Shown here: in pieces, positions 1 to 64,000 of the stretch
How the letters are laid out: each line of letters starts with the position of its first letter
How positions within the stretch are numbered: the stretch's first letter is position 1
NCBI GenBank assembly: GCA_020637215.1
Contig: JACJWI010000009.1
Span: forward strand, 20,576-84,575
Reading direction: 5' to 3'
Origin: Microthrixaceae bacterium
GTDB taxonomy: Bacteria > Actinomycetota > Acidimicrobiia > Acidimicrobiales > Microtrichaceae
DNA: 64,000 bases
Made by a program: the position numbers and the translations under genes
The notes under the pieces: generated by a model
What the model was told of the DNA's origin: nothing
Database searches by the model: none
Seen by the model: the letters and a program-made list of their open reading frames with translations, nothing else

Positions 1-205
1 CCCCGATGATCCGCCGCGAGATCGACCCGATGCGGTCGATGGTCGGGTCCGCTGCTGGCGCGGCGGTACCGATCGGTGTTCCTGGGCGGGCCAGGTCGGC
101 CAGGACGAGCCCGATCGGGGTGGGCCGAGGGGCGAGCGCACGCCATGTGATCAGCGCGCCGGCGCCGATTCCCGCGCCGAGGAGGCACATGACGACGACC
201 TTCAC
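1..205 (-). CDS. TadC-like type II secretion F-family membrane protein (partial, runs off the left edge)
   Basis: GTG start overlaps the tadB stop (GTGA). Translates MKVVVMCLLGAGIGAGALITWRALAPRP, a hydrophobic N-terminus in the tadC position. Confidence 0.7.
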   Translation of the reverse strand, partial: MKVVVMCLLGAGIGAGALITWRALAPRPTPIGLVLADLARPGTPIGTAAPAADPTIDRIGSISRRIIG

Positions 206-1065
206 GGCTCGACTCCTACCGCTGTCGGGCTGGCGGCTCGAGCCGTGAAGCGCTCGGGTAGGTCGATGCGGGCCATGCGGGTGAGGAGCCATCCGCCGGT
301 GGCGAAGATGGCGCCGACGACGGCCAGAACGAGTTGACCAACGGGGCTGTCGTAGACGGCGAGGTAGTCCCGGTTGACCAGAGCGAGGAACACCACTGCG
401 GCGACGACGACACCGACGATCACCTTGGTGGCAGTTCGCACTCTCGTGCGACCGACCTCGACGCGGATGCGCATCCTCGCCTCGCCGCGGGTGGCATCGG
501 CGAGCCGGGACAGGAGGCTGGACAGGTCGCTGGCTTCCATCCGGGCGGCGATGACGAGCGCGGCGACGACCAGGTCGCCGGAGGGGTGGATGAGGTCGTT
601 GCCGAACGCGACGAGCGCATCGGGCAGCGGTTGGTGTTCGAGGCGACGGACGAGGGTGCGGACCTCGGGGGCGATCGGTGCAGGGGCGACGTTCGCGGTG
701 GCGATGATGGCTTCTTCGAGCCCGGACGCGGCGACGATCGAGTCGCGGATCATCTCGGTCCACGAGGCAATGGCCTCGGTGCGAGCGATCTCGCGGTCGC
801 GGTGGCTCTTTCCTCCGAGCACACCCGGCAGGGCCGCGACGGTGAGCGCGCCGAGAACCCCGCCGACGAACCAGCCGGTGACCGCCCACACGACGATGAA
901 CGCAGCGACGCTGGACGCGATGCGGGCCGTTCCGGGGCCGCCGACTCTGCGTTGAGCGCCGGCTCCCACCCCTTCGAGGATCGGCCTGCCGGTGAGCCCG
1001 GCCACGACGAGCAGGAGCCCCAGTGCTGCGCCGGCCGCGAGTGCGGCGATGACCAGGGCGCTCAT
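202..1065 (-). CDS. tadB: TadB-like type II secretion F-family protein
   Basis: N-terminal TM helix, GLEEAI motif, C-terminal TMs with YLAVYDSPVGQ; ATG overlaps the cpaF stop. Confidence 0.85.
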   Translation of the reverse strand: MSALVIAALAAGAALGLLLVVAGLTGRPILEGVGAGAQRRVGGPGTARIASSVAAFIVVWAVTGWFVGGVLGALTVAALPGVLGGKSHRDREIARTEAIASWTEMIRDSIVAASGLEEAIIATANVAPAPIAPEVRTLVRRLEHQPLPDALVAFGNDLIHPSGDLVVAALVIAARMEASDLSSLLSRLADATRGEARMRIRVEVGRTRVRTATKVIVGVVVAAVVFLALVNRDYLAVYDSPVGQLVLAVVGAIFATGGWLLTRMARIDLPERFTARAASPTAVGVEP

Positions 1066-2438
1066 CGCCACCACCCGTCGGCCAGCGCGTGCGCTTCGAC
1101 GTCGAAGCCGTAGCGCTCGAGCTTGTCGGTCAGCTCGCGGGTAGGGGGTGCGGCCGGGGCCGCTGTGCCGGTTTCGTCGGGGCGCCAGAGCTCGTTGGAG
1201 ACGATGTGTGGGCCTTCGAGGGTGCCGGTGACCTGGCGGACGCTGGTGATGCGCCGCTCGCCCTCGACCCAGCCGAGGTGCACGATGAGGTCGACGGCAT
1301 TGGCGACGAGCAGGTTCGTCACCTCGGGCACCAGCCGCTCGGGGGTCATGGCCGCGTACATGGCGAGCCGCCCGAAGACGCCCTTGGACGAGTCGGCGTG
1401 GATCGAGCACATCGACCCGTCGTTGCCTTGGGACATGGCGAGCAGCATCGGGAGCACCTCGGCGCCGCGAACCTCACCGACGATGACGCGGTGTGGGTCC
1501 ATGCGCAGCGCGGAGCGGACGAGGTCGGCGAGGGTGATCGCGCCGACGCCTTCGGTGTTGGCCTCGCGGGCTTCGAGGGTCTCGTGGTCGGGATGGAGGT
1601 CCTCGAAGCGTTCCAGGCCGATCTCGAGTGAGTCCTCGACGGTGATGAGCCGCTCGTCGGGTTCGATCTCGTTGATGAGGCAGCGAAGCATCGTGGTCTT
1701 GCCGGTGCCGGTGCCGCCGGCAACGATCACGTTTGCTCGGGCCCGCACCGCGGCCGACAGGAACCTGGAGAGCAGGTCGTTGCACACACCGCGTGCGACG
1801 AGCTGGTCGACACGGTGGATGTCGAAGTCGTGGCGGCGGATCGTCACCGTGGGTCGACCTGACACGGCCATGAGGGCGTGGAGCCGGTCGCCGTTGGGGA
1901 GTTGGAGGTTGAGCTCGGGTTGGGCGTGGTCCCAGCGGCGTTCGCTTCGACCAAGCCTCCGGGCCGCGGTGGCGATCAGCTCGACCAGCTCGTCGTCGGA
2001 CGCTGCGACCGACGGGCCACGCACCTTGGTGCCGTCGCGCATGGTGAGCCACACCCGGTTCGCCCCCGAAATGTGGATGTCGCGGATCGACGGGTCGTCG
2101 AGCAGCGGTTGGAGGCGGGCGAGGCCGTGGAGTCGATCGAGCACCGCGGTCATCACCGCGTCCTCGGTGGCTTCGTCGAGCGGTTGGCGACCTGTGGAGT
2201 AGGCGTCGGTTGCCAGTCGGCGCAGTTCGTCGGCCAACAACTTGCGGGCCAGGGCTCGTTCATCGGATACCGATAGTCGGCCTCGGCCCGCGTCCTCATG
2301 GGCGCTGTGGGCGGCGGTGAGCGACTCGCCGACGATGCGATGCAATCGGCCGACGAGCTCCGCGGCCTCGCCCTCGAGCGGTGCCGAGGAGGCGGTCGAG
2401 CTTCCCTGCTGTGGAGAGATCGCGACCGTGGTGCTCAT
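1062..2438 (-). CDS. cpaF: CpaF/TadA pilus assembly ATPase
   Basis: Walker A GGTGTGKTT, ITVEDSLE, LRMDPHRVIVGEVRG, GNDGSMCSIHA. Confidence 0.95.
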   Translation of the reverse strand: MSTTVAISPQQGSSTASSAPLEGEAAELVGRLHRIVGESLTAAHSAHEDAGRGRLSVSDERALARKLLADELRRLATDAYSTGRQPLDEATEDAVMTAVLDRLHGLARLQPLLDDPSIRDIHISGANRVWLTMRDGTKVRGPSVAASDDELVELIATAARRLGRSERRWDHAQPELNLQLPNGDRLHALMAVSGRPTVTIRRHDFDIHRVDQLVARGVCNDLLSRFLSAAVRARANVIVAGGTGTGKTTMLRCLINEIEPDERLITVEDSLEIGLERFEDLHPDHETLEAREANTEGVGAITLADLVRSALRMDPHRVIVGEVRGAEVLPMLLAMSQGNDGSMCSIHADSSKGVFGRLAMYAAMTPERLVPEVTNLLVANAVDLIVHLGWVEGERRITSVRQVTGTLEGPHIVSNELWRPDETGTAAPAAPPTRELTDKLERYGFDVEAHALADGWWR

Positions 2439-3157
2439 CGGATCGTCACCGCCTCGGACACCGGTGCGGCGGGCTTGTCGAGGATGTCGACGAGCCCGGC
2501 GACGGCTCGCGAGAGCCGGGAGCGGGCGAGGGACCGGGAAGTGGTTCCACCGTCGCGGAGGTGAGCGGCAGTCGTGGGGTCGTCGGGCAAGTGGGCCAGG
2601 ACCGGCGCGCCGAGCGAGTCACCGATCTCGGTGGGCCGGTAGGTGCCGTCACCGACGAGCACCACGCCGACCTGCACGCCGCGGTGGCCGAGGTTGGTGG
2701 CGTTCAGCGTTGCGACCGCGTGGGATGCGGCGACGAGCTCCTCGGCATTGGGTCGGGCCAGCACCAACACCACCTCGGCAACGTCGAGGATCCGGGGGCG
2801 GCGCCAGATCCGGCCGACGTCGATGACGACCGTCCCGTCGGAGCGGCCGAGAACCCCCACGATCCGCTCCCCCGCTGTCCGCCACAACGACTCCGCAGTT
2901 TCCGCGGCGTCCGGGCCGACCAGCACCGGGATGCCGCCGGCGTTCTGGGCGTGGTCGAGCCAACCGCCGGGCTCGTGTGGGTTCGCCGCAGCCAGCGTGA
3001 CCAGGCCCGGTTCGCGTCCGAGCCCGTAGCGGATCGCGACCACCCCACCGGACAGGTCCGCCTCCACCATCACGGCGTCGAGGTGCGACGCGACGAGCAG
3101 AGCGGTGGTGGTGACCCCGGGTGCGCCCCGGGCCGAGCACAACGCCACGGCCCTCAT
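2435..3157 (-). CDS. CpaE/ParA-MinD-like protein with degenerate P-loop
   Basis: SARGAPGVTTTA (Walker A lacking Lys), VEADLSGG, VVIDVGR; lies between the SAF gene and cpaF. Confidence 0.75.
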   Translation of the reverse strand: MRAVALCSARGAPGVTTTALLVASHLDAVMVEADLSGGVVAIRYGLGREPGLVTLAAANPHEPGGWLDHAQNAGGIPVLVGPDAAETAESLWRTAGERIVGVLGRSDGTVVIDVGRIWRRPRILDVAEVVLVLARPNAEELVAASHAVATLNATNLGHRGVQVGVVLVGDGTYRPTEIGDSLGAPVLAHLPDDPTTAAHLRDGGTTSRSLARSRLSRAVAGLVDILDKPAAPVSEAVTIR

Positions 3158-3888
3158 GGCGACACCTGCACGAGCCGCAACGACCCCGACCCCGCCCGGG
3201 CGGCGACCGCAACCGCGTCGCCCTCCGGCGCGAGGATCGACACGAGCAGTCGGTCACTTGTCAGCTCCTCGACCGAGACGACGGTCGCCCCGCGGGCGAT
3301 CACCACGTCGCCCATACCAGTGCTGGTGTCGGCACCGTCATCGCTTGTGTCGCCGTCGTCAGCCTCGTTCGTGACCGGGTCGGCGGGGTCGACGGTTCGG
3401 ACCACATTCACGAGGTCCCCCGGCGACAGTCCCATCGCTGGGTAGCCGCCCGGTTCGAGCGACAGGCCGACGATGCCGTCGCCCGCCTCGAGCGCAGGAC
3501 GGTCTGCGACGACCGAACGCGTGAGCAGGGTTCCCGGTGCGAGGTCGACGAGCGCCACCTGGCCGACCACGCTGTTCAGGTCGGCTTGGGTCAGGTGGGC
3601 GAGCGTGTCGTCGCTGGCGACGTAGACCACGCGAACATCGGACGACGACAGGGTCTGGCCTCGTTCGACGGTGCCGACGACCGCAAGCGCTGGTGACTTG
3701 TCGACGGCGCTCAGGTGCCACAGGACCGCGCCGAGAGCGAACACGGTCATCACCAGCACGCCGACCACAAGCTCGGGCAGGCGCACGCGGCGGCGGGGTG
3801 GGGCGATGCCCGCGACCGGGGCGGGGCGGTGACCGTTCGTGCTCGGTGCTCCTGATCGGGGAGCGCGGACGGTTGGGGTGGATGCCAT
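3154..3888 (-). CDS. SAF-domain / RcpC-CpaB-like pilus protein
   Basis: TM helix followed by SAF-like VERGQTLSSSDV...VGQVALVDLAPGTLL; ATG at 3888 follows the upstream stop. Confidence 0.8.
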   Translation of the reverse strand: MASTPTVRAPRSGAPSTNGHRPAPVAGIAPPRRRVRLPELVVGVLVMTVFALGAVLWHLSAVDKSPALAVVGTVERGQTLSSSDVRVVYVASDDTLAHLTQADLNSVVGQVALVDLAPGTLLTRSVVADRPALEAGDGIVGLSLEPGGYPAMGLSPGDLVNVVRTVDPADPVTNEADDGDTSDDGADTSTGMGDVVIARGATVVSVEELTSDRLLVSILAPEGDAVAVAARAGSGSLRLVQVSP

Positions 3889-3889
3889 G

Positions 3890-4759
3890 TCAGTCGCCTC
3901 TCGTGCCGATCGCTTGGATCTCGCCCACCTCGACATCGAGGGTCGAGGTGCGCGTGATCGCCGGGAGGGTCCCACCGAACGGCGCATTGGAGGTCCAGGT
4001 GATCTCGAGGCGGACCGTGGCCGAGAGGTCGAAGGTGCCGCCGTCGGCCGAGGCTGACGACCGGCGGTAGGTGTGGGTGCAGTTGCTCGCGTCCTCGTCG
4101 ACGCCGGGCGACCAGGCGACCCCGGGGCCACGGCACACTTCGCTGCCACCATCACCGGTGCCCCAGGTGACCGACACCGGTCGAGCGGTCACCGTCGACC
4201 ACACCCGGCCCGCCTGCGCGGTAGCGGTGTAGGGCTGCCACCACGACGAATCGATCCACAACCACGTCGGGATCTGCACGTACAGCCGTCCGCTCTCTTC
4301 TGGGCTCGTGCGGATCGCGGGCGGCGCGATCTGCACGGACTGCAACGCCTGCTGAGCCAGAGCGGCCGGGTCGACCAGACCGCCCTCGGGGATGATGAAG
4401 TAGCCGTCGACAGCGACGGCGCCGGTACCTTCGCACCAGTACTCGAGCCAGCGTCCCGTCGCCGAGTGCTGGGTCTGGAGGGTGTCGACGTCGTAGATGC
4501 CCATCTGGAAGTCGTCCTCGATGACGACGTGCCACTCACACGGCGGACCTTCCCCTCCTCCTCCTCCACCGCCACCCGAGCCGCCACCACCGGGGTTCGC
4601 GGTGCCGTCGCCTGCGGTGGCCGTCGGGTCGCCGTCACCGTCGACGTAGGCGCCACCTCCTCCACCTGGAGGAGGACGGTTGCCGGCACCGGCCGGTGTC
4701 GCGGCAAGCAGGACCGAGGCCCCGGCGAGGAGCAACGCCGTCAAGACGCGAGTGCGCAT
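3890..4759 (-). CDS. Secreted Gly-rich protein with Trp/Cys-rich beta-rich C-terminus
   Basis: Signal peptide MRTRVLTALLLAGASVLLAATPAGA, Gly tracts, PTWLWID...VTWGTGDG...C..PG...CTHTY. Confidence 0.75.
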   Translation of the reverse strand: MRTRVLTALLLAGASVLLAATPAGAGNRPPPGGGGGAYVDGDGDPTATAGDGTANPGGGGSGGGGGGGGEGPPCEWHVVIEDDFQMGIYDVDTLQTQHSATGRWLEYWCEGTGAVAVDGYFIIPEGGLVDPAALAQQALQSVQIAPPAIRTSPEESGRLYVQIPTWLWIDSSWWQPYTATAQAGRVWSTVTARPVSVTWGTGDGGSEVCRGPGVAWSPGVDEDASNCTHTYRRSSASADGGTFDLSATVRLEITWTSNAPFGGTLPAITRTSTLDVEVGEIQAIGTRGD

Positions 4760-5391
4760 CCGGCCACCCCCTCGAATTGCTGGAGGAGTCGAGCCTCCGA
4801 CACCTTCCACACCCCGTCGACCCGAAGCATCTCGGCCTGGACGTTGTGGGTGCTGACCGAGTCATCGACCACCTCACCGGTGTCACGGCTCACGACCAGG
4901 CCGTCGTCGACCACGCACTCCTGGACCACGGCCCGGTCGCCGTCGATCTCCACCACCGTGACCCGCTGGATGTTGTGTGGTTCTGCGGCTCGCTCGAACG
5001 CGACACCCGAGTCGAGGTTGGACTGGGTCTCGGCAACCACCGCATCGAGCTGACGGCCAGTGGCGAAGTCGCGCAATGCCGGATCGTCGGGGTTCGGGAC
5101 CCCAGCGTTCGCGTTGAAGCGCGCATTCCAGTAGCCGACGTAGCGATCGATCACCTCCTGCTCCGCGGTCGTACCCGGAGCAGTGGTGACCGGTGTGGCC
5201 TCGGTCGTGGTCGTCGTGGTGTCCCGCGACGTCGAGGACGTCGACGCGGTGGTCGATGTCCTGTCTGCGGCGGTCGTCGACGACGCCGCGGTATCGCTGT
5301 CGTCATCGCTGCAACCGGCGAGCGCGAGAACCAGCGCAACACAGAGGGCGCTGATCACGGCGCGTCGGGGTGGGTGACCGAACCAAGGCAT
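4741..5391 (-). CDS. Lipoprotein with Ser/Thr-rich linker
   Basis: Lipobox LAGC, Thr-rich linker, GAGGA RBS; C-terminal AVVQECVVD...GVWKVS. Confidence 0.8.
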   Translation of the reverse strand: MPWFGHPPRRAVISALCVALVLALAGCSDDDSDTAASSTTAADRTSTTASTSSTSRDTTTTTTEATPVTTAPGTTAEQEVIDRYVGYWNARFNANAGVPNPDDPALRDFATGRQLDAVVAETQSNLDSGVAFERAAEPHNIQRVTVVEIDGDRAVVQECVVDDGLVVSRDTGEVVDDSVSTHNVQAEMLRVDGVWKVSEARLLQQFEGVAGCALAS

Positions 5392-5627
5392 GGGTGTGCC
5401 TCCTCGTCCGAGGGGACCCGTACCCAGCGCCGACCATCCCACCAACACGGGACGGCGGCGGACCGTACCCATGAGGGATCGACAGCGAGTGGCGCTGAGG
5501 TGGGAGGTCCGCCCCGTATCGGTCAGGCAGACGAGACCGGGCCGACCACGACGTCGACCAGCAACGACGGTACCCGATCGTCTCGGAGTTGTCTCCTGAC
5601 CTCGGGTCGATCCCGCTCGAGCACCCA

Positions 5628-6326
5628 TCAGCTCGCCAGCGGCAGGACGCGCAGGCAGCGCTCGGCGCGGGTGCGTCGACGCCAGATCGCGTCCGCCGAC
5701 ATGTTCATGTCCGCGGCCACGTCGACCAGCGACTCACCGCCCAGGCGGGTGCGGATGATCGTCGCCAGCGCGGCGCGGGAGACCATGCCCTGCTCCTGGG
5801 CGCTGCGGAGCTCGTCGAACAACTCCTGCTCGCACACGACCTGTTCCGGAGTCGGGTTGGGATCGGCGCCGAAGCGCCGGTTGTGCACCTCGGGTTCGAC
5901 CGGGCACTCGATCGTGGCCCTGTTGCGGAGGAACTCCTTGCGGACGTCGAGCACCACGTTCGCCGCCACCGGTCCCGGCCGCTGCGGTGGGTAGGTGCGG
6001 ATCCGGTTCCACGCGATCGACACGACCTCACCCACCGAGTCCGGCTCGTCGTGCACCACCCCGGCGACCACGCGGACGACGCCGCCCAGCAGCGCCTGGA
6101 GCAGCGTGCGTGCCGCGACTTCATCGACGGGGGCCTCGGTGGCGAGCACCCGCAACGCGCTGGCCCCCCAGTCGCGTCTGCCCCGGGTGTCGACGAAGTC
6201 GTTCAGGCTCTGGACTTGGCCCAGCTCGGGGTGACGGGCCGTCCAGCGCATCAGCGCTCGACGAGCCTTCGGAGAGCGGGCCAACGTGGCCCACTCCTCG
6301 TTCAGAGCATGCACGATCGTTGTCAT
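5628..6326 (-). CDS. Sigma-70/ECF-like transcription factor
   Basis: Region-4 HTH IIRTRLGGESLVDVAADMNMSADAIWRRRTRAERCL; GGAGG RBS before ATG 6326. Confidence 0.7.
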   Translation of the reverse strand: MTTIVHALNEEWATLARSPKARRALMRWTARHPELGQVQSLNDFVDTRGRRDWGASALRVLATEAPVDEVAARTLLQALLGGVVRVVAGVVHDEPDSVGEVVSIAWNRIRTYPPQRPGPVAANVVLDVRKEFLRNRATIECPVEPEVHNRRFGADPNPTPEQVVCEQELFDELRSAQEQGMVSRAALATIIRTRLGGESLVDVAADMNMSADAIWRRRTRAERCLRVLPLAS

Positions 6327-6376
6327 CGGGAGGACCTCCTGGTGCTGGTTGGACACCAGGAGGCTCCGCGCGGCCC

Positions 6377-6454
6377 ATCCCGTTGGCTCTCCCGTTACCT
6401 ATCCGGTTGGCGAGAAATCCTCGAGATTCTTCAACCGGATACCCAACGGGATAG
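6377..6454. repeat. 12-bp repeat cluster: 3 reverse copies (6377-6412) and 2 forward copies (6431-6454)
   Basis: atcccgttggct ctcccgttacct atccggttggcg ... tcaaccggatac ccaacgggatag; lies upstream of the sigma-like gene. Confidence 0.85.
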
Positions 6455-6465
6455 ACAGCGCGATG

Positions 6466-8106
6466 TCACGCCTTGTGGGCCTCGTTTCGTCCAGGAATCA
6501 CCAGTTCTGGCCAGTGGCCGAGGTCGCGGCGGAGCTGGCGGTCATGGGTCACGACGACCACCGCTGCGGCCGTGGCGTCGAGGGCCTCGGTGAGCTCGTC
6601 GACGAGCGCGATCGACAGGTGGTTGGTGGGTTCGTCGAGGAGCAGGGCGTGGGGTCGGCCGGCGAGGGCGAGGGCGAGGTCGAGACGGCGTTGCTGGCCC
6701 ATGGAGAGCTCGGCAAGGGGTCGAGCGGTGTCGGCAGCCGAGAGCAGCCCGAGGGACCGCAACGGCACGGTCGCATCGAGTCCCAGGTGACGGAGTTGAT
6801 GCATACGGGCTTCGTAGATGTCATGGACTCGGCGTCGGTCAGCTGACGGGGTCTCCTGGGCGACGAAGCCGATGCGAGCGTTCGCCGCGACCCTCACCGA
6901 GCCCTGGTCCGCTTCGAGCTGTCCGGCAAGCACCGCGAGCAGGGTGGACTTGCCGGCCCCGTTCGGACCGGTGATCAGGAGACGGTCGCCGGATTCGAGC
7001 GCGACGGTGACCGGGCCCGTGAGCCGGCCGTCGACCGCGACCTCCTCGGCTCGCACGAGCGTCACGCCGGACAGCGTTGCCAGTTCGGGCATGTGGAACC
7101 GCAGCGGCGCCATCGGTCTCGATACGGCGTGGTCGGCGAGGTCGTCGATCCGTCGGTTCACCGCCCGAACCAGAGACGGTGCCCGAGTGGCGCGCTGGTG
7201 CTTGCCGGTGCCCTTCGGTGGACGCCAACTCGAACGAAGCCGGTTCTGCGCCGCCGAAAGGTCGTCGGCGAGGCGGGCCTCCTCGGCCAGGTGCTGGTCG
7301 TAGTCCTGCTCCCAGCGGGCCATCGCCGCCGAACGACCGGCCCGGTAGCCCTCATAGCCGTCGCCGTAGACGCGGGGCCGCCCATCGATGCTGGGATCCA
7401 GGTCGAGGATCTTGGTCGCGACGTCGGCGAGCAACACCCGGTCGTGGCTGACCAGGACCACCCCGCCGGGATGGTCGCGCAGCGCGGCGGTCAAGAAGTC
7501 GAGGCCGTGCTCGTCGAGGTGGTTGGTGGGCTCGTCGAGGAGCAAGAAGTCGTGCTGAGCACCGAGCAGGCACGCCAGGCGCACCCGGTAGCGCTCCCCG
7601 ACCGACATCTGCGCGAGTGCGCGGCTGCGGTCGCGCACCGCGCCGAGCGCGTCGAGCGCCAAGTCAACGCGTCGGTCCGCATCCCACGCGTCGAGCGCCG
7701 TCGCAGCATCGAGCGCCGCCGCGTACTCGTCGTCAGCACCCTCGACCTCCGCGGCCATGGCCGCGGCAGCCTCGTCGAGGGCCTGCAACGCGGCGCGAGC
7801 ATCGGCCAGCTCCACGTCGATCAGCTCACCGACGGTTCGCGCGTCTCCAGCAGCCAGTTCCTGCTCAGCGACGCCGATGCTGCCGATCCGGCTGACCGTC
7901 CCCGAGTCAGGGCGCAGCGTCCCCGCGAGGACGTGCAGCAGCGTCGACTTGCCGCGACCGTTCTCACCCACCACGCCCAGACGGGTGCCCGCCGAGACCG
8001 ACACCGACACGTCGACCAGGACCGGCCGACCCCCTCGTTCCACGTGCACCGACGCGGCGACGAGTTGGGCGCGCGACCGCGCCCGAACCTCTGTGTTGCG
8101 AACCAA
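6466..8106 (-). CDS. ABC-F family ATPase (candidate ribosome-protection protein)
   Basis: Two NBDs (GENGRGKST, GPNGAGKST; LLLDEPTNHL twice), no TM domains, basic interdomain linker; GGAAGGA RBS before TTG. Confidence 0.92.
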   Translation of the reverse strand: MVRNTEVRARSRAQLVAASVHVERGGRPVLVDVSVSVSAGTRLGVVGENGRGKSTLLHVLAGTLRPDSGTVSRIGSIGVAEQELAAGDARTVGELIDVELADARAALQALDEAAAAMAAEVEGADDEYAAALDAATALDAWDADRRVDLALDALGAVRDRSRALAQMSVGERYRVRLACLLGAQHDFLLLDEPTNHLDEHGLDFLTAALRDHPGGVVLVSHDRVLLADVATKILDLDPSIDGRPRVYGDGYEGYRAGRSAAMARWEQDYDQHLAEEARLADDLSAAQNRLRSSWRPPKGTGKHQRATRAPSLVRAVNRRIDDLADHAVSRPMAPLRFHMPELATLSGVTLVRAEEVAVDGRLTGPVTVALESGDRLLITGPNGAGKSTLLAVLAGQLEADQGSVRVAANARIGFVAQETPSADRRRVHDIYEARMHQLRHLGLDATVPLRSLGLLSAADTARPLAELSMGQQRRLDLALALAGRPHALLLDEPTNHLSIALVDELTEALDATAAAVVVVTHDRQLRRDLGHWPELVIPGRNEAHKA

Positions 8107-8172
8107 GACCAGTTCCTTCCCAGTGGGTGACCATCACCGCCAACCGGCGCGGCCACACGCGATCCACGAACG

Positions 8173-8229
8173 AGCGACCCCTCCGTCGGGGTTCGCCGAT
8201 CAACCCGGACGCGACAACGCGTCCCCGGG
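8173..8229 (-). promoter_or_regulatory. Hairpins in the ABC-F leader (putative attenuator)
   Basis: Stems ggacgcg/cgcgtcc (8207-8224) and gcgacccc/ggggttcgc (8173-8196) lie between the uORF and the ABC-F RBS. Confidence 0.6.
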
Positions 8230-8237
8230 CTGGTGGA

Positions 8238-8261
8238 TCAAAGGAAGATCGACTGCAACAT
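8238..8261 (-). CDS. Putative leaderless leader peptide MLQSIFL
   Basis: ATG TTG CAG TCG ATC TTC CTT TGA, with a TAGCCT -10-like hexamer 7 nt upstream of the ATG. Confidence 0.55.
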   Translation of the reverse strand: MLQSIFL

Positions 8262-8361
8262 GACAGCCAGGCTACCAACGAATCTGGCTCCTACCGGGCA
8301 GGTTCGCGGGCGCTATCCAGCTTGAGCGCGGGATTCGGTCCGATTCGCGGCTTACCTGGGC

Positions 8362-8907
8362 ATGGAACACGATCGAGTCCTCACGTTCACGCCCGTCAAC
8401 CACCCGAACCGCCAGGTTCGACAGATCGGCTTCGATCTGTCGGACACCTACGTCGAGCAGTGCTGGTCTGCTGTCGTCGGGCCGAGCGCGGTGGTGCTGT
8501 TGCGCCGGATGCCCGAGCTGTGGCGCCACGAGGTCCCGGCCAAGATGCCCGCGGACGAGCTGAGCCGCTCGATCGGGCTCGGGGGCGGGACCGGGCCGAA
8601 CAGCCGGCTCATGGCGATCACCGATCGGATGGTCAAGTTCGGGCTCGTCCGCCGGGGTGGCGGACCGGACCGCTTCGACGTGTTCCTCGAGGTCGCACCA
8701 TTGCAGGCCCGACAGCTCGAGCGGGTGCCCGAGTGGACCCAGGCCACCCATGAGCGGTTGTTCTCAGCGCACCTCGAGGGCTTCGACGGTGTCGCCGAGC
8801 ACCGAGCGAAGGTCACCAACGCGGCGGTCGATCTGAATCGGTTTCGTGACCGAGCCACCCACTCCGACCGCACCCCACCAGCAGCGCGTCAGGCCCTCGG
8901 GCGATGA
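8362..8907 (+). CDS. Hypothetical protein, winged-helix-like (possible replication or relaxosome accessory)
   Basis: 181-aa ORF with plausible protein composition, YVEQCWSAVVGPSAVVLLRR...DELSRSIGLG; directly upstream of the relaxase. Confidence 0.6.
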   Translation: MEHDRVLTFTPVNHPNRQVRQIGFDLSDTYVEQCWSAVVGPSAVVLLRRMPELWRHEVPAKMPADELSRSIGLGGGTGPNSRLMAITDRMVKFGLVRRGGGPDRFDVFLEVAPLQARQLERVPEWTQATHERLFSAHLEGFDGVAEHRAKVTNAAVDLNRFRDRATHSDRTPPAARQALGR

Positions 8908-8997
8908 GCCTCAGGAGCCGTCCCGGCTCTCCCGGAAGCCTGGCCGTCGCGGGAACCCACGTCGGTTCTGAACGGCAGGTCTGGCGCGCACACATTG

Positions 8998-9039
8998 ACA
9001 GGTTCCCCTTCGGGGAACCTGTTGGCTATCCGGTTGGCG
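8998..9039. promoter_or_regulatory. Perfect 11-bp inverted repeat plus two 12-bp repeat copies (candidate oriT/operator)
   Basis: acaggttcccc-ttc-ggggaacctgt (8998-9022) overlapping TTGACA (8995-9000); atccggttggcg at 9028-9039, just before the relaxase GTG. Confidence 0.5.
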
Positions 9040-9046
9040 GTTCGTC

Positions 9047-12000
9047 GTGAAGTTCACCGTCACCCCGCTCGGCGGTGGCCGGGCCGACACGGCCCGGGTC
9101 GTGGACTCGATCGTCCGCTACCTGAACCCGCCCGCCGCCAAGACCCCCGGGGCGGGCGGCCCCGCTCCATCGGGGGCAGAGGGCGCGGAGCAGTACTACG
9201 CGGACAAGGGCGAGGAACCGGGTCGGTGGCTGGGCCGCTACGCCGCGACCACTGGCCTGGCGGGACCGGTGCAGCGCCATGACTTCGCGTCGGTGCTCGC
9301 TGGCCGTGATCCCCACACCGGGGAACGGTTGATCACCGCGCAGGGCTCGGCCGGTCGACGCCCGACGTTGGGTGCAGGGGCACACTCGCGGACCGGCGCC
9401 CACGGCGAGCGGCTCTATGACGTCGCGGACGCTGCCGCGGTCCTCGGGGTCACGCATCGCGAGGTCGGGCGCATGCTCGACGCCGGGACCCGCCTGGTGC
9501 TCGCGGCACTCCCGCCGACGGCCGGTCAAGGCTCAACCGGATATCCCGTTGGTCATCCGGTTGGCGCTGCCGAGACCGAGCCCGGCGCGGCGTACCTGGT
9601 CCCTTTGGTCGATGAGGACGGGTCCCGATGGGTGAGCGAGGAAGAGCTGGCCCGCTGCCAACAGGCCCGTGACGAGGGCGTGACACCCGAGCAGGTCCGT
9701 GCCCTCGGTGGCCCCGAGGATCAGCTGTCGATCAGCGACGCAGCCCGCCTCGCCGGTGTGACCAACCGCTACCTGCGCGGAGTTGCCCGTTACCACGAGG
9801 ACCACCCGGTGGAGATCGCCCAGTCGGTCGCCGCGGGTCGGCAGCCTCGCCGGGCGTACCTGGAAGCGCATCGGGGCACGAAGGGCCGCTGGTTGGTCAC
9901 CCGTGAGCACTTGGCCGAGTTCCTCGAACGACGACGACCACCGGCAGTGCGCGTCGCCTACGACCTGACGCTCACCACCGAGAAGTCCCTCGGGGTGTTG
10001 GCCCTGCTTGGCAACGACACGACCCGACGGGCGGTGCTGGGGTCGATCCAGGCCGGCAACGACTGGGCGCTCGGCTGGATCGAGGAACGTGCCGTGGGGC
10101 GCATCGACGGCCAACCAGTCGCGGCGCAGGGGTTGATGGTGGCGTCTTTCCGACACCTCACCTCACGGGCACTGGACCCGTTCCCCCACCATCACAACGT
10201 CGTGCTCAACACCGTCCAGGTTCCCGACGGTTCCCACCGGTCGCTGTGGTCACGCTGCCTGTACCGCAACGCCCAAGCCGCGTCCGCGTTGGCGACCGCG
10301 GAGATGCGCCACGAGCTCGCCAGCCAGCTCGATGTGCGATGGCGGCCCGGCCGCAAGTCCGGATGGGAGATCGACGGCATCGACCAGGCCGTCGTGTCGG
10401 AGTTCTCGAAGCGCCGCAACGAGATCGACGACGCCCTCGCCGAGCTCGAAACCGAGATCGGCCGTGGCGCGCATCCCGGCGAGGTCGAACACATCGTGTT
10501 GCGTACACGCCCCGCCAAGAACCACACCCCCGCCGACGAGCTCATCGCCGACTGGCGGGCACGCGCCGAAAGAGCCGGTCTGACCAGCGATGATCTCGAC
10601 CGGCTCGCCCCACCCATCCGTGAACCGGATACCCAACGGGATAGCCAACCGGATAGCCAGCGGGATAGGACAGAGACCGTCTACCGACTCCTCGCGGCCG
10701 ATGACGGGATCTGTGCCGGTGGGTCGGTGTTCGCCCGAGCCGACGCCATCGCCGCGGTCGCGAACGTCGGGGTCCCCGATCCCGACGGTGTCGCCCAACC
10801 ACTCCTCGGTGGCGCGACCCAGGTCCTCGAGCTGACCGACGGGTTCCTCGCGTCTGGCCATGTGGTCGCGCTCACCGACGGCGACGAGCCGCTGTTCACC
10901 ACCCGTGCGATGCTCGAGATGCAGAACCGCATCGCAGCACGGTTCCGAGCCGGTCGCCACGAAGGCACCCACCACGTCACCGACCACAACCTCGCAGTGG
11001 CACTCACCGGGCACCCGCACCTCACCGGTGAACAACGCGACCTCGTTCGGTCCTGGTGCCAAAGCGGACACCGGTTTCAACTCGCGATCGGCCGGGCCGG
11101 GACCGGCAAGACCACCACCGTCGCCGCCTGTGCCGATGCCTGGCGCGTCGCTGGCTACCGCGTCGTCGGTGCCGCGGTGAAGGGCGAAGCCGCGCGCACC
11201 CTCGCAGCGGCGACCGGGATCGAGTGCGAGACCGTCGCCTGGTACCTCGCGCACACCGACCCCGACCAGCCACCCCTCGACGCCCGCACCATCCTCGTCA
11301 TCGACGAAGCCTCCACGCTGCACGACCAAGCCCTCGACACGCTCATGGACATGGCCACCCGTACCGGGGCCGCCGTGCGCCTCGTCGGAGACCCCGCCCA
11401 ACACGGAGCGATCGCCGCCGGTGGGATGTTCCGGGTGCTCTGCGAACGGCACCCCCACATCACCCCCGAACTCACCACCAGTCACCGGCTCCAACACCCC
11501 GGCGACCGGCTGGCGGCGGACGCGCTCCGCCACGGCGACATCGACACCGCGTTCGACGCTCTCGCCGCGGCAGGGCACCTCCACGTCGTCGGTGATGACC
11601 TGACCATGTACCGCCAGATCCTCGGACGATGGTGGGACGCCCACCGCTACGGCGACGACCACCCCATGGTCGACCGGCGCAACACCACCCGCCGCCAGCT
11701 CAACCGCCTCGCCCACCTCCTCCGAGCCGTGAACGGCGAACTCGGCGACGACCAGATCCCCGCCAGCGGGGGACGCAGCTTCGCCACCGGCGACCGCGTC
11801 ACCGCCCGCGCCCCCAACCGCAGCCTCCACGTCGACGGCGACCGCCACGCCTACGTCCGCAACGGCGCCCTCGGCACCATCACCGCCACCCACCACAACC
11901 CGAAACGGCCAGCCGAGGATCGGATCACCGTCGACTTCGACGGTATCGGTTCGATCGAACTGCCCCGCAGCTTCTTCGACCACCACCGCACCACCGCCGG

Positions 12001-12328
12001 CCGGACCGAGGTCGGCATCGACCACGCCTACGCGCTCACCAGCTACGCCGTGCAGGGCTCCACCAGATCGGTCTCCACCAGTCGAGTCGACGCCACGGCC
12101 ACCCGCGCCGAGACCTACGTCGACATCACCCGAGGCCGCAACGCCAACCACCTCTACCTCACCGCAGCCACCGACCCCCTCGACGGCGAAGCCCTCCCCC
12201 GCATCCCCGCCCCACCCGCCGACATCGCCGTCGCCGACCGCCTCCACCGATCCACCGGCGAGCTCACCGCCTGGGAACTCGCCCACCCCATCGACCCTGC
12301 TTTGGCCGGTCGGGTGATCGAGCGATGA
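9047..12328 (+). CDS. MobF (TrwC-type) relaxase fused to RecD-like SF1 helicase, with internal HTH insertion
   Basis: YYADKGEEPGRWLG, YDLTLTTEKS, HUH motif HLTSRALDPFPHHHNVV; helicase motifs GRAGTGKTT, VIDEAS, LVGDPAQHGAI, YALTSYAVQGST. Confidence 0.93.
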   Translation: MKFTVTPLGGGRADTARVVDSIVRYLNPPAAKTPGAGGPAPSGAEGAEQYYADKGEEPGRWLGRYAATTGLAGPVQRHDFASVLAGRDPHTGERLITAQGSAGRRPTLGAGAHSRTGAHGERLYDVADAAAVLGVTHREVGRMLDAGTRLVLAALPPTAGQGSTGYPVGHPVGAAETEPGAAYLVPLVDEDGSRWVSEEELARCQQARDEGVTPEQVRALGGPEDQLSISDAARLAGVTNRYLRGVARYHEDHPVEIAQSVAAGRQPRRAYLEAHRGTKGRWLVTREHLAEFLERRRPPAVRVAYDLTLTTEKSLGVLALLGNDTTRRAVLGSIQAGNDWALGWIEERAVGRIDGQPVAAQGLMVASFRHLTSRALDPFPHHHNVVLNTVQVPDGSHRSLWSRCLYRNAQAASALATAEMRHELASQLDVRWRPGRKSGWEIDGIDQAVVSEFSKRRNEIDDALAELETEIGRGAHPGEVEHIVLRTRPAKNHTPADELIADWRARAERAGLTSDDLDRLAPPIREPDTQRDSQPDSQRDRTETVYRLLAADDGICAGGSVFARADAIAAVANVGVPDPDGVAQPLLGGATQVLELTDGFLASGHVVALTDGDEPLFTTRAMLEMQNRIAARFRAGRHEGTHHVTDHNLAVALTGHPHLTGEQRDLVRSWCQSGHRFQLAIGRAGTGKTTTVAACADAWRVAGYRVVGAAVKGEAARTLAAATGIECETVAWYLAHTDPDQPPLDARTILVIDEASTLHDQALDTLMDMATRTGAAVRLVGDPAQHGAIAAGGMFRVLCERHPHITPELTTSHRLQHPGDRLAADALRHGDIDTAFDALAAAGHLHVVGDDLTMYRQILGRWWDAHRYGDDHPMVDRRNTTRRQLNRLAHLLRAVNGELGDDQIPASGGRSFATGDRVTARAPNRSLHVDGDRHAYVRNGALGTITATHHNPKRPAEDRITVDFDGIGSIELPRSFFDHHRTTAGRTEVGIDHAYALTSYAVQGSTRSVSTSRVDATATRAETYVDITRGRNANHLYLTAATDPLDGEALPRIPAPPADIAVADRLHRSTGELTAWELAHPIDPALAGRVIER
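9533..9566. repeat. 12-bp repeat copies inside the relaxase (1 forward, 2 reverse)
   Basis: tcaaccggatat / atcccgttggtc / atccggttggcg; encodes STGYPVGHPVG. Confidence 0.8.
10621..10668 (+). repeat. Four tandem 12-bp repeat copies inside the relaxase
   Basis: tgaaccggatac ccaacgggatag ccaaccggatag ccagcgggatag; encodes EPDTQRDSQPDSQRD. Confidence 0.9.
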
Positions 12329-12408
12329 CCATCGAGGATTTTGTTGTCGGTTTTCGGGACTGTTCGCGGCTTACCCAGGTACGGAAACACACCAGGAGGC
12401 CCAGCCCC

Positions 12409-12636
12409 ATGACCACCGCACCTCCCGACACCCCCGCCGAGGTCCTCACCGTCGAGGAAGCCGCGGCGATCCTGCGCATCAGCCGCAACGCCGCCTACGC
12501 GGCGGCCCGTCAGTGGCGCGCCACCGGCGGCGAGACCGGCCTGCCCTGCATCGAGATCGGCCGCACCCTCCGGGTGCCCCGCGCCGATCTCGACCGGCTG
12601 CTGGGTCGCCACGGCCCGTCTCAGGCCGTGGCGTGA
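12409..12636 (+). CDS. Excisionase-like HTH_17 protein
   Basis: VLTVEEAAAILRISRNAAYAAA...GLPCIEIGRTLRVPRADL; AGGAGG RBS. Confidence 0.88.
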   Translation: MTTAPPDTPAEVLTVEEAAAILRISRNAAYAAARQWRATGGETGLPCIEIGRTLRVPRADLDRLLGRHGPSQAVA

Positions 12637-12646
12637 TCGGTCCACA

Positions 12647-14014
12647 ATGGCGGCCATGAGCTTTGAGGAGTGGCTACCCGCACCTGGCCATGCCCGCGGG
12701 TCGCATCTGATCGACTTCGTCGAGGCGTTGCTCGTCCGCTGTGAGGACCTGGCCGAGGGCCGCGATTGGGCACAGGTCGCGGTCGACGCTCGAGGTGTGC
12801 TGGACGCGATCCGATCGGCGGTCGCCGCCGAAGCACCCGGCATCGCCGTCTTCGACTTCGCCTCGGAGTTCGTCCATGCCCACCTCACCACGGTGGGCGC
12901 CGCGTTCGACGGGGTGGACCCGTTGGTCGCCGCGGTGGCGTGTGCCCGAGCGGTCGATGACATCTGGGGCGACGATCTCGCGTCCGAGTGGGCTGAGCTC
13001 TTGGCCTCGCGCGGCGACAGGATCGAGCCGGGCGACATCGTCTTGTCGGCGGGCAGCGACCACATCACTGACCTGTACTCGCCGGGGCGGGCGTTCTCGG
13101 CGCCTCGGTTCCGTGCCGCTGACGGCGCGGCTCGTACCCGTCGGGCGGGGATCTACCGGCCACAGCAGGGTGTTCCCTCGGTCGTGGTGGATCGTTCGCT
13201 CAGCCGGGTGCTCGCACCGCTGCTGGCCACCGGTGACGGGCGGGCGCGGCCATGGGTCGCTGGAGTGCCGAACACGTCGAGCGCGGAGTGGGACTTCGAC
13301 CGGGCACCGATCCGGCCCCGTGACCGTGTCCGCCACCTCGACGCCGCCGAACGCGTAGTGACCGACGCGTTCGCCCTCGACGCGGCGGTCGTGGTCCTGC
13401 CCGAGTTCAGCGGGTACGTCGATGTGATCGACCGGCTGCGCCAAGCACGCCCGCAGCGACCAACCCTCGTGGTGGCTGGCAGCGGTCACGAGTCGACAGG
13501 CAAGACCCTCCGCAACGTCGCATCGACCTGGATCGCTCGACCCGACGGGACGATCCCGCCCGACCAGCCCATCCGCACCCTCAAGCGTGTCCCCTACGAC
13601 GGGGCGCTGGGAACCGAGCCGCTGACCGAGGTCGCGTCCACGATCACCGTGCAAATCTCGGGGCCGTGGCGCATGGCCATCGGTATCTGCCGAGACCTCT
13701 GCGACCCCGCCATCACCGACGCGTTGGCCCAGCTCGGCGTGAACCTGCTGGTGGTCCCGGCCTGTTCACCCAAGACCACGAACCTGGCCCGCGGCGCCGA
13801 GGCTGTGGCCGTCGACGCCGGAGGGTTCGCGCTCGTCGCGAACGGACCCCCGACCTTCGAGCAACCGAACCGGCCACCAGCGAAGGTCGCCACGGCGATC
13901 TGGTGCACACCACTGGACCGGACCGAACCGCGCCTCATGGCCAGCACCGACACCGCCGGTGTTGTGATCGTCGACCTCAACGGTCACCGGCTCATCCCGA
14001 ACCCCTGGCCCTGA
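12647..14014 (+). CDS. Carbon-nitrogen hydrolase (nitrilase superfamily) domain protein with unknown N-terminal domain
   Basis: VVVLPEFS, LKRVPY and IGICRDL give a plausible E-K-C triad; VNLLVVPACS. Confidence 0.78.
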   Translation: MAAMSFEEWLPAPGHARGSHLIDFVEALLVRCEDLAEGRDWAQVAVDARGVLDAIRSAVAAEAPGIAVFDFASEFVHAHLTTVGAAFDGVDPLVAAVACARAVDDIWGDDLASEWAELLASRGDRIEPGDIVLSAGSDHITDLYSPGRAFSAPRFRAADGAARTRRAGIYRPQQGVPSVVVDRSLSRVLAPLLATGDGRARPWVAGVPNTSSAEWDFDRAPIRPRDRVRHLDAAERVVTDAFALDAAVVVLPEFSGYVDVIDRLRQARPQRPTLVVAGSGHESTGKTLRNVASTWIARPDGTIPPDQPIRTLKRVPYDGALGTEPLTEVASTITVQISGPWRMAIGICRDLCDPAITDALAQLGVNLLVVPACSPKTTNLARGAEAVAVDAGGFALVANGPPTFEQPNRPPAKVATAIWCTPLDRTEPRLMASTDTAGVVIVDLNGHRLIPNPWP

Positions 14015-14103
14015 ACCACAGATAGTTAACGGATAGTTGCTATCTCGGTTGGTGGTTCGTACCATTGGGTTCGAGACCACAGCGCACCCGAGGAGGTGCC
14101 CCG

Positions 14104-14622
14104 ATGCCCCGCCCATCTCCCAGCGATGCCAAGGCCACGGACCTGATCCAGTTGATCGGTGCCCCATCGCGAACCGACTCCCTGGCGCGTGGCTGTGGCC
14201 GCACGCTCATCGCTGGGCCATCACGACCGGCGCTGCTCGATCTGCTCGGTGAACTCGGCGCGTGGGAGCACCGCTTGGCATCAGAAGCGGCGACGACCGC
14301 CGACCCTGTCGCGGCCGCTGAGACCCGCGGCGCGGTCCACGCCCTTGCCCTGGTGGTCGAAGCCGCTGCCGAAGCCGCACGCAGCTCCTCGGTGCCCACC
14401 AACGAGGTTCTGCTCGCCGAGCTCGCCGCTTCCCCTTCGGCGATGCTGCCCAGCGAGCTGGCCGACACGCTCCAGCTGTCACGCCAAACCGTCACCCAAG
14501 CACTGCGCCGCCTGGCCGACAAGGGCCTGGTCCGCAAGCACGACGGCCCCAAGGCCGACGGCCGCACCGTCCCCTACGAACTGACCCCATCGGGTCGACG
14601 CCTGGCCGCGGCGCCTGGCTGA
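14104..14622 (+). CDS. MarR-type winged-helix regulator (C-terminal wHTH)
   Basis: PSELADTLQLSRQTVTQALRRLADKGLVRK...DGRTVPYELTPSGR; GAGGAGG RBS. Confidence 0.85.
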   Translation: MPRPSPSDAKATDLIQLIGAPSRTDSLARGCGRTLIAGPSRPALLDLLGELGAWEHRLASEAATTADPVAAAETRGAVHALALVVEAAAEAARSSSVPTNEVLLAELAASPSAMLPSELADTLQLSRQTVTQALRRLADKGLVRKHDGPKADGRTVPYELTPSGRRLAAAPG

Positions 14623-14658
14623 CCGCACCCACACCGGTCAGGCCAGGCGACCGCTGGC

Positions 14659-15354
14659 TCACAGGTCGAGGACCCAGGTGCTCCACAGGACGACGTCGGG
14701 CTGGTCTTGGAGCCGGGCCGGTTCGCGAGCGACCCCCGAGATGATCTGGCCGATCCGGGCCGCGACCTCGCGGTCGCGCTGCGCTAGCACGTCGGGGGCG
14801 ATCCCGGCGTGGGCATCCTCGGAGAACACGTGGACCACAGCGTTGACGTGGTGGGTTTCGGACCGGTAGCCCCGGGCGCGGAGGTGCTTGCGGATCGCAC
14901 GACGGAGCGCTTCGACGTGTTCGACCGGGGCGCCCACCACCCGTGAGAACCCGAACGTCTCCACCGTGTCGGCCACGACCGACGCCAGCAAGTCCATCCC
15001 GTCGGGAGCTTCGACGGGCGCGAACCACGTGTCGATCACCCGCAGACACGACCGACACGTCGGCACCAGCGAGATCACCTGCCAACGACGGAACGTGCCG
15101 CCCTCACCCGCGGCCATCTCGACCCACCCACGGCCACACAAGGTCTTGGGCGACCAGCGCTCGTGATAGAGCGCGGCCTGGTCATAGCCGGCAATGACCT
15201 CCGGTAGCTCGGCGTACTCGGCGCCGGCCACCTTCACCGCCGCCCGCCGATCATCACCGTCGCACAGCGACGCCAGGTGTGCTTCCGCTCCGCTGGTCTC
15301 GACCAACAGAAGGTCGTGCCCCAGCACCTCGATCACGTTCACATCGCTGGTCAC
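14659..15354 (-). CDS. Hypothetical protein with Cys/His cluster
   Basis: GTGA overlap with the integrase stop; LYHE...TLCGRGW...PTCRSC. Confidence 0.65.
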   Translation of the reverse strand: MTSDVNVIEVLGHDLLLVETSGAEAHLASLCDGDDRRAAVKVAGAEYAELPEVIAGYDQAALYHERWSPKTLCGRGWVEMAAGEGGTFRRWQVISLVPTCRSCLRVIDTWFAPVEAPDGMDLLASVVADTVETFGFSRVVGAPVEHVEALRRAIRKHLRARGYRSETHHVNAVVHVFSEDAHAGIAPDVLAQRDREVAARIGQIISGVAREPARLQDQPDVVLWSTWVLDL

Positions 15355-17045
15355 GACCGCTCCCCCTCTCCGCTCTCGGCCACGACCGTGGCCTCCGTCG
15401 AGGTGTCCATGACGGGGGTGTCGTCGCCGAGCGGGGCCAGGTGCGACACCGCGGCATGAGCCGCGGCGATGCAGCGGCCCAGTGCCCGCCCGTACTCGTC
15501 GGCTCTGACCATCTCGTCCGCCGCGACAGCCAGCAACGACGTCGCCGTCTCGGAGGTCTCCGAATCGCTGCGGGTCGATGACCGAAACGCGGGCCGCTGG
15601 AACGTGCGTGCCAGCTGATCACACACCTGGGGCAGCCGGTCGACGAGCACACCCAGCTCGCCCAACAGCCGGTAGGTGTCACCCACGTCCTGCCACCCAA
15701 CCGTGCCCGCCGATGGCGCGGCAAGGGTGAGGCGGTTCATCCTGCGCACCGCCTCGGCCGCGATCTCCGCCATCGTCGAAGGGTCCTCGATGCCACCCAA
15801 CGCCTCGAGCACACCATCGACACCGACCTGGGCCACCTTCCCCGACAGCCCATTCACCGTCGCCACGGCGGTCCCCATCGCGGTCCTGACCATGTGGGCG
15901 TTGCGCAGCACCTGCGCGAACGCGACGGCCGCTTCGGCCTGCATGCCCGGCAACACGTGCTGGTACACCGACATCGTGAACGCCGGGTTCGAATGCCCGA
16001 GCCGTTCGCACACCACCTTCACCGACACCCCCGCCTGCAACAGCAGCGTCGCATGGGTATGGCGCAGGTCATGCAGAGTGATCTCAGGGACCGCGATCCT
16101 CGCGACGACCCGATCGAAGGTCTGGCTGAACACGTCAGGGTGGATCCACGCCGTGTCGGGCTTGGAGAACACCAACGCCTCCTCGCCGATCAGCCCACCG
16201 GCCTCGACCTCACGGGCCTTGCGCCACTGGCGCAGGACCTCGACGGTCTCCTCTTCGATGTCGATCGTGCGCCGCCCCGACCCGGTCTTCACATCAGAGA
16301 TGTGCATCTCATAGGCCACCGACACCAACGCCTGGCGCACCGACAGACGGTTCGCGTCGAGATCGAGGTCCTTCCACCGCAACCCCAACACCTCCCCCCG
16401 GCGCATCCCCGTGTACGACGCCAGATGGAACGCCGGGGCGAGACGGTGCGCCTCGATCGCTTCGAGGAACACGTCGAGCTGCTCCGCGGTCCACGCCTTG
16501 ATCTCGATCTGCTTGCGGGCGCCGACCTTGGGAGGATCGGCCAGCGCGGCGACGTTGCGGATCACCAGGCCCTTGCGCTCCGCGTCCGCGAGCGCCTTGT
16601 GCACCACCAGATGGATCGACCGCACCGTCTTCGGCGCCAGACCCTCCCCCGTACGAGTCGCCGCCTTGCGGCCCCGCACCAGCAACGACGCGTACAACGC
16701 GTCGAGGTCGCTCGCGGTCAGCTTCTCCAACGGCATCTTCGCCAGCGCCGGCAACACGTGTAGCTCGATGTTGCGCCGATACGAATCGAACGTGCTCTTG
16801 CGGATCTGGCTCTCCTGGATCGGCAACCACCGCCCCGTCAGGTACTCACCCAACGTCAGCTTCTCGGTCGCGACCGACACCCCCTGGTTGCGGCGCTTCA
16901 CCAGATCGGTCACCAGCTTCTCCGCGTCGCTGCGACGCGGGCCCGCCGAGACCCACTTGCGCTTCTCCTTGCCCGTGCCCGGGTCGACACCGTCGTAGAC
17001 GACCGCGTAGTAGCTCTTGCCCTTCTTGACGACATAACCGCGCAT
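15351..17045 (-). CDS. int: Tyrosine recombinase/integrase with about 170-aa C-terminal extension
   Basis: N-terminal arm-binding region MRGYVVKKGKSYY; catalytic motifs TGMRRGE, KTGSGRR, HDLRH, LGHS, VYQHV. Confidence 0.95.
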   Translation of the reverse strand: MRGYVVKKGKSYYAVVYDGVDPGTGKEKRKWVSAGPRRSDAEKLVTDLVKRRNQGVSVATEKLTLGEYLTGRWLPIQESQIRKSTFDSYRRNIELHVLPALAKMPLEKLTASDLDALYASLLVRGRKAATRTGEGLAPKTVRSIHLVVHKALADAERKGLVIRNVAALADPPKVGARKQIEIKAWTAEQLDVFLEAIEAHRLAPAFHLASYTGMRRGEVLGLRWKDLDLDANRLSVRQALVSVAYEMHISDVKTGSGRRTIDIEEETVEVLRQWRKAREVEAGGLIGEEALVFSKPDTAWIHPDVFSQTFDRVVARIAVPEITLHDLRHTHATLLLQAGVSVKVVCERLGHSNPAFTMSVYQHVLPGMQAEAAVAFAQVLRNAHMVRTAMGTAVATVNGLSGKVAQVGVDGVLEALGGIEDPSTMAEIAAEAVRRMNRLTLAAPSAGTVGWQDVGDTYRLLGELGVLVDRLPQVCDQLARTFQRPAFRSSTRSDSETSETATSLLAVAADEMVRADEYGRALGRCIAAAHAAVSHLAPLGDDTPVMDTSTEATVVAESGEGERS

Positions 17046-17264
17046 GGCTGTTCCTTCGAGGTAGTCCAGAAGGAACGCCGAGCAGCCTTGCGTCCGCACC
17101 CGGGGCGTTCGACGGGTAACGCGGGACTGTGCCGACCACCCTACGCCCACTCGGGGGAACGGTCTACCGCCCCTGATCGACACGCCCCCTCCCCGAGGAC
17201 CCGACGACCGAACCGGATCATCCTTCTCTGCTTCACCCACCTCACCGCATCAGCGAGGGTCCCG

Positions 17265-17636
17265 TCAGCTCCAAGCAGACGGCGGTTCCTCGGCATCCCA
17301 GACTCGCTCATACTCATCAGCCACCTGAGGCCAGATCCGCCGCCGACCGTCGTTAACCGAGGCAAGCCCATCCGCCCAATCCCCAAGAAGCACGAAGTCG
17401 TGGGGGATGGTTCGTCCCGAGGCGTCACGCCGACCCGCAGGATCGGGAAACCGCAGCCCCACCCTGCCCGCCACCCGACACCACGACTCTGGCTCATCTC
17501 CGATCGCCGAGAACGTGGCCTCGTAGAGCTCAAGCGGGTCCGCCAAGCCACCACGACGGAGGAAGCGGAAGCCCCAGCTTCGGCCGCGGGTGGCCCATAT
17601 GACCCCACGATCGAGGTCCAGCGGCCTCACGCTCAC
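17265..17636 (-). CDS. Small hypothetical protein coupled to the GTPase pseudogene
   Basis: ATG overlaps the upstream stop (ATGA); Trp/aromatic-rich VIWATRGRSWGFRFL...RTIPHDFVL. Confidence 0.7.
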   Translation of the reverse strand: MSVRPLDLDRGVIWATRGRSWGFRFLRRGGLADPLELYEATFSAIGDEPESWCRVAGRVGLRFPDPAGRRDASGRTIPHDFVLLGDWADGLASVNDGRRRIWPQVADEYERVWDAEEPPSAWS

Positions 17637-18815
17637 TTGCGACTCCGGAGGAAGACACGTTGCTGCTCACCCTCGTCGAGATCCAGGCGGAAGCGAGAAA
17701 GGACTGCGACCAGATGGTCGCGCTTGGCTAGAGCTGCTGAGTTGATCTTGACCAGTTGATCCGTTCCGAGATTGGCAGCCACCGCCAACGCTCCGGCCAC
17801 GAGCTGACCACCTGCGAGGCCCTTGAGATCCTTCAAGTTCCTGACGTTCTTTATCCCTTGAGCTTCTTGATGCCCTCGTCCCCGGACTTTCCAAGCAATG
17901 CCGTAGCGAGGGTTCCGACGCCCGCCAGGAGGTTCTCTGCCACCTTGGCCCGATCTGCTTCTGCTCGGCCCACTTGATGTGCCCTCCAGCGGGAGCATGG
18001 CGGTGATGGGCAGGAGAAGGTCGAGACCGATGCGCTCGGTCACCTCGATCTTGTTCGGCTCGAACTTGGCGGACGAGAGCAGCAAGAAGTCCTCGCCTAC
18101 AGCGAGGGCGTCCGGAGAGTCCACAAGTCGCTCGAGGACCTTACGCAGCTCGCTGAGGTCATCAGCAGCTCGGTCGATCACCAGATTACGGAACCCGAAC
18201 ACGTCGAGACCTGGGGAGCAGGTCCGCCTTCGATAGGGGCCAGGATCCAGATTCGAGGAACTCGACAAGACGCTGCCCGTCCACCAACAGGTCGTCTTCG
18301 AGCCGGAGCAGCCCGGTCCGGAAGCTGCCGAGCAGTGACTTCAGATAGCGCTCCCTTCGCCCTCGTTGTCCAGAAGCTTCTGGCCATCGACGAGAAGGAC
18401 GGCGACGTCGGATCGCAGCAGCGATCGAAAGGTGTCAACCCTGCGCTCCTCTTCCTCGCTGCCGCTGACGTCCTGGTCAAACCATTCCCCGGGTAGTCGT
18501 GCCAGACGAGACGCAACGCGCCGAACGGACGGGACCCTTCGCGGGCGACCTTGTCCTTCAGCTTCACCGTGAACGCAGGACGTGGCAGCGAAGCGCGTGG
18601 GCTCGGGTAGTCGCGCCGAGTCCTTCATCCCGAGGTAGTTGCGATGCAAACCGGTGACCCAGACCAGTGTCATCCGCCGTGACATCGAACAGGCTGGACT
18701 GCAAGAACTGCGGCTCCTGCGTCGCCCCGTAGAACGACGAGACCAGAACGGTCTTGTTGCTGCCACCTCGCCGAACACGGCGATGTGCTGCTCCAGCTGG
18801 TTGCCTCAGTTGCAT
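17633..18815 (-). pseudogene. Multiply frameshifted P-loop (TRAFAC-type) GTPase
   Basis: Stitching frames gives LEQHIAVFGE-GSNKTVLVSSFYG (broken G1), WHDYPGEWF (G3 DxxG), LSKAD (G4). About 6 frameshifts; visibly lower GC than the flanks. Confidence 0.75.
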
Positions 18816-19086
18816 GGGGGAAGGTACTTCGCCCTGCGTCACGACCCACCGCCCGGCGTTCAGCATTCGCCGCTCTTGGCGACCCACGGTCCGGTGTGGC
18901 GGATGAGCTCAACCCGAGGGAACGGTCCACCACCCCTTCCGCCCTGACCGTTCCCCTGAGAACCCGAAGATCACCCCAACTGCCGTGAGCGAGCCTCGCG
19001 AGCGGTCCGAACCCCAAGCCACGCAAGGACCGCCGTCATCCCGGCCCGGACCGTCCTGTCACCGACCGTCGTGGGCTGTACCAGGC

Positions 19087-19170
19087 GATCCGGTAGAAAA
19101 CCCGGTAGAAGATCGGGGAACGGGCAGCAGAAAGGCCTCCCCGATTCCTCGGAAAGGGCCTTTGACCTGC
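19087..19170. promoter_or_regulatory. att-proximal region: 12-bp-period direct repeat, hairpin and TGACCTGC motif downstream of the tRNA
   Basis: ccggtagaa at 19090 and 19102; aaaggcc...ggccttt inverted repeat at about 19131-19163; tgacctgc at 19163-19170. Confidence 0.45.
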
Positions 19171-19179
19171 TGTTTCAGA

Positions 19180-19256
<77 letters not shown>

Positions 19257-19336
19257 GCGTGACAGTCACGATAGCCCCTGCTCGCCGACCCAGCCAGTCG
19301 GAACCACCGGCCTGGAAGCCCCGCCTCCCGGTTCCC

Positions 19337-19379
19337 ATGACAGTTGAGTACCGCCAGCGTCGTGACTTATCGTCAGAAC
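19337..19379. repeat. Intergenic repeat family A, copy 1
   Basis: atgacagttgagtaccgccagcgtcgtgacttatcgtcagaa; matches copies at 22113 and 32151. Confidence 0.9.
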
Positions 19380-19401
19380 GCAGCGGGAAGGGATGTGGGG
19401 C

Positions 19402-20295
19402 TCAGCGGTGGAGGGGGACCGAGTGCTCCCAGTCCGCCAGCAGCGCCCGCAGGGCCGTGAGCAGGATCAACGGCTGGTCCAGCATCATGTGGTGTCCGGC
19501 CAGCGGGATCTCCACCACCGGCGCCACCCGACCCAGGTTGTCGTAGATGATCTGGCCGATCTCGGGGGTCACCAGGCCGTACTCCGAACGCACCAGCGCC
19601 ACCCGGCTGGTGATGCGGGGCAGCTGCTCGGCCGCAGCGGTCCGGCTGATCGCCCGGAACAGGCCCGGGTCGAACTTCCAGGTCCAGCCGTCGTCGACCT
19701 GCCGCAGCGAGTGACGGGCGACGTAGTCGAGGATGTACGGGTCGTAGTGGTCCTGGGCCGGCACGGTCCGGAACCGGGCGACCGCGGCGTCGAGGCTCGG
19801 ATAGGTCTTGGGCACGCCGAACGCGGCACCGATGCGGGCCGCTTCCACCTCGGGGTCGTCCTCGACCATCGGCGAGTCCAGCACGATCGTGCCGGCCACC
19901 CGCTCCCCGCCCGCGACGGCTGTGGCCACGGCCACGAACCCGCCCATCGAGTGTCCGACCACCACCGGCGCACCGGATGCACCGGAGAAGTCCGCGGCGG
20001 CCAGGACCTCCTCGGTCCACAGGTCCACCCGGTACTCGGGTCGTCGGCCGCTGTCGCCGTGGCCGGACAGGTCGAGCGCCACGACCCGGTACTCGCCGAT
20101 CAGCGGTGCGATCGGCGCCCACCACCGAGCGTGGGCGGCGCCGCCGTGTACCAGGACGATGCCCGGCAGACCGCGCTCACCCCAGGCCAGGACGTTGATG
20201 TCACATCCGTCGACCTCGACGCTGGACTGCTCCGCTTCGACAGCGAGGGCCCGCTCCAGCCAGTCGGGTCGGTCTCGTTCGTTGGTGTCGGCCAC
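19402..20295 (-). CDS. Alpha/beta hydrolase
   Basis: LVHGGAAH, DLSGHGDS, nucleophile elbow GHSMGG, AGHHMMLDQP. Confidence 0.92.
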   Translation of the reverse strand: MADTNERDRPDWLERALAVEAEQSSVEVDGCDINVLAWGERGLPGIVLVHGGAAHARWWAPIAPLIGEYRVVALDLSGHGDSGRRPEYRVDLWTEEVLAAADFSGASGAPVVVGHSMGGFVAVATAVAGGERVAGTIVLDSPMVEDDPEVEAARIGAAFGVPKTYPSLDAAVARFRTVPAQDHYDPYILDYVARHSLRQVDDGWTWKFDPGLFRAISRTAAAEQLPRITSRVALVRSEYGLVTPEIGQIIYDNLGRVAPVVEIPLAGHHMMLDQPLILLTALRALLADWEHSVPLHR

Positions 20296-20378
20296 CGTCC
20301 GAACCTACCGCCCGCTCGACTCGGCCCACGACGGCGCCCGACGGAGCCCGACGGAGCCGGGCCGCTGGAACGAGCCGG

Positions 20379-20735
20379 TCAGGGGCCGGTCGTCTCGGAC
20401 CCGTCGTCGGGGTCGACCTCGACGACCTGAACCACATCGGTTTCGGCCTCACCCACCGCGGCTCCCGCGGCCGGAACGACGTCGACCGGTGGCGACGGAA
20501 CGCTGCCGTCGAGCAGCGCCCGGCGTCGCACGTACTCGTCGACGTCGACCTCGCCGCGGGCGAACCGCTCGTCGAGGATCGTCCTGGCCGAGGCCGACGC
20601 GGCGGGCCCGGCGGCTCCAGCCATTGCCGGTGCGGTGTCCCGGGAGCGGATCAGCTCCCAGATTCCGTACGCCACCAGTGCCACCACCGAGAGCGGGATG
20701 ACGACACCGAAGATGAAGGTTCCCGGTCCGAACAT
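20379..20735 (-). CDS. SHOCT-domain membrane protein
   Basis: N-terminal TM; ARTILDERFARGEVDVDEYVRRR. Confidence 0.85.
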   Translation of the reverse strand: MFGPGTFIFGVVIPLSVVALVAYGIWELIRSRDTAPAMAGAAGPAASASARTILDERFARGEVDVDEYVRRRALLDGSVPSPPVDVVPAAGAAVGEAETDVVQVVEVDPDDGSETTGP

Positions 20736-20744
20736 GACGCCTCC

Positions 20745-21194
20745 TCAGATGCCGCCGGCCGGGGCCGGTGCGGTCGTGGTCGGTACGGTCGTGCTCGGCG
20801 TCGGTGACGACGGTCCGCCGGACGAGTCGGTACCGGGCTGATGGCGCCGACGCTGACCCTGCTCGGCGTTGCCGTCACCGGTGGCGCCTCCGGCGTCAGC
20901 AGGCCCGCTGCGCGGACCCATGTGATCGCCGCGGCCGGGTATCTCGCCCTGCCGGTTCGGTCCCTGATCCCACCGGCCGCTCTGATCGCCGTCGGAACCC
21001 GGACCACGGCGTGGTCCCATCCGGTCACCCCAGCGGCCACGTTCGTCCTCGACCCGGTCCCGGATCCGTTCGAACCGGTCGTGACGGCGGTCGACCGCCA
21101 TCAGTCCGGCCACGCTCACCATCACCAGAACCCCGGCGACGATGAAGGCAATCACCGCTCTACGTCGTGCTGCTCGACGACCCGCTTCGTCCAT
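20745..21194 (-). CDS. Hypothetical membrane-anchored low-complexity protein
   Basis: TM helix AVIAFIVAGVLVMVSVAGL followed by a Gly/Arg/Thr-rich tail; co-oriented with the SHOCT gene. Confidence 0.6.
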   Translation of the reverse strand: MDEAGRRAARRRAVIAFIVAGVLVMVSVAGLMAVDRRHDRFERIRDRVEDERGRWGDRMGPRRGPGSDGDQSGRWDQGPNRQGEIPGRGDHMGPRSGPADAGGATGDGNAEQGQRRRHQPGTDSSGGPSSPTPSTTVPTTTAPAPAGGI

Positions 21195-21257
21195 GACCCC
21201 AGCGTGGACCGCCCGGGTGAGAGGACGGTGAGAGAGCGACGAGAGCCGGGTACGAAC

Positions 21258-21289
21258 CTCGGGGGCGCCGCCCGCACGGCGCCCCCGAG
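21258..21289 (-). terminator. GC-rich hairpin downstream of the histone-like gene
   Basis: 13-bp stem ctcgggggcgccg/cggcgcccccgag with a 6-nt loop. Confidence 0.65.
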
Positions 21290-21310
21290 TCGATCAGTTC
21301 GACTTGGTGA

Positions 21311-21961
21311 TCAGTCCGATGAGTGGGTCGGCGTGGAGCCGGCCGACGGAGGAGCTGCCGGCGTGGCCGCGGGCGCAGCGGTCGTGGCTGTGGAGGCACC
21401 GGTGGCCGGAGCCTTCTTGGTCGTCGCCCGCTTCTTGGCTGGCGCCTTCTTGGCGGCAGCCTTCTTCTTGGCCGGCGCCTTCCTTGCCGTCGACTTCTTT
21501 GCGGCGGCCTTCTTCTTGGCCGACGCCTTCTTGGCCGTCGCGGGCTTCTTGGCCGTCGCGGGCTTCTTGGCCGCCTTGGGCTTGGCACGACCCGTGGCAT
21601 CCCGCACTGCGCCGACGGCGGAGCTCGCCGCGCCCTTGGCGGTCTTGGTCGCCGTGTCGGTGGCGCGTTCGGCCGCCTTGCTGGCCCGGCCCGCCGCTCG
21701 CTTCACCGGCTTGCGGACGCTACCCACCATGTCGTTGAACTGCGACTCGAGACGGCCCCGCTGCTCGTCGGCCTGGGAACGAACCTTGTCGATCTCCTCG
21801 GTCACCCACTCGACCAAGTCCTCGACCAGCTGCTGGAGGTTCTCGATGGAGCCCGTCACCAGCTCCTCGGCGGAACGGGCGCCCTCGCGGGCATCGTTCA
21901 CCAGCTTCTCCAGCTCCGCCGTCGCTCGTTCGACGAACTGGTTGGGCTGCAGGTCTGTCAT
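21311..21961 (-). CDS. Helical protein with histone H1-like Lys/Ala/Pro tail (HBHA/PhaF-like architecture)
   Basis: Coiled-coil N-terminal half, then repeated AKKPATAKK/KKAAAKK/KAPAKK; GAGG RBS. Confidence 0.8.
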   Translation of the reverse strand: MTDLQPNQFVERATAELEKLVNDAREGARSAEELVTGSIENLQQLVEDLVEWVTEEIDKVRSQADEQRGRLESQFNDMVGSVRKPVKRAAGRASKAAERATDTATKTAKGAASSAVGAVRDATGRAKPKAAKKPATAKKPATAKKASAKKKAAAKKSTARKAPAKKKAAAKKAPAKKRATTKKAPATGASTATTAAPAATPAAPPSAGSTPTHSSD

Positions 21962-22112
21962 CGGTACCTCGCTGGGTTGTCGCCGCGCTTCCTCGATGTC
22001 GCGGACCGTCCGAAGAGTCTCGCCGCGCCCGCCCGTCGGCGAAAGCCCTGGGATCGGATCCGCGTGTGTCGTGTGCAACACCTGGGGAGCTACCGACGCG
22101 GAGGACATCGAC

Positions 22113-22163
22113 GATTCCGATGACAGTTGAGTACCGCCAGTGTCGTGACTTGTCGTCAGAAAC
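22113..22163. repeat. Intergenic repeat family A, copy 2
   Basis: gattccgatgacagttgagtaccgccagtgtcgtgacttgtcgtcagaaacc. Confidence 0.9.
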
Positions 22164-22178
22164 CCGGGGTGGGGTGGG

Positions 22179-24140
22179 TCAGGGGGTGACGATCGGGAAG
22201 AAGAGCTCGAAGGCGTCGAGCAGGTCCGACAGCTCGGCGAGCACCTCGACCCGACCCTCGACCGAGCTGACCGCACCGGCCTCGGTGGCAGGGTCGGCCA
22301 GGTGGTCCAGACGCCCGGCGGTGATCGCCGCGACCAGACCGGCGTGCGTGGTGCGCACCGTCGCCTCGGCGTCGGGGTGCGGCCCGCCGGCGGAGTGGTG
22401 CAGCGCGGCGTTCTCCAACCCGACGGCGTGGACCTCGCCCGCGCCGCCACCGCTCGCGGCGCCGGTACCGGCGTCGGTACCGGCGTCGGTCACCTCGAGG
22501 GTGAACGCCAGGCGCGTGCCCGCGGCGGCGGGGCCGTTGAGGTGGACGCCGACGAACTGCAGCAGCATCTCGACGGTCATCGCCGCCATCACGTCGGGCT
22601 TCTCGGCGCTGCGCACCACCAACGGCGGCGGACCCTGGCGCAGCTCCTGCGCCGCGGTCAGGTAGAAGGACCGCCACGGCCCCGACTCGGCCTGGTAGCC
22701 GAGCTGCTCCAGCGCGTCGGCCTGGAGCGCCCGGGCCTCCATGTTGTCGGGATCCGCGAACACCAGGTGGTCGACCACCTGCGCCACCCAGCGGTACTCC
22801 CCCGCCTCGAAGCTGGCCCGGGCCCGCTCCAGCAGCACCTCGGCGCCGCCCATGAACTCGACGTAGCGGCGGCCGGCCTCGACCGGTGGCAGCGGGTGCA
22901 GGTGCGCCGGGTTGCCGTCGAAGAACCCGAGGTACCGCTGGTAGACGGCCTTCACGTTGTGGTTGAGCGTGCCGTAGTAGTCGCGGTTGAAGAACTCGTC
23001 GGCCAACGACGCCGGCAGCCGGAGCTCCTCGGCGATCTCGAGGCTGGTCAGCCCGTGGTTGGCCAGCCGCATCGTCTGGTCGTGCAGGTAGCGGTACAGG
23101 TCGCGCTGTCGTGACAGGTGCCGGCGCATCTCCTCGGCGCCCCACCGCGGCCAGTGGTGGCTGGCGAAGGTGACCTCGGCCCGATCGGCGTACAGCTCGA
23201 GGGACTCGTGCAGGTACGTCGACCACGCCAGCGCGTCGCGGATCAGCGCGCCCCGCGGCGTGTAGACGTTGTGGAACACCGCCGTGCAGTTCTCGGCCAT
23301 GCACAGAGCGCCGTGGTCGGGGAACAGGAAGTTCATCTCGGCCGGCGCCTCGGTGCCCGGCGTGATCTGGAACTCGATGCGCACCCCGTCGACGACCAGC
23401 TCGGTGCCGGTCTCGGCGATCAGCTCGGTCGGAGCGATCAGCCCGAAGGTCCCGAGCGGGGTGGTCTGACCCAGACCGCTTCCGACCAGGCCCTGCGGAC
23501 CGCGGGGCAACAGGATGCCGTACATGTAGGTGGCCCGGCGGGTCATGACGTTACCGGCGGTGACGTTCTCGGCGATGGCGGCCTCGAGGAACCCGGCCGG
23601 AGCGATGACCCGCACCCGCCCCTCGGCGACGTCCGCGTCGCTGACGATGCCGCGCACACCGGCGAAGTGGTCGACGTGGCTGTGGGTGTAGATCACCGCG
23701 GTGACCGGCCGCTCCCCCAGCTCGTCGGTGACCAGGTCGAGCGCGGCGCGGGCGGTCTCGGCCGACGTCAGCGGGTCGACGACGATCCAGCCCCGCTCGC
23801 CACGCACGAAGGTGATGTTGGACAGGTCGAAGCCCCGCACCTGGTAGATGCCGTCGACCACCTCGAACAGACCCTCGATCGCGCACAGCTGCGACTGGCG
23901 CCACAGGCTCGGGTTGACCGTGTCGGGGGCGTCGCCGTCGAGGAAGCTCCACGAGTCGAGGTCCCAGGTGACGCCGCCACCCGCGTTGGTGATCTGCCGC
24001 CGCGGAGAGCTCGCCAGACGGCCCCGCTCGGCCAACTCGAAATCGGTGCGGTCCCCGAACGGCAGGGCGTCGAGGACGGCGCGGTTGGCCGCCGCGGTGA
24101 TCGGAGTCGCCGGCTTGGGCGACAGGTCGGGGTCGGTCAC
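22179..24140 (-). CDS. Alkyl/aryl sulfatase (SdsA1-like MBL fold, with dimerisation and SCP2-like domains)
   Basis: YTHSHVDHFAG, PGTEAPAEMN, AENCT, ASHHWPRWG, YQRYLGFFDGNPAHL. Confidence 0.93.
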   Translation of the reverse strand: MTDPDLSPKPATPITAAANRAVLDALPFGDRTDFELAERGRLASSPRRQITNAGGGVTWDLDSWSFLDGDAPDTVNPSLWRQSQLCAIEGLFEVVDGIYQVRGFDLSNITFVRGERGWIVVDPLTSAETARAALDLVTDELGERPVTAVIYTHSHVDHFAGVRGIVSDADVAEGRVRVIAPAGFLEAAIAENVTAGNVMTRRATYMYGILLPRGPQGLVGSGLGQTTPLGTFGLIAPTELIAETGTELVVDGVRIEFQITPGTEAPAEMNFLFPDHGALCMAENCTAVFHNVYTPRGALIRDALAWSTYLHESLELYADRAEVTFASHHWPRWGAEEMRRHLSRQRDLYRYLHDQTMRLANHGLTSLEIAEELRLPASLADEFFNRDYYGTLNHNVKAVYQRYLGFFDGNPAHLHPLPPVEAGRRYVEFMGGAEVLLERARASFEAGEYRWVAQVVDHLVFADPDNMEARALQADALEQLGYQAESGPWRSFYLTAAQELRQGPPPLVVRSAEKPDVMAAMTVEMLLQFVGVHLNGPAAAGTRLAFTLEVTDAGTDAGTGAASGGGAGEVHAVGLENAALHHSAGGPHPDAEATVRTTHAGLVAAITAGRLDHLADPATEAGAVSSVEGRVEVLAELSDLLDAFELFFPIVTP

Positions 24141-24982
24141 GATCGGGGCTCCTCGTCGACAGGTGGGATCGGGGGCGGCACGGCAGGAGCGGGGTCGACG
24201 CCGACACCGCCTCGGCCCTCGCCCCCGGCGAAGCGGGCCGCGCCGGCCAGGGTCTCGCCGGAGCGGATGGGGCCCAGACCCAGCTCGGTCTCGCGTGCCA
24301 TCGCCGCCTCGAACGGGAGGTCCCACTGCTCGTAGCTGGAACGGCGATCCGAACGCAGGCACTCCTGGGGGAACGCAGCGAGCTGGTGGGCCAGCGCAAC
24401 CGCGGTGGCGAGCGCCTCGCCCGGAGGGCACAACCGGTTGGCCAGGCCCATCGTCCGGGCCTCCTCACCCCCGACACCCCGGCCGGTGAGGATCAGGTCG
24501 AGGCCGTGGCTGTGGCCGATCATGCGGGGCAGGCGGACCGTTCCACCGTCGATCAGCGGCACTCCCCAGCGCCGGCAGTAGACGCCGAAGGTGGCGTCGG
24601 TGGCCGCGACGCGCAGGTCGCACCACAACGCCAGCTCCAGTCCGCCGGCCACGGCGTAGCCCTCGACCGCGGCGATGGTCGGTTTGGACAGCACCATCCG
24701 GCTGGGGCCCATCGGCCCGTCGTCGGCCATGTCGGACGACACCCGGTTGCCGCGGCCCTCGGCGACGCCCTTGAGATCCGCTCCCGCGCAGAACGTGCCG
24801 TCGGCGCCGGTGAGCACCGCGACGGCCGCGTCCGGGTCGGTGTCGAAGTCCCGGAACGCCGCGGCGAGCAGCGCGGCGGTGGGTCCGTCCACGGCGTTGC
24901 GGGCCCGGGGCCGGTCGATGGTCACGATCGTGACCGGTCCGTCCCGGTCCACCCTCACCGCGCTCGATCCGTCGTCGGTCAC
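24137..24982 (-). CDS. Enoyl-CoA hydratase/crotonase family protein
   Basis: FCAGADLK, AVEGYAVAGGLELALWCDLRVA, PLIDGGTVRL. Confidence 0.93.
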   Translation of the reverse strand: MTDDGSSAVRVDRDGPVTIVTIDRPRARNAVDGPTAALLAAAFRDFDTDPDAAVAVLTGADGTFCAGADLKGVAEGRGNRVSSDMADDGPMGPSRMVLSKPTIAAVEGYAVAGGLELALWCDLRVAATDATFGVYCRRWGVPLIDGGTVRLPRMIGHSHGLDLILTGRGVGGEEARTMGLANRLCPPGEALATAVALAHQLAAFPQECLRSDRRSSYEQWDLPFEAAMARETELGLGPIRSGETLAGAARFAGGEGRGGVGVDPAPAVPPPIPPVDEEPRS

Positions 24983-25071
24983 CCGGGCGACGCTAGTGCG
25001 ACCGCTCGAGGGCCGGCCGTGGCGGCGAGCACCGGTGGAATTCCACGATCACGTCGTTACCGTGGACCGAC

Positions 25072-25692
25072 ATGACGATCGATGCCGACCTCTCCCGAGC
25101 GACCGCGGCGGTCACGGTGCCCCGCTGTCCCGATTGCGCCGCCGACCTGGTCCTGGGCGGCGACCCGTCGGTGAACGGGCCGGGGTGGTTCGACCACTGG
25201 TCCTGTCCCGCCGGCCACGGTCTGGCGATGACGTTGTCGGAGAGCTACGAACGGCTCCAGTCCGACGAGATCGGCCAGATCTGGAGCCGGGCCCGGGCGG
25301 CTGCGCCCGGATCGCGACCCAGCCCGTTCACCGGCGCCCCGATGGCACGGGTGACGGTCGAGGCCGATGACGACGAGGTGCCCGACGGCGACGCCGGTGA
25401 CGGCGCGACGACCACGACCATCGTCGTCGACGTCGATGTCGACAACCAGTTCATCTGGCTCGACGCCGGCGAGCTCGACGAGTTCCCCGAGGACCTCCCC
25501 GACGCCCCGGTCCCCGCCGAGGTCCTGGCCACCGAGCACGAGATCGTCGCCCGGTTCGGTCAGGCGTACGAGGACGCCGTCGAGGACCGCGAGTCGCGGG
25601 AGCTGACCGAGCGCCTGTACCGCCGCGTCGCCCGTCACCCCGGGGCGCTGCGGGCCCTCGACTCGATCGGGCGGGGACTCACCGCCTACTGA
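25072..25692 (+). CDS. Zinc-ribbon (zf-TFIIB-like) protein
   Basis: CPDC...CPAGHGL and a second, Cys-less ribbon ending IWLDAGEL. Confidence 0.6.
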   Translation: MTIDADLSRATAAVTVPRCPDCAADLVLGGDPSVNGPGWFDHWSCPAGHGLAMTLSESYERLQSDEIGQIWSRARAAAPGSRPSPFTGAPMARVTVEADDDEVPDGDAGDGATTTTIVVDVDVDNQFIWLDAGELDEFPEDLPDAPVPAEVLATEHEIVARFGQAYEDAVEDRESRELTERLYRRVARHPGALRALDSIGRGLTAY

Positions 25693-25713
25693 ACGGTCCC
25701 GCCGCCGGACGGC

Positions 25714-26685
25714 TCAGCGGTAGGTCGCCATCTGGCGGAACAGCTCGATCACGTCCGGCCCCGGCGTCGTGGGGTCGAGGTGCCGATAGGCGGTGTGGAC
25801 GTTCACCACCAGCCGCTCCCGCTCGGACAGCTCCGCGAACGGACCCAGGTCGATGTCCGCGATGGCGTCCTCGACGCCCATCCCCGCCTCGAAGCGCGCC
25901 GTCGCCTCGCGCTCGACGAAGCTCAGGTAGTCGCGGACCTCGAGCAGCTCGGCGACGCCGCACACCGGACCGTGACCCGGCACGATCGTGTGGACCCCCA
26001 GACCGGCGACCAGATCGATGGCGTCGCACCAGTTCGACAGCGGACCGGCCCACACGATCGGCGTCCCACCGATGAAGCCGAGGTCGCCGACGAACACCAC
26101 ACCAGCCGACGGCACGTGCACGATCACGTCGCCCGCGGTGTGCGCCGGTCCCGCCTCGATGAGCTCCACCGGGGTTCCCGCGACGTCCAGTCCCAGCGTC
26201 CCGTCGAAGGTCCGGGTCGGCGCTGCGGGCCGCGCCCCGGCGAAGTCGAACGGCCCGAACGCGGCCCGGACGTAGCGGTTGAGGTCGTCGTCGCCGAGGT
26301 CGGAGTCGACCATCGCGCCGAGCAGCGCGGGCGGGACCTCGTCCATCTCGGCCGCCGCCGCGCTCGACGCCACGATCTCGACACCGGCGACCAGGCCGTT
26401 GCCGTAGCAATGGTCCCCGTTGGCGTGGGTGTTGACCAGCGTCCCGATCGGCCGCGACGACGTCACGGCCCCCATGTCCTCGAGCATGTCCCCGGTCAGG
26501 CGGACGTCGAACAGCGTGTCGACCAGCAGAGAGGCACCGTCGCCGCAGATCAGCCCGGCGTTGGACCAGCCCCAGCTCCCGTCGGGCTGCAGGTAGGCGA
26601 GCACCCCGTCGGCGACCTCGTGCAGCCCCCGTTCGTAGCGCGGCCGCCGCGTCGGCCCGGTTCCGGACTCCTGCGCAGCAGCCAT
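25714..26685 (-). CDS. MBL-fold metallo-hydrolase (cyclase-like)
   Basis: WGWSNAGL, VNTHANGDHCYGN, PAHTAGD, VPGHGP. Confidence 0.9.
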   Translation of the reverse strand: MAAAQESGTGPTRRPRYERGLHEVADGVLAYLQPDGSWGWSNAGLICGDGASLLVDTLFDVRLTGDMLEDMGAVTSSRPIGTLVNTHANGDHCYGNGLVAGVEIVASSAAAAEMDEVPPALLGAMVDSDLGDDDLNRYVRAAFGPFDFAGARPAAPTRTFDGTLGLDVAGTPVELIEAGPAHTAGDVIVHVPSAGVVFVGDLGFIGGTPIVWAGPLSNWCDAIDLVAGLGVHTIVPGHGPVCGVAELLEVRDYLSFVEREATARFEAGMGVEDAIADIDLGPFAELSERERLVVNVHTAYRHLDPTTPGPDVIELFRQMATYR

Positions 26686-26720
26686 CGCCGCGAGGCTACC
26701 GATCCGGGATGCCGCCGGGT

Positions 26721-28157
26721 TCAGATCTCGTCCGCGTCGGGCCACAGCCCGAGGGAGTCGAGCAGGGCGTCGAGGTGCCCGTCGTGGTCGTCGTCGTCCT
26801 CGGCGGAGTACACCGACACGGCGAACGAGTCGAACCCGTCGACCTCGGATCCGTCGCCGTCGAACGGACCGGCCGCACCGATCATCCACCCCCGCGCCGA
26901 TGACCAGTGAGGGGACCGCATCCGGAACCGGAACAGGTGGACGACCCCGTCGTCGGGATGGTCGCCCACCGCCATGACCACGACTGGTTCGATCTCGTCG
27001 GGGGCGCGACCCAACTCGGCGTCGTCCGCGAGCCAGCGCACCAGCTCGGCCTCGGCCCGTGCCGCGGTGGTGCGCCACCGCGGGGCCAGGTCCTCGAGGC
27101 GACCGATGCGCCGCAGGCCGTCGAGCAGCTCGGCGCGAGCCTCGGGGGCGCGGGCGATCAGGTCGAGCCGGTCCGGGGCGACGGCAACGTCGAGGGAGAC
27201 CATCTCGACCGCTCCCACGGCAGCGACCCGGGGGTCCGCCGAGGCCACGACCGAACGCAGCACCGGCTCCGCCACCGTCGGGGCGAGCTGCCCCATCAGC
27301 GACACGAGCGAGTGGAGCCGGAACCGGTCCGCCCGGCTCTGGTCCCGTCCCGCCCGGCCCGCCGGATGCCCGACTCGGACCGGCAGCTGGTCGGAGCCGG
27401 CAGGGTCGGCCACATCAGCGGGGCCGGCCACATCGGCGGTGCCGGCGGGGTCGGCGTCACGGGCGGGGTCTGCGTCACGAACGGGGTCGGCGCCCTTGGC
27501 CCGCGCCGGCACGGGAAGCGTCGCCCGGTCGCACGCCGCCACGATCGACGCCACGACCGGAGCGAGTCCCCGGGCGATCGACCGCTGCTGGTCCCCGCTC
27601 ACCCGGCCGTCGACGACCAGGTCCTCGAGCAGATCCGCCGCGTGCCAGACCCATCCGGTCCGGCCGGCCAGGTGCACCAGGACCGGGACGAGGTCCGCGG
27701 CCCGCTCGGCGGACAGCACCGGGGCCAGCATCCCGGCGACCGGCAACGGCAGCAGGTCGGCGGGGCCGTCCGGGCCGAGCAGGAACACCAACGACCCCAC
27801 GCCGTCGTCGTCGCGACGCAACGCCAGGAGGTGCAGAAGCAGGCGGCGCACCCGCTCACCGGACACCAGGTAGGCGGCCTCCACCGCATGGACGTCGACC
27901 GCCCGCGGCGCCGCGCACAGCGCCCGGGCCAGACGGCTGGCCGGGTCGACCCTCGGGTTGCGCACCCACGGGTAGGCGAGGGTGACCGCCCGCAGCAGGG
28001 AGTCCGCCGCAGCGGGACTCACCACGCGTCCGTCCCAGCCGTCGATCGCCGCGAGAGCCGCCCGCCGGGACTCCTCATCGGAACGCCGCAGGCGGGAGCG
28101 CACGCTCTCCACCTCGTCGACGGTCAGGACCGGAGCGCTCTCCGGAACCCGCACCAT
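26721..28157 (-). CDS. Hypothetical helical-repeat protein
   Basis: Long ORF with HEAT-like segments and aromatic C-terminus HLFRFR...GWMIGAAGPF. Confidence 0.6.
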   Translation of the reverse strand: MVRVPESAPVLTVDEVESVRSRLRRSDEESRRAALAAIDGWDGRVVSPAAADSLLRAVTLAYPWVRNPRVDPASRLARALCAAPRAVDVHAVEAAYLVSGERVRRLLLHLLALRRDDDGVGSLVFLLGPDGPADLLPLPVAGMLAPVLSAERAADLVPVLVHLAGRTGWVWHAADLLEDLVVDGRVSGDQQRSIARGLAPVVASIVAACDRATLPVPARAKGADPVRDADPARDADPAGTADVAGPADVADPAGSDQLPVRVGHPAGRAGRDQSRADRFRLHSLVSLMGQLAPTVAEPVLRSVVASADPRVAAVGAVEMVSLDVAVAPDRLDLIARAPEARAELLDGLRRIGRLEDLAPRWRTTAARAEAELVRWLADDAELGRAPDEIEPVVVMAVGDHPDDGVVHLFRFRMRSPHWSSARGWMIGAAGPFDGDGSEVDGFDSFAVSVYSAEDDDDHDGHLDALLDSLGLWPDADEI

Positions 28158-28257
28158 GTCACCAGGGTGCAGCATGGCGACCGGCCCGGCAATCCGCAGG
28201 ATCACCCAGGGCGGCCGCTTCCCTCAGCGGTCGGTGACAGCCGTACACTCCCGCCAC

Positions 28258-29793
28258 GTGGATCCGTCCGTGCAGACCGACGCCGGACCGGCCCGGGCCC
28301 GGGCGACGATCCGCGGCGTCGTCTGGTTGCAGGCGCTGGCCAACGGGCTCGGCGTCATCGCCGTGTGGGCCTACTTCGCGTTCCTGCTGCCCGGCTCCGA
28401 GGGCGGCCGCATGGAGTCGAGCACCATCAACCTCGTCGCGTTCGGGACCTACACCGCGGTCATGGTGCTGCTCGCCCTGCCGGTCAACGCGCTGCTGCTG
28501 CGGCGGGCCGTGTCCTGGGTCCGCCTGGGCAACCCCCCCACCGAGCACCAGCGTCGCCTGCTGTTCACCCTGCCGACCGTCGAGACCCTCTCCGCGCTGG
28601 TCACCTGGATCGGCGCCGCGGTCCTGTTCGGGGTGATCAACCAGGACGTCGCCCGAATCGGCGTCGGCCTCGCCCTGGCCGGGATCATCGTCTGCACACT
28701 GCTGTACCTGCTGCTCGAGGGTCACTTCCGGCCGCTGTACGCGCTGGCGCTCATCGACGCCGACCTGCCCGAGGACCGACGCGACGTGCTCCCCCGGCTG
28801 ATGCTGGCGTGGCTGATGGGCAGCGCCGTGCCGCTGCTGGCGATCGGCCTCAACCCGTTGATCACCCCGGTCCCGCTCGACGGCAACCGGCTGACGTGGC
28901 TCGCGGTGATCGGCGCGCTGGCCGGCGGCGTGGTGATGGCGGTGGCGTCGGTGTCGGTGTCGCGCCCGCTGAACCGGGTGCGAGAGGCGCTGCGACGGAT
29001 CGAGCAGGGCGATCTGGACACCCACGTCCCCGTCGACGACCTGGGCGAGCTCGGCCGGTTGGCCGAGGGGGTCAACGACCTGGTCGCCGGCATCCGCGAG
29101 CGTGAGGCGTTGCGCGAGGCGTTCGGACGCCAGGTCGGCCAGACCGACCTGGCCGAGCTGGCGATGTCGCACGACGAGCCGACCGCGACCGGCCAACGTC
29201 GGACGGTCACAGTCCTCTTCGTCGACCTGCGCGGCTACACGCTCTTCGCCGAGCGTCACTCCCCCGAGGACGTCGTCGGCATGCTCAACCGATTCTTCGC
29301 CATCGTCGTCGCGGTCGTCGCACGCGAGGGCGGATGGGTCAACAAGTTCGAGGGCGACGCCGCGCTGTGCCTGTTCGGAGCACCCACCGACGACCCCGAC
29401 CACGCCGCCAAGGCGCTGCGGGCCGCCGGGGCCATCCCCCGCGAGCTGGCCCGGGCCGACACGGTGCTCCGGGCCGGGATCGGCGTCGCGACCGGTGAGG
29501 TGATCGCCGGGTTCATCGGGACGCCCGAGCGCTTCGAGTACACGGTGATCGGCGACGTGGTCAACGTCGCGTCGCGGCTGTGCGACATGGCCAAGGACGA
29601 GTCGAGCGGCGTGCTGGCCACCCGCGCCGCCGTCGACGCGGCCGGGAGCCCGGAGGAGTGGCGGCCCGGCGGGCGGCTCGCGGTGCGGGGCCGGCGTGAG
29701 AAGGCCGACGTCTACACGCTCGAGGCGGACCGCGGGCCGTGGTGGTCGAGGGTGACGCCCCGTTCGGTGAGGGCGAGCCGCAGCGCCCCGTAG
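28258..29793 (+). CDS. Membrane class III adenylate cyclase with HAMP domain
   Basis: Six TMs, HAMP (PLNRVREALRRIEQGDL), FVDLRGYT, KFEGDA, YTVIGDVVNVASRL. Start approximate. Confidence 0.92.
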   Translation: MDPSVQTDAGPARARATIRGVVWLQALANGLGVIAVWAYFAFLLPGSEGGRMESSTINLVAFGTYTAVMVLLALPVNALLLRRAVSWVRLGNPPTEHQRRLLFTLPTVETLSALVTWIGAAVLFGVINQDVARIGVGLALAGIIVCTLLYLLLEGHFRPLYALALIDADLPEDRRDVLPRLMLAWLMGSAVPLLAIGLNPLITPVPLDGNRLTWLAVIGALAGGVVMAVASVSVSRPLNRVREALRRIEQGDLDTHVPVDDLGELGRLAEGVNDLVAGIREREALREAFGRQVGQTDLAELAMSHDEPTATGQRRTVTVLFVDLRGYTLFAERHSPEDVVGMLNRFFAIVVAVVAREGGWVNKFEGDAALCLFGAPTDDPDHAAKALRAAGAIPRELARADTVLRAGIGVATGEVIAGFIGTPERFEYTVIGDVVNVASRLCDMAKDESSGVLATRAAVDAAGSPEEWRPGGRLAVRGRREKADVYTLEADRGPWWSRVTPRSVRASRSAP

Positions 29794-30245
29794 GCGTGCA
29801 GGCCCATGTGGCGACGCCACAGGCGGGCGAGGCCGTCGACGAACCGTGGACCGTGGCCCGCTTCGGCCGACCAGCGACCCGGGTCCCGCCAGGATCCGGT
29901 GGCGACGTGCGCGAGCTCGTGCAGCACCGTGACCATGTCCCAGGAGCCGTCGCGGATCCATATGACGCCGTCCCAGCCGTCGTCGGTGACGTGCGCGGCG
30001 GAGAAGGTGGCCGACCGCGACCGGCGGTGCAGCTCGACCGACACCGGGGCGTCGGGGAACTGCTGCTCCCACCACGGCTCGGTCATGGCCGCGCCGACGA
30101 ACCGCTCCAGCTCGACGAAGCGTGCGAACCGACGGCCGCCGTCGGGCGCCGCGGCCGTCTCGGCCGCGTAGACCGCGGTCCGGTCGGGGTCCCCGTCGGG
30201 CCCGGCCGGCGGCGCGGGACCCGGTCCGGCGGGCCGTTCAGCCAC
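29712..30245 (-). CDS. HEXXH metallohydrolase (TIGR04338-like)
   Basis: VLHELAHV...GHGPRFV; downstream of the DUF2786 gene as in the usual actinobacterial pair. Start approximate. Confidence 0.75.
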   Translation of the reverse strand: MAERPAGPGPAPPAGPDGDPDRTAVYAAETAAAPDGGRRFARFVELERFVGAAMTEPWWEQQFPDAPVSVELHRRSRSATFSAAHVTDDGWDGVIWIRDGSWDMVTVLHELAHVATGSWRDPGRWSAEAGHGPRFVDGLARLWRRHMGLHAYGALRLALTERGVTLDHHGPRSASSV

Positions 30246-31047
30246 GACGCAGTCCGCGGGGCCCACCGATCGACTCACGGGTGATCGCCGCGTCGCGTCC
30301 GGCCGCCCGCCCCGCGTGGTGCCCGGCTCGGGATCCACCGGTCGAGGCCCGGGTGGTCTGGGTGTGCGGGAACCGCTTGCGGAACTCGTCGCGCACCTCC
30401 TCGGATCGCTCGACGAGCACCAGCGACACCGAGTGGCCGTTGCGGTCGCCCCGACGGCCGCCGTCGTCGAAGGCGTCGGCGTCGCGGGCCGCCACCTCGC
30501 GGTCGGCCTGGAGCCGATTGCCGACCTCTTCGGAGAAGCCGATGATGAAGCTGCGACGCCACCCGGCGGACTGCGCCGAGGTGAGGCCGCGGGGGCATCG
30601 GGCCAGCATGGCGGCCGTGAGCTGCACCAGCAGGCTGGTCACCAGCGTCTCGATCCAGCGCAGGTCGGTGGGGAACCCGATCACGGCGACCACTTCGCCG
30701 TCGCGGGCCGACCCCGAGCCGAACCGGATGGCGCGGCAACCGTGCGCGGCGGCGACCCGACCCACCAGCACCGACTTCTGGGCGACGTAGGGCGAGTGGA
30801 CGACCAGGCGCAGCTCGTCGGGGTGCTCCCGGCCCCGTGACGTGCTGGCCCAGATGAGCGCCTCGCTGATGGCGTAGCGGGCGATCAGCTCCGAGGCCTT
30901 GTTGAAGAACGCTTCGGCCTCCTCGGGGAACTCGGTGGCCTCGGCCTTGGCGAGCAGCCCCCGGATGGTGGCCAGACGTCGGTCGTCGACCGATCCGTCG
31001 GTGAGGTCGATGGGGTCGTCGGCCCCGCGGTCGTTCTGGTCTGCCAT
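30238..31047 (-). CDS. DUF2786 domain protein
   Basis: IRGLLAKAEATEFPEEAEAFFNKASELIARYAI; RRSFIIGF. Confidence 0.88.
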   Translation of the reverse strand: MADQNDRGADDPIDLTDGSVDDRRLATIRGLLAKAEATEFPEEAEAFFNKASELIARYAISEALIWASTSRGREHPDELRLVVHSPYVAQKSVLVGRVAAAHGCRAIRFGSGSARDGEVVAVIGFPTDLRWIETLVTSLLVQLTAAMLARCPRGLTSAQSAGWRRSFIIGFSEEVGNRLQADREVAARDADAFDDGGRRGDRNGHSVSLVLVERSEEVRDEFRKRFPHTQTTRASTGGSRAGHHAGRAAGRDAAITRESIGGPRGLRRG

Positions 31048-31125
31048 GCGCTCCAGCCTGACACGGCGCTCCGACATCGGTCACCGGGGAGCGCGACCCG
31101 GTGTTCGGCCCGGCCGGGCTGCGGA

Positions 31126-32082
31126 TCAGGCCGTCAGCAGCACGCGGAGACGGCGCCTCAGCTTCGGGCGGTCGAACTCCGACCACGCCTCCCGACAGTG
31201 GTCGTGAGCCCGATCGGAGCGCTCGTGCAGCGTGTTGGCGACGACGCCGGCGGCCAACGCCGCCCGGCCTCCCGCGCTGACGCCGATCGTCTCGATCCAC
31301 GCCGCCTGGACGTGGTGGTCCTGCAGCCGACCCAGGGTGTCCTGCAGGTCGGCGAGTCGACGTGGCACCTGCTCGAAGGCGCTGTCGGGGTACATGGGGG
31401 CGAACGCGGCGACCAGGTAGCGGAACCGCTTGATCGCCTTGCGCAGGTCGTGCCAGGCGTCGAGGTCGTCGGTGGACATGGCCCGCCGGCCCCGGCGGCG
31501 CAACCGGCGGTACGACGACCAGATGAGCTGGTCGGACACCTCGCCCATCGGTCGGCGGGCGTCCGGTCCGGGATCGCTGCCCCCCACCCGGACGACGGCG
31601 GTCATCGCCTGCCAGCGCCTCAGCAGGACCGGGTAGCGATCGCCGTCGAGCTCGGCGACCAGCGCGTCGAAGGCATCGGCGCGCTGTGCGGCGACGGCGA
31701 CGCGGAGCTCGTCGAGGGCGTCGTGCAGCTCCGGCACGACCGACCGGCCGAGGTCGTCCAGGTCGACGAGCAGGACGTCGAGGTCACGGACCGGCGAGGT
31801 CACGTTGGCGAACCACGACGCCAACGCCTGCAGCAGGACCAGTTCCTCGGACGGCAGGACGTCGGACCCCACCGCCATCAGCGACCGGGCCCGCCGCAGG
31901 CTCACCCGGAACCGGTGCAGATCCTCGGGATCACCGTCGGAGCGGACCGCCGGTTCGGCCTCCCGGAAGTCCTCGAGGTACGTACCGAGGACCAGCGGAA
32001 GGACGCGACCGGCGGGCTGGTCCCGGTCCGACGGCCCGAGCCGCCACGGATCGGTGCACCCTCCCGCCGTCGAACCGTCCAT
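31126..32082 (-). CDS. CHAD domain protein
   Basis: EDLHRFRVSLRRARSL, PVRDLDV, WHDLRKAIKRFRY, LQDTLGRLQDHHV. Start uncertain. Confidence 0.9.
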   Translation of the reverse strand: MDGSTAGGCTDPWRLGPSDRDQPAGRVLPLVLGTYLEDFREAEPAVRSDGDPEDLHRFRVSLRRARSLMAVGSDVLPSEELVLLQALASWFANVTSPVRDLDVLLVDLDDLGRSVVPELHDALDELRVAVAAQRADAFDALVAELDGDRYPVLLRRWQAMTAVVRVGGSDPGPDARRPMGEVSDQLIWSSYRRLRRRGRRAMSTDDLDAWHDLRKAIKRFRYLVAAFAPMYPDSAFEQVPRRLADLQDTLGRLQDHHVQAAWIETIGVSAGGRAALAAGVVANTLHERSDRAHDHCREAWSEFDRPKLRRRLRVLLTA

Positions 32083-32150
32083 CGGTTCAGTCTCGCAGGA
32101 CGACGGCGCGATCCGACGCCACCATCGGACGATTTCGGTCCCTCATCGGC

Positions 32151-32202
32151 GATTCCGATGACAGTTGAGTACCGCGGTTGTCGTGACTTGTCGTCAGAAA
32201 CC
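32151..32202. repeat. Intergenic repeat family A, copy 3
   Basis: gattccgatgacagttgagtaccgcggttgtcgtgacttgtcgtcagaaacc. Confidence 0.9.
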
Positions 32203-32223
32203 TGGGTTTGGGGATGGGGGGGC

Positions 32224-34572
32224 TCAGGCCGTGGTCTCGGCCACGTCATCGCCGAACGACGTCGACTGCGACTTGGAGTAGATCACCGAGCCGATGACGA
32301 CCACCAGCGCCGCGGCGGCGATGAAGTACCGGGCCACGTCGTTGTCGCTCAGCGACAGGATCGCCGGCAGCACCAGCAGCGACACCAGGTTCATTACCTT
32401 GATCAACGGGTTGATCGCAGGACCGGCGGTGTCCTTGAACGGGTCGCCGACCGTGTCGCCGATGACGACGGCCTTGTGCACATCGGAGCCCTTGCCGCCC
32501 AGGTTGCCCTCTTCGATGTACTTCTTGCCGTTGTCCCAGGCACCGCCCGAGTTCGACAGGAAGTTCGCCATCAGGGCGCCGACGACGATTGTGGCGGCCA
32601 GGTAGCCGCCGAGGGCCATGGCGCCGAGGCCGAAGCCGACGACGACCGGCATCAGCACCGCGAGCAGCGCCGGGGTGGTCAGCTCCCGCAGGGCGGCGCC
32701 GGTGCAGATGTCGATGACCGGCCCGTAGTCGGGCTTCTCGGAGTAGTCCATGATCCCGGGCTTCTCCCGGAACTGCCGCCGCACCTCCTGCACCACGGTG
32801 CCGGCGGTCCGGCCCACGGCCAGGATGGCCAGCGACGAGAACAGGAACACGACCGTGCCGCCGATGAGCGCTCCGGCGAAGGTCTTGGGATCGGCGATGT
32901 TGATCGACACGGCGTCGAACGCCGCGGCGACGTCGAGCTCGCGCACGGCGTTGCCGACCTCGGTCATGGCCGTCGACGCGATCGTCTCGCGGAACGACGC
33001 GAACAGGGCCACCGCGGCGATGACCGCGGATCCGATGGCGAAGCCCTTGGTCACGGCCTTGGTGGTGTTGCCGACGGTGTCGAGGCCGTCGAGGATCCGT
33101 TCGGTCTCACCCTCGAGCTCGCCGGACATCTCGGCGATGCCCTGGGCGTTGTCGGCGATCGGGCCGAAGGTGTCCTCGGCGACGACGATGCCGGTGGTCG
33201 ACAGCATGCCGATGCCGGTCAGGGCGACCATGTAGAAGGCGAACAGCGAGCTGCCCCCGCCCAGGCCGAGGCCGACCAGGATGGCGACGGCGATGGCGAC
33301 AACCGCCCACACCGCGGACTCCATGCCCGAGGAGATGCCCGACAGGACGACGGTCGCGGGACCGGTCCGTCCGGACTCGGCGATGTCCTTGACCGGCTTG
33401 AACTGGCTGGACGTGTAGTACTGGGTGATCCGGCTGGCGGCCTGGCCGAGCACGACGCCGGCGACGATGGCGATGAACATCCGCAGGCCGACGTTGCTGA
33501 CTTCGGAGCCACGGGGGTCACCCACATAGGCGAAGGCGATGACCGCCGCTCCGACCAGGGCGATGACCGACGCGACGTTGAGGCCCCGGTTGATCGGCTT
33601 GAGGGCGTCGGTCTCACCCGGACGGGCCTTGACGAGGAAGATCGACACGATCGACGCCAGCAGGCCGACGGCCATCATGGCCAGCGGGAAGATGAGGCCC
33701 TTGGCGGCGTTGCCGCCGCCGATGCCGATGGCCCGGAAGGCGGTGACGCCCAGGATGATGTTGGCGACCAGCACGACGCCGAACGACTCGAAGAGGTCCG
33801 AGGCCATGCCGGCGCAGTCACCGACGTTGTCGCCCACGTTGTCGGCGATGGTGGCCGGGTTGCGCTTGTCGTCCTCGGGGATGCCGGCCTCGACCTTGCC
33901 GACCAGGTCCGCGCCGACGTCGGCGGCCTTGGTGAAGATGCCGCCGCCGACCCGCAGGAACAGCGCCAGCAGCGACCCGCCGAAGCCGAAGCCGACCAGG
34001 ATGGCCGACGCGGTGTTCTGGAAGACCATGACGATGAGGGTGGCGCCGAACAGCCCCAGGCCGGCGGTGAACAGACCGATGGTGCCACCGGCGCGGAACG
34101 CGACCTGCAGCGCGGCGTCCATGGAACCGGTCTTGGCCGCCGCTGCGGTGCGGATGTTGGCGCGGGTGGCGAGCCACATGCCGAGGAAGCCGATGAAGCC
34201 CGAGAAGGCGGCTCCGGCCAGGAACGCGAGCGTGCGGAAGATGCCGGACTGGACCCGGTCGAGCCCCTCGGTCCCCGACACGTTCAGCACCTCGGTCGAG
34301 GTGGCGAACACCACGACGGCGAGGGGGACGACGATCAGCAGGATGGTGCGGAACTGGCGCTTGATGTAGGCCATCGCGCCTTCCTGGACCGCCGAGGCGA
34401 TCTCCTCCATCTCGGCGGTGCCGGTCTGCTTGCTCAGCACGCCCTGCATCATGAAGTAGCCGGCGATCAGGGCGATGGCGGCGACCGCCATGGAGAAGAT
34501 CAGCCAGAACCACTCGGAGCTACCGAGAGTGAAGATCTGGTAGCCGCCCTCGGCGGCGAAGGTCTGCGTCAT
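32224..34572 (-). CDS. hppA: Membrane pyrophosphatase, K+-independent H+-PPase type
   Basis: DVGADLVGKVE, DNVGDNVGD, DNAQGIAEMS, GDTVGDPFKDTAGP; GNTTKA carries the Lys of the K+-independent class. Confidence 0.95.
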   Translation of the reverse strand: MTQTFAAEGGYQIFTLGSSEWFWLIFSMAVAAIALIAGYFMMQGVLSKQTGTAEMEEIASAVQEGAMAYIKRQFRTILLIVVPLAVVVFATSTEVLNVSGTEGLDRVQSGIFRTLAFLAGAAFSGFIGFLGMWLATRANIRTAAAAKTGSMDAALQVAFRAGGTIGLFTAGLGLFGATLIVMVFQNTASAILVGFGFGGSLLALFLRVGGGIFTKAADVGADLVGKVEAGIPEDDKRNPATIADNVGDNVGDCAGMASDLFESFGVVLVANIILGVTAFRAIGIGGGNAAKGLIFPLAMMAVGLLASIVSIFLVKARPGETDALKPINRGLNVASVIALVGAAVIAFAYVGDPRGSEVSNVGLRMFIAIVAGVVLGQAASRITQYYTSSQFKPVKDIAESGRTGPATVVLSGISSGMESAVWAVVAIAVAILVGLGLGGGSSLFAFYMVALTGIGMLSTTGIVVAEDTFGPIADNAQGIAEMSGELEGETERILDGLDTVGNTTKAVTKGFAIGSAVIAAVALFASFRETIASTAMTEVGNAVRELDVAAAFDAVSINIADPKTFAGALIGGTVVFLFSSLAILAVGRTAGTVVQEVRRQFREKPGIMDYSEKPDYGPVIDICTGAALRELTTPALLAVLMPVVVGFGLGAMALGGYLAATIVVGALMANFLSNSGGAWDNGKKYIEEGNLGGKGSDVHKAVVIGDTVGDPFKDTAGPAINPLIKVMNLVSLLVLPAILSLSDNDVARYFIAAAALVVVIGSVIYSKSQSTSFGDDVAETTA

Positions 34573-34782
34573 GGGTTTCCCTCGTGATGTCGTCGCGGAC
34601 CGGGTGTCGGTCGGCGCGCGCCCGCTGCGGGATGCGGTGTGGGCGCGGACCGGGGACGGTTCCGGTCCCAGCGGTACCGGGGCAGTTCAGTGGACGGGGC
34701 GCCCGTCCGTCAAAATCCCGGCGGCGGACCGATCGGATCGACGGCCCGGAACCGTCACCGGTCGATCAGCCGGACGCGCCGC

Positions 34783-35451
34783 TCAGCCGGCGGCGTGCGC
34801 CTTCTTGGCGCGCCGCGACTTGATCACCTCGATGGCGATGGGGATCAGCGACACCGCCACCACCATCAGCAGGGCGAGCTCGATGTTGTCGGCGATCAAC
34901 GGCACGTTGCCCAGGAAGTAGCCGAGCAGGGTGACGCCGACGCCCCACAGGAAGCCGCCGACCACGTTGAAGCGCACGAAGGTGCCGTACTCCATCTGCC
35001 CGGCCCCGGCCACGATCGGACAGAAGGTCCGCACGATCGGCACGAACCTGGCCAGCACGATGGCCCGTGGGCCGTGGTGCTCGAAGAAGCTCTGCGCCTT
35101 CTCCAGGTGCTCCTGCTTGAAGAAGCGCGAGTCGGGACGGCTGAACAGGGCGGGGCCGGCCTTGCGTCCGAACAGGTAGCCGACCTGGTCGCCGGCGACC
35201 GCGGCGATGGCCACGCCCAGGCACAGCACCCAGATGTTGAACTGGACGTTGGGGAGCTTGTCCTCGAAGGTCCCCGCGGCGAACATCCCGGCGGTGAACA
35301 GCAGGGAGTCGCCCGGCAGGAAGAACCCGATCAGCAGGCCGGACTCCGCGAAGACGATGGCGAAGATGAGCAGGTAGCCGCCCCGGGAGATGATCTTCTC
35401 GGGGTCGAGCCAGTCCGGCAGCAGCGCGAACAGAGGGGCCAGGTTCAGCAC
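34783..35451 (-). CDS. DedA family membrane protein
   Basis: FAESGLLIGFFLPGDSLLF, GDQVGY, LARFVPIVRTF. Confidence 0.93.
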   Translation of the reverse strand: MLNLAPLFALLPDWLDPEKIISRGGYLLIFAIVFAESGLLIGFFLPGDSLLFTAGMFAAGTFEDKLPNVQFNIWVLCLGVAIAAVAGDQVGYLFGRKAGPALFSRPDSRFFKQEHLEKAQSFFEHHGPRAIVLARFVPIVRTFCPIVAGAGQMEYGTFVRFNVVGGFLWGVGVTLLGYFLGNVPLIADNIELALLMVVAVSLIPIAIEVIKSRRAKKAHAAG

Positions 35452-35476
35452 GGGCGCTCAGGGTAGCGGGGCGCGC

Positions 35477-38400
35477 TCATCCCGACCCACCGGGGGCCGC
35501 GGCCGTCGGAGCGCCGGCAGGCGGTGTTGTCGTCGACGGGGTCGTCGACGGTGCTGTCGTGGACGAGGCCGATGAGCGCGACAGCGCCTGCTCCGCCCGG
35601 CGCATCAGGTCCCGGGCATCGGCCACCGCATCCTGGTAGCCGCCCAGGTCCCCGGCCTTCAGCTTCTTGTCGGCCTCGTCGAAGCGGGCGTCCGCGTCGG
35701 CGAGCAGTTCCGTGGCGCTGCGGCCCTCGGAGCCGGACGGTTCGGAGTCCGAGGGCTCGGTCGTGGACGGGGCCGGTCCCTCGGTGGGGGTCAGGGTGTC
35801 GGCGGGCTGCTCGACCGCTCCGCTGTCGTCGCCGTCGAGCAGATCGGCCACTGCGGAGTCGATCGTCTCACCGAAGCCGACCGAGTCCCCGTTGGTCACC
35901 GCCACCCGGGTCAACGCGTAGCGGCCGCTCTGCTCGGCCTTGGCGTAGATGGGGCGGGCGTAGAGCAACGAGTTGCCGAACGGCAGGATCAGCATGTTGC
36001 CGTAGCGGACGCTCGACCCGTTCCGACCGACGATCGTCTGGTACTGCGACACCGGTTCGTAGGTGACGATCTTCTGGTGCGCCTGCAGCGGACCGTCCAC
36101 CTTGGGTCCGTTCGAGTCGGAGTCGCCGCTGCCCATCACGATCTGGCGGAGCTGCCCGTAGGAACCGGGGTCGTTGGAGGCGATCATCACCGAGGTGAGG
36201 TTGCGACCGCTCTCGTCGTTGGAGGACAGGACGAACGGGCGGGTCAGCAGGAACTCGGCCGGGGCATCGGGCGTCAGCTGCATCATCTGGTAGTACGGCT
36301 CGATGCGGGGCAGGTTGGTGGTGGTCTGACCGGTCGCCGGGTCTTGGGAGACAGCGGTGGACGCCGAGTTCGGCGGCTGCTGGGCGATGCTCCAGCGGTC
36401 GCTGTTGTTGAAGAACGCCGAGGGGTCCGACTGGTGGTATCGACCCCAGGCCTCGGTCTGGACCTTGAACATCAGCTCCGGGTAGCGGAAGTGCCGGCTG
36501 AGCGACTCGGGGATGTCGGTCTGGTACAGGTCGGGGAACGCCCTGGCCCAGGCGCGGATGATCGGGTCCTTCCTGCCGCCGTAGAGCGTGTCGGTCAGGT
36601 ACAGCGTGACGGTGCCGTCGTAGGCGTCGACGACGGCCTTGACGCTGTTGCGCATGTAGTTGAACGAGCCCTGGAGGCGGGCGTCGATGCTCGAGGCGTC
36701 GATCGACTGGCCGTACGGGTAGGTGTCGGCGGTGGTGTAGGCGTCGATGACGTACTTGATGCGGCCGTCGACCATGACCGGGTAGGGATCGGTGTCCAGG
36801 GTCAGGTAGGGGGCGACGGCGTTGACCCGCTCGGTGACGTCGCGGCGGTAGATGACCTTGGAGCGCTCGGTCAGGTTGCTCGAGATCATCGGTTCGATCT
36901 GCCCGAACCGCAGGGCGAACGCGGCGCGGCGGGCCATCGAGTCGAGCGGGACGCCCGAACTCCCGGTGTAGGACGTGGAGACCTGATCGGTCGACAGCTC
37001 CTTCTGGTCGGTGCCGACGATCGCGTAGCCCCCCATCCCCTCACCGTGGTAGATCTCGGGCCGCTTCAGCTCCGGGAGGCCCTTGGTCTGAGCGGGGATC
37101 CCCCACACCAGGAAGTCGGGTTCACCCCGGCTGTTGGTCGAGTTGGCCGGGGCCAGCGCCAGGCCGTACCCGTGGGTGAAGATCAGGTGCAGCTTCTCCC
37201 ACGTGGCGTCCTTGATGCCGGCCGCGTTCAGCTCGCGGGCCGACACGATGACCGGGACGCGGTCCGGTGCCGGGGTCTGGCCGTCGGCGGCCTCGACCAC
37301 GTAGCGGTCCACGTCGATGTCGTCGAACCGGTAGAACTCGCGCTCGAACTCCAGCTCCTGCACGGTGGGCTGGATGACCGCCGGGTCGAGCAGTCGGGCG
37401 TCGGCCAGGTTGGTCCGCTGGGCCTCGATCGCGGCGGGGGTGACCGTCTTCTGGTAGTCGAAGGCGACCTCGGTGACGTCGCCGAGACCGAGCGCCTCAC
37501 GCGTCGCGTCGATGTTGCGGGTGATGAACGGCCGCTCCTTGGAGAGCTCGGCCGGCGACACCTGGAAGCGCTGCACGAACGCCGGGTAGACCGACCCGAC
37601 GATCAGGGCGACCAGCACCCACAGGGCCACGACGATGCCGGGCATGATCCAGCCCCGCCGCCAGATGTTCACGATGAACAGCACGGCGACGAACACCGAG
37701 ATCAGGATCAGGAACTCGGTCGCCGGGATCCGGGCGTTGACCGCCGTGTAGCCCGCGCCGTCGAACGAGCTGCCCGACGCGAAGGTCAGCTCGAAGCGCT
37801 GGAGGGCGTAGTCGGCGGCCTTGACCAGGGCGGCGAGGGCGAGCAGGACCGACAGCTGCGCCTTCGCGTTCTGGGTGATGCGCTCCCCCATCGGCTGCAG
37901 GCGGATCGCTCCGTTCAGGTAGTGGACGACCGCGACGATCACGGCGGTGACCAGCAGGAACGCGAAGAGCCAGTCGACCACCAACGACAGGAACGGGAGC
38001 TTGAAGACGTAGAAGCCGATGTCGGTGCCGAACTGCTCGTCGGCCTGACCGAAGGACCCGCCGAAGCGGAACAGCAGCCACGCCTTCCACTGGTTCGCCG
38101 CGCTCAGCCCCGGGACGAGCGCGACGAGCAGGGCCAGGGCGAAGCTCAGGACACGCTGTCGGCCGTCGACCAGCTGGCGGTAGCGGACGACGACCTCGTC
38201 CTCGGGACCGACCACCGGCCGGAACCGGGGAGCCAGGCGTTCCGCCACCAGCAGGTTCACGAAGAGGATGACGAAGAACACCAACGTCACCGCGACGCCC
38301 AGCGTGAGGCGGGCCGACAGCAGCCGTCGCCAGACCGCGCTGAGGTCCAACGAGTCGAACCACAGGAAGTCGGTCCAGAAGGTGGCGATCGCCCGGAGGG

Positions 38401-38518
38401 ACAGCGCGAGCAGGATCAGGACGCCGGCGAGGATCCCGAGAGCCCAGCGGGCCCGGTTGGGGCGCGGCCCCCGTTCCTTGCGCTCGCGCCGCGGGGGCCG
38501 GGGCATGTCGTCGGGCAT
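35477..38518 (-). CDS. UPF0182 family membrane protein
   Basis: FWTDFLWFDSL, DIGFYVFKLPF, DIDVDRY, FTHGYG, YMRNSVKAVVDAYDGTV. Confidence 0.93.
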   Translation of the reverse strand: MPDDMPRPPRRERKERGPRPNRARWALGILAGVLILLALSLRAIATFWTDFLWFDSLDLSAVWRRLLSARLTLGVAVTLVFFVILFVNLLVAERLAPRFRPVVGPEDEVVVRYRQLVDGRQRVLSFALALLVALVPGLSAANQWKAWLLFRFGGSFGQADEQFGTDIGFYVFKLPFLSLVVDWLFAFLLVTAVIVAVVHYLNGAIRLQPMGERITQNAKAQLSVLLALAALVKAADYALQRFELTFASGSSFDGAGYTAVNARIPATEFLILISVFVAVLFIVNIWRRGWIMPGIVVALWVLVALIVGSVYPAFVQRFQVSPAELSKERPFITRNIDATREALGLGDVTEVAFDYQKTVTPAAIEAQRTNLADARLLDPAVIQPTVQELEFEREFYRFDDIDVDRYVVEAADGQTPAPDRVPVIVSARELNAAGIKDATWEKLHLIFTHGYGLALAPANSTNSRGEPDFLVWGIPAQTKGLPELKRPEIYHGEGMGGYAIVGTDQKELSTDQVSTSYTGSSGVPLDSMARRAAFALRFGQIEPMISSNLTERSKVIYRRDVTERVNAVAPYLTLDTDPYPVMVDGRIKYVIDAYTTADTYPYGQSIDASSIDARLQGSFNYMRNSVKAVVDAYDGTVTLYLTDTLYGGRKDPIIRAWARAFPDLYQTDIPESLSRHFRYPELMFKVQTEAWGRYHQSDPSAFFNNSDRWSIAQQPPNSASTAVSQDPATGQTTTNLPRIEPYYQMMQLTPDAPAEFLLTRPFVLSSNDESGRNLTSVMIASNDPGSYGQLRQIVMGSGDSDSNGPKVDGPLQAHQKIVTYEPVSQYQTIVGRNGSSVRYGNMLILPFGNSLLYARPIYAKAEQSGRYALTRVAVTNGDSVGFGETIDSAVADLLDGDDSGAVEQPADTLTPTEGPAPSTTEPSDSEPSGSEGRSATELLADADARFDEADKKLKAGDLGGYQDAVADARDLMRRAEQALSRSSASSTTAPSTTPSTTTPPAGAPTAAAPGGSG

Positions 38519-38535
38519 CCGCACGGCGGATGAGG

Positions 38536-40917
38536 TTACCGAGGAGCCGGAACCAGGATGCATCGGCATCCCGGGTGCGCCGGCGGGACGATGTCGCCGG
38601 TGGGGAAGGCGGACCCGCACGGCGTCGGGCCGGCCAGGGCGTTGTCCTCGGCGTCGCTGCAGGGCAGGCCGCCGTTGTCGACCATCCAGCACCACGACGT
38701 CCCGTCGCCGGCCGCGGCCTGCTCGCCCAGGGCGAAGCCCGCGGTCGCCAGGTCCCCCGCCAGATCGGGCACCGAGCGGGTCCGCCACTCGCGGTACGCG
38801 GCACGGACGTGGTCGGCCATCTCGGCCAGCTCGACGCCGTCGGACTCGGCGTTCTCGAGAGCACGGGCGAGGTGCGCCCGCCGCAGCTCGAGCAGGTCGG
38901 CGACCCGCACCTCGAGACCCCCCTCGACCACGTCCGCGTCGATCCGAGCCACCGCGGAGTCGACGTCGTCGCCGGACTCGGCCGCCCAGAACCGTGCTCC
39001 GGCGTCTGCCGCAGCAGCGAAGTCGTCGTGCAGGGCGGCGGCGAAGACGCCGAGGTCGTCGCCGACCGGCAGCAGGACCTCGAGCTCGACCCGTCCGCGA
39101 CGGATCCGGCGGAGTCGGTCGAGAACCTCGTTCTGCTCGTCGGAGACCAGGCGCTTGAGCGATCGGGTCATCGCCTTCTCCACCCCGCCGAGCAGGTCGT
39201 CGCGTCGGTCGAGCGCCGAGGACTCCGCCGCCGCCTCCTCGAGCGCGACGTCGAGCTCGGCGGCGGCGTCGAGATCGACCACCGCGTCGACCGGCACCAC
39301 CTCGGTCTCGACGGTCGTCGTCTCGACCGAGTCGACCTCGACGACGGTGACCCCGTCGTCCGCGGAATCGGCGACCACGGCGACGACGGTCGACTCGCGC
39401 ACCGTGGTCTCGATGACCGCGTCGACCGCGGTGGTCTCGATCGCCACCACGTCGGCCCCACCGGCGTCACCGGCGTCACCGGCGTCGCCACCATCGCCGT
39501 CGTCGAGGTCGGCGGGCTCGAGCACCACGACAGGGGCGAGCTCGTCGTCGGACCCCTCCGCTCCGCGAGAGCCGTCGTCGTCCCCGCTCTCGTCGCCTTC
39601 GTCGTCCTCCTCGTCGTCGTAGAGGTCGAGGTCGACGTCGACCGACCCGTCCGACGGGTCCACCGACGGGTGGACGGCCTCGGAGTCCGCTCGACGTTCG
39701 GCGCGGATCCGCTCGAAGAGGTCGTGCACCGTGGCGCCCGGACTCGGCTCGACGTCGGCATCGGCATCGGTGGGCGGCCCGTCGCTGTCGACCACCTCTA
39801 GCTCGGGCGACGCCACGGCATCGTCCTGCGGGTCGGCACCGGCGTCCGCGTCGTCGGCGGTTTCGGCATCCTGCGCGTCGAGGCCATCGTCGCCGGCATC
39901 GACGTCGTCGACCGCGTCCGGTCCCGACGGCAGCGCGCCCGGACCGAGCCCCGTCTCGAGCTCGGCGACGACCTCGTCGATGTCGTCGACCACCGCCGCC
40001 GCGGCCGCATCCGCGGCCCGCTGGATCTGGTCGTCGCCGGCCGCGAGGTCCTCGATCACCTGGACGACCCGATCCGCGGCGGCGCCGAGGGACTCGACGA
40101 TCCGGTCACGACCGGCTCGTGCGGCCTCCATCTGGCGGCGGGCCGTCCGACGGCGTTCCGCCAGGTCCTGCAACATCTGCTTGCGGAGCTGGCGGGCCTC
40201 GTCGACCATCGCCCGACCCTCGGCCCGGGACCGCTCGACCTCGGCGTCGGCCGCGACGCGTGCCTCGTCACGTAGGCGAACACCTTCGGCGCGCGCCGCG
40301 TCGAGCTCGATCTGCGCCGCTTCGCGGATGCCCGACGCGACCGCCTCGGCCTCGGCGGTCCTCTCGTCGAGGACGGTCTTGGCCTTGGCCAGCAGTGCGT
40401 CGTGCTCCGCCGATGCCTCGGCACGGACGCGGTCGGCGTGCTCCTGGGCGTCGGTCCGGACCGCGGCCGCCTCGTCGCGGAGGGCGGTGGCCTCGTCGGT
40501 CAGCCTTGCCGCGGTCGCGGTGGCCTCCTCCTCGCTGTCGGCGATCAGGCGGGCGGCGCGCTCCTCGCTGTCGGCGACCAGCTGAGCGGCCTGCGTCTCG
40601 GCCTTGGAGCGGATCTCGGTGGCCGCCTCGCGCGCCGCGGCCACGATGCGAGCGGTCTCCTCGCCCAGGACGGTGGTGATCCGCTGCTCGTCCAGCTCCT
40701 GGGACTGCTCGAGGCGCCGCTCCAGGTCGGCCAGACGGGCCGTCAGGCGATCGTCGCGCTCCTTCCAGGCCCGCAGAGCATCCGCGGCCCGCCCCAGCAG
40801 CGCCCGCACCTCGACGGGTTCGAAGCCCTTGCGGGTCCGCCCGAACTCCGCCGACCCCAGCGTCCCGGGATCCAGTTCCGGCGGATCGGGCACAGGATCG
40901 GCAGGAAGGTCGGTCAT
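38536..40917 (-). CDS. DivIVA-domain coiled-coil protein with acidic linker and MuF-like Cys/His C-terminus
   Basis: FGRTRKGFEPVEVRALL (DivIVA), Ala/Glu/Arg coiled coil, Asp-rich linker, C-terminal WCW...PC...PPAHPGCRC. Confidence 0.8.
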   Translation of the reverse strand: MTDLPADPVPDPPELDPGTLGSAEFGRTRKGFEPVEVRALLGRAADALRAWKERDDRLTARLADLERRLEQSQELDEQRITTVLGEETARIVAAAREAATEIRSKAETQAAQLVADSEERAARLIADSEEEATATAARLTDEATALRDEAAAVRTDAQEHADRVRAEASAEHDALLAKAKTVLDERTAEAEAVASGIREAAQIELDAARAEGVRLRDEARVAADAEVERSRAEGRAMVDEARQLRKQMLQDLAERRRTARRQMEAARAGRDRIVESLGAAADRVVQVIEDLAAGDDQIQRAADAAAAAVVDDIDEVVAELETGLGPGALPSGPDAVDDVDAGDDGLDAQDAETADDADAGADPQDDAVASPELEVVDSDGPPTDADADVEPSPGATVHDLFERIRAERRADSEAVHPSVDPSDGSVDVDLDLYDDEEDDEGDESGDDDGSRGAEGSDDELAPVVVLEPADLDDGDGGDAGDAGDAGGADVVAIETTAVDAVIETTVRESTVVAVVADSADDGVTVVEVDSVETTTVETEVVPVDAVVDLDAAAELDVALEEAAAESSALDRRDDLLGGVEKAMTRSLKRLVSDEQNEVLDRLRRIRRGRVELEVLLPVGDDLGVFAAALHDDFAAAADAGARFWAAESGDDVDSAVARIDADVVEGGLEVRVADLLELRRAHLARALENAESDGVELAEMADHVRAAYREWRTRSVPDLAGDLATAGFALGEQAAAGDGTSWCWMVDNGGLPCSDAEDNALAGPTPCGSAFPTGDIVPPAHPGCRCILVPAPR

Positions 40918-41028
40918 GGCCGAATGCTACGGGCGCACCGCCCGGCGGTCGCGGACGGCCCCGGAGCGATCGGACGGAGGTTCCGGACGCGGCACGCCGC
41001 CGCCGTGAGCCGTCCGAGCGGGGGCGGT

Positions 41029-42309
41029 TCAGTTGGCTCGGCGCACACCGCCGGGATGAAGCGCCACCACGGCGTCGTCGAGCGTCTTTACCGGGACCAG
41101 CCGGACGCCACCTCCGGCGACCTCGCGCATCTGGCGTTCCTCGTCGTCGGGGGTGGCCTCGGGGTACAGGAAGGTCCGGACGCCCGCCCGCTTCACCGCC
41201 GCCACCTTCTGGACGATGCCGCCGATCGGGCCGACCGTTCCGTCGGGGAGGATCTCGCCGGTGACGGCGACCTCCTTGCCGTCGGTCAACGACTCGGGGG
41301 TCATCCGGTCGACGACGGCCAGCGCCCAGGCCAACCCCGCCGACGGACCGGTCACGTCTCCGGAGTCGATGTCCACCCGCACCGGGGAGTCGACCGAGGG
41401 AGCGTCGGGTTCGACCGAGATGCCGAGCACCGGCCGGACTCCGGGGGTCGCCTCGGCCGGCGAGGCGGCGGCGCCGTCGGAACCGACGGTGCTCGATGTG
41501 GTGGATCCGGGCGGTCTGGTCGTGGTGGTCGACGCGGCGTCGTCCTCGGTGCGCGCCGAGCCCAGGGTGATCGACTCCGCCACCGTCGTGATGTCCTTGC
41601 CCGAACCCCGGCGGGCGGTGACCTCGACGGTGTCGCCGGGCACCTTCCCGCGGAGGCCGGCCTGGATGTCGGAGGGGAGCCGCACGTCGTGTCCGTCGAC
41701 CGACGTGATGACGTCGCCGACCCGGAGCTTGCCGACCGAACCGCCGCCCTCGGCCACACCGAGCACCCGGGCACCGCGACCGGTGAACTCCGCCGGGTAC
41801 CCCAGGTACTGGAGGGCGACCTTGGTGGCGATCAGCTTGGACAGGTCCATCCGCTGCTGGTTGGCCCGACGCGAGGCGTCGCGCCCTTCGGGGCCGTAGA
41901 CGTCCTCCTCGGATCGGATCTCGACCGCGTCGTCGATGACGCCCCGCAGCAGCGTGGCGAGCGACGCCTGGTCCACGTACACAGTCGTGAACATGACGTC
42001 GCCGTCGGTCGTGTAGGAGGGTGCGCCCGACACGTCGATCCGCGTCTCGGCCGGACGAACCGAACCGGGCTGGAACAGGTAGTACGGCGTCGGGATGAAC
42101 AGGACCCCGGCGAGCACCGCCAGCACCGCAAGACCGACTCCGCCCCACAGCCAGCGGCGGCGACGGGACCGGGTCGAGCGCACCGTCTCGACGTGCGGTT
42201 CGGACGGGTCGCCGACGGGTTCGGCACCGACGGGTTCGGCGCTCACGTCCGGGTCTGCTCCGGGGCGCTCCGACGGAGGGTCGGCAGTCGGTACGCTGGG
42301 CGGGGTCAT
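41029..42309 (-). CDS. PDZ/Lon-like S16 protease (YlbL family)
   Basis: PYYLFQPGSV, PDZ-like GDVITSVDG, GPSAGL (catalytic Ser), GPIGGIVQK (catalytic Lys). Confidence 0.92.
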   Translation of the reverse strand: MTPPSVPTADPPSERPGADPDVSAEPVGAEPVGDPSEPHVETVRSTRSRRRRWLWGGVGLAVLAVLAGVLFIPTPYYLFQPGSVRPAETRIDVSGAPSYTTDGDVMFTTVYVDQASLATLLRGVIDDAVEIRSEEDVYGPEGRDASRRANQQRMDLSKLIATKVALQYLGYPAEFTGRGARVLGVAEGGGSVGKLRVGDVITSVDGHDVRLPSDIQAGLRGKVPGDTVEVTARRGSGKDITTVAESITLGSARTEDDAASTTTTRPPGSTTSSTVGSDGAAASPAEATPGVRPVLGISVEPDAPSVDSPVRVDIDSGDVTGPSAGLAWALAVVDRMTPESLTDGKEVAVTGEILPDGTVGPIGGIVQKVAAVKRAGVRTFLYPEATPDDEERQMREVAGGGVRLVPVKTLDDAVVALHPGGVRRAN

Positions 42310-42384
42310 GGGTCGGTCACCGTCATCTCGTGCTGATCGCATCGACGCGACCGGACCCGCATCCGCGACCTGTGCAGGCTCGCC

Positions 42385-42738
42385 GTGCCGACGCTGATCG
42401 TCGGTCTGGCCGTGGTGGCGCTGTCCACCATCGGGTTCGCTGTCGCCATGTTCGGCCGGCGACCGCTCCCCCAGCCTGCCACGGCCGCTCCGGCGACCGC
42501 TCCGGTGCCTGTGGCCACCGTCAGCGAGGCCCCCGCCGGCCGACCGGTCCGCCGGGGGACGCTCCGCCGATCCGACGACGTCTCCGCCCACGACGTTCCC
42601 CGCCTGCAGGTGGAGGTTCCCGGTCCGGTGCGCATCCGCTCGGCGTTCATCCTGGCTCTGGGCGTGCTGGCCGTGGCGGCCGTCGCCGGCGTGCTGTTGA
42701 GCGTCGTGGTCGTGGGCTTCTTCACCGTCATCGGCTGA
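42385..42738 (+). CDS. Small membrane protein
   Basis: Hydrophobic N- and C-terminal helices; no family recognised. Confidence 0.5.
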   Translation: MPTLIVGLAVVALSTIGFAVAMFGRRPLPQPATAAPATAPVPVATVSEAPAGRPVRRGTLRRSDDVSAHDVPRLQVEVPGPVRIRSAFILALGVLAVAAVAGVLLSVVVVGFFTVIG

Positions 42739-42847
42739 GCCCACCGACCGTCACCCGCGGCCGACGCCCCGCGGACACCCGGACGCGACCGCACGCCGGT
42801 CACCCCACGAGGAGGTGAACCGGCGTGCGGTCCGGGAAACGATCGTC

Positions 42848-43357
42848 TCAGCGGCCGAAGAGGCCGCGCCGCGCCGGCGGAGCGTCGGAGCCGGGCTGGT
42901 CCGCGGGTGGCGTCGGAGCCGGGGCGGCGGGAGCGGCGTCGGGGGTCGACGGCGCCGAGCCGGGCTGAGCCCCGGGCTGCGGGCCGGGAGCCCCGGGCTG
43001 ACCGGGCTGACCGGGCTGGCCGAACGAGCCGAACGAGGTGGTGTCACCCGCACCGGGCGCCGCAGCGGGCTGCGGACGAGCGGCCGGAGCCGCAGCCGCC
43101 GCCGGAGCGGGTGCAGGCTGGGGCTGGGGCTGGGCAGACGCCGGGGCCGACGGAGCGGGGTTGAGCTCCTTCAGCTCGACCTTGAAGATCGGCTTGAGCT
43201 CGTACTTGATCTCCTTGAGCTCGAACATCCGGGCGTTCTCGATGCCCTGGTCGTTGCGCAGGGACTCCACGAACCCGACGGCCTCGCTCACCGACTCGAA
43301 CTGGCTGTACGCGGGGCTGCCGTCCGCGGTCTGGAAGATCACCATGTGTTGCGACAT
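42848..43357 (-). CDS. Hypothetical protein with globular N-terminus and Pro/Ala/Gln-rich tail
   Basis: HMVIFQTADGSPAYSQFESVSEAVGFVESLRN...LKPIFKVEL; strong codon bias; tail ends RRGLFGR. Confidence 0.75.
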   Translation of the reverse strand: MSQHMVIFQTADGSPAYSQFESVSEAVGFVESLRNDQGIENARMFELKEIKYELKPIFKVELKELNPAPSAPASAQPQPQPAPAPAAAAAPAARPQPAAAPGAGDTTSFGSFGQPGQPGQPGAPGPQPGAQPGSAPSTPDAAPAAPAPTPPADQPGSDAPPARRGLFGR

Positions 43358-43531
43358 CGTCTGGGTACCTCTCTCGTCCCTCGTCGTCCGGGGGCTTCAA
43401 TCCTAGGGGTGGACACGGCCGAGCGGACTCATCCGACCGGGTGGTTGACTGAACGGTAGCCGTCCGGACACCCCGGCGACGCCCGTCACACCCCGCGGTC
43501 CGTCCGAACCGACCGCGACCGACACCGCCCC

Positions 43532-44296
43532 GTGGCCGATCCGATCCCCGACCCACCCTCCGACCACCCGACCGGTCCTGCGACGAGCGTCGCGAACACC
43601 GACCGCGAGGCCGTGGTCCTCGCCGGTCACCGCGGCGACCTCGTCACCGTCGTCGACGCCCTGGCCGCGTCCGAACCATCGGTTCGGGCCGCGGCGCTCG
43701 GTGCCCTCGGGCGCATCGCCGCCCGGGCGCCGATCGATCCCGACGTCGTGCCCGACGCCCTGGCCCGTGCACTCGCGGATCCCGACCCCACCGTCCGGCG
43801 ACGTGCCGCTGCCGAGGTCGCCCGATGGGCAGCGACGTGTTCCGAACCGACCGGTGCCGAACCGGCCGGGTCCGAGCCGACCGGTGCGGCGCCGACACCG
43901 GTGGTCGACGGCCTGCTCGGCCGGTTGACCGACGACGAGGTCGACACCGTCACCGAGGTCGCCGCGTTCGCCTGCGGTGAGCTGGCCCTCGACGACCGCA
44001 CCCGGCCGCACGTCGTGGCGGCGCTCGACCGTCTGGCCCGCACCCACGCCGACTCCCTGTGCCGGGAGGCGGCGGTGGCCGCTCTCGGCAGCATCGGCGA
44101 CCCGGCCGGGCTGACCGCGGTGCTCCACGGCTGCTCGGACCGGGCGACCGTACGGCGGCGAGCGGTGCTGGCCCTGGCCGCCTTCGACGACCCGGCGGCC
44201 ACCGAGGCGCTCCGACGGCTCGTCGCAGACCGCGACCTGCAGGTCCGCCAGTCCGCCGAGGAGCTCCTGGCCATCGAGTCGGGCGAGACGACGTGA
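43532..44296 (+). CDS. HEAT-repeat protein
   Basis: Repeated D/E-P-x-VR-xx-A-xx-ALG motifs. Confidence 0.85.
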   Translation: MADPIPDPPSDHPTGPATSVANTDREAVVLAGHRGDLVTVVDALAASEPSVRAAALGALGRIAARAPIDPDVVPDALARALADPDPTVRRRAAAEVARWAATCSEPTGAEPAGSEPTGAAPTPVVDGLLGRLTDDEVDTVTEVAAFACGELALDDRTRPHVVAALDRLARTHADSLCREAAVAALGSIGDPAGLTAVLHGCSDRATVRRRAVLALAAFDDPAATEALRRLVADRDLQVRQSAEELLAIESGETT

Positions 44297-44308
44297 CACC
44301 GGACGCGT

Positions 44309-44344
44309 GACGGCCGCCCCGACCAGAGGGTCGGGGCGGCCGTC
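44309..44344. terminator. Bidirectional hairpin terminator
   Basis: Perfect 16-bp stem gacggccgccccgacc/ggtcggggcggccgtc between convergent genes. Confidence 0.75.
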
Positions 44345-44359
44345 GTCGGAACGCAGGGA

Positions 44360-45715
44360 TCAGCCGGCGAAGCTGTTGGACTTGCCCTCCCAGTTGGTGA
44401 TCGGCGAGAGCTCCTTCCAGCCGTCGCCCTCACGCTGGACGATGCGGAAGCCCTCGATCGCCCACGGGTCCTCGGTCCCGTCGGTGATCACCGTGACGCC
44501 GTCGCGCACCAGGCCGAAGCTGTCGGTGTCGAGCGACCACAGGGCGTTCATCACGCCGGCCCGATCGAGCGTCTCGGCGTTCTCGATCCCGAGGCCGAAC
44601 AACGAGCCGAAGCCCCATCCGGGACCGGTGATGCCGCCGTCGATCTGCTGCTCGGTGAGCCCGGCGGCCGTCGCGTCCTTGCGGAACTGCTGGACGGCGG
44701 GCACCTGGGCATCGGCCGGGTCCGACGGGTCATAGGTCGCCTGGGCAGCGATCACGCCCTGGTCCTTGCCGCCGGCGAGCGACAGGGCCGTCTTGCCCGC
44801 GCAGGTCACCGACACGATCGTCGCGGGGTTCCAGGTGTCGGGCTTCAGCTTGAGCGACGTCGGACACGGCGTGCCGCCGAGGCCGACGATGAAGGTGTCG
44901 GCGTCGGACTGCGACAGCTTGGTCACCGCCGCCTCGGGAGTCGTCCCGCCCAGCGGGTTGAAGCCCTGCTCGGCGACGATCGTGATGTCGGTGCCCTTGA
45001 TCGCCTTCTTGATCGCCTTCTCGTAGGCCTGACCGAAGTCGTCGTCCTGGTAGAGCAGGGCGATCTTGGCCTTCGGGTTGGATTCCTTCAGGTACTCGAT
45101 CCAGGCGTGGGCCTCGGTCGCGTAGGACGGCAGACCGGCGATGTACCAGGGGTACTGCTTGTTGTTGCCCCACTGGGTGGAACCGGTCGCCAACGCGATG
45201 TTGGGCACGCACTTCTCGTTCAGGTAGTCGCGGACCGACAGGTTCGGCTCGGTGCCGATGTCGCCGACCAGCGCGAACACCTTGTCCTGCTCGACGAGCT
45301 TCTTGACCAGCGCCGGGGTCTTGGCCGGGTCGTAGGCGTCGTCCTCCTTGATCAGCTCGAGCTTGTAGGACTTGCCGTCCTTGGCCTTCAGCCCGCCGCT
45401 CTGGTTCACGTAGGTGACCCAGGCGTTGAGTCCGGTGGTCACCTGGTCGTAGATCGCGTAGGTGCCGCTGGCCGGACGGACGGTGCCGATCTTGATCGTG
45501 TCGCCGTTGATGCCCTCGGTGCCCTGGTAGTCGGTGCAGTCGACCGACGGGTCGATGAAGGCGGCGGAGCTGCTGCCGCCCTCCTTGGCCGTGGTCGTGG
45601 ACCCGGAGCCGGAGTCGTCATCTCGACCCCCGCAGGCGGTGGCGGCCAACGTGACGACGGCCAGCAACGCCGCCGTCGTCGCCAGACCCACCCGTCGAGT
45701 TCGATGTCTCATCAT
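44360..45715 (-). CDS. Branched-chain amino acid-type ABC transporter substrate-binding lipoprotein
   Basis: Lipobox ATAC, EDDAYDPAKT, KIALLYQDDDFGQ; AGGAGG RBS. Confidence 0.9.
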   Translation of the reverse strand: MMRHRTRRVGLATTAALLAVVTLAATACGGRDDDSGSGSTTTAKEGGSSSAAFIDPSVDCTDYQGTEGINGDTIKIGTVRPASGTYAIYDQVTTGLNAWVTYVNQSGGLKAKDGKSYKLELIKEDDAYDPAKTPALVKKLVEQDKVFALVGDIGTEPNLSVRDYLNEKCVPNIALATGSTQWGNNKQYPWYIAGLPSYATEAHAWIEYLKESNPKAKIALLYQDDDFGQAYEKAIKKAIKGTDITIVAEQGFNPLGGTTPEAAVTKLSQSDADTFIVGLGGTPCPTSLKLKPDTWNPATIVSVTCAGKTALSLAGGKDQGVIAAQATYDPSDPADAQVPAVQQFRKDATAAGLTEQQIDGGITGPGWGFGSLFGLGIENAETLDRAGVMNALWSLDTDSFGLVRDGVTVITDGTEDPWAIEGFRIVQREGDGWKELSPITNWEGKSNSFAG

Positions 45716-45734
45716 CTGTCCTCCTGGTTGGTGA

Positions 45735-46838
45735 TCAGACCGTATCGCCGGACGCGGCGGCCGCGGTGGCCGCCCGGGCCCGCTTGGCCGCACGCTTGGC
45801 GGCCGACGTCCGCCACATCCCCACGATCCCGCCCGGGGCGAACAGCATCAGCAGGATGAGCAGCACGCCGAGGATCACCGGCGTCGCCGGCTTGAACCGC
45901 TCGGGCAGCTCCGGCGACAGGACGTCGATGAACAGGCCGTAGGCGACCGCACCGATGGCCGGGCCGATCACGCTGGCGGCCCCGCCGACCACCACCGCGA
46001 TCAGGAAGTAGATCGACACCACGATCGTGAAGCTCGACGGGTTGATCCGGCCGTTGTTGAGGGCGAACACCGCTCCGCCGATGCCGGCCATGGCCGAGCT
46101 GACCCCGAAGGTGAGGATCTTGACCCGGGCGACGTGGACGCCCGAGACCTCGGCGGCGGTCTCGTTGTCACGCACCGCCACCAGCGAGCGCCCGGTGCGG
46201 GACCGGACGATGTTGCGCATGACCACGAACACCACCACGGTCAGCACCAGGAACACGAAGTACTTCCACTGGTCAGGCGCCAGGGAGCCGCCCGGTGACT
46301 CGAGGCGGATCGGTCGCTCGATCACACCGCGGGGCGTCTCCTGCGGCGTCGTGATCGACAGGCCGGACCCACCTCCGGTGATCGACGAGAACTGCTCGAT
46401 GATCAGCGGGAACAACGTCGCCACCGCCAGGGTGACCAGCGCCAGGTACAGGCCCTTGATCCGCAGCGCGGGGAGACCGATGGCGACGCCCACCACGAAG
46501 CAGATCACCCCGGCTGCGGCCACCGACGGCCACACCGGCCAGCCGAGGTCGGTGATCAGGAGCGCGGTCGCGTAGGCGCCGGTCCCGTACAACGCACCGT
46601 GACCGACGGAGATCTGCCCGTTGTAGCCGGTGAGGAGGTTGAGCCCGCACGCCGCGATGGCCAGCGCCATCCAGCCGACGAACTGCTCGACCCGGAACGC
46701 CGGGAACATGAACGGCAGGGCCACCAGCACCGCGGCGACCACCACCGACACCACCACGCGCCCCACCGGGACGCGGCGCGCCGGTGACGGAGCGACCTTC
46801 GCCGTCGGGCCGTCGCCGAGAGCCGTTGCGTCGCTCAT
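45735..46838 (-). CDS. livM: Branched-chain amino acid ABC permease (LivM-like)
   Basis: GLNLLTGYNGQISVGHGA, LRIKGLYLALVTL, VRDNETAAEVSG. Confidence 0.9.
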   Translation of the reverse strand: MSDATALGDGPTAKVAPSPARRVPVGRVVVSVVVAAVLVALPFMFPAFRVEQFVGWMALAIAACGLNLLTGYNGQISVGHGALYGTGAYATALLITDLGWPVWPSVAAAGVICFVVGVAIGLPALRIKGLYLALVTLAVATLFPLIIEQFSSITGGGSGLSITTPQETPRGVIERPIRLESPGGSLAPDQWKYFVFLVLTVVVFVVMRNIVRSRTGRSLVAVRDNETAAEVSGVHVARVKILTFGVSSAMAGIGGAVFALNNGRINPSSFTIVVSIYFLIAVVVGGAASVIGPAIGAVAYGLFIDVLSPELPERFKPATPVILGVLLILLMLFAPGGIVGMWRTSAAKRAAKRARAATAAAASGDTV

Positions 46839-47719
46839 ACCCGCTGCACCTGCTTTCGACCGAACAGCCCTTCGGGTCTGAACAGCAGGACCGCCAGGAT
46901 CAGGATGAACGCCGGCGCCAACGGCATCTTCTCGAACCCGGGCACGTACTGGGGCACCACCGACGATGCGATCCCGACGACGAAGCCGCCGACGACCGCG
47001 CCGAGCAGGCTGTCGAATCCGCCGAGGGTGATGGCGGCGAAGCCGAAGATCAACGTCAGCTGCATCATGTTGGAACCGAGGCCGCGGCCCGGTGCGGTGA
47101 ACACCCCCGCCACGGTGCCGACCGCAGCGGCGAGGCCCCACCCGAGCATGAGGAGCTTGGGGACGGGCACGCCGACCAGCGACGCGGATTCGGAGTTCGA
47201 CGCGACCGCCCGCATGGCCAGGCCCAGCCCGGTGCGCTGGAACAGCAGGTAGAAGCCGAGGGCGAGGACCGCCAGCACGATGACGGCGCCGATCTTCTGC
47301 CAGGCGATGGCGACTCCCGCGACCTCGATGCCGCCGCTGCCGAACAACGGTGGCAGGTCCCGGTCGAGCGTGCCCCACACGAGCTGGGCGGCGGAGTTGA
47401 GACCCACGAACAGGCCGATGGTGACCATCACGACCGCCAACGGCTTCTCGTGGGGATCGCCGACGGGACGGACCGCGATCTGGTGCGCGAGCGCGCCGAC
47501 GCCGAAGCCGCCGACCATCCCGGCGATCACCGCGAGCGGCAGGGGCACACCCAGGTCCCAGACGGTCCACACGATGAACGTCGAGAACATCGCCATCTCG
47601 CCCTGGGCGAAGTTGAGCAGGCCGGTCGACCGGTAGATCACCACCAGCCCGAGGCCGAGCATGGCGTAGATGGCGCCGTCGCCGATCCCGACGAACAGGA
47701 CCTGGAGGAAGTCGGTCAT
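46835..47719 (-). CDS. livH: Branched-chain amino acid ABC permease (LivH-like)
   Basis: GAIYAMLGLGLVVIY...LNFAQGE, GLAMRAVA. Confidence 0.9.
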   Translation of the reverse strand: MTDFLQVLFVGIGDGAIYAMLGLGLVVIYRSTGLLNFAQGEMAMFSTFIVWTVWDLGVPLPLAVIAGMVGGFGVGALAHQIAVRPVGDPHEKPLAVVMVTIGLFVGLNSAAQLVWGTLDRDLPPLFGSGGIEVAGVAIAWQKIGAVIVLAVLALGFYLLFQRTGLGLAMRAVASNSESASLVGVPVPKLLMLGWGLAAAVGTVAGVFTAPGRGLGSNMMQLTLIFGFAAITLGGFDSLLGAVVGGFVVGIASSVVPQYVPGFEKMPLAPAFILILAVLLFRPEGLFGRKQVQRV

Positions 47720-47723
47720 GTCA

Positions 47724-48431
<708 letters not shown>

Positions 48432-48498
48432 GACGCCACCCCCGGATTTCTGAGGTCGGGATCGTGACAAGGGTTGTCGGTGCGGACCCCTATATCGG

Positions 48499-49263
48499 TC
48501 ATGCGGGGGCTCCGAGGTAGGCGGCGATGACCTTGGGGTCCTCGCGGACCTGGGCGGGCAGGCCCTCGGCGATCTTGCGGCCCAGGTCCATGACCACGAC
48601 CTTGTCCGAGATGGCCATGACCATCGACATGTGGTGCTCGACCAGCAGCACCGTCAACGCGAACTCGTCACGGATCTGGCGGATCAGCGCGCCGAGCTCG
48701 TCGACCTCCCCGTGGGTGAGTCCGCTGGCCGGCTCGTCCAGCATCAGCAGCTTCGGCTGGCCGACCAGGGCCCGCGCGAACTCGATGCGCTTGAGCGTGC
48801 CGTAGGGCAGACCCGCGCACGGACGCCGGGCCAGGGGCGCCAGCGACAGCCGCTCGAGCACGTCCATGGCCCGGGCCTCGAGCTCGCGCTCCTGGGCCGG
48901 CATGGGCGGCAGCCGCAACGCCGCGGCCCAGAAGCCGCCTCGGCTGCGGGCGTGACCGCCCACCTTGACGTTGTCGAGGACCGACAGGCCCGGCACCAGC
49001 GCCAGGTTCTGGAACGTGCGACCGACGCCGAGTTCGGCGATGCGGTGCGCCGGCAGTCCGAGCAGGTCGTGACCGTCGAAGCGGACCGAGCCCGACGTCG
49101 GCTCGTAGATGCGGCTGACGACGTTGAACAACGTGGTCTTGCCCGCACCGTTGGGACCGATCAGCGCGCAGATCTGACCGGCGTCGATGGTGAACGACAA
49201 CGAGTCGAGCGCGACCACTCCGCCGAACCGGACCCCCACGTCGACCACTTCGAGCACTGCCAC
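48499..49263 (-). CDS. livG: ABC ATP-binding protein (LivG-like)
   Basis: GPNGAGKTT, RTFQN, LPYGTLKRIEFARAL, AYLG at the C-terminus. Confidence 0.92.
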   Translation of the reverse strand: MAVLEVVDVGVRFGGVVALDSLSFTIDAGQICALIGPNGAGKTTLFNVVSRIYEPTSGSVRFDGHDLLGLPAHRIAELGVGRTFQNLALVPGLSVLDNVKVGGHARSRGGFWAAALRLPPMPAQERELEARAMDVLERLSLAPLARRPCAGLPYGTLKRIEFARALVGQPKLLMLDEPASGLTHGEVDELGALIRQIRDEFALTVLLVEHHMSMVMAISDKVVVMDLGRKIAEGLPAQVREDPKVIAAYLGAPA

Positions 49264-49464
49264 GGCGTACGTCCTCGTGTCCGGTTCCGTCCCCGCAGGG
49301 CCCGGACCGTCCACCTGGCCCGAGTGGCGCGGAACCCTAGCGTCCGCCGAGCCGCACGGGTTCGATATCTCGGCCGACACCGGACGACCAGTCGGGCAGC
49401 GCCTCCACCGCAGCGCCACCACCGCTGGGCCGCCACCGGCCACCCCGTGACCCCGGCCCACCGC

Positions 49465-50469
49465 TCAGCGGCGCGCCTCCATGAACATGTCGCGGAGCTC
49501 CTCGTAGGACTCGATCACCCGTCCCGCTCCGAGCACCACCGACTCGAGCGGCTGACGCACCATGCGCACCGGCACCTCGGTCTCCTCGGCCAGCCGCAGG
49601 TCGAGGCCCTTGAGCAGGGACCCACCGCCGACCAGGAAGATGCCCCGCTCGATCAGGTCCTGGGCCAGCTCGGGCGGGGCCTCGGCCACGCAGCTCAGCA
49701 CCGAGTCGACCATGGTGTTGACCGGCTCGGCGATCGCGGTGCGCACCTCGGCCGCCGAGAGGATCACCGTCTTGGGCAGGCCGGACATGAGCTCGCGGCC
49801 CCGCACCTCGGCGCGCACCTCGTCCGGCGTCGGGTACGCGGAGCCGATGAGGATCTTGATCTCCTCGGCGGTCTGCTCCCCGATGGCGATCCCGTACTCG
49901 CGGCGGATGTAGGTGATGATCGACGCGTCGATGTCGAAGCTTCCGACCCGCACCGCCTGCAACGCCACGATCCCACCGAGGGAGATCAACGCTGTCTCGG
50001 AGGTGCCGCCGCCGATGTCGACGACCATGTTGGCCATCGGCTCGTGGATGTGCAGCCCCGCGCCGATCGCGGCCGCCATCGGCTGCTCGATCAGCTGCGC
50101 CTCGGTGGCCCCGGCCTTGCGGGCCGCCTCGGTGACCGCCCGCTTCTCCACCGCGGTGATCGCGGACGGCACGCAGATGACCACGCGGGGGCGGTTGAAG
50201 CGGTTGACGCCCACCCGCTTGAGCAGGAGCCGGATCATCTCCTGGGTGACCTCGAAGTCGGTGATCGCCCCCTGGCGCAGCGGACGCACCGCCACGATGT
50301 AGCTGGGGGTCCGGCCGATCATCTTCCAGGCGTCCCGGCCCATGGCCAGGACCTCGTTGGTGCGGCTGTTGAGCGCGATCACCGACGGCTCGTTCAACAC
50401 GATGCCCTCGCCGCGCGCGTAGACCAGGGTGTTCGCCGTCCCCAGGTCGATGGCCAGGTCGCGTGCCAG
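49465..50469 (-). CDS. mreB: Rod shape-determining protein MreB; probable CTG start
   Basis: DLAIDLGTANT, PLRQGAITDF, VDIGGGTSE, GGGSLL; GGAGG 7 nt before CTG at 50469. Confidence 0.93.
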   Translation of the reverse strand: MARDLAIDLGTANTLVYARGEGIVLNEPSVIALNSRTNEVLAMGRDAWKMIGRTPSYIVAVRPLRQGAITDFEVTQEMIRLLLKRVGVNRFNRPRVVICVPSAITAVEKRAVTEAARKAGATEAQLIEQPMAAAIGAGLHIHEPMANMVVDIGGGTSETALISLGGIVALQAVRVGSFDIDASIITYIRREYGIAIGEQTAEEIKILIGSAYPTPDEVRAEVRGRELMSGLPKTVILSAAEVRTAIAEPVNTMVDSVLSCVAEAPPELAQDLIERGIFLVGGGSLLKGLDLRLAEETEVPVRMVRQPLESVVLGAGRVIESYEELRDMFMEARR

Positions 50470-50473
50470 CGTC

Positions 50474-50668
50474 CTACCTCCGGGTCCGGCGTCGACGGAC
50501 CACCCGGCCCTCGATCTCGGGTTCGTCGGGGGCCAGCGCGCGCATCTTGTCGTGGAACTGGTCGATGCTCGAGTGCGGAGAGGACGGCGGCCGGCTCCGC
50601 AGGACCAGGATGGTCACGCCGACCACGCTGATGACGAGCGCGACCCCGAGGAAGATCAGGTTGCTCAT
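50474..50668 (-). CDS. Small single-TM membrane protein
   Basis: MSNLIFLGVALVISVVGVTILVL...SSIDQFHDKMRALAP; overlaps the moaE stop. Confidence 0.7.
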   Translation of the reverse strand: MSNLIFLGVALVISVVGVTILVLRSRPPSSPHSSIDQFHDKMRALAPDEPEIEGRVVRRRRTRR

Positions 50669-51204
50669 GGTCTCGTCGTCCCCACGGGATCTGCACCGAC
50701 CTGATCTGCACCGACCTGATCGGCGCCGACGACGACGCGGGCGTCGGAGCCCCAGTCCTGCCCGCCGGCCCAGCGTTCGCGCTTCCACACCGGCACCGAC
50801 TCCTTGACCGCGTCGATGGCGAAGCGGGCCGCGTCGAACGCCTCGGCCCGGTGAGGTGCCGACACGGCGACGACGACGGCCTCCTGGCCGATCGGGACGT
50901 CGCCGACCCGGTGAAGGATCGCCACCCGACCGGCGGCGGGCCAGCGCCGACGCAGCTCGTCGACCACCCGGTCCATCCGCGCCACCGCGTGGTCCTCGTA
51001 GGCCTCGTAGGCGAGCTCGGTCACCTCGGGTCGACCGGCCGAGTGGTCCCGGGCGGTCCCGGTGAACACGACCACCGCACCGCAGTCCGGTCGGACCGCC
51101 CACGCGTAGGCGTCGCCCACCGGAAGGCCACCGGCGACGAGCGCGGTCCAGTCGTCGCCGCGCTCGGGCGGACGCGACACGCTCGGGGTTCCGGACGTCG
51201 GCAC
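50665..51204 (-). CDS. moaE: Molybdopterin synthase catalytic subunit
   Basis: GAVVVFTGTARD, LAYEAY, HRVGDV, VSAPHRAEAF, KESVPVWKRE. Start approximate. Confidence 0.9.
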   Translation of the reverse strand: MPTSGTPSVSRPPERGDDWTALVAGGLPVGDAYAWAVRPDCGAVVVFTGTARDHSAGRPEVTELAYEAYEDHAVARMDRVVDELRRRWPAAGRVAILHRVGDVPIGQEAVVVAVSAPHRAEAFDAARFAIDAVKESVPVWKRERWAGGQDWGSDARVVVGADQVGADQVGADPVGTTRP

Positions 51205-51288
51205 GGCGTCATCGTAGGGAAGTTCGACGCCCGCGCCCATCCGGAGCCGCGGCCGGCGCGGCGTCGACGATCGGTATCGTCGGGCTCC

Positions 51289-52104
51289 ATGCAGGAACCG
51301 GCCGAGCGCGGGCCCGACGGCTCCGACGCCGCGGCCGACGGAGCGACCGCCCGGCGTTGGGTCCACCCCAGCGAGCTGGGCCTGCAGACACGTTCGCGTT
51401 CGGACCGACGGCGCGGCACCTGGTTGGCCTCGACGCTGGTGCTCGGCGGCCTCGGCCTGCTGGCGTTCGGTCTGATCATCGGAGTCGGGGCGGACCGGGA
51501 TCCCGGCACCGCTGCGTCGTCCCCGGACCGCGGGGTGTCCGCCTCGCTGGCGTCGCTCACCGTCCTCGACGGCCAGAGTCGACGCACGGTGACCGGCGTC
51601 GTGCTCGATGCCGAGGGTCATGTGGCAGTCCGGTCCGGTTCGGTCAGCGGAGCCCAGGAGGTCTGGGTGAGCTGCGGCGGCGCTGCACCCCAGGCGGCCC
51701 GCGTCGTGGCCCACGACGACGGTCTGGACCTGGCGGTCGTCGCGCTCGGCGAACCCGCGGGCCGACCGGTCACCGCGGCCGGCGGGGCGACCGACGGCGA
51801 CGACGTGCTGCTGGCCCGCGCCGGGGTCGGCGAGTCCGCGCCGTCGGTCAGCCCGGGTCGGGTGGCTGCGGTCCGGGCCGAGGAGCAGACCGGGCAACCG
51901 CCCACGATGCGCGTCGTCGCCTCCGGGGCATCCGCCGCCAGCACCCCCGTGACCGCGGCGTCGACCGAGCCGGCCGGGCCCGACGGCGCGGCGTTCGACC
52001 GCCGTGGACGCTTCGTGGGCCTCGTCGTCGCCGGCGACCACGGCGCCGCCCAGCTGTTGCCGGCAGCCACCGTGCTCGAGGTCGCCACCGCGCTCCTGCG
52101 CTGA
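51289..52104 (+). CDS. Membrane-anchored trypsin-like (HtrA-like) domain protein, catalytic residues degenerate
   Basis: WVHPSE motif, TM helix, TGVVLDAEGHV, DLAVV, GAAFDRRGRFVGL. Confidence 0.7.
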   Translation: MQEPAERGPDGSDAAADGATARRWVHPSELGLQTRSRSDRRRGTWLASTLVLGGLGLLAFGLIIGVGADRDPGTAASSPDRGVSASLASLTVLDGQSRRTVTGVVLDAEGHVAVRSGSVSGAQEVWVSCGGAAPQAARVVAHDDGLDLAVVALGEPAGRPVTAAGGATDGDDVLLARAGVGESAPSVSPGRVAAVRAEEQTGQPPTMRVVASGASAASTPVTAASTEPAGPDGAAFDRRGRFVGLVVAGDHGAAQLLPAATVLEVATALLR

Positions 52105-52156
52105 GGCCCCGTCGCGCCGCGATGGCGCCCCGGTGGCGGAGTCGTAGCATCGGAGC

Positions 52157-53629
52157 GTGACCGACGACGGCCCTCCCGACCCGTTCGACGACGACCCGCT
52201 CGACGACGGCGCCGACGCCGGCAGCGGATCCCCGTCGGGATCCCCGTTCTCCGGGGGCATGCCGTTCTCCGGCGGCATGCCCTTCCCCGGCGGCCTTCCC
52301 GGCGGCTTTCCGGGCGGGGCCGACATGTCCTTCGGCGACATGGGCGCGTTCCTCCAGGGGCTGTCGTCGATGCTCGCCGGCGGTTCCGGCTCCGGGGGCA
52401 GCTGGGACGCGGCCGCTCAACTGGCGGGATCGATCGCCACCCAGGGACGCTCCGAACCGAACCTCGACCCGGCCGACCGCATCGCCGTCGAGCAGCTGGC
52501 CCGGGTCGCCGAACTGCAGGTGCAGGGGATCGTCACCGTCGGCGCCGACACCCCCGTCCGGCTGGAGCCGCTGAACCGGACCCAGTGGGCCCGCCGATTC
52601 CTCGACGACGAACGCCCGCTGCTCGAACGCCTCTCCGGCTCCCTCGGCCGGGCCCTTCAGGCTCAGCTCGGCGAGCTCGAGAAGGAGGCCGACGACGACC
52701 CGTTGGCGGCGATGGGCGGACTCGGCTCGGCCGACGCGCTGATCCGCCAGGTGATGGCGATGATGGGCCCGATGCTGCTCGGCATGATGGCCGGCAGCAC
52801 CGCCGGGCACCTGGCCGCACGCGCCTTCGGCCACTACGAGCTGCCGCTGCCCCGGCCCGCCGACGGCCCGATCACCATGGTCCTGTCCAACGTCGACGAG
52901 TTCGCCGACGAGTGGAGCCTGCCCCGGGACTCGGTGCGCCTGTGGGTCGTCCTCTCCGACGTCACCCACCACCGGGTGCTCGGCATCCCGCACGTTCGAG
53001 CGCACCTCGACGAGCTGCTCAGCTCCTACAGCTCGGGGTTCAACGACGACGTCGGCGACATGGAGCGGCGCATGGAGGAGCTCGGGATCCCCGACCTGCT
53101 CGGCACCGGCGAACCCGACATGGCCGCTCTGCAACGCCTGGCCGGCGACCCCGACATCCTCCTCGGCGCCATGCAGTCCGACGCCCAGCGCGAGCTGATG
53201 CCACGAATCGAGACGCTGGTCGCCACCATCGAGGGCTACGTCGACCACGTGCTCGACCGGCTCGGACGCCGGCTGCTCGCCGACTACGACCGCGTCACCG
53301 AGGCCATGCGTCGACGCCGGGTCGAGTTCGGCCCGGAACGCCGGTTCGTTGAGCGGCTGTTCGGCCTGGAGCTGCGCCAGGCGACCTTCGACCGGGGCTC
53401 CGTCTTCGTCGAGGGACTGGTCGACCGGGCCGGAGTCGAGGTCCTCGACGAGCTGTGGGGCGACGTCGAACGCCTCCCCACCCCGGCCGAGCTCGAGGCG
53501 CCGGGCCTGTGGCTCGCCCGTGTCGGCGTGGACGTCGGCGACGGCGTCGACGACCTGCCCGAGCTCGACGAGCCGTTCGAGGTGCCGGACTTCCTCGACC
53601 TGGGCGACGACGGCACCACCGAGAGCTGA
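52157..53629 (+). CDS. Zincin-like protein (DUF2342 family)
   Basis: WDAAAQLA, LETL-like IETLVATIEGYVDHV, LFGLEL, LPTPAELEAPGLWLAR. Confidence 0.85.
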   Translation: MTDDGPPDPFDDDPLDDGADAGSGSPSGSPFSGGMPFSGGMPFPGGLPGGFPGGADMSFGDMGAFLQGLSSMLAGGSGSGGSWDAAAQLAGSIATQGRSEPNLDPADRIAVEQLARVAELQVQGIVTVGADTPVRLEPLNRTQWARRFLDDERPLLERLSGSLGRALQAQLGELEKEADDDPLAAMGGLGSADALIRQVMAMMGPMLLGMMAGSTAGHLAARAFGHYELPLPRPADGPITMVLSNVDEFADEWSLPRDSVRLWVVLSDVTHHRVLGIPHVRAHLDELLSSYSSGFNDDVGDMERRMEELGIPDLLGTGEPDMAALQRLAGDPDILLGAMQSDAQRELMPRIETLVATIEGYVDHVLDRLGRRLLADYDRVTEAMRRRRVEFGPERRFVERLFGLELRQATFDRGSVFVEGLVDRAGVEVLDELWGDVERLPTPAELEAPGLWLARVGVDVGDGVDDLPELDEPFEVPDFLDLGDDGTTES

Positions 53630-53702
53630 CCGCCGGCAGCGAACCCGCCCACGGCGGCCCCCAGATCCCTTCCCGAGGCCGGGACCCCGGGAGTCGGACC
53701 GG

Positions 53703-55055
53703 TCAGCTCCCGCTGACGGCGACGTCGTCGATCACCAGCGAGCAGGCCCCGGAACCGCCCGGCGTCCACTCGAAGTCCCCGCCGACCTCGGCGACGTCGA
53801 GCAGCAGCCGCTGGAGGGTCGACGCGATGGTGACCTCGCGCACCGGCGCTCCGAGCTGCCCGCCGTCGATGAGCAGTCCGTCGGCGCCGACCGAGAAGTC
53901 GCCCGAGACCGGGTTCACCCCCGAGTGCAGGCCGGCGAAGGACGTGACGTAGAGCCCCCGGTCGATGCCCGCCACCAGCTCCTCGAAGCTGCGCTCGCCG
54001 GGCGTCATCACCAGCAGTTGCGCCCCGACCCCGGGCAGCGACCGCACGCCGCGGACCGCGGACGCGGTGGATGCCTCCCCGGAGCGACGCCCGGTGTAGC
54101 TGTCGTGGAGGAACCCCTGCAGCACGCCGTCGACGATCAGGTCGTTGCGCCGACAGGCCAGGCCCTCGCCGTCGTACTCGTCGGCCGCGATCGATTCCGA
54201 GCGGGTCGGGTCGTCGACGAAGGTGAGCAGCGGCGACGCGACCGACTCGCCGACCCGGTCCGCGAACGGCGAGCGGCCCCTGGTGACGGCGTCTCCGCTC
54301 AGCATCCCCGCCACCAGCGACACCAGCGTGATGGCGAGCCGGGGCTCGAGCAGGATCGTCCGCCGCGACGACGGCGGCTTGGTCGCGCCGAGCAGTCGCA
54401 CCGCCCGCTGCACCGCGTCGGCCGCGACCTGGTCCAGGTCGAGAGCGAAGGGGTCCCGCGACGCGTCGACGGCCCAGCCCATCTGGGTCTCGCCGTCGGC
54501 GCGGGCCATGGGCGAGGTGGACGCAGAGCACGACCCGCTGCGCTGGAACACCTCGATCCCGTTGCTCGACACGACCGCGGACTCGCCCCAGCCGTCGTGG
54601 TAGGCGGTGGTGCGCGCCGAGGTGACCCGGGGGTCGATCCCGGTCGTCAGGCGCTCCAGCTCCAGGGCGATTCCGACCTTGGCGTCGTTGGCGAGGGCGA
54701 CCACCGCGTCGGACCAGCCGTCCTGGGCCACCGGGGCCACGCCGTCGGGTTCGGCCAGCCCGTTGAACTCGTCGGGCTCCGCGAACCGGCAGTTGTCGCG
54801 GGCCTCGGCCAGGGTTTCGGCCAGCACGTCGGGTTCGAGCGACCCGCAGTGCGCGAACCCCTGACGGCCGTCGCGGATGACCCGGACGCCGGCGCCGTCG
54901 GTGCTCGCGGAGGTGAAGGACTCGACCTCGCCGCCGAACACCTTCACCGACGTCGACGTCGACCGACCGACCGCGACCTCGATCTGCTCGCCGCCCGTCG
55001 CGCTGCCGACCAGCGACCGGGCCAGGGCGACCAGGTCGGCGTCGCCGCCGCTCAC
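53703..55055 (-). CDS. pmbA: PmbA/TldE family protein (copy 1)
   Basis: GVRVIRDGRQG, YDGEGLA, GLHSGVNPVSGDFS; GTGA overlap with the upstream copy. Confidence 0.92.
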   Translation of the reverse strand: MSGGDADLVALARSLVGSATGGEQIEVAVGRSTSTSVKVFGGEVESFTSASTDGAGVRVIRDGRQGFAHCGSLEPDVLAETLAEARDNCRFAEPDEFNGLAEPDGVAPVAQDGWSDAVVALANDAKVGIALELERLTTGIDPRVTSARTTAYHDGWGESAVVSSNGIEVFQRSGSCSASTSPMARADGETQMGWAVDASRDPFALDLDQVAADAVQRAVRLLGATKPPSSRRTILLEPRLAITLVSLVAGMLSGDAVTRGRSPFADRVGESVASPLLTFVDDPTRSESIAADEYDGEGLACRRNDLIVDGVLQGFLHDSYTGRRSGEASTASAVRGVRSLPGVGAQLLVMTPGERSFEELVAGIDRGLYVTSFAGLHSGVNPVSGDFSVGADGLLIDGGQLGAPVREVTIASTLQRLLLDVAEVGGDFEWTPGGSGACSLVIDDVAVSGS

Positions 55056-56404
55056 GTGCCCGACATGGTCACGTCGGACACCGCCAACGAGACCCCGGTC
55101 GCGTCCCACGGGAAGTAGGTCGTGTCGGCGCCGACCGCGACGACGTCGTGCAGCATGCGGGGCAGGGTGGAGCCGATCGTCACCTCGCGCACCGGTTCGG
55201 CCAGCTCGCCGTTGCGGATCCGACGGCCTTCGACGCCGACCGACAGGTCTCCCGACACCGGGTTCACCCCGGAGTGCAGCCCCGACAGCTCCGTCACCAG
55301 CAGCCCGTCGCCGACCCGGGCGAGGACGTCGGCGAGCCCGCCGGAGCCGCCGGTGAGCTTGGCCACGCGGGGACCCACCCCCGGCACGCCCTTGTGGCCG
55401 CCGCGTTGGGCGGATCCGGTGCTGGTGACGCCCGATGCCCGGGCCGTGTAGGCGTTGTGCAGGTAGCCGCCGAGCACGCCGCCCGAGATCAGGGGGACCG
55501 TCCGGGTGGCCAGGCCCTCGCCGTCGGTGTCGTCCGCGGTGGGGGCGAGCGGATCGGTCGGGTCGTCGATGAGGGTGACCAGGGGCGAGGCCACCGACTC
55601 CCCCACCCGGCCGGCGAACGCGGACCGCCCCCGCAGGACCGCCTCGCCCGAGAGCAGCTCGGCGACCAGACCCAGGAACTGCGACGTCACGTACGGGTCG
55701 AACACGACGGTGAGCCGTTCGCTCGGGGCCTTGGCCGCACCCAGCATCGACAGGCAGCGGTTCACGGCGTCCGCGGCGGCGGGCTCGAGCCGGAGGTCCT
55801 CGGTGCTGCGCCCGATCGAGAAGCCGAACCCCGTCGTGGTGCCCGAGTCGTCCTCGGCCAACGCCCATGCGCCGAGGTAGGCCGAGGTGTCGGCTCCGGC
55901 GACCCGGATCCCGGTGGTGGTGGCGATCGCCCCGGCGGCGACGGAGTCCGCGTAGTCCGACGCCTCCAGTCCGACCATGCGGGGATCGGCGTCGAGGATC
56001 GCCCGTTCGAGAGCGACGGCCAGCTCGATCTTGGCGTCGGTGGCCACTTCGGCCAGCCGGGGGTCGAACAGGTCGAGCGTCACCGGGGCGACGCCGTCGG
56101 GACGGGCGAGGCCGGCGTCGGGGTCCGGCGTGCCGAACGCGGCGTTGTCGCGGGCCTCGGCGATGCACTCGTCGAAGGCCTCGCGGTCTCCGAGGTGACC
56201 GACCCACGCCATGCCGGTCCGACCGTCGCGGACGATGCGCACGCCGAGCCCGGCGCTGTCGGACTCGACGAAGTGCTCCACCTCGCCGTCCGCGGCCCGG
56301 ATCTCGGTGTCGTGGCTCCAGGAGACGACGGCTTCGAGCTCCTCGTCGGGCCGCGCCCGGGCCACGACGTCATCGGCGATGGACAGCAGTTCGTCGGGGG
56401 TCAC
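55052..56404 (-). CDS. pmbA: PmbA/TldE family protein (copy 2)
   Basis: GVRIVRDGRTG, DGEGLAT, GLHSGVNPVSGDLS; start GTG ACC CCC GAC GAA CTG. Confidence 0.92.
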   Translation of the reverse strand: MTPDELLSIADDVVARARPDEELEAVVSWSHDTEIRAADGEVEHFVESDSAGLGVRIVRDGRTGMAWVGHLGDREAFDECIAEARDNAAFGTPDPDAGLARPDGVAPVTLDLFDPRLAEVATDAKIELAVALERAILDADPRMVGLEASDYADSVAAGAIATTTGIRVAGADTSAYLGAWALAEDDSGTTTGFGFSIGRSTEDLRLEPAAADAVNRCLSMLGAAKAPSERLTVVFDPYVTSQFLGLVAELLSGEAVLRGRSAFAGRVGESVASPLVTLIDDPTDPLAPTADDTDGEGLATRTVPLISGGVLGGYLHNAYTARASGVTSTGSAQRGGHKGVPGVGPRVAKLTGGSGGLADVLARVGDGLLVTELSGLHSGVNPVSGDLSVGVEGRRIRNGELAEPVREVTIGSTLPRMLHDVVAVGADTTYFPWDATGVSLAVSDVTMSGT

Positions 56405-56490
56405 GCGGGGCGGGGGTCGTTCAGGCGAGGAGAGGGCAGCACGCTCGGCATCGGCCCAGACTGCCACGGGGCCACCGACCCCGCCGCCCC

Positions 56491-56610
56491 CGCCGAACTT
56501 GTAGCCCACACGCCACCACAGCGACCGCCACCTACAACAACGCCGGGGCCCGCCGAACTTGTAGCCCACGCGCCGCCACAGCGACCGCCGGCTACAACAT
56601 CGCCGAGCCC
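56491..56610 (+). repeat. Repeat family B: two tandem 60-bp units (left of the Cu cassette)
   Basis: cgccgaacttgtagcccacacgccaccacagcgaccgccacctacaacaacgcc..., period exactly 60; internal ttgtagcc/ggctacaa inverted repeat. Confidence 0.9.
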
Positions 56611-56692
56611 GCGGGCCCGAACCCCACGCGCATGACCCAAGTCACCACGGCCCAGCACGGAACTGGTGATGCATCTGTGGTTTGATATCTCC

Positions 56693-57352
56693 ATGTCCGA
56701 TAACTTCCGTCAACGGCGACGGGTGCGGACCGGTCGCATCGTCGCCCTGCTCGTGGCTCTCACGCTGGTAGGTGCCGCCTGCGGCAGCGACACCACCGAC
56801 GACGACGCCTCGGGTTCCGGCGACCTGCTGGGCGCCGTCCGAAACCCGCCGCTCGCGGTCGGCGACGTCACCCTGACCGACACCTCCGGAGCGACGCCCC
56901 GGTCGGTCACCATGACCCCGCCCAAGGGCGAGCTGTACGTCGTGTACTTCGGCTACGCGTCCTGCCCCGACATCTGCCCGACGACGCTGAGCGACATCCA
57001 GGTCGCTCTCGGCGACCTGGATGAGGCCGACGCGAAGCGGGTGACGGTCGGCATGGTGACCGTCGACCCCGAGCGCGACACACCCGAGCTGCTGAGCGAG
57101 TACCTCAGCCACTTCTTCGACCGCTCGATGGCCCTGCGGGCCGAGACGCCCGAGGCCCTGACCGCTGCCACCGAAGCCTTCGGGGTCCGCTACGAGATCG
57201 CCCCGCACCCCCCGGGTGCCACCGACTACGAGGTGTCGCACACCGCGGTGACCTACGTCATCGACGACACCGGCAAGGTCGCCGTCGAGTGGCCGTTCGG
57301 CTTCGACAGCGAGCACATGACCAAGGACCTCAACACACTCCTGGAGGGTTGA
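56693..57352 (+). CDS. SCO1/SenC copper chaperone lipoprotein
   Basis: Lipobox GAAC, FGYASCPDICP, VTVDPERDT, VSHT. Confidence 0.93.
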   Translation: MSDNFRQRRRVRTGRIVALLVALTLVGAACGSDTTDDDASGSGDLLGAVRNPPLAVGDVTLTDTSGATPRSVTMTPPKGELYVVYFGYASCPDICPTTLSDIQVALGDLDEADAKRVTVGMVTVDPERDTPELLSEYLSHFFDRSMALRAETPEALTAATEAFGVRYEIAPHPPGATDYEVSHTAVTYVIDDTGKVAVEWPFGFDSEHMTKDLNTLLEG

Positions 57353-57353
57353 C

Positions 57354-57977
57354 ATGCACACCGACCGAATCCGCCGCTCCCTGGCGGCACCGATGGCCCT
57401 CGCCCTGACCGCCGGGGTGTTCCTCGTCGGCTGTGGCGACGACGGCAAGGAGTCATCGTCATCGACGACCCGACCCGAGGCGTCCACCAGCCAGCCCGCC
57501 GACGACGCCGCGATCAGCACCTCGGGGGTCTGGGCCCGCACCTCACCCGCGGTGGCCAGCGCCGGAGCCGTCTACCTGAAGATCACCAACGACTCCGACT
57601 CCGACGACGCCCTGGTCGCCGCCGCGGTCGACCCGTCGGTGGCCAAGAAGACCGAGCTGCACGAGACCAAGGCGGCCGACGGCGGAATGTCGAGCACCAC
57701 CGCGCCCGAAGAGGGGATGGGGCAGGGACAGTCGGGCGACGCCCACGGTTCCTCGACCACCGCGATGGGCGGCGGCGGGATGATGACGATGGCCGAGGTG
57801 GAGAAGATCCCGGTCGCCGCCGGCACGACCGTCGCCCTCGAGCCCGGCGGCTACCACATCATGTTGATGGAGCTGGCCAAGCCGCTGGTCGTCGGTGAGA
57901 AGGTGAAGGTGACGCTGACCTTCGAGAAGGCCGGCGACGTCGTCGTCGAGGCGGAAGTCCGTGACAACGCCCCTTGA
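57354..57977 (+). CDS. PCu(A)C copper chaperone lipoprotein
   Basis: Lipobox LVGC, GAVYLKITN, ELHET, LEPGGYHIMLM. Confidence 0.92.
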   Translation: MHTDRIRRSLAAPMALALTAGVFLVGCGDDGKESSSSTTRPEASTSQPADDAAISTSGVWARTSPAVASAGAVYLKITNDSDSDDALVAAAVDPSVAKKTELHETKAADGGMSSTTAPEEGMGQGQSGDAHGSSTTAMGGGGMMTMAEVEKIPVAAGTTVALEPGGYHIMLMELAKPLVVGEKVKVTLTFEKAGDVVVEAEVRDNAP

Positions 57978-58455
57978 CCCGACCTCGGATCCGACGGCTG
58001 ATCCGACTGCTGGAGACACCGCTGATCCGACCTCGTCGGGGCTCCCGGACACAGGTCCGGGGGCCCCGGCCGGGGCCGAGCCGCGCCGACGCCATCGTGG
58101 GTTGGTGATCGCCGCGACCATCTCGGTGCTCGCCCTGTTGACCGCCGGGGTCGCCTGGCTGGTCGTGAGCCGCGACAGCGGACCCGAGCCGCGGACGGTC
58201 CACCTGGTCGTCGAGGCCGGGACCCAGGACCGGGTGAACGCCGGCGAGAAGGTCGTCATGATGCCCAGCTACATGGAGCTGCGCGTCGGCGACACCCTCT
58301 TCATCGAGAACAAGGATGCGGTGCCGCAGTGGGTGGGTCCCTACCTGGTGGGCCCGGGCAACTCGTTCTCGTTCACCTACGGGTCCCCCGGGCGCTTCGC
58401 CGGCTTCTGCCCTCTCGCCGACGGGCAGACCTACGAGATCGTGGTCAAGGAATGA
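57961..58455 (+). CDS. Membrane-anchored cupredoxin-like protein
   Basis: TM helix, LRVGDTLFIENKD, FSFTYGSPGRFAGFCP. Confidence 0.6.
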   Translation: MTTPLDPTSDPTADPTAGDTADPTSSGLPDTGPGAPAGAEPRRRHRGLVIAATISVLALLTAGVAWLVVSRDSGPEPRTVHLVVEAGTQDRVNAGEKVVMMPSYMELRVGDTLFIENKDAVPQWVGPYLVGPGNSFSFTYGSPGRFAGFCPLADGQTYEIVVKE

Positions 58456-58973
58456 CCGCCGCACGAGCCCACCGAGCCACCGCCACCGTCAGTCTGCTCA
58501 TCGCAGCCATCGCCATCTCGGTGTTCGGCACAGCCTGCGGGGGTGGCGGTTCCGACGACGCCTACGTCGCCGAGGACCTGCGCTCCGGCCGGGACGTGTC
58601 GGTCGAGGACCTCCGGGGTGAGCCGGTGGTCCTGGTCAGCTGGGCGACCTGGTGCAAGGAGTGCGACGAGGTGCTCCGCGGCCTCCAGGAGTTCTCGTCG
58701 TCGGAGGACGCCAAGGGCCTCGAGGTGGTGGCGGTCAACCTCGACGCCGCGTCGGTCGACGACGAGATCGACGCCAAGATCGAGCGCCACGGGCTGAGCA
58801 CCCGGCTGTGGCGGGACCGCCGCAACGAGTTCAAGCGCTCGTTCAAAGCGCTCGGCGTCCCCACGACGGTGCTGCTCGATCGTGACGGAGAGGTGGCGGC
58901 GACCTTCCCGGGAGCGGTCGACTTCGACAGCGCCGAGGTCCGCTCCGCGCTCGAGGAGATCCGGTCGTCGTGA
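58452..58973 (+). CDS. TlpA/ResA-like thiol-disulfide oxidoreductase lipoprotein
   Basis: Lipobox GTAC, WATWCKEC, VVAVNLD, GVPTTVLLDRDG. Confidence 0.9.
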   Translation: MTAARAHRATATVSLLIAAIAISVFGTACGGGGSDDAYVAEDLRSGRDVSVEDLRGEPVVLVSWATWCKECDEVLRGLQEFSSSEDAKGLEVVAVNLDAASVDDEIDAKIERHGLSTRLWRDRRNEFKRSFKALGVPTTVLLDRDGEVAATFPGAVDFDSAEVRSALEEIRSS

Positions 58974-59770
58974 CCGGGGTCCTCTCCGTTGTCGTCGCCT
59001 CCCAGGACCTGGTCCGGGACGGAACGCTGCTGATCGCGCTGCCGATCGCCGTCCTGGCCGGCGTCGTGTCGTTCCTGTCGCCCTGCGTCCTGCCGTTGGT
59101 CCCCGCCTACCTGTCCTACGTGACCGGCGTGTCGGTGGCGGAGCTGAGCGAGGGTGGATCCTCGACCGACGTGCACACCATGCGGCGGGTCGTCATCGGA
59201 ACGCTCGGGTTCGTGGCCGGCACCGCCGTCGTGTTCGTCTCGTTCGGGGCCGCGTTCGGGAGCTTCGGCGACGCCCTGCAACGCCACGCCGTCGGGCTGA
59301 CCCAGATCCTCGGCGTCGTCACCATCTTCCTGGGGCTGCTCCTCGCCGGCGCGTTCAGCCGCAGCGACCTGCTGAACCGGGACCTGCGCATCCACCGGAT
59401 CCCGGGTCAGGGGCTGCTGGCTGCGCCGATCATCGGGCTCACCTTCGCCCTCGGCTGGACGCCGTGCATCGGACCGACCCTGGGCGTGGTGCTCGGGTTG
59501 TCGGCCTCGAGCGACCAGGCCTCGGCGTGGCGCGGCGCCGTCCTGTCGCTCGCCTACTGCCTGGGCCTGGGGATCCCGCTGCTGATCTCCGGTCTGGCGT
59601 TCAACCGGGCGATGACGGTGTTCGGCGTGATCAAGAACCACTACCGGGCGCTCATGGTCGGCAGCGGCGCGATGCTCGTCGTGCTCGGCGTGCTGCAGGT
59701 CACCGGCGTGTGGACCGAGTGGATGAATCGCCTGCAGACGTCGTTCGGCGGAAACTCCCTCCCGCTCTGA
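58970..59770 (+). CDS. ccdA: Cytochrome c biogenesis protein CcdA
   Basis: AGVVSFLSPCVLPLVPAYLSY, FALGWTPCIGP, AYCLGLGIP. Confidence 0.93.
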   Translation: MTGVLSVVVASQDLVRDGTLLIALPIAVLAGVVSFLSPCVLPLVPAYLSYVTGVSVAELSEGGSSTDVHTMRRVVIGTLGFVAGTAVVFVSFGAAFGSFGDALQRHAVGLTQILGVVTIFLGLLLAGAFSRSDLLNRDLRIHRIPGQGLLAAPIIGLTFALGWTPCIGPTLGVVLGLSASSDQASAWRGAVLSLAYCLGLGIPLLISGLAFNRAMTVFGVIKNHYRALMVGSGAMLVVLGVLQVTGVWTEWMNRLQTSFGGNSLPL

Positions 59771-59772
59771 GC

Positions 59773-59892
59773 GCCCCGGCGCCGCCGAACTCGTAGCCCA
59801 CACGCAACCCCAGCGACCGCTGGCTACAACAACGCCCGGCGCCGCCGAACTCGTAGCCCACACGCCACCCCAGCGACCGCTGGCTACAACAA
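59773..59892 (+). repeat. Repeat family B: two tandem 60-bp units (right of the Cu cassette)
   Basis: cgccgaactcgtagcccacacgcaaccccagcgaccgctggctacaacaacgccc..., same orientation as 56491-56610. Confidence 0.92.
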
Positions 59893-59919
59893 CGGCAGGG
59901 TGACGGCCGATGGCTCGGG

Positions 59920-61350
59920 TCAGGCGGCGGTTCCGCCGATCGTCAGCCCGTGGGCCCGCAGCGTGGGGACCCCGTCTCCGACGGGGACCCCCTGGCCGTC
60001 CTTGCCGCAGGTCCCCGGCGCGCCCATGGCGAAGTCGTCGCCGACCGCGTCGATGGCGGCCAGCACCGCCGGGCCGTTGCCGATCAGGTTGCCCTCGCGC
60101 AGCGGCTCGGTGATGCGACCGTCCTCGATCAGGTACGCCTCGGTCATGCCGAAGACGAAGTCGCCGGTCGCGGTGTTGACCTGACCGCCGCCGAGGTGCG
60201 CCACGTACACCCCCGACGGCGTGTCGGCGACGATGTCGTCGGGCGAGGACGTCCCGCCCAGCAGATACGTGTTGGTCATCCGCACCATCGGCAGGTGCTG
60301 GTAGCTCTGCCGCCGGCCGTTGCCGCTCGAGGACCGCCCCTCCTTGCGGGCCCGCAGCCCGTCCCACATGTAGTCGACGAGCAGGCCGTCCTGGATCAGC
60401 ACGTTGCGCTGCGCCGGCCGACCCTCGTCGTCGACGGCGAAGCACCCCCACTCGCCGCCCATCGTCCCGTCGTCGACCAGGGTGACCAGCGGCGACGCGA
60501 CCTGCTCGCCGAGCCGGCCGGCGAACACCGACGCACCCTTGCCGACCAGGTCGGCCTCGAGTCCGTGACCGCACGCCTCGTGGAACATCACGCCGCCACC
60601 GCCCGGGCCGATGACGACGGTCATCTCGCCCGATGGCGCCGGGCGCGCCGCCAGCTTGGTGAGCGCCCGCCGGGCCGCCCGCTCGGCCAGGTCCGCCACC
60701 TCGACGCCGTCGAACAGCTCGAAGCCGACCGTGTGGCCGACCGACTCGCGACCGGTCTGCATGCCGGTGTCGCCGCTGGCGACGCAGCTCACCGAGAAGA
60801 TCGTCCGGACCTGGTCGTCGGAGGCGAGCACGCCGTCGCTGTTGGCGACCAGGATCCGCCGGCGGCCATCCGCGTAGCGCGCCGACACCTGAGTGATCGC
60901 CCCGCCGGCGGCCCGGGCGGCCCCGTCCGCGGTCAGCAGCAGCTCCACCTTGCGGGCCTTGGGCACGTCGCCGGGGAGGATCGCCACAGCGTTGGGCGGC
61001 GGCGCGTCGACCCTGTCGAGGTCGACCACCCGGGTCGACCCGCCGGCTCCCCGCGACGCCGCGGCGGCGGCCTCGGCCGCGGCGATCAACCCGGCCTCCG
61101 ACAGGTCCGAGGTGTGGGCGAAACCGGTCGAGTCCCCGACCACGACCCGGATGCCGGCCCCGCGGTCGCGGCCCGATGTCAGCTCCTCGACCCGGCCGTC
61201 GTCGAGCAGGGCCGACGACGACCGACGGTCCTCGACGAACACCTCGGCGAAGTCCGCCCCCCGGGCGAGGCCCGCCCCGAGCACCCGTTCGACGACGGCC
61301 TGATCGAGCAGGGCCGGCTCGGAGCTGCGGTCGGTGGGGGCATCGGGCAC
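59920..61350 (-). CDS. tldD: TldD metalloprotease
   Basis: FHEACGHGLEAD, SGNGRRQSY...RMTNTY, GGQVNTATGDF, CGKDGQGVPVG; AAGGAG RBS before GTG. Confidence 0.95.
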   Translation of the reverse strand: MPDAPTDRSSEPALLDQAVVERVLGAGLARGADFAEVFVEDRRSSSALLDDGRVEELTSGRDRGAGIRVVVGDSTGFAHTSDLSEAGLIAAAEAAAAASRGAGGSTRVVDLDRVDAPPPNAVAILPGDVPKARKVELLLTADGAARAAGGAITQVSARYADGRRRILVANSDGVLASDDQVRTIFSVSCVASGDTGMQTGRESVGHTVGFELFDGVEVADLAERAARRALTKLAARPAPSGEMTVVIGPGGGGVMFHEACGHGLEADLVGKGASVFAGRLGEQVASPLVTLVDDGTMGGEWGCFAVDDEGRPAQRNVLIQDGLLVDYMWDGLRARKEGRSSSGNGRRQSYQHLPMVRMTNTYLLGGTSSPDDIVADTPSGVYVAHLGGGQVNTATGDFVFGMTEAYLIEDGRITEPLREGNLIGNGPAVLAAIDAVGDDFAMGAPGTCGKDGQGVPVGDGVPTLRAHGLTIGGTAA

Positions 61351-61522
61351 GGGGATCTCCTTGACGGCCAGAGGACGGTGCCGCGGCCCGGTCGACGGGT
61401 CCGCAGCGATCACGCAACGGACCCCGAGGAGCGGGGACGACGGCCACCAGCATGCCCCGGACCCGCCCACGGGACCGGCCGGAGCTTGGGGACCGCCCGG
61501 CGGGGTGCTTATCGTATCGGCC

Positions 61523-61900
61523 GTGTCGATCCGCACCGGGCTGTCCGCCGCCATCGATCTGACCGTGTCGGACGCCGACACCGCCATCGCCATGCGATCC
61601 GGTGAGGTCCCGGTGCTGGCCACCCCCCGCATCCTCGCGTTGGTCGAAGAGGCCACGGTGCGCGCCCTCGACGGCCACCTCGACGAGGGATCGTCCACCG
61701 TCGGGATGCGGGTCCAGCTCGAGCACATCTCCCCCACCGCCATCGGGGGTGTGGTGCGCGCCGAGGCCAACCTGGAGAAGGTCGAGGGCCGTCGGCTGCT
61801 GTTCCACGTCTCGGCCCGCGACGAGCGCGGCCTGGTGGCGGCCGGCAAGGTGACCCGGGTGGTCGTCGACGTCGACCGCTTCATGGAGAAGGCCCACTGA
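61523..61900 (+). CDS. Hotdog-fold thioesterase (FlK-like)
   Basis: VPVLATPRILALVEEA, STVG...LEHISPT, AAGKVTRVVV. Start approximate. Confidence 0.88.
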   Translation: MSIRTGLSAAIDLTVSDADTAIAMRSGEVPVLATPRILALVEEATVRALDGHLDEGSSTVGMRVQLEHISPTAIGGVVRAEANLEKVEGRRLLFHVSARDERGLVAAGKVTRVVVDVDRFMEKAH

Positions 61901-61980
61901 CGATCCCCGGAGCGGCCCGACGACCCCTCCGGTAGCGTCGCGGTGCCCGTCCGCCGCCAGTCCATCACAGGAGGATCGCC

Positions 61981-62538
61981 ATGGAACCCACCGCCCTCGC
62001 CCAGGCCCAGGACATCGCCGCCGGGCTGCTCGCCCAGGTCGGCGCCGACCAGCTGCAGGCACCCACGCCGTGCGCCGAGTGGAACGTCGGCCAGCTCATC
62101 GATCACATGGTCGGCACCCAGAACTGGGCTCGGGCAGCCATCGACGGCGTCGAGCTCACCGACACCGGCGACGGCGCGTCGGCCGACGACTTCCGCGCCC
62201 GGTACGCCGACGCCGCCGCGGCGTGCCTGGCCGCGTTCCAGGCCGACGGGGCCCTCGAACGCACCGTCGATCCCGGCTTCGGCGAGATGCCCGCCGCGGC
62301 GCTGCTCGGCATCGCCACCACCGACACGTTCACCCACGCCTGGGACCTGGCCACCGCGCTCGACCTGGACAACGACCTCGATCCCGAGCTGGCCGAGCTG
62401 CTGCTCGACAACGCCCACCGGGCGATCCCGCCGTCGTTCCGCACCGAGGACGGGTCGATCTTCAGGGCCGAGCAGGACGCACCCGCCGGGGCGAACGCCG
62501 CCACCCGACTCGCGGCGTACCTGGGCCGCACAGTCTGA
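61981..62538 (+). CDS. TIGR03086-type metal-binding protein (MDMPI-like)
   Basis: APTPCAEWNVGQLIDH, HAWDLATAL, RLAAYLGR. Confidence 0.88.
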   Translation: MEPTALAQAQDIAAGLLAQVGADQLQAPTPCAEWNVGQLIDHMVGTQNWARAAIDGVELTDTGDGASADDFRARYADAAAACLAAFQADGALERTVDPGFGEMPAAALLGIATTDTFTHAWDLATALDLDNDLDPELAELLLDNAHRAIPPSFRTEDGSIFRAEQDAPAGANAATRLAAYLGRTV

Positions 62539-62602
62539 CCGGGCCGCACCGTCTGACCGGGCTCCCGGACTGACCGGGCTCCCGGGCTCACCGGGGTCCG
62601 GC

Positions 62603-63553
62603 TCAGCGCGCCAGGAAGCCCGCCACCGCCGCGTACCAGGCCGACGGGTTCTCGAACTGGGGGCTGTGACCGGCATCGGGGATCACCGAGAGCCGGGCGT
62701 CGGAAATGACCTCGGCCATGCGTGCCGACACCGCCCGGAACGCCCTGTCCTGCTCGCCGACCACGACCAGCGTCGGCATGGGCAGCGACGCCAGCAGATC
62801 CATCCGGTCCGGGGTGGAGAGAAACTCCTCGACCATCGCGCACCACATGTCGCCCGAGCACGCGAGGAACTTCCCCGACTCCCACTCGGTCCACCCGGGC
62901 TGCTCGGCCAACCGCTGGTGCGCGGGGCTCTCCAACGGCTGGTCCCCCATCTGCAGCACCGCGGCGATGGCGGCGATCCCCTCGGAGCGGCACAGCTCGA
63001 CGCCGATCCGCATCAGCGCCGCGTTGTCCGGGTCCGCGCCGTGCTCGGACCCGTCGACGCCTCCGGTGGCGGTGTCCATCAGGACCAGCCGGTCGATCCG
63101 GGACCCATGGGCGAGCGCCACCTTCTGGGCGATCATCCCGCCCATCGAGTGACCCAGCAGGTCGAAGCGGTCCCAGCCGAGGACGTCGACCAGGCCGGAC
63201 AGGTCCGCGGCGAACCGGTCGAGGCCGTAGCTGGCCTCGCCGGGTGGGTGCGGCCCGGCGCCGTGGCCCCGCAGGTCGGGTGCGACGACCCAGTGGCCAG
63301 CCGCGGCCAGCGGCGCCACGACGTCACGGAAGTCCTCCTTGGCGCCGGTGAACCCGTGGACCAGCAGCAGCGGACGTCCACCCACGCCGGCTTCGGCGAC
63401 CGTGAGATCGATCGTGTCCGCCCCTCCACGTGCCGCCGGGTCGCCGGGGGTGAGCGGGACAGCCACCGGGCGGATGTCGGCCACCGACGCCAGGTCGGTC
63501 ATGAACCCGAGCGCGGGTGACGGGCGTCGGTCGTCGCGCTCGTCGATCGTCAT
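62603..63553 (-). CDS. Alpha/beta hydrolase
   Basis: LLVHGFTG, PDLRGHG, GHSMGG, GEQD, AGHSPQFENP. Confidence 0.92.
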   Translation of the reverse strand: MTIDERDDRRPSPALGFMTDLASVADIRPVAVPLTPGDPAARGGADTIDLTVAEAGVGGRPLLLVHGFTGAKEDFRDVVAPLAAAGHWVVAPDLRGHGAGPHPPGEASYGLDRFAADLSGLVDVLGWDRFDLLGHSMGGMIAQKVALAHGSRIDRLVLMDTATGGVDGSEHGADPDNAALMRIGVELCRSEGIAAIAAVLQMGDQPLESPAHQRLAEQPGWTEWESGKFLACSGDMWCAMVEEFLSTPDRMDLLASLPMPTLVVVGEQDRAFRAVSARMAEVISDARLSVIPDAGHSPQFENPSAWYAAVAGFLAR

Positions 63554-63642
63554 GGTCGACCTCCCGTGGTGGCGGTGGGACGGCCCTGCCGAGCGCGACC
63601 GTCGGTGCGGCGAGGGTACCCGCCGATAGCGTGGATCCGGTC

Positions 63643-64000
63643 ATGGAGCACACCGACCCCGCCGACGATCGCACCGCGGCGCTGGAGGAGATCGAACGCT
63701 CCGAGATCGGCGACCCCGACCGACCGCCCGAGGTCCCCCGCAACCACTGGTCCCGCATCGTCGCCCGGGTGGCGGTCAGCCTCGGGTTCCTGGGTCTGCT
63801 GTTCTGGCGACTGCCCGAGGTGCAGCTCGACGAGCTGTTCCCGAGCCCGACGCCCGCCACCTGGGTGTGGATCGCCGCCGCGGTGGGTGTGCACCTGGTG
63901 GCGTACCTGCTGCAGAACCTCCGGTGGTCCGCGGTGTCCGACACGCTCGGGATCCCGCTGGGCTTCCGTCGACTGCTCGGCCACCTGCTCGCCGGCGAGT
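63643..64000 (+). CDS. Lysylphosphatidylglycerol synthase TM / flippase-like protein (partial, runs off the right edge)
   Basis: RVAVSLGFLGLLFWRL...LQNLRWSAV pattern; ORF open to the window end. Confidence 0.65.
   Translation, partial: MEHTDPADDRTAALEEIERSEIGDPDRPPEVPRNHWSRIVARVAVSLGFLGLLFWRLPEVQLDELFPSPTPATWVWIAAAVGVHLVAYLLQNLRWSAVSDTLGIPLGFRRLLGHLLAGE

What the first reader, a model, noticed from the sequence alone, without database searches (positions are those of the whole stretch)
6466..8280. ABC-F gene with a leaderless MLQSIFL leader peptide and attenuator hairpins: candidate inducible antibiotic-resistance cargo
Seen: a -10-like TAGCCT 7 nt before a 7-codon uORF, then two hairpins, then the RBS of a TM-less double-NBD ATPase. 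Known: ribosome-protecting ABC-F genes are often controlled by ribosome stalling on short leaders, and the macrolide-sensing leaders ErmCL (IFVI) and MsrDL (MYLIFM) have a similar IF-hydrophobic ending. Inference: a mobile, drug-inducible ABC-F resistance gene in an environmental actinobacterium.
Basis: partly seen in the sequence, partly recalled or inferred. Interest (0 to 1): 0.7.

Follow-up and report, generated by a model that had tools for sequence, protein, structure and literature searches.

The report
Leaderless uORF switch before mobile ABC-F gene
A ribosome-binding ABC-F gene from an untested candidate-resistance subfamily rides as cargo on a conjugative element of a wastewater actinobacterium, and it carries a 7-codon mini-gene switch found in front of this subfamily in all 80 loci examined and apparently never described.

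Summary
A -10-like TAGCCT (8274-8269, minus strand) lies 7 nt before ATG-TTG-CAG-TCG-ATC-TTC-CTT-TGA (MLQSIFL*, 8261-8238). A structured 131-nt leader, an SD (GGGAAGGAA) and a TM-less two-NBD ABC-F gene (8106-6466) follow.

The main result is conservation. In 78 of 80 related actinobacterial loci, one TANNNT lies 6-7 nt (8 nt in one locus) before a 6-8-codon ATG/GTG mini-ORF ending hydrophobic-[F/Y]-x-stop. This pattern hit 0 of 2948 control windows. The remaining two loci are a variant and a cut contig.

The last uORF codons pair with the ABC-F SD. A modelled ribosome on the uORF lowers the SD opening cost from 13.9 to 6.5 kcal/mol; a control mask leaves it at 13.7. Canonical terminators are not conserved. 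This points to translational attenuation of the ermC kind with an MsrDL-like peptide.

The protein belongs to subfamily AAF4, a predicted and untested ARE family that is sister to the macrolide-resistance ARE4 group. ARE4 loci lack this uORF.

The gene with its leader is a ~1.85-kb cargo insert in a tRNA-Met ICE. Related ICEs have the empty site.

Still untested: the inducer, the resistance phenotype and the exact transcription start. I found no publication or Rfam family for this leader.

The parts
8269..8277 (-). Promoter -10 region: TGG + TAGCCT (extended -10-like), 7 nt upstream of the uORF ATG
   Evidence: Read from the sequence. TANNNT lies 6-7 nt (8 nt in one locus) before the uORF start in 78 of 80 homologous loci. 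The strict sigma-70 scan finds no -35/-10 pair. The transcription start has not been mapped.
8238..8261 (-). Leader mini-ORF ATG TTG CAG TCG ATC TTC CTT TGA = MLQSIFL*, predicted to start at +1 of the transcript (leaderless)
   Evidence: The peptide is identical, with synonymous changes, in loci whose ABC-F is 75-76% identical (L027 TCA and CTC; L028 CTC). The family consensus is hydrophobic-[F/Y]-L-stop.
8242..8248 (-). Anti-SD inside uORF codons 5-7 (UCUUCCU), which pairs with the ABC-F SD
   Evidence: MFE fold. Family-wide SD-opening analysis. Cognate versus permuted duplex test.
8127..8239 (-). Structured leader. Helix P1 (GAUCCAC 8239-8233 with GUGGAUC 8167-8161, includes two bases of the stop codon) encloses hairpins P2 (~8232-8201) and P3 (~8197-8172). 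Hairpin P4 (8156-8127) follows.
   Evidence: RNAalifold on 6 close relatives keeps P1-P4, and 3 pairs change on both sides. P3 and P4 are absent from the short leader of L139.
8113..8121 (-). Shine-Dalgarno sequence GGGAAGGAA of the ABC-F gene
   Evidence: Read from the sequence. It is conserved in close relatives, where an ATG aligns with the TTG start of the window.
6466..8106 (-). ABC-F ATPase gene, 546 aa, subfamily AAF4, TTG start
6455..8300 (-). Approximate extent of the ~1.85-kb cargo insert (promoter + uORF + leader + ABC-F) within the ICE backbone
   Evidence: Related ICEs L142 and L143 have the sigma-like gene and orf181 separated by only about 200 bp of iteron-bearing spacer, with no ABC-F. 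The boundaries were judged by eye from weak DNA similarity.
1..19256 (.). Part of an integrative conjugative element: T2SSE/CpaF-like ATPase 1062-2438(-), TrwC relaxase-helicase 9047-12328(+), tyrosine integrase 15351-17240(-), tRNA-Met 19180-19256(-) as attachment site. The element runs off the left end of the window and of the contig.
   Evidence: Pfam, ARAGORN, and 45-52-nt exact copies of the tRNA 3' part on contigs C4 (two copies), C9 and C10.

Best explanation
Window 6466-8106 (minus strand) encodes an AAF4-subfamily ABC-F ATPase. This is a soluble, ribosome-binding twin-NBD protein and the closest relative of the macrolide-resistance ARE4 proteins OleB, TlrC, CarA and SrmB. It sits with its own promoter and leader as a ~1.85-kb cargo module in a tRNA-Met integrative conjugative element of a wastewater Microthrixaceae bacterium.

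A ribosome-sensing leader most likely controls its expression.

1. Transcription is predicted to start at the A of the uORF ATG, so the 7-codon uORF MLQSIFL is translated without a 5' UTR.
2. In the resting mRNA, the last uORF codons and the stop-codon region (UCUUCCU...UGAUCCAC) are base-paired with the SD region and with the 3' arm of helix P1. The ABC-F RBS is therefore closed.
3. When a ribosome is held on the uORF, it covers these bases, the SD opens and the ABC-F is made. The hold is most likely at the stop codon with ...I-F-L in the tunnel, as MsrDL (MYLIFM) is held by erythromycin. Alternatively it is at the start codon, as caused by PTC inhibitors.
4. The ABC-F then presumably clears the drug-stalled ribosomes, which would also switch its own induction off.

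Shown here: gene identity and subfamily; cargo status; conservation of the uORF, the -10 spacing and the peptide C-terminus; and the computed SD masking and unmasking.

Inferred: leaderless initiation, real stalling, the identity of the inducer (a 50S-targeting antibiotic, macrolide-like being my first guess), and the resistance function.
For: **Identity**
- The best NCBIfam models are ABC-F ribosomal-protection families.
- The best PDB sequence and fold matches are all ribosome-bound ABC-Fs.
- The AF2 model has pLDDT 89.6 and an inter-NBD helical hairpin at residues 250-328.
- There is no TM segment, and both ATPase sites are complete.

**Subfamily**
- In an ML tree with reference rows from Murina et al. 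2019 (PMC6723617, supplement 13), the protein sits in a 100/100 clade with AAF4 WP_033346736.
- AAF4 is sister to ARE4 with support 90/84.

**uORF**
- The MLQSIFL peptide is identical, with synonymous changes, in loci whose ABC-F is 75-76% identical.
- A 60% paralogue has MHLYFL* behind TAGAGT plus 6 nt.
- In 78 of 80 loci a residue-blind search finds exactly one -10 + 6-7 nt + ATG/GTG mini-ORF. Of these, 77 of 78 have F/Y at position -2 and 78 of 78 are hydrophobic at -3. Leu at -4 uses four synonymous codons about equally.
- The chance rate is 0 of 2948 control windows.

**Mechanism**
- Mean cost to open the SD/start region is 13.9 kcal/mol in the free leader. It is 6.5 with a ribosome at the uORF stop, 9.0 with a ribosome at the start, and 13.7 with a same-size mask elsewhere.
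- The cost falls by at least 2 kcal/mol in 64 of 72 leaders, against 5 of 72 for the control mask. For the window the four values are 9.9, 6.0, 6.8 and 8.8.
- Cognate uORF-end/SD duplexes average -18.2 kcal/mol against -15.8 +/- 0.34 for permuted partners; 0 of 2000 permutations reach the observed value.
- The window leader has no canonical terminator. Only 10 of 72 leaders have even a weak terminator-like site.

**Cargo**
- Integrase, tRNA-Met and the TrwC relaxase are present.
- Related ICEs show the empty site.
- Within the genus, the gene is present only in G000 and G005.

**Precedent**
- MsrDL stalls at its stop codon with erythromycin (PMC10314930).
- An AAF4 protein of S. lincolnensis rises with clindamycin (PMC8546547).
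Against: - No experiment bears on any AAF4 protein as a resistance factor.
- NCBIfam scores are below both curated cut-offs: NF000171 360.6 against 800, and NF000355 325.6 against 380.
- The transcription start is unmapped. RNA-seq contigs of a Streptomyces relative begin at -21, +13, +112 or +172 relative to the predicted +1, or run through it. One run therefore holds reads upstream of the supposed +1.
- The wastewater metatranscriptome was uninformative.
- The uORF end and the SD are both nearly invariant among close relatives, so the window's own anti-SD pairing has no covariation support. The family-level test may be influenced by relatedness.
- The UUCCUC bases serve as both codons and anti-SD, so peptide-level and RNA-level selection are partly confounded.
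- In many family members a second, local anti-SD (GCCUCC) could keep the SD closed. In the model the SD window stays about half paired when the uORF is masked.
- Thermodynamic folding ignores kinetics.
Confidence: 0.6

Rival explanations
1. The same uORF works by transcription attenuation, intrinsic or Rho-dependent, as shown for msrD, vmlR, cplR, lmrC, tiaA and whiB7. The GC-rich hairpin that begins 6-12 nt after the uORF stop would be a terminator or a pause element, and a ribosome held at the stop codon would prevent it from forming.
For: - Most characterised ARE ABC-F leaders use terminators (PMC12421871, PMC10201436, PMC10314930).
- In every leader a strong hairpin starts just downstream of the stop codon, within reach of a terminating ribosome.
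- In Corynebacterium flavescens (L035) this hairpin is followed by UUUUU.
- In one RNA-seq run of a Streptomyces relative, deep coverage starts only in the middle of the leader.
Against: - The window leader has no hairpin-plus-U-tract.
- Only 10 of 72 leaders have even a weak terminator-like site.
- What is conserved is SD masking that depends on the uORF bases.
- Actinobacterial terminators can lack U-tracts, and Rho dependence cannot be judged from sequence, so this rival is weakened but not excluded. Both levels could also act together, as in cplR.
Confidence: 0.15
2. The uORF senses something other than antibiotics, and AAF4 is a translation factor rather than a resistance protein. The signal could be shortage of charged Phe/Tyr/Leu tRNA, slow termination at UGA (RF2), or general translation stress.
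For: - The peptide is rich in Leu, Phe and Tyr codons.
- UGA is the stop in 72 of 78 uORFs.
- The subfamily is mostly chromosomal and widespread in Actinobacteria.
- No AAF4 member has a demonstrated resistance phenotype.
- The inter-NBD linker (about 79 aa, residues 250-328) is not obviously longer than in non-ARE ABC-Fs. That comparison was made from memory and was not measured here.
- Earlier scan notes describe Tyr/Phe leader peptides before aromatic amino-acid genes.
Against: - Only one aromatic codon is invariant, and there is no run of regulatory codons as in pheL or trpL.
- The downstream gene has no link to amino-acid supply.
- UGA is the commonest stop codon in high-GC genomes anyway (general knowledge).
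- The patchy distribution within a genus and carriage on an ICE is the pattern Murina et al. use to predict AREs.
- The sister group ARE4 is a proven resistance family.
Confidence: 0.15
3. The mini-ORF is not translated. The conserved bases would be only a promoter/+1 region plus an RNA anti-SD that keeps the ABC-F constitutively low, or that is opened by temperature, an sRNA or a protein.
For: - The most conserved bases (UUCCUC) are exactly those complementary to the SD.
- There is no direct evidence of translation.
Against: - An intact start codon at a fixed distance from the -10, an open frame of 6-8 codons in 75 of 78 loci, and an in-frame stop are kept across the phylum.
- F and Y alternate at position -2 (UUC versus UAC). 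This breaks a base pair but keeps an aromatic residue.
- Leu at -4 uses TTG, CTC, CTT and CTG about equally.
- No acidic or basic residue occurs in the last four positions in 77 of 78 uORFs.
Confidence: 0.06

Closest known systems
msrDL-msrD leader of streptococcal mef(A)/msr(D) (Fostier et al. 2023, PMC10314930)
   Same: - A 6-residue hydrophobic leader peptide (MYLIFM) with an aromatic residue next to last sits before an ARE ABC-F gene.
- The ribosome is held at the stop codon by a macrolide, and the ABC-F feeds back on its own induction.
- The family consensus here (hydrophobic-[F/Y]-L-stop, 6-8 codons) has the same size and character.
   Different: - msrDL has an SD and lies inside an operon, and it acts through an intrinsic terminator.
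- Here the uORF is predicted to be leaderless and no conserved terminator is present. The uORF's own last codons form the anti-SD.
- Stalling and the inducer are untested here.
- UGA dominates here, whereas UAA dominates in msrDL.
ermCL-ermC translational attenuation
   Same: - A ribosome stalled on a short leader ORF (IFVI motif) remodels the mRNA so that the SD of the resistance gene is exposed.
- Control is at the level of translation.
   Different: - ermC uses four segments (1:2 and 3:4 switching to 2:3), a 19-codon leader with its own SD, and a mid-ORF stall.
- Here the leader ORF has 6-8 codons and its 3' end pairs directly with the SD over 65-213 nt.
- The regulated gene is an ABC-F, not a methyltransferase.
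Streptomyces ARE5 leaders: lmrC uORF2, tiaAL (MVGDDDISG), are5scL1 (MLV) (PMC8546547, PMC12421871)
   Same: Actinobacterial ABC-F genes controlled by antibiotic-dependent ribosome stalling on conserved uORFs in long 5' UTRs.
   Different: - The peptides are different and have RBS-dependent uORFs.
- Control is by terminator/antiterminator, and the stall is at the start codon, caused by lincosamide, streptogramin A and pleuromutilin drugs.
- The subfamily is ARE5, which is distant from AAF4 in the tree.
ARE4 producer-type ABC-F proteins OleB, TlrC, CarA, SrmB (NCBIfam NF000171)
   Same: - This is the sister clade of AAF4, with 39-44% identity to the window protein.
- It gives the best NCBIfam hit.
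   Different: - The score of 360.6 is far below the cut-off of 800.
- The window protein lies outside the ARE4 clade.
- Five ARE4 or ARE4-like loci examined lack the leaderless uORF.
whiB7/wblC uORF attenuator and leaderless regulatory small ORFs of mycobacteria
   Same: Actinobacterial use of uORFs as sensors of ribosome stalling (whiB7; cited in PMC10727445). Leaderless short ORFs acting as attenuators in mycobacteria (from my own knowledge of Shell et al. 2015 and Canestrari et al. 2020; not checked here).
   Different: - The whiB7 uORF is much longer and controls a terminator before a transcription factor.
- The mycobacterial leaderless Cys-rich ORFs sense cysteine.
- None of these precedes an ABC-F or has this peptide.

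Membership tests
ABC-F ATPases (soluble twin-NBD ribosome-binding proteins) | Two ABC nucleotide-binding domains on one chain, each with Walker A, signature, Walker B plus catalytic Glu, and H-loop | tested here: met
   - Pfam ABC_tran matches twice.
- Walker A: GENGRGKS at 47 and GPNGAGKS at 380.
- Walker B plus catalytic Glu: LLLDEP at 188 and 488.
- H-loop: SHDR at 220 and THDR at 520.
- The signature motifs are atypical (MSVGER at 167, LSMGQQ at 467).
ABC-F ATPases (soluble twin-NBD ribosome-binding proteins) | No transmembrane domain | tested here: met
   The maximum Kyte-Doolittle 19-residue mean is 1.39. The AF2 model is fully globular.
ABC-F ATPases (soluble twin-NBD ribosome-binding proteins) | Alpha-helical hairpin linker (PtIM/ARD) between the NBDs, and overall fold like ribosome-bound ABC-Fs | tested here: met
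   - AF2 predicts helix 250-293, loop 294-309 and helix 310-328, with pLDDT 89.6 overall.
- The top Foldseek PDB hits are EttA, PoxtA, VmlR2, YbiT, Uup, ABCF1, VmlR, VgaA-LC and LsaA.
AAF4 subfamily (Murina et al. 2019) | Monophyly with the reference AAF4 sequences of that classification | tested here: met
   - The protein lies in a 100/100 clade with AAF4 WP_033346736 (56% identity).
- The second AAF4 reference joins this clade at 93/96.
- Species listed with AAF4 in Table S1 (Actinokineospora enzanensis, Actinomadura rifamycini) carry the homologues found here.
ARE4 / NF000171 TlrC-CarA-OleB-SrmB ribosomal protection proteins | Score at or above the curated cut-off (800 bits), and placement inside the ARE4 clade | tested here: not met
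   The score is 360.6 bits. The protein lies outside the 100/99 ARE4 clade, as sister group.
NF000355 ribosomal protection-like ABC-F family | Score at or above the curated cut-off (380 bits) | tested here: not met
   The score is 325.6 bits, a near miss.
Antibiotic-resistance (ARE) ABC-F in the functional sense | Raises the MIC of a ribosome-targeting antibiotic and protects ribosomes in vitro | not testable with these tools
   Only indirect pointers exist: sister to ARE4, patchy occurrence within the genus, carriage on an ICE, a stalling-type leader, and an AAF4 protein of S. lincolnensis that is up-regulated by clindamycin (PMC8546547).
Ribosome-stalling leader-peptide attenuators of resistance genes | Conserved short uORF upstream of the regulated gene | tested here: met
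   The uORF is present in 78 of 80 loci, and the other two are a variant and a cut contig. Control windows gave 0 of 2948.
Ribosome-stalling leader-peptide attenuators of resistance genes | Alternative mRNA structure: the RBS (or an antiterminator) is freed when a ribosome occupies the uORF | tested here: met
   This is a computational result only. The SD opening energy is 13.9 kcal/mol free, 6.5 with a ribosome at the stop, 9.0 with a ribosome at the start, and 13.7 with a control mask. 64 of 72 leaders respond.
Ribosome-stalling leader-peptide attenuators of resistance genes | Intrinsic terminator in the leader (transcription-attenuation type) | tested here: not met
   The window leader has none. 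Weak terminator-like sites occur in only 10 of 72 leaders.
Ribosome-stalling leader-peptide attenuators of resistance genes | Drug-dependent ribosome arrest on the uORF | not testable with these tools
   This needs toeprinting, Ribo-seq or reporter assays.
Leaderless transcripts of Actinobacteria | Transcription start at the first base of the start codon, with a -10 (TANNNT) 6-8 nt upstream and no SD | tested here: inconclusive
   - The geometry is met in 78 loci: 7-nt spacing in 42, 6-nt in 35 and 8-nt in 1.
- RNA-seq contigs of a Streptomyces relative end at -21, +13, +112 or +172, or run through the site.
- No 5'-end-specific data were available.
Cargo gene of an integrative conjugative element | Lies between integrase/att site and transfer genes, and related elements have the same backbone without it | tested here: met
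   - Integrase, tRNA-Met and TrwC relaxase are present, with att-like repeats.
- L142 and L143 have the sigma-like gene and orf181 adjacent, with no ABC-F.
- L138 and L023 have the insert.

The most novel reading that the evidence does not exclude
The invariant C-terminus hydrophobic-[F/Y]-L-stop of a 6-8-residue leaderless peptide may be a new class of drug-dependent termination-arrest peptide, conserved in all 80 AAF4 loci examined across Actinobacteria. A 70S ribosome that initiates at the very 5' end and is then trapped at the stop codon would work as a one-piece sensor. Through a long-range anti-SD built into the last codons, it would switch on AAF4. AAF4 would then be an overlooked, widespread resistance family against macrolide-like or other tunnel/PTC drugs, and it is already mobile on ICEs in wastewater bacteria.
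Probability: 0.4. Interest if true: 0.78.

Novelty: new variant of a known kind. Interest (0 to 1): 0.62.

Why it matters
AAF4 is one of the actinobacterial ABC-F subfamilies that Murina et al. (2019) predicted to be resistance factors. In the literature I could search, no one has tested that prediction, and no regulator of AAF4 has been described.

A leader conserved in all 80 AAF4 loci examined across the phylum gives a direct experimental handle. The peptide consensus says what to toeprint. The inducer spectrum of the leader should reveal which antibiotics AAF4 answers to. The design itself (a leaderless uORF whose last codons are the anti-SD) is a compact variant of ermC/msrD-type sensing.

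For resistome surveillance, this is a complete self-regulated module of about 1.85 kb that has been captured by a conjugative element. The stretch is found with all sampled words in 20 wastewater, activated-sludge, bioreactor and freshwater runs from 2013 to 2022. Curated resistance models (NF000171, NF000355) score it below threshold, so standard ARG pipelines would miss it.

Tried and rejected
1. **Wastewater metatranscriptome (X2) for the transcription start.** The contigs span the promoter at DNA-like depth, so the run is uninformative.
2. **RNA-seq contigs of a Streptomyces relative laid on L038.** Contig ends scatter around the predicted +1 (-21, +13, +112, +172) or are absent, so they do not decide the matter.
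3. **Metagenome scan with the single protein.** It returned only 3 useful relatives. Close relatives were fetched instead by exact protein look-ups.
4. **Rfam.** No family matches the leader; the best E-value was 1.5.
5. **Strict sigma-70 promoter and terminator scan.** It found no promoter pair. Its one 'terminator' call overlaps the uORF itself and is spurious.
6. **Literature search for six of the leader peptides.** No relevant paper was found. Searches on ABCF with uORF, leaderless and AAF4 found only leaders of other subfamilies.
7. **MAB_2355c of M. abscessus as a possible characterised AAF4.** It carries ABC_tran_Xtn (PMC8373217), which the window protein does not hit. I could not obtain its sequence here, so no link is claimed.
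8. **Fraction of SD bases paired as a measure of masking.** This was too blunt: 0.75 fell only to 0.57, and the shuffled-uORF control gave 0.32 against 0.51. I replaced it with opening energies and a positional control.
9. **RNAalifold on six close relatives.** I cut two sequences too short at the 3' end, so the anti-SD:SD pairing was not evaluated in that alignment.
10. **Amino-acid-starvation attenuator reading.** Considered and judged unlikely; see the rival explanations.


Full report
**What is in the window**

On the minus strand, TGG-TAGCCT (8277-8269) is followed after 7 nt by ATG TTG CAG TCG ATC TTC CTT TGA (8261-8238; MLQSIFL*). A 131-nt GC-rich leader follows, then the SD GGGAAGGAA (8121-8113) and a TTG start at 8106. 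This opens a 546-codon frame that ends at 6466.

There is no SD-like purine run before the uORF. The leader folds at -84.4 kcal/mol (z = -2.0 against shuffles). Helix P1 includes two bases of the stop codon (GAUCCAC with GUGGAUC) and encloses two hairpins. A further hairpin follows. A long-range pairing joins uORF codons 5-7 (UCUUCCU) to the SD.

**The protein**

- Pfam finds two ABC_tran domains.
- The best NCBIfam models are the ABC-F ribosomal-protection families NF000171 (360.6 bits, cut-off 800) and NF000355 (325.6 bits, cut-off 380). Both scores are below threshold.
- Both ATPase sites are complete and there is no TM segment.
- An AlphaFold2 model (pLDDT 89.6) shows two NBDs joined by a helical hairpin at residues 250-328. 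Its best PDB neighbours are all ribosome-bound ABC-Fs.
- I took reference rows from the published alignment of Murina et al. 2019 (PMC6723617, supplement 13) and built an ML tree. The protein lies in a 100/100 clade with the AAF4 reference WP_033346736. AAF4 is sister to ARE4 (OleB, TlrC, CarA, SrmB) at 90/84 and is far from ARE5, ARE1 and YdiF. An own-genome paralogue groups with AAF1, and two further own-genome paralogues are also distant from AAF4.
- Murina et al. predicted AAF1-5 to be novel resistance factors. I found no experimental test for AAF4. Koberska et al. report that one AAF4 protein of S. lincolnensis rises with clindamycin (PMC8546547).

**The uORF is a trait of the whole subfamily**

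A genome with a 76%-identical ABC-F from another family of the order encodes the same peptide with a synonymous change (CTT to CTC). Its -10 is TACGCT, again 7 nt upstream. A 60% paralogue has TAGAGT, 6 nt, then MHLYFL*.

A scan of species-representative genomes returned 80 loci at 58-100% identity. They come from Acidimicrobiia, Streptomyces, Nocardia, Rhodococcus, Corynebacterium, Microbacterium, Nocardiopsis, Actinomadura and other groups.

- A residue-blind search for TANNNT, 6-7 nt, ATG/GTG and an ORF of 4-13 codons finds exactly one candidate in 78 of 80 loci.
- Of these, 77 of 78 have F or Y at position -2, 78 of 78 have a hydrophobic residue at -3, and 77 of 78 have no charged residue in the last four positions.
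- Of the two loci without a candidate in that search, L030 has the uORF with an 8-nt spacer and is picked up by the wider-spacer search. L099 is a contig cut inside the uORF.
- C. flavescens (L035) carries a longer variant, VNYLFFVYWG*, and is the one candidate without F/Y at -2.
- With the residue filter, the pattern hits 0 of 2948 control windows in the same loci and 1 of 4000 shuffled leaders.
- The start codon is GTG in 49 loci and ATG in 29. The stop is UGA in 72 of 78. There are 6-8 sense codons in 75 of 78, and 43 distinct peptides.
- Peptide-level selection is indicated in two ways. F and Y alternate at -2 (UUC versus UAC), which keeps aromaticity but not base pairing. Leu at -4 uses TTG, CTC, CTT and CTG in similar numbers.
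- Five ARE4 or ARE4-like loci and two loci of the second AAF4 type lack the element, while a positive control in the same genomes shows it.

No paper in the searchable library contains six representative peptides in a relevant context. The published actinobacterial ABC-F leaders are different. Rfam has no match.

**How it most likely works**

In nearly all leaders, the MFE fold pairs the 3' end of the uORF with the SD region. I computed the ensemble cost of opening positions -14 to +4 of the ABC-F start in 72 distinct leaders.

| State of the leader | Mean opening cost (kcal/mol) | Window leader |
|---|---|---|
| Free | 13.9 | 9.9 |
| Ribosome footprint at the uORF stop codon | 6.5 | 6.0 |
| Ribosome footprint at the uORF start codon | 9.0 | 6.8 |
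| Equal-size mask elsewhere in the leader | 13.7 | 8.8 |

The cost falls by at least 2 kcal/mol in 64 of 72 leaders, against 5 of 72 for the control mask.

Cognate uORF-end/SD duplexes are more stable than permuted ones: -18.2 against -15.8 +/- 0.34 kcal/mol, with 0 of 2000 permutations reaching the observed value. Canonical terminators are absent from the window leader and rare in the family.

The best-supported model is therefore translational attenuation. A ribosome held on the leaderless uORF unmasks the SD. The peptide's size and hydrophobic-aromatic C-terminus resemble MsrDL (MYLIFM), which erythromycin arrests at its stop codon (PMC10314930). Together with the sister relation to macrolide-resistance ARE4, this makes a macrolide-like inducer my first guess. 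That remains inference.

Caveats:
- The same bases act as both codons and anti-SD.
- Many leaders have a second, local anti-SD.
- Close relatives give no covariation for the window's own pairing. RNAalifold on six of them supports P1-P4 with three compensatory pairs.
- Thermodynamic folding ignores kinetics.

**Is it leaderless?**

The fixed -10 spacing and the lack of an SD argue that it is. Direct data do not settle the question. The wastewater 'RNA' run looks like DNA. RNA-seq contigs of a Streptomyces relative begin 21 nt upstream of the predicted +1, or 13, 112 or 172 nt downstream of it, or run through it.

**Mobility**

The gene lies between a TrwC relaxase-helicase (9047-12328) and a Tad-like ATPase operon. 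It is about 7 kb from a tyrosine integrase (15351-17240), which abuts tRNA-Met (19180-19256). Exact copies of the tRNA 3' part, 45-52 nt long, lie on four other places in the assembly.

Within the genus, only G000 and G005 carry the gene. A 95%-identical copy in another Microthrixaceae MAG has the same neighbours. Related elements in two other genera, with relaxases 70-74% identical, keep the backbone order. In them the sigma-like gene and orf181 are separated by only about 200 bp of iteron-bearing spacer, with no ABC-F.

Window ~6455-8300 is therefore a compact cargo insert made of promoter, uORF, leader and gene. Other clade members sit in non-mobile contexts (L140) or next to another integrase (L141). 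The stretch is held with all sampled words in 20 wastewater, activated-sludge, bioreactor and freshwater runs from 2013 to 2022.

**Verdict**

The kind of control is known. What appears to be undescribed is this variant, which combines four features:
- a leaderless 6-8-codon uORF
- an anti-SD built into its last codons
- an invariant aromatic residue at position -2
- presence in all 80 AAF4 loci examined across the phylum

The inducer, the stalling, the resistance phenotype and the transcription start need bench tests.

Noticed in passing
window 6377-6454; L142 6715-6815; L143 ~4620-4715: Between the sigma-like gene and the ABC-F stop lie short repeated units (tatccggttgg / ccaaccggata / ccaacgggata, partly inverted). 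The related ICEs carry a different repeat (gacctcccgt, 6-7 copies) at the same backbone position. These look like element-specific iterons, possibly oriT or regulator sites. This agrees with an earlier first-reader note.
   Followed up: partly
G000 contigs C4:6851-6897 and 22383-22434, C9:150-196, C10:1508-1552 (copies of window 19173-19224): The 3' part of tRNA-Met is repeated exactly (45-52 nt) at four other places in the assembly, and two of these are 15.5 kb apart on one contig. This suggests several or tandem elements using the same att site. It would also explain why the ICE's far end is not on contig C20.
   Followed up: partly
window 7900-8450: The promoter/leader/5' gene stretch is held with all sampled words in 20 public runs (wastewater, activated sludge, bioreactor and freshwater; 2013-2022; about 10 studies). 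The element or its host is therefore widespread in treatment plants.
   Followed up: no
G005:C125 (L021 905-2637): The sister genome G005 has a second AAF4 gene (60% identity) with its own leaderless uORF MHLYFL*, in addition to the ICE copy. The window's genome has only the ICE copy.
   Followed up: partly
window 6466-8106, protein residues 167-172 and 467-472: Both ABC signature motifs depart from LSGGQ (MSVGER and LSMGQQ). The linker tip W-R-P-x-K-G-T-G-K-H-x-R-A-T-R (residues 294-308) is largely invariant or nearly so across 45 family members. This tip is a candidate ribosome-contacting element.
   Followed up: no
L139 287-370: One metagenomic relative (84% identity) has a much shorter leader after MLQSLFL*. 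The called ABC-F start lies about 50 nt past the uORF stop, and an alternative TTG start about 30 nt further on. The leader lacks hairpins P3 and P4, and the sequence GUGGAAGGAA fuses the 3' arm of P1 with the SD. The minimal switch may need only the uORF end, one hairpin and the SD.
   Followed up: no
L099 (Oscillospiraceae MAG contig, 3.2 kb): An AAF4 gene (58% identity) with the end of the uORF at the contig edge sits in a MAG labelled Oscillospiraceae (Firmicutes). This is either a binning error or a transfer out of the phylum.
   Followed up: no
P0016 (Actinomarinicola tropica, 854 aa): A database record fuses an acyl-CoA thioesterase-like N-terminus (PF13622, PF20789) to the ABC-F. This is probably an over-extended gene call that reads through the leader.
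   Followed up: no
L038 2600-3100 with run X33: In one Streptomyces RNA-seq run, a low-depth contig (3.4) covers the promoter and the first bases of the uORF, while the deep contig (131) begins only 112 nt into the leader. This could reflect processing or pausing within the leader, or simply an assembly break in GC-rich structure.
   Followed up: no

What the first reader, a model, noticed from the sequence alone, without database searches (positions are those of the whole stretch)
38536..40917. DivIVA domain fused through a coiled coil and acidic linker to a phage MuF-like metal-binding C-terminus
The N-terminus has the DivIVA curvature-sensing motif. The C-terminus WCWMVD...PCSDAEDN...FPTG...PPAHPGCRC resembles the Cys/His end of phage Mu gpF-like head proteins, yet the gene sits in the housekeeping UPF0182-PDZ cluster with no phage genes nearby. 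Inference: a domesticated phage domain on a polar scaffold.
Basis: inference. Interest (0 to 1): 0.58.

Follow-up and report, generated by a model that had tools for sequence, protein, structure and literature searches.

The report
Cellular DivIVA protein with phage MuF domain
A housekeeping gene conserved across a whole class of actinobacteria joins a cell-pole scaffold domain (DivIVA) to a domain otherwise known from phage heads (MuF/gp7), and it always sits directly in front of the membrane protein UPF0182, which suggests that the phage domain was recruited as a docking module for a cell-envelope machine.

Summary
ORF 38536-40917 (-) encodes a 793-aa protein with five parts:
- a DivIVA N-domain (Pfam 32.5 bits, cut-off 28);
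- an Ala/Glu/Arg-rich helical region;
- a ~250-aa acidic linker (net charge -74) holding a near-invariant LF[AE]R[IL]RA helix;
- a ~225-aa C-terminal domain.

The whole C-terminal domain, not only its last 80 aa, is homologous to the phage MuF/SPP1 gp7 head-morphogenesis domain. The evidence is PHROG 2662 at E 3e-9, hhalign at 98.9% (E 1e-17) against genuine viral PF04233 proteins, and a pLDDT-95 model whose best viral fold matches are nearly all MuF or head-morphogenesis proteins. The query itself stays below Pfam's and NCBIfam's own MuF thresholds.

The gene is cellular. It is mostly single-copy and was found in 135 of 162 good Acidimicrobiia genomes, and also in Nitriliruptoria. In 80 of 80 loci it lies directly upstream of UPF0182, usually just after the PDZ-Lon protease gene. 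Cellular copies separate from viral ones in one well-supported split.

Best reading: a cytoplasmic adaptor for the UPF0182 membrane complex. This step is inferred. I found no paper describing the family.

The parts
38536..40917 (-). Whole gene, 793 aa: DivIVA N-domain, helical region, acidic linker, MuF-like C-domain
   Evidence: ORF list and translation. More than 495 full-length homologues. 1685 clusters at 50% identity hold the C-domain.
40528..40851 (-). DivIVA domain, residues 23-130
   Evidence: Pfam PF05103 at E 9.5e-8, 32.5 bits, cut-off 28. Weak match to the solved DivIVA N-domain 7o39. F25, G31 and V37 are conserved in nearly all of the 105 homologues that have this region: 97, 99 and 99 of 105 rows, with 6 rows gapped.
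39958..40527 (-). Ala/Arg/Glu-rich helical (presumed coiled-coil) region, residues 131-320, with a conserved block at ~234-272
   Evidence: Composition. Conservation profile GR.MV.EA...R...L.DLA.RR..AR. Weak likeness to the ATP synthase b stalk. The coiled coil itself is inferred.
39217..39957 (-). Acidic low-complexity linker, residues 321-567
   Evidence: Residues 321-584 are 31% D+E and 3% K+R, net charge -74. Low alignment occupancy and variable length among homologues. pLDDT is mostly below 50 in model m4f737381e974.
39694..39732 (-). Conserved short helix inside the linker, TVHDLFERIRAER (residues 396-408), family motif [LI]-F-[AE]-[RK]-[IL]-R-A
   Evidence: F401 is present in 103 and R405 in 98 of 105 homologues. 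A loose pattern for the motif matches 182 of 192 full-length proteins. Predicted helix with pLDDT about 80 amid disorder. It is the N-terminus of the short forms that lack DivIVA.
38539..39216 (-). MuF-like C-terminal domain, residues ~568-793
   Evidence: AF2 model of residues 585-793 with pLDDT 95. BFVD fold matches to MuF/head-morphogenesis proteins. PHROG 2662 at E 3.3e-9. Conservation starts at about residue 568.
38539..38904 (-). Part equivalent to the Pfam Phage_Mu_F core, residues 672-793
   Evidence: hhalign A1 against A2: 117 aligned columns, probability 98.9%, E 9.7e-18.
38560..38661 (-). Candidate metal-binding cluster: C753, H781, C784, C786
   Evidence: Conserved in 102, 102, 105 and 105 of 105 homologues. 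The same W..D..C..(C)...F..G..PPAHPGCRC pattern ends viral PF04233 proteins. Metal binding itself is inferred.
35477..38518 (-). UPF0182 membrane protein gene, 1013 aa; its ATG is 17 nt after the stop of the finding's gene
   Evidence: Pfam PF03699 at E 1.7e-235. Start and sequence. Directly downstream in 80 of 80 loci and in 9 of 10 loci outside the class.
41029..42744 (-). PDZ + Lon_C protease gene. Coordinates give the longest frame; the true start is probably near 42.1 kb, because homologues are 340-380 aa
   Evidence: Pfam Lon_C and PDZ_2. Found upstream on the same strand in every locus whose flank reaches far enough, except L055.
34783..35451 (-). DedA/VTT-domain membrane protein gene, 25 nt after UPF0182; a possible last gene of the operon
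   Evidence: Pfam VTT_dom at E 1.4e-21. I did not check whether this adjacency is conserved.

Best explanation
This is a genuine, vertically inherited cellular gene. It is not a prophage remnant.

The protein has no predicted membrane span and should be cytoplasmic. It has four modules:
1. A DivIVA-type N-domain plus a helical region, which in known DivIVA proteins oligomerise and associate with the membrane.
2. A long acidic disordered tether.
3. A near-invariant short helix, LF[AE]R[IL]RA.
4. A ~225-aa C-terminal domain homologous to the phage MuF/SPP1 gp7 head-morphogenesis domain, with a conserved Cys-His-Cys-Cys cluster.

In phages the MuF domain is a docking module: gp7 binds the portal ring and carries cargo into the head. 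Here the domain has been taken into a conserved operon, PDZ-Lon protease, then DivIVA-MuF, then UPF0182.

Most likely mechanism: the MuF-like domain, perhaps together with the LFARIRA helix, docks on the cytoplasmic face of the oligomeric UPF0182 membrane complex. A recent preprint links UPF0182 to FtsH-dependent membrane-protein quality control. The DivIVA end would then tie that complex to particular membrane sites or to a scaffold.

Shown: the domain composition, the homology to MuF, the phyletic range, the synteny and the single split of cellular from viral copies.
Inferred: metal binding, the partner, the localisation and the direction of capture (phage to cell).
For: Homology to MuF:
- PHROG 2662 at E 3.3e-9, hit by 34 of 36 members.
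- hhalign probability 98.9%, E 9.7e-18.
- BFVD fold matches with TM up to 0.78, from a pLDDT-95 model.
- The nearest viral relatives are genuine PF04233 proteins, 9 of 10 over the gathering cut-off and three of them fused to a portal domain.

Cellular and vertically inherited:
- 135 of 162 good-quality genomes of the class have a match, mostly one copy.
- More than 472 species genomes encode a relative.
- No canonical PF04233 match at E<=0.001 in the own genome, and one weak below-cut-off match in 150 further genomes of the phylum.

Link to UPF0182:
- UPF0182 lies directly downstream on the same strand in 80 of 80 loci and in 9 of 10 loci outside the class, including Nitriliruptoria.
- The intergenic gap is 17 nt.
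- In G173 the two genes are duplicated as a pair, each MuF-like gene next to its own UPF0182 copy.

Other points:
- Cellular copies separate from viral ones in one split with 99/99 support.
- The domain has net charge -16, so gp7-like DNA binding is unlikely.
- The canonical DivIVA sits elsewhere, after sepF-yggT.
- UPF0182 is linked to FtsH/YccA and is predicted to form a tetrameric dome (bioRxiv 10.1101/2025.11.14.688347).
- gp7 binds the portal (PMC5576092).
Against: - There is no direct evidence of any interaction. I could not run a complex prediction.
- UPF0182 does not need this protein. Family f62 (1-Mb genomes) and f61 keep UPF0182 (42 of 47 and 7 of 7) but have no MuF-like match (0 of 47) or almost none (1 of 7). 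Most of the phylum outside this class also lacks it.
- Some lineages lack the DivIVA part (f64) and others lack the Cys/His end (f7), so neither end is indispensable.
- The query is below the Pfam and NCBIfam MuF thresholds.
- A thin profile built only from Mu F relatives and gp7 gives no significant match (E 0.36).
- Synteny could instead reflect a link with the PDZ-Lon protease or only shared regulation.
Confidence: 0.55

Rival explanations
1. The MuF-like domain is a metal-dependent enzyme or a sensor, not a docking module. The DivIVA scaffold would only position it, and its substrate need not be UPF0182.
For: A Cys-His-Cys-Cys cluster and several acidic residues (D747, D755, D758, N759) are nearly invariant. 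The biochemical function of MuF domains is unknown even in phages (PMC5576092).
Against: Most invariant residues look structural (W, G, P, L, T) or are candidate metal ligands. No known catalytic family matched in Pfam, NCBIfam or PDB. Lineages that have lost the Cys/His end keep the gene in the same place. In characterised MuF proteins the effector activities lie in other, fused domains (PMC5512222).
Confidence: 0.15
2. The protein works mainly with the upstream PDZ-Lon protease, or generally in cell division as a second DivIVA. Its adjacency to UPF0182 would only reflect an old conserved gene order.
For: PDZ-Lon lies upstream on the same strand in nearly all loci with enough flank. PDZ-Lon and UPF0182 are adjacent even where the gene is absent. 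The N-terminus is a DivIVA domain.
Against: The link to UPF0182 is tighter than the link to PDZ-Lon. The gaps are 17 nt against 111 nt here. In three loci PDZ-Lon lies ~3 kb away and outside the class it is often several kb away, whereas UPF0182 always abuts. The gene is duplicated together with UPF0182 in G173. The short forms lack DivIVA.
Confidence: 0.15
3. A prophage remnant or phage-derived cargo, or a defence decoy that mimics MuF to trap phage portals.
For: The domain family is otherwise overwhelmingly viral (PMC5576092).
Against: The gene is mostly single-copy and class-wide with fixed synteny. No phage genes are nearby. Cellular copies fall on one side of a single well-supported split in the tree. 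Defence genes are typically patchy and mobile, which this gene is not.
Confidence: 0.04
4. The likeness to MuF is convergent: a small Cys/His knuckle on a generic helical bundle.
For: Searches of solved structures return only generic helical bundles. The thin Mu F/gp7-only profile is not significant. The Pfam threshold is not reached.
Against: The sequence-profile matches span 117-158 residues, not only the knuckle. The fold matches cover almost the whole 209 aa, with TM up to 0.78. The motif W..D..C...DN..G..F..G..PPAHPGCRC is shared in detail with viral proteins that pass the Pfam cut-off.
Confidence: 0.03

Closest known systems
Phage MuF / SPP1 gp7 head-morphogenesis (minor capsid) domain: Pfam PF04233, TIGR01641, PHROG 2662 (portal-MuF fusions)
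   Same: The helical fold plus small C-terminal beta/Cys-His element is shared. So are the core motifs (an R..WR-type helix, W..D, C..(C), F..G, PPAHPGCRC). Profile-profile and fold matches are significant.
   Different: It is encoded in a cellular operon, with no portal, terminase or capsid genes nearby. It sits at the extreme C-terminus behind a DivIVA scaffold, whereas phage MuF usually stands alone, follows a portal domain or precedes effector domains. Most members have lost the second Cys of the CxxC pair. It is acidic. It falls below the curated family thresholds.
DivIVA / Wag31 polar scaffold proteins (PF05103)
   Same: The N-terminal domain passes the Pfam cut-off and is followed by a long helical region.
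   Different: It is not the dcw-cluster DivIVA; a 409-aa paralogue after sepF-yggT fills that place. It is two to three times longer, with an acidic linker and a foreign C-domain. The Phe17-equivalent position (my own positional reading) is Arg.
UPF0182 module of Actinobacteria (MSMEG1959 / Rv3193c, with the PDZ-Lon protease Rv3194c as neighbour)
   Same: The same PDZ-Lon and UPF0182 gene pair; that Rv3194c and Rv3193c are the adjacent M. tuberculosis pair is from my own knowledge. UPF0182 was recently tied to FtsH/YccA and membrane-protein homeostasis (bioRxiv 10.1101/2025.11.14.688347).
   Different: That preprint names YccA and a small membrane protein as predicted partners, and no DivIVA-MuF protein. 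In Acidimicrobiia and some other classes a third gene is inserted between the two.
MuF polymorphic toxins and polyvalent proteins of temperate phages (Jamet et al. 2017, PMC5576092; Iyer et al. 2017, PMC5512222)
   Same: A MuF domain is used as one module of a multidomain protein.
   Different: Those proteins carry toxin or effector domains and are encoded among prophage head genes. This one has no effector domain, and the order of modules is reversed.

Membership tests
Phage_Mu_F / SPP1 gp7 (PF04233, TIGR01641) | Score above the curated family threshold (Pfam 29.6 bits; NCBIfam 39.65 bits) | tested here: not met
   Pfam gives no hit for the query C-terminus even at E<=10. TIGR01641 gives E 0.99, 9.8 bits, over the last 19 residues only. 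The six-frame search of the own genome finds nothing at E<=0.001. Ten of 36 family members give weak hits, the best at E 3.4e-4.
Phage_Mu_F / SPP1 gp7 (PF04233, TIGR01641) | Significant profile-level homology to undisputed members | tested here: met
   hhalign A1 against A2 (seven viral proteins, six of them over the Pfam cut-off, plus gp7 and Mu F): probability 98.9%, E 9.7e-18. PHROG 2662 at E 3.3e-9, hit by 34 of 36 members. The viral rows of A2 were found through a pattern taken from the query family, which favours close relatives. A profile of Mu F relatives plus gp7 alone gave E 0.36.
Phage_Mu_F / SPP1 gp7 (PF04233, TIGR01641) | Shared fold | tested here: met
   Model pLDDT 95. Foldseek on BFVD gave 36 matches at E<=1e-3, and nearly all named rows among the 50 listed are MuF, minor-capsid or head-morphogenesis proteins; TMq 0.5-0.78. 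These are predicted against predicted structures. No solved MuF structure turned up.
Phage_Mu_F / SPP1 gp7 (PF04233, TIGR01641) | C-terminal signature W..D..C..C...F..G..PP.H..CRC | tested here: met
   The query reads W744..D747..C753..(A756)..F771.TG..PPAHPGCRC. The cluster residues are kept in 102-105 of 105 homologues. The second Cys is present in only 29 of 105.
Phage_Mu_F / SPP1 gp7 (PF04233, TIGR01641) | Encoded in a phage head/packaging module next to portal and terminase genes | tested here: not met
   The neighbours are PDZ-Lon, UPF0182, DedA and H+-PPase. The same cellular context holds in 80 of 80 loci.
Phage_Mu_F / SPP1 gp7 (PF04233, TIGR01641) | Binds a portal oligomer and is packaged into capsids | not testable with these tools
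   This needs biochemistry. It is known for gp7 only (PMC5576092).
DivIVA (PF05103) | Score above the Pfam gathering threshold | tested here: met
   32.5 bits against 28, residues 23-130 matched to profile positions 9-118 of 131. The six-frame search gave 36.2 bits.
DivIVA (PF05103) | Membrane-binding loop with an exposed hydrophobic and a basic residue (B. subtilis F17/R18) | tested here: inconclusive
   By position the query has R29-K30. Across homologues position 29 is R in 70 and F in 23. The equivalence rests on my own reading of the motif and on a weak alignment to 7o39.
DivIVA (PF05103) | Canonical gene position after sepF-yggT in the division cluster (Wag31-type) | tested here: not met
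   A separate 409-aa DivIVA gene occupies that position at G000:C1. NF050102 Wag31 scored 15.3 bits against a cut-off of 260.
DivIVA (PF05103) | Localisation to poles or septa | not testable with these tools
   This needs microscopy.
MuF polymorphic toxins (Jamet et al. 2017) | MuF domain followed by a C-terminal toxin domain, in a prophage | tested here: not met
   The MuF-like domain ends the protein. No toxin domain was found in Pfam or NCBIfam. The context is not a prophage.

The most novel reading that the evidence does not exclude
A phage head-morphogenesis domain (MuF) was captured once, early in Actinomycetota evolution. It became the docking module of a housekeeping envelope machine. 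Through it and a conserved LFARIRA helix, a DivIVA-type scaffold would hold the UPF0182 'dome' complex, and with it FtsH-linked membrane-protein quality control, at defined membrane sites. This would be a first case of MuF working outside a virion. Because the family is large, acidic, soluble and models well, it could also show what MuF domains recognise in portals.
Probability: 0.35. Interest if true: 0.72.

Novelty: new variant of a known kind. Interest (0 to 1): 0.6.

Why it matters
MuF is one of the commonest phage head domains. Jamet et al. report it in 57% of the siphoviruses they surveyed. Its biochemical function is still unknown, and I found no solved structure.

This is a large family, with more than 1600 clusters at 50% identity. 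It is vertically inherited and cellular, and its genomic partner is fixed. That gives an independent way to ask what the domain binds.

The finding also adds a candidate cytoplasmic component to the UPF0182 module. That module is near-universal in Actinobacteria and essentially uncharacterised until a 2025-26 preprint tied it to FtsH. In public records these proteins are named only 'DivIVA domain-containing' or 'hypothetical'.

Tried and rejected
- PDB by sequence, with the single domain and with the family profile: only chance-level hits such as ribosomal protein uS19, YacP and ZorA.
- Foldseek against PDB: nothing at E<=0.001.
- VIA-align against 48,161 PDB representatives: only generic helical bundles, Z<=9.4, covering residues 1-153 of the model. 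This is not evidence of a new fold.
- hhalign against a thin profile of close Mu F relatives plus gp7: E 0.36, in the same register but not significant. My search for Mu F homologues returned only relatives at 70% identity or more, which was a poor use of one search.
- tblastn of the last 114 aa against 50,697 phage records: 24 records at E 0.1-0.8. Some are annotated as MuF-like, capsid protease or portal proteins, but each hit alone is insignificant.
- Canonical PF04233 in the own genome and in 150 genomes of the phylum: one weak hit, which is a member of this same family.
- Pfam accession PF28068, precomputed on a minority of homologues, could not be identified. It is absent from the local library, and the Atlas did not name it.
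- Literature searches for DivIVA with MuF, Phage_Mu_F or Acidimicrobiia: no papers.
- I could not tell whether the LFARIRA helix packs on the domain in model m4f737381e974, because coordinates and PAE are not available to me.
- The scan's earlier notes hold nothing on this locus or on look-alike sequences.
Full report
**1. The observation**

The longest frame on the minus strand at 38536..40917 encodes 793 aa. Pfam places a DivIVA domain at residues 23-130 (E 9.5e-8, 32.5 bits, cut-off 28).

- Residues 131-320 are Ala/Arg/Glu-rich.
- Residues 321-584 are 31% Asp+Glu and 3% Lys+Arg, with net charge -74.
- The C-terminus carries the quoted WCWMVD...PCSDAEDN...FPTG...PPAHPGCRC string.

The gene lies between a PDZ+Lon_C protease gene and a UPF0182 gene, all on the minus strand. 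The PDZ-Lon stop at 41029 is 111 nt before the ATG at 40917. The stop at 38536 is 17 nt before the UPF0182 ATG at 38518. A simple scan found no terminator-like site between these genes. A DedA/VTT gene follows UPF0182 after 25 nt, then an H+-pyrophosphatase gene. A HEAT-repeat gene and a branched-chain amino-acid transporter lie on the other side. There are no phage genes.

**2. What the C-terminus is**

Direct scans of the query against curated MuF models fail:
- Pfam gives nothing for the C-terminal 224 or 104 aa, even at E<=10.
- NCBIfam TIGR01641 (SPP1 gp7) gives only E 0.99 over the last 19 residues.

The family as a whole gives a clear answer.

*Size and shape of the family.* An exhaustive HMMER search with residues 585-793 found 1685 clusters at 50% identity. 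In the 150 best hits listed, the domain lies at or within a few residues of the C-terminal end in nearly all, and usually matches over its full ~205 aa.

*Weak Pfam signal.* I aligned 36 members (A1). Scanned one by one, the only recurrent Pfam family is Phage_Mu_F, in 10 of 36 with a best E of 3.4e-4.

*PHROGs.* The query domain hits phrog_2662 at E 3.3e-9. The match is to profile positions 542-708 of 717, which is the MuF end of portal-MuF fusion proteins. Thirty-four of 36 members hit it, and the next families are 'minor head protein', 'head maturation protease' and 'head morphogenesis'.

*Viral relatives.* A scan of IMG/VR found 38 viral loci, with up to 35% identity over 115 aa. Their proteins end in strings such as W..DERVCSTCEDN...GFSSGD.YPPAHPGCRC. 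Nine of the ten I scanned pass the Pfam Phage_Mu_F cut-off, and three are fused to a portal domain.

*Profile against profile.* A1 against an alignment of seven such viral proteins plus SPP1 gp7 and Mu F gives probability 98.9% and E 9.7e-18 over 117 columns, covering residues 672-793. This is favoured by how the viral rows were chosen, because they were found through a pattern from the query family. A thin profile of close Mu F relatives plus gp7 alone gives the same register but E 0.36.

*Fold.* An AlphaFold2 model of residues 585-793 has pLDDT 95. Foldseek against BFVD gives 36 matches at E<=1e-3. Nearly all named rows among the 50 listed are head-morphogenesis, minor-capsid or MuF proteins. 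TM normalised to the query reaches 0.78, and alignments cover most of the model's length.

So the whole ~225-aa module has the MuF-protein fold, not only its Cys/His end. The solved-structure libraries gave nothing specific. The ESM Atlas also places a Phage_Mu_F cluster and a portal cluster among the nearest named neighbours, at 0.89 and 0.87; these are leads only.

**3. Conserved features**

In 105 full-length homologues the following residues are kept:
- C753 in 102, H781 in 102, C784 in 105 and C786 in 105;
- R709 and W744 in all 105, D758 in 104, and T773 and G774 in 104 each.

The second Cys of the classical MuF CxxC pair (position 756) is present in only 29 of 105. It is Ala in the query. 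A metal site built from Cys-His-Cys-Cys is plausible but remains inferred.

Within the otherwise unalignable acidic linker there is a short island, TVHDLFERIRAER (residues 396-408). F401 is kept in 103 and R405 in 98 of 105. A loose pattern for it matches 182 of 192 full-length proteins, 240-330 residues upstream of the CRC motif. In a model of residues 385-793 it is a helix with pLDDT about 80 amid disorder. I could not check whether it contacts the domain.

**4. Distribution and context**

*Taxa.* A pattern scan of one genome per species found at least 472 genomes with a relative. The best 80 are almost all labelled Acidimicrobiia or unclassified Actinomycetota (two MAG labels differ). They include Microthrixaceae, Ilumatobacteraceae, Iamiaceae, Acidimicrobiaceae, and records labelled Aciditerrimonas ferrireducens and Ferrithrix thermotolerans. 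Dermatobacter hominis also has it.

*Within the class.* 135 of 162 good-quality genomes have a match, mostly one copy. The main exception is family f62 (genomes of about 1 Mb), with 0 of 47; f61 has 1 of 7.

*Outside the class.* In the same phylum, only a few families have it. That tally includes one unpublished genome, G148, on which no other claim rests. One of these families is Nitriliruptoria (Nitriliruptorales, Egibacteraceae, Euzebyales), where NCBI names the protein 'DivIVA domain-containing protein'.

*Synteny.* In all 80 named loci UPF0182 follows directly on the same strand. PDZ-Lon lies upstream on the same strand wherever the flank reaches, except in L055; in three loci it is ~3 kb further away. 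In 9 of 10 loci outside the class UPF0182 again abuts. Eight of the ten proteins read there begin with a textbook DivIVA motif (...F.VSLRGYDRDEV.AFL); the two tandem copies in G003 do not.

*Not obligatory for UPF0182.* UPF0182 itself is nearly universal in the class, in 156 of 162 good genomes, including f62 and f61. In a 1-Mb f62 genome PDZ-Lon is followed directly by UPF0182, as in mycobacteria (the mycobacterial order is from my own knowledge).

*Duplication as a pair.* In G173 each of two MuF-like genes sits next to its own UPF0182 copy.

*Variants.*
- Family f64 has short proteins of 321-333 aa. They begin at the LFAKIR-type helix and have no DivIVA part.
- A related 410-aa form keeps only the conserved helical block.
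- A family-f7 protein keeps DivIVA and the helical half of the C-domain, but ends before the Cys/His element.

Apart from such truncated forms, the constant core is the helix, the linker and the MuF-like domain, next to UPF0182.

**5. Origin**

A maximum-likelihood tree of the ~125-aa core holds 34 cellular and 30 viral sequences. All cellular copies lie on one side of a branch with 99/99 support. Under a midpoint root they nest among viral sequences, far from gp7 and Mu F. The root is arbitrary and the viral sample is biased towards relatives of the query. The tree therefore shows a single origin of the cellular family and only fits a capture from a phage.

The main argument for that direction is distribution. 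MuF occurs in phages of many hosts (PMC5576092). The cellular family is confined to part of one phylum.

**6. Not the main DivIVA**

The genome has a second DivIVA gene of 409 aa, directly after sepF and yggT. That is the canonical division-cluster position.

**7. Mechanism**

*What is known.*
- SPP1 gp7 binds the portal oligomer and is present in one or two copies per capsid. MuF serves as the virion-targeting module of many multidomain phage proteins.
- UPF0182 proteins have seven membrane helices and a large outer domain. They are predicted to form a tetrameric dome, and they correlate phenotypically with FtsH and YccA in three actinobacteria.

*What I infer.* The MuF-like domain docks on the cytoplasmic side of the UPF0182 complex. 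The acidic tether and the DivIVA end connect it to a membrane-associated scaffold. The UPF0182 N-tail here is strongly basic (MPDDMPRPPRRERKERGPRPNRAR), while the linker and the domain are acidic, which would suit such a contact. That last point is speculation.

*Limits.* The partnership cannot be obligatory for UPF0182, because many lineages lack the gene.

*Rivals.* An enzymatic role for the Cys/His domain; a primary link to PDZ-Lon or to cell division; a prophage remnant or decoy; convergence. Each is weighed in its own section of this report.

**8. Novelty**

No paper in the searched library mentions DivIVA together with MuF, Phage_Mu_F or Acidimicrobiia. Where a source names these proteins, the name refers to DivIVA or a coiled coil, or is 'hypothetical'.

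Both domains are known kinds. The new points are their fusion, the cellular and vertically inherited setting of a MuF domain, the conserved linker helix, and the fixed link to UPF0182. I rate it a new variant of a known kind, of moderate to good interest.

Noticed in passing
L152:2895-3896 (-), L153:4975-5940 (+), L151:4773-6005 (+): In family f64 of the same class, the gene between PDZ-Lon and UPF0182 is only 321-410 aa. It starts at the LFAKIR/IFSKVR helix (or at the conserved helical block) and has no DivIVA domain, so the DivIVA end is dispensable in some lineages.
   Followed up: partly
L150:2684-4279 (-): A family-f7 genome has a 531-aa DivIVA protein at the same place. It ends ...VFRLWRTDEAERRLRSIG, which keeps the helical half of the MuF-like domain but lacks the Cys/His end. 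Several class members match the profile only up to about position 210-230 of 267.
   Followed up: partly
L147:4947-8823 (+): In the streamlined ~1-Mb genomes of family f62, PDZ-Lon is followed within 30 nt by UPF0182 with no gene between them. The DivIVA-MuF gene is cleanly absent, although UPF0182 is kept in 42 of 47 genomes.
   Followed up: partly
L139:6735-9426 (-); G173 contigs C19 and C23: One genome outside the class has two tandem MuF-like genes upstream of UPF0182. G173 has two unlinked copies of the pair MuF-like gene plus UPF0182.
   Followed up: no
window 34783-35451 (-): A DedA/VTT-family membrane protein gene starts 25 nt after UPF0182 and may belong to the same operon. I did not check whether this adjacency is conserved.
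   Followed up: no
window 31198-34587 (+) and 36077-38533 (+): Very long open frames of 1129 and 818 aa lie opposite the real H+-PPase and UPF0182 genes and have no family match. They are typical shadow ORFs of a ~70% G+C genome.
   Followed up: partly
L113:3082-6159 (+): A viral contig encodes a single 1026-aa protein that joins a portal domain, a 2H phosphoesterase (2'-5' RNA ligase-like) domain and a MuF domain. It is an example of the polyvalent head proteins described by Iyer et al. 2017.
   Followed up: no
homologues P0023, P0030, P0031, P0050: A minority of homologues carry a precomputed Pfam accession, PF28068.1, that is absent from the local Pfam copy. If it is a recent model for part of this family, the novelty claim would need adjusting.
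   Followed up: partly
L154:2866-4684 (-): In G228 the DivIVA part (409-aa frame) and the MuF part (315-aa frame) lie in overlapping frames. This is either a frameshift or sequencing error, or a real split gene.
   Followed up: no

Follow-up and report, generated by a model that had tools for sequence, protein, structure and literature searches.

The locus lies in a 64,000-nucleotide stretch of DNA (the window) from an uncultured Acidimicrobiales bacterium whose genome is 92% complete, and consists of five plus-strand genes set between the minus-strand genes tldD and pmbA. Gene calls and Pfam agree on this five-gene set, which an earlier note had read from the letters of the window, and the interval between tldD and pmbA1 holds only the five copper/redox genes, with no transposase or integrase, again as that note had it. 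The pmbA gene that it placed at the cassette border is present, but there are in fact two tandem PmbA/TldE paralogues, pmbA1 and pmbA2 (44% identical), of which pmbA2 is kept downstream of pmbA1 in relatives. The features, in window coordinates, are as follows.

53703..55055, minus strand: pmbA2, second PmbA/TldE-family paralogue (PF19289, PF01523, PF19290)
55052..56404, minus strand: pmbA1 (tldE), PmbA_TldD domains 1-3, GTG start at 56404-56402; orthologues directly after or overlapping tldD in many relatives
56401..56451, minus strand: mini-ORF of 16 codons (MPSVLPSPRLNDPRPA), its TGA overlapping the pmbA1 GTG (GTGA), by sequence reading
56458..56463, minus strand: -10-like hexamer CAGTCT in a conserved block, 6 nt upstream of the mini-ORF ATG, a putative leaderless promoter
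about 56483..56610, plus strand: left REP60 array, two units, by repeat comparison
56666..57352, plus strand: Sco1/SenC copper chaperone/thiol-disulfide protein, likely ATG at 56693 (PF02630, 3.8e-32)
57354..57977, plus strand: PCu(A)C periplasmic Cu(I) chaperone (PF04314, 6.6e-34)
57961..58455, plus strand: predicted membrane-anchored cupredoxin-like protein, 164 aa (445 homologues, alignment, AF2, Foldseek)
58452..58973, plus strand: TlpA/ResA-like thioredoxin with WCKEC (AhpC-TSA, Redoxin and Thioredoxin_8 matches)
58970..59770, plus strand: CcdA (DsbD_TM) membrane electron conduit (PF02683)
about 59775..59902, plus strand: right REP60 array, two units, by repeat comparison
59920..61350, minus strand: tldD metalloprotease with HEACGH (PmbA_TldD domains 1-3)

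The copper operon

The operon translations carry the signature motifs CPDIC, YHIM, WCKEC, SPCV and TPCIGP, and the CxxxC of Sco (CPDIC, with a downstream His read from the translation), the HxM of PCuAC, the CxxC of TlpA and the two membrane cysteines of CcdA are all present. The genes overlap tightly, so they are probably read as one transcript. Sco, PCuAC, TlpA and CcdA form a pathway for assembly of the CuA center, known from Bradyrhizobium, Thermus and the Streptomyces sco operon; all four families and their motifs are common to the present operon, which differs in packing the whole redox-plus-copper chain into one portable five-gene unit, and in encoding an additional protein, cupredoxin-like and membrane-anchored, from an undescribed family. 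The known family roles predict a functionally self-sufficient operon acting in CuA maturation: CcdA would carry reducing power through the membrane for the TlpA-like thioredoxin, which in turn would keep the Sco cysteines, and those of the target CuA site, in the reduced state, while copper would be delivered by PCuAC and Sco, perhaps also by the cupredoxin-like protein. No CuA target gene (oxidase subunit II or similar) adjoins the operon.

The 164-residue protein has no Pfam match, and its family of 445 homologues is without a Pfam model. An AF2 model from 102 sequences (pLDDT 82.7, and >90 over residues 79-163) places a transmembrane helix at residues 44-70 and a beta-sandwich at 79-163, and Foldseek matches it to amicyanin, plastocyanin, Cupredoxin_1, FtrB and CuA domains (E about 1e-4, target TM-score 0.46-0.54, probability 1.00); by modelled fold, the protein is predicted to be cupredoxin-like, a Greek-key beta-sandwich. 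In the alignment of the same 102 sequences only N117, D119, and C150 are invariant, and the type-1 copper ligand set (His, Cys, His, Met) is absent.

By sequence comparison, the five genes are an acquired accessory set, and the earlier suggestion that the cassette was gained agrees with this: the remaining species of the genus yielded no orthologue of the operon, and Sco-PCuAC and TlpA-CcdA each occur as a further pair elsewhere in the genome. The nearest homologues of CcdA outside the species are at most 76% identical. GC and GC3 of the operon are ordinary for the genome, and so give no compositional hint of a foreign source. The operon is portable. Four other sequences (L051, L052, L053, and L237) carry all five genes in an unchanged order. 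The operon is also present in an Aquihabitans MAG, where hisS and relA flank it, and in a JGI contig, where its neighbors are an aldehyde dehydrogenase gene and a CBS-domain gene; near these copies in other Acidimicrobiales contexts there is no tldD/pmbA, no REP60 and no flanking tandem array.

The tldD-pmbA1 junction

The claim that tldD and pmbA are normally contiguous holds in most relatives: tldD and pmbA1 abut or overlap (ATGA) in nine of them (G003, G009, G022, G023, G020, G012, G011, G033, and G027), and tldD orthologues in relatives are 77-93% identical. In others (G002/G016, G005, G008, G014, G015, and G019) unrelated cargo of 1.7-3.4 kb lies between the two genes, and in G004, G006, and G017, where the two are on separate contigs, other cargo lies beside tldD or pmbA1. 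Neither REP60 nor copper genes were found in the relatives' cargo at tldD/pmbA1, and because this cargo is unrelated and repeat-free, the junction is a long-standing gene-turnover hotspot in this family of Acidimicrobiales. In the present species cluster (strains ≥93% identical) the hotspot holds the copper operon; no strain with an empty site was found among seven population contigs, and an exact-flank scan of metagenome contigs for such a site gave no match.

The insertion would have cut pmbA1 off from its translational coupling to tldD. The leaderless mini-ORF that the earlier note had proposed ahead of pmbA is borne out comparatively, in that the same architecture (a -10-like box, followed after 6-8 nt by a start codon, and a stop overlapping the pmbA1 start) recurs in G002, G004, G005, G006, G008, and G014, relatives with different cargo, and in strain L151, with unconserved peptides of 5-16 aa, and the block CGYGTGGCAGNCTG is conserved in all split genomes. 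A sigma-70 consensus scan, which is ill-suited to this GC content, found no promoter. We infer that pmbA1 may be expressed from the conserved leaderless promoter, the first product being the short mini-ORF with no conserved peptide, and that the overlap of its stop with the pmbA1 start would hand ribosomes on. By eye, the promoter block somewhat resembles the 3' end of tldD (GGCTGACC), for which duplication is a candidate reading.

Mycobacteria have documented cases of leaderless short ORFs coupled to the gene that follows (Shell et al. 2015, as cited in PMC12548453). Those ORFs share with ours the -10 box, the spacing of 6-8 nt to the start codon, the unconserved peptide and the 4-nt overlap between stop and next start. 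The present arrangement differs in that, as read from sequence, it appears to replace an ancestral tldD-pmbA1 stop/start overlap, and in being conserved across genera at a hotspot border.

The REP60 repeat family

The repeats flanking the operon belong to a family, REP60, with about 120 units in this genome, in 52 arrays of 1-6 units, all of 60-bp period, direct tandems throughout and intergenic in 51/52 cases; a pattern search gave 110 matches against 0 for a reversed-pattern control. Arrays occupy 22 convergent, 26 co-directional and 4 divergent gaps (all 2838 intergenic regions divide into 465, 1907, and 466, respectively), the 42% in convergent gaps lying within 0-25 nt of stop codons, and their orientation relative to co-directional genes is 17:8. 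REP60 is biased to gene 3' ends. The palindrome arms are CCGAACTTGTAGC / GCTACAAGTTCGG, with 13-bp arms in about half of the units and an almost invariant 5' arm, and full members have a folding energy of -23.9 kcal/mol (z -7.7). Strains differ in unit number here and at many other loci (2, 3 or 6 units in the array at C16:113334; 2, 3 or 4 at C12:453811), and all arrays are found at the same sites throughout contigs 93-99% identical. Among 41 genomes REP60 occurs only in the genome under study (G000), G001, and G007, which is patchy within the genus. REP60 is a lineage-restricted repeat family, tandem and interspersed, whose units form hairpins and which behaves like a VNTR. It also breaks short-read assemblies: arrays bridge, in population contigs, at least one contig junction of G000 (from the end of C5 to the start of C18), and in two related drafts genes that flank arrays in G000 sit on separate contigs.

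No Y1/RAYT transposase (PF01797) was found in G000, G001, or G007, while control genomes matched; the best match to integron integrase (TIGR02249) reached 76 bits against a cut-off of 265, the hits being generic tyrosine recombinases only, and Rfam gave no match in the region at E up to 1. Single exact 15-mer matches in REP60-less genomes, considered as a possible master copy, proved to lie at the 3' terminus of a gene for an OmpR-family regulator (encoding VGYKF). Copies of IS110 and IS3 are inserted 55 and about 105 nt from one array, not inside it, and so are not REP-targeting.

MIRU are mycobacterial minisatellites of the VNTR type (Supply et al. 1997, summarised in PMC12548453), and their likeness to REP60 is one of organization: both are actinobacterial, with units of 40-100 bp (60 in REP60) in direct tandem arrays of 1-6 units at dozens of dispersed intergenic loci, with strain-variable unit number and no known dedicated mobilizing enzyme. 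According to the same summary, MIRU insert at start codons inside operons, with an ORF coupled at -4 nt and oriented with the operon, which REP60 does not; REP60 favors the 3' ends of genes and convergent gaps, is strongly palindromic and comes from an uncultured Acidimicrobiales lineage. With the REP/BIME and REPIN-RAYT systems of proteobacteria (PMC3116915), REP60 shares extragenic hairpin repeats clustered after genes, short imperfect palindromes, many copies and lineage-specific families, but it has no RAYT gene and is strictly direct tandem with a fixed 60-bp period, not inverted doublets or alternating mosaics. Integron cassettes (attC/IntI) differ in that REP60 is without an integron integrase and its arrays are dispersed genome-wide, and a transposon or integrative element in that there is no transposase or integrase, the repeats on the two sides are in direct orientation and neither array duplicates the other.

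The arrays around the operon and at other rearrangements

Two 60-bp units in the same orientation stand on each side of the operon (left about 56483-56610, right about 59775-59902), as the earlier note had described. The right doublet follows the ccdA stop nearly immediately, at 4 nt in our register and not 2 nt, and the GTAGCC...GGCTAC stem exists, but the units here are degenerate and fold no better than shuffles (as DNA, -9.0 and -5.2 kcal/mol, z about -0.9). One weak terminator-like site lies between repeat units. The left array has one unit in strain L151 and two in L152, and the right has three in L157. Identity is 98% between the right units, 85% between the left units and 83-87% across sides; the best match of a left to a right unit is 51/60, whereas arrays on other contigs match at up to 57/60, and the longest exact stretch shared by the two arrays is 17 nt, which makes a poor RecA substrate. 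Neither flanking array is a sister copy of the other.

These observations leave unsupported the proposal that the repeat-bounded cassette was gained or is excised through its doublets: cargo occupies the junction in at least nine relatives without repeats, the operon occurs elsewhere without repeats, the arrays are non-sister and no empty site was seen. The note had itself named abundance of the 60-mer as grounds for abandoning the proposal, and the genome-wide count is 52 arrays. A homologous variant would have an array already standing between tldD and pmbA1, with which circular or linear DNA carrying operon plus array recombined, leaving direct arrays and allowing loop-out. The direct orientation of the flanking arrays and the presence of one in a rare divergent gap would follow, and exactly this topology exists as a presence/absence polymorphism at the C18 locus, where L164, L172, and L227 have a 1.5-kb insert between direct array copies plus about 200 nt, and G000 has a single array. 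The duplicated C18 flanks are, however, near-identical, including the about 200 nt of unique DNA, unlike those of the operon; G001 and G007, the other REP60-bearing species, have no array beside tldD or pmbA1. Together with the short exact match, the failure of left and right to be closest relatives, the seven occupied population contigs and the movement of the operon without REP60 elsewhere, this makes array-mediated capture or excision improbable.

Double flanking alone is unremarkable in this genome, as array pairs ≤5 genes apart number 7 against 3.9 expected by permutation (P about 0.08). Given 52 arrays among 2838 intergenic regions, chance plus the preference for 3' ends might suffice, and the right array does lie in a convergent gap, the favored class. 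The left array, one of only four in divergent gaps, is in a depleted class, both gaps are products of one rearrangement, and the tadA locus offers parallels, all of which speak against pure coincidence; we think it unlikely.

At tadA, arrays in inverted orientation lie exactly at both breakpoints of an inversion, and are only 43/60 identical with a longest match of 14 nt, too little for RecA. The left tadA array is also in the divergent class (with the left operon array, 2/4 of the divergent arrays), and both junctions of two independent rearrangements, the operon insertion and the tadA inversion, carry arrays. Single genes with arrays on both sides number 4 against 0.74 expected (P about 0.006). 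Breaks or indels were found at 6/13 arrays and 2/7 controls, which is not significant, in a comparison (chimeric-protein queries against G002, G003, and G008) where the genomes are very divergent and two controls were counted without a returned result. The array facts fit involvement in rearrangement or preferential landing at fresh junctions, and since arrays coincide with the tadA inversion and the 1.5-kb indel, the family may have a role in recombination.

One form of such a role would make REP60 hairpins the sites of a putative trans-acting nuclease or recombinase, with flanking homology irrelevant, yielding insertions, inversions and changes in unit number. The tadA breakpoints at arrays too dissimilar for RecA, the patchy occurrence within the genus and the excess of array-flanked single genes would suit it; the lack of PF01797 in the three REP60 genomes and of an integron integrase above cut-off, the IS copies beside and not in an array, the positional stability of arrays among 93-99% identical strains, the degenerate hairpins at the operon and the non-significant break comparison do not, and we consider structure-specific recombination here quite unlikely. 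Equally doubtful as capture is the wider claim that REP60 arrays are portable sites of this kind for a putative enzyme, at which array-bounded segments (the copper operon, the inverted tadA-tRNA-Ser segment, an ABC-transporter pair, and single accessory genes) are inserted, inverted or excised without long homology.

The abundance of REP60, the repeat-free copies of hotspot and operon, the unremarkable pairing and the non-sister arrays lead us to read the flanking arrays as independent colonizers. The best explanation, which we hold with somewhat better than even confidence, is that two things are superimposed, a hotspot with an accessory operon and independently settled REP60 arrays; the flanking repeats are probably not the vehicle of the operon. 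REP60 would fill intergenic space, preferably at gene 3' ends, and the arrays would have settled separately in the two intergenic gaps made by the insertion. REP/BIME in other bacteria are sites of rearrangement and stabilizers of RNA 3' ends (e.g., PMC3116915); the flanking arrays here may function as bidirectional hairpins, either for RNA 3' ends or as insulators.

REP60 is a previously unreported MIRU/REP-like family from a lineage abundant in wastewater and the environment, and could serve as a strain-typing (VNTR) marker. Were the arrays active recombination sites, they would constitute a RAYT-less, integrase-less cassette system in Acidimicrobiales and a new way to shuffle small cassettes. 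The cupredoxin-like family may be a new component of copper handling. The locus is a clean example of a complete copper-center maturation operon, as predicted from its families, moving among Acidimicrobiales and landing inside a translationally coupled gene pair, and shows how the downstream gene may stay expressed after the insertion, through a predicted leaderless coupling mini-ORF.

The copper operon between tldD and pmbA1

The interval from 56.4 to 59.9 kb holds five closely packed genes, read on the plus strand and enclosed by the minus-strand tldD and PmbA/TldE genes:

53703-55055, minus: pmbA2, PmbA/TldE paralogue in tandem with that at 55052-56404
55052-56404, minus: pmbA1, PmbA/TldE paralogue nearest tldD, one flank of the operon
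Operon gene 1, plus: Sco1/SenC, motif CPDIC in the translation
Operon gene 2, plus: PCu(A)C, motif YHIM in the translation
Operon gene 3, plus: 164-aa protein, no Pfam match
Operon gene 4, plus: TlpA/ResA-like thioredoxin, motif WCKEC in the translation
Operon gene 5, plus: CcdA, motifs SPCV and TPCIGP in the translation
59920-61350, minus: tldD, the other flank

The gene list of the earlier note (SCO, PCu(A)C, a cupredoxin-like gene, TlpA and CcdA between tldD and pmbA) proves right, because five genes are present, their motifs and domains are the expected ones, and the 164-aa protein is modelled with a cupredoxin-like fold. The family of this protein comprises at least 445 members. Its AlphaFold model (alignment of 102 family members) is confident, with a pLDDT of 82.7, and consists of one TM helix and a beta-sandwich, for which the Foldseek matches are cupredoxins: amicyanin, plastocyanin, Cupredoxin_1, FtrB and CuA domains. 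Type-1 copper ligands were not found among the 102 aligned sequences, in which only N117, D119 and C150 are invariant. As modelled, the protein represents a new family, predicted to be cupredoxin-like.

An insertion at a cargo hotspot

Among related genomes (G-numbers), the end of tldD and the beginning of pmbA1 overlap (ATGA or TTGA) in G003, of the same genus, and in G009, G022 and G023, and the two genes abut in G020, G012, G011, G033 and G027, which bears out the view that they are normally adjacent. No orthologue of the operon CcdA was found in the closest genomes of the genus (best match 45%), and G000, the assembly holding the window, also carries a Sco-PCuAC pair and a TlpA-CcdA pair, separate and distant from the operon. 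The operon, of a composition ordinary for G000, is an insertion between tldD and pmbA1. These five genes, in unchanged order, occur in three other Acidimicrobiales MAGs; the set is also found on a Logan contig with a lipoprotein gene after ccdA, on a JGI contig between an aldehyde dehydrogenase gene and a CBS-domain gene, and in an Aquihabitans MAG (L241, 4761-7798) between hisS and relA on the strand opposite to both, where it has once more been inserted between two housekeeping genes that run in one direction. Tandem arrays were not found flanking the operon in these other MAGs and contigs; the five-gene operon is portable without REP60, the 60-bp hairpin-forming tandem repeat family that borders it here.

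The junction is a cargo hotspot with or without REP60. It holds a DUF2461-like and a thioesterase-like gene in G002 and G016, VapBC and other genes in G005 and G006 (tldD and pmbA1 being on separate contigs in G006), a glyoxalase-type gene in G008, a CotH-like gene in G014, a luciferase-like monooxygenase and an esterase in G015, and an SDR with other genes in G019. Cargo pieces are common to different genomes in a mosaic pattern, and REP60 arrays were not found at the cargo-bearing junctions of these genomes. Directly after tldD in G015, of another genus, a single REP60-like hairpin (AGAACTTGTTCCCCACGCG…GGGACAAGTTCT; L043, contig C144, ~13445-13500) lies at the same border, the only one of its kind in the genome. 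Two relatives (L133, G004:C656, 1-76; L132, G007:C258, 2570-2765) have another hairpin motif, TTCCGGGCCAAATGCCCCGGAA, richer in AT, at contig ends adjoining tldD or pmbA1; it may be a further repeat family.

The split-locus genomes have, upstream of pmbA1, a block CGYGTGGCAGNCTG with a -10-like (C/A)AGNCT box, an ATG or GTG start 6-8 nt past it, and then a short ORF, 5-16 codons long and not conserved in sequence, that ends in a GTGA or ATGA overlap with the start of pmbA1. The whole arrangement was seen in G000, G002, G004, G005, G006, G008, G014 and the close strain L151; in G015, G017, G001 and G007 the box is followed by the pmbA1 start codon itself, and in G016 the short ORF stops 13 nt short of pmbA1. 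The leaderless mini-ORF suspected before pmbA thus has an architecture that recurs in relatives with other cargo, with the -10-like box as its putative promoter. It matches the leaderless coupling short ORFs that are described in PMC12548453 as delivering ribosomes to the downstream gene, and such coupling would replace the ancestral tldD-pmbA1 overlap. The arrangement probably predates the copper operon and is part of the hotspot border, not of the cassette.

The REP60 repeat family

In the 3.39-Mb assembly, ~120 REP60 units were found by profile search; they form 52 arrays, each of 1-6 units, with an exact 60-bp period throughout. Full units have arms CCGAACTTGTAGC / GCTACAAGTTCGG and an inner stem, and fold very strongly (z -7.7). 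The arrays typically fill the intergenic gap to 0-25 nt from the stop codons. Convergent gaps hold 22 of them, co-directional gaps 26 and divergent gaps 4, in an assembly with 465, 1907 and 466 gaps of these classes in all; convergent gaps are over-represented among the array sites and divergent gaps under-represented.

Only G000, G001 and G007 among 41 related genomes carry REP60, and in these three no RAYT gene was found; neither an integron integrase nor an Rfam match for the region was found. Lone 15-mer matches in other genomes were rejected as REP60, since they belong to the end of an OmpR-type regulator gene that codes for VGYKF. Translated from its minus strand, REP60 itself gives VGYKFGG, and 19 nt in a row agree exactly with the 3' end of an OmpR-family response-regulator gene (…SVGYKFGESRWGG; C12:145811-145843 in G000 and orthologues L228-L236), a match that may be accidental or may point to where the repeat came from.

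Arrays occupy the G000 sites in seventy metagenome contigs, of which most are 93-100% identical to G000 and a few either diverge further or have no match; unit numbers often vary among strains (2, 3 or 6 at C16:113334). Since the arrays are shared in position and variable in unit number, REP60 behaves as a MIRU-type VNTR with REP-like hairpins, and is a new MIRU/REP-like repeat family. A G000 contig break (C5 end, C13, C18 start; loci L168, L169, L179) falls at an array, through which population contigs link C5 to C18; L168, ~100% identical to G000, has IS110-family and IS3-family elements 55 and ~105 nt either side of it.

Arrays at the operon and at other rearrangements

Two 60-bp units stand on each side of the operon, all four in one orientation, as the earlier note had described. 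Identity is 98% between the right-hand units R1 and R2, 85% between the left-hand L1 and L2, and 83-87% between left and right. The GTAGCC/GGCTAC stem is present, but the four units are a degenerate subtype with the 3' arm CAACAACGCC, and their hairpins fold no better than shuffled sequence. On contigs 93-98% identical to the window, the operon likewise separates pmbA1 from tldD and has an array at either end (L153, L175, L178 and L210, as well as L151 with one left and two right units, L152 with two left units and L157 with three right units). Among these seven contigs we found neither an empty site, nor the cassette at this position without repeats, nor the contiguous tldD-pmbA with one doublet that had been predicted.

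The doublets had been read as the means by which the cassette was gained or could be excised. Against this, array pairs no more than five genes apart were observed 7 times in G000 where 3.9 are expected (P about 0.08); the arrays to the left and right are not sisters, their best identity being 51/60 as compared with 57/60 to arrays on other contigs; and the longest identical run that the two share measures 17 nt. Elsewhere in the genome, arrays do accompany rearrangement. The tRNA-Ser(CGA)-tadA segment at C12:341.3-342.4 kb (341341-342362) is inverted relative to six relatives (including G002, G003, G005 and G008), the inversion is fixed in the population (contigs L173, L211), and both breakpoints are exactly filled by REP60 arrays in inverted orientation; at only 43/60 identity, these two arrays in their present form are unlikely to have recombined simply through RecA. 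At C18:4411-4586 the array is single in G000 and other strains, but some strains (L164, L172, L227) have 1.5 kb of inserted DNA there, which codes for an HTH-nucleotidyltransferase (MNT-like) protein and is bounded by direct duplicates of ~200 nt of gene 3' end plus array. Single genes enclosed by two arrays are more frequent than expected (4 observed, 0.74 expected, P about 0.006), and 2 of the 4 divergent-gap arrays sit at the junctions of this operon and of the tadA inversion. In a comparison with highly divergent genomes, 6/13 arrays and 2/7 controls lie at synteny breaks or indels, a difference that is not significant. We read the arrays as preferentially settling, or persisting, in gaps that are newly formed and unconstrained; a structure-specific recombination mechanism appears improbable to us. 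What had been observed at the locus is confirmed, and its interpretation partly supported.

An SDR gene with arrays on both sides (C18:33141-33923) encodes 96 C-terminal residues 98% identical to those of G002 (C1:1592634-1592921; usually 75-85%), which suggests recent exchange. L158 and L166 join the end of C3, via ~1.4 kb of unassembled sequence, to C14:75354, leftward, so C14 of G000 may be rearranged or mis-joined at 75354/75355.

In sum, a conserved hotspot here holds an accessory operon with a predicted role in CuA maturation, and REP60 members border it; three side results are modestly novel: REP60 with its inversion association, the conserved and putatively coupling mini-ORF, and the predicted cupredoxin-like family.
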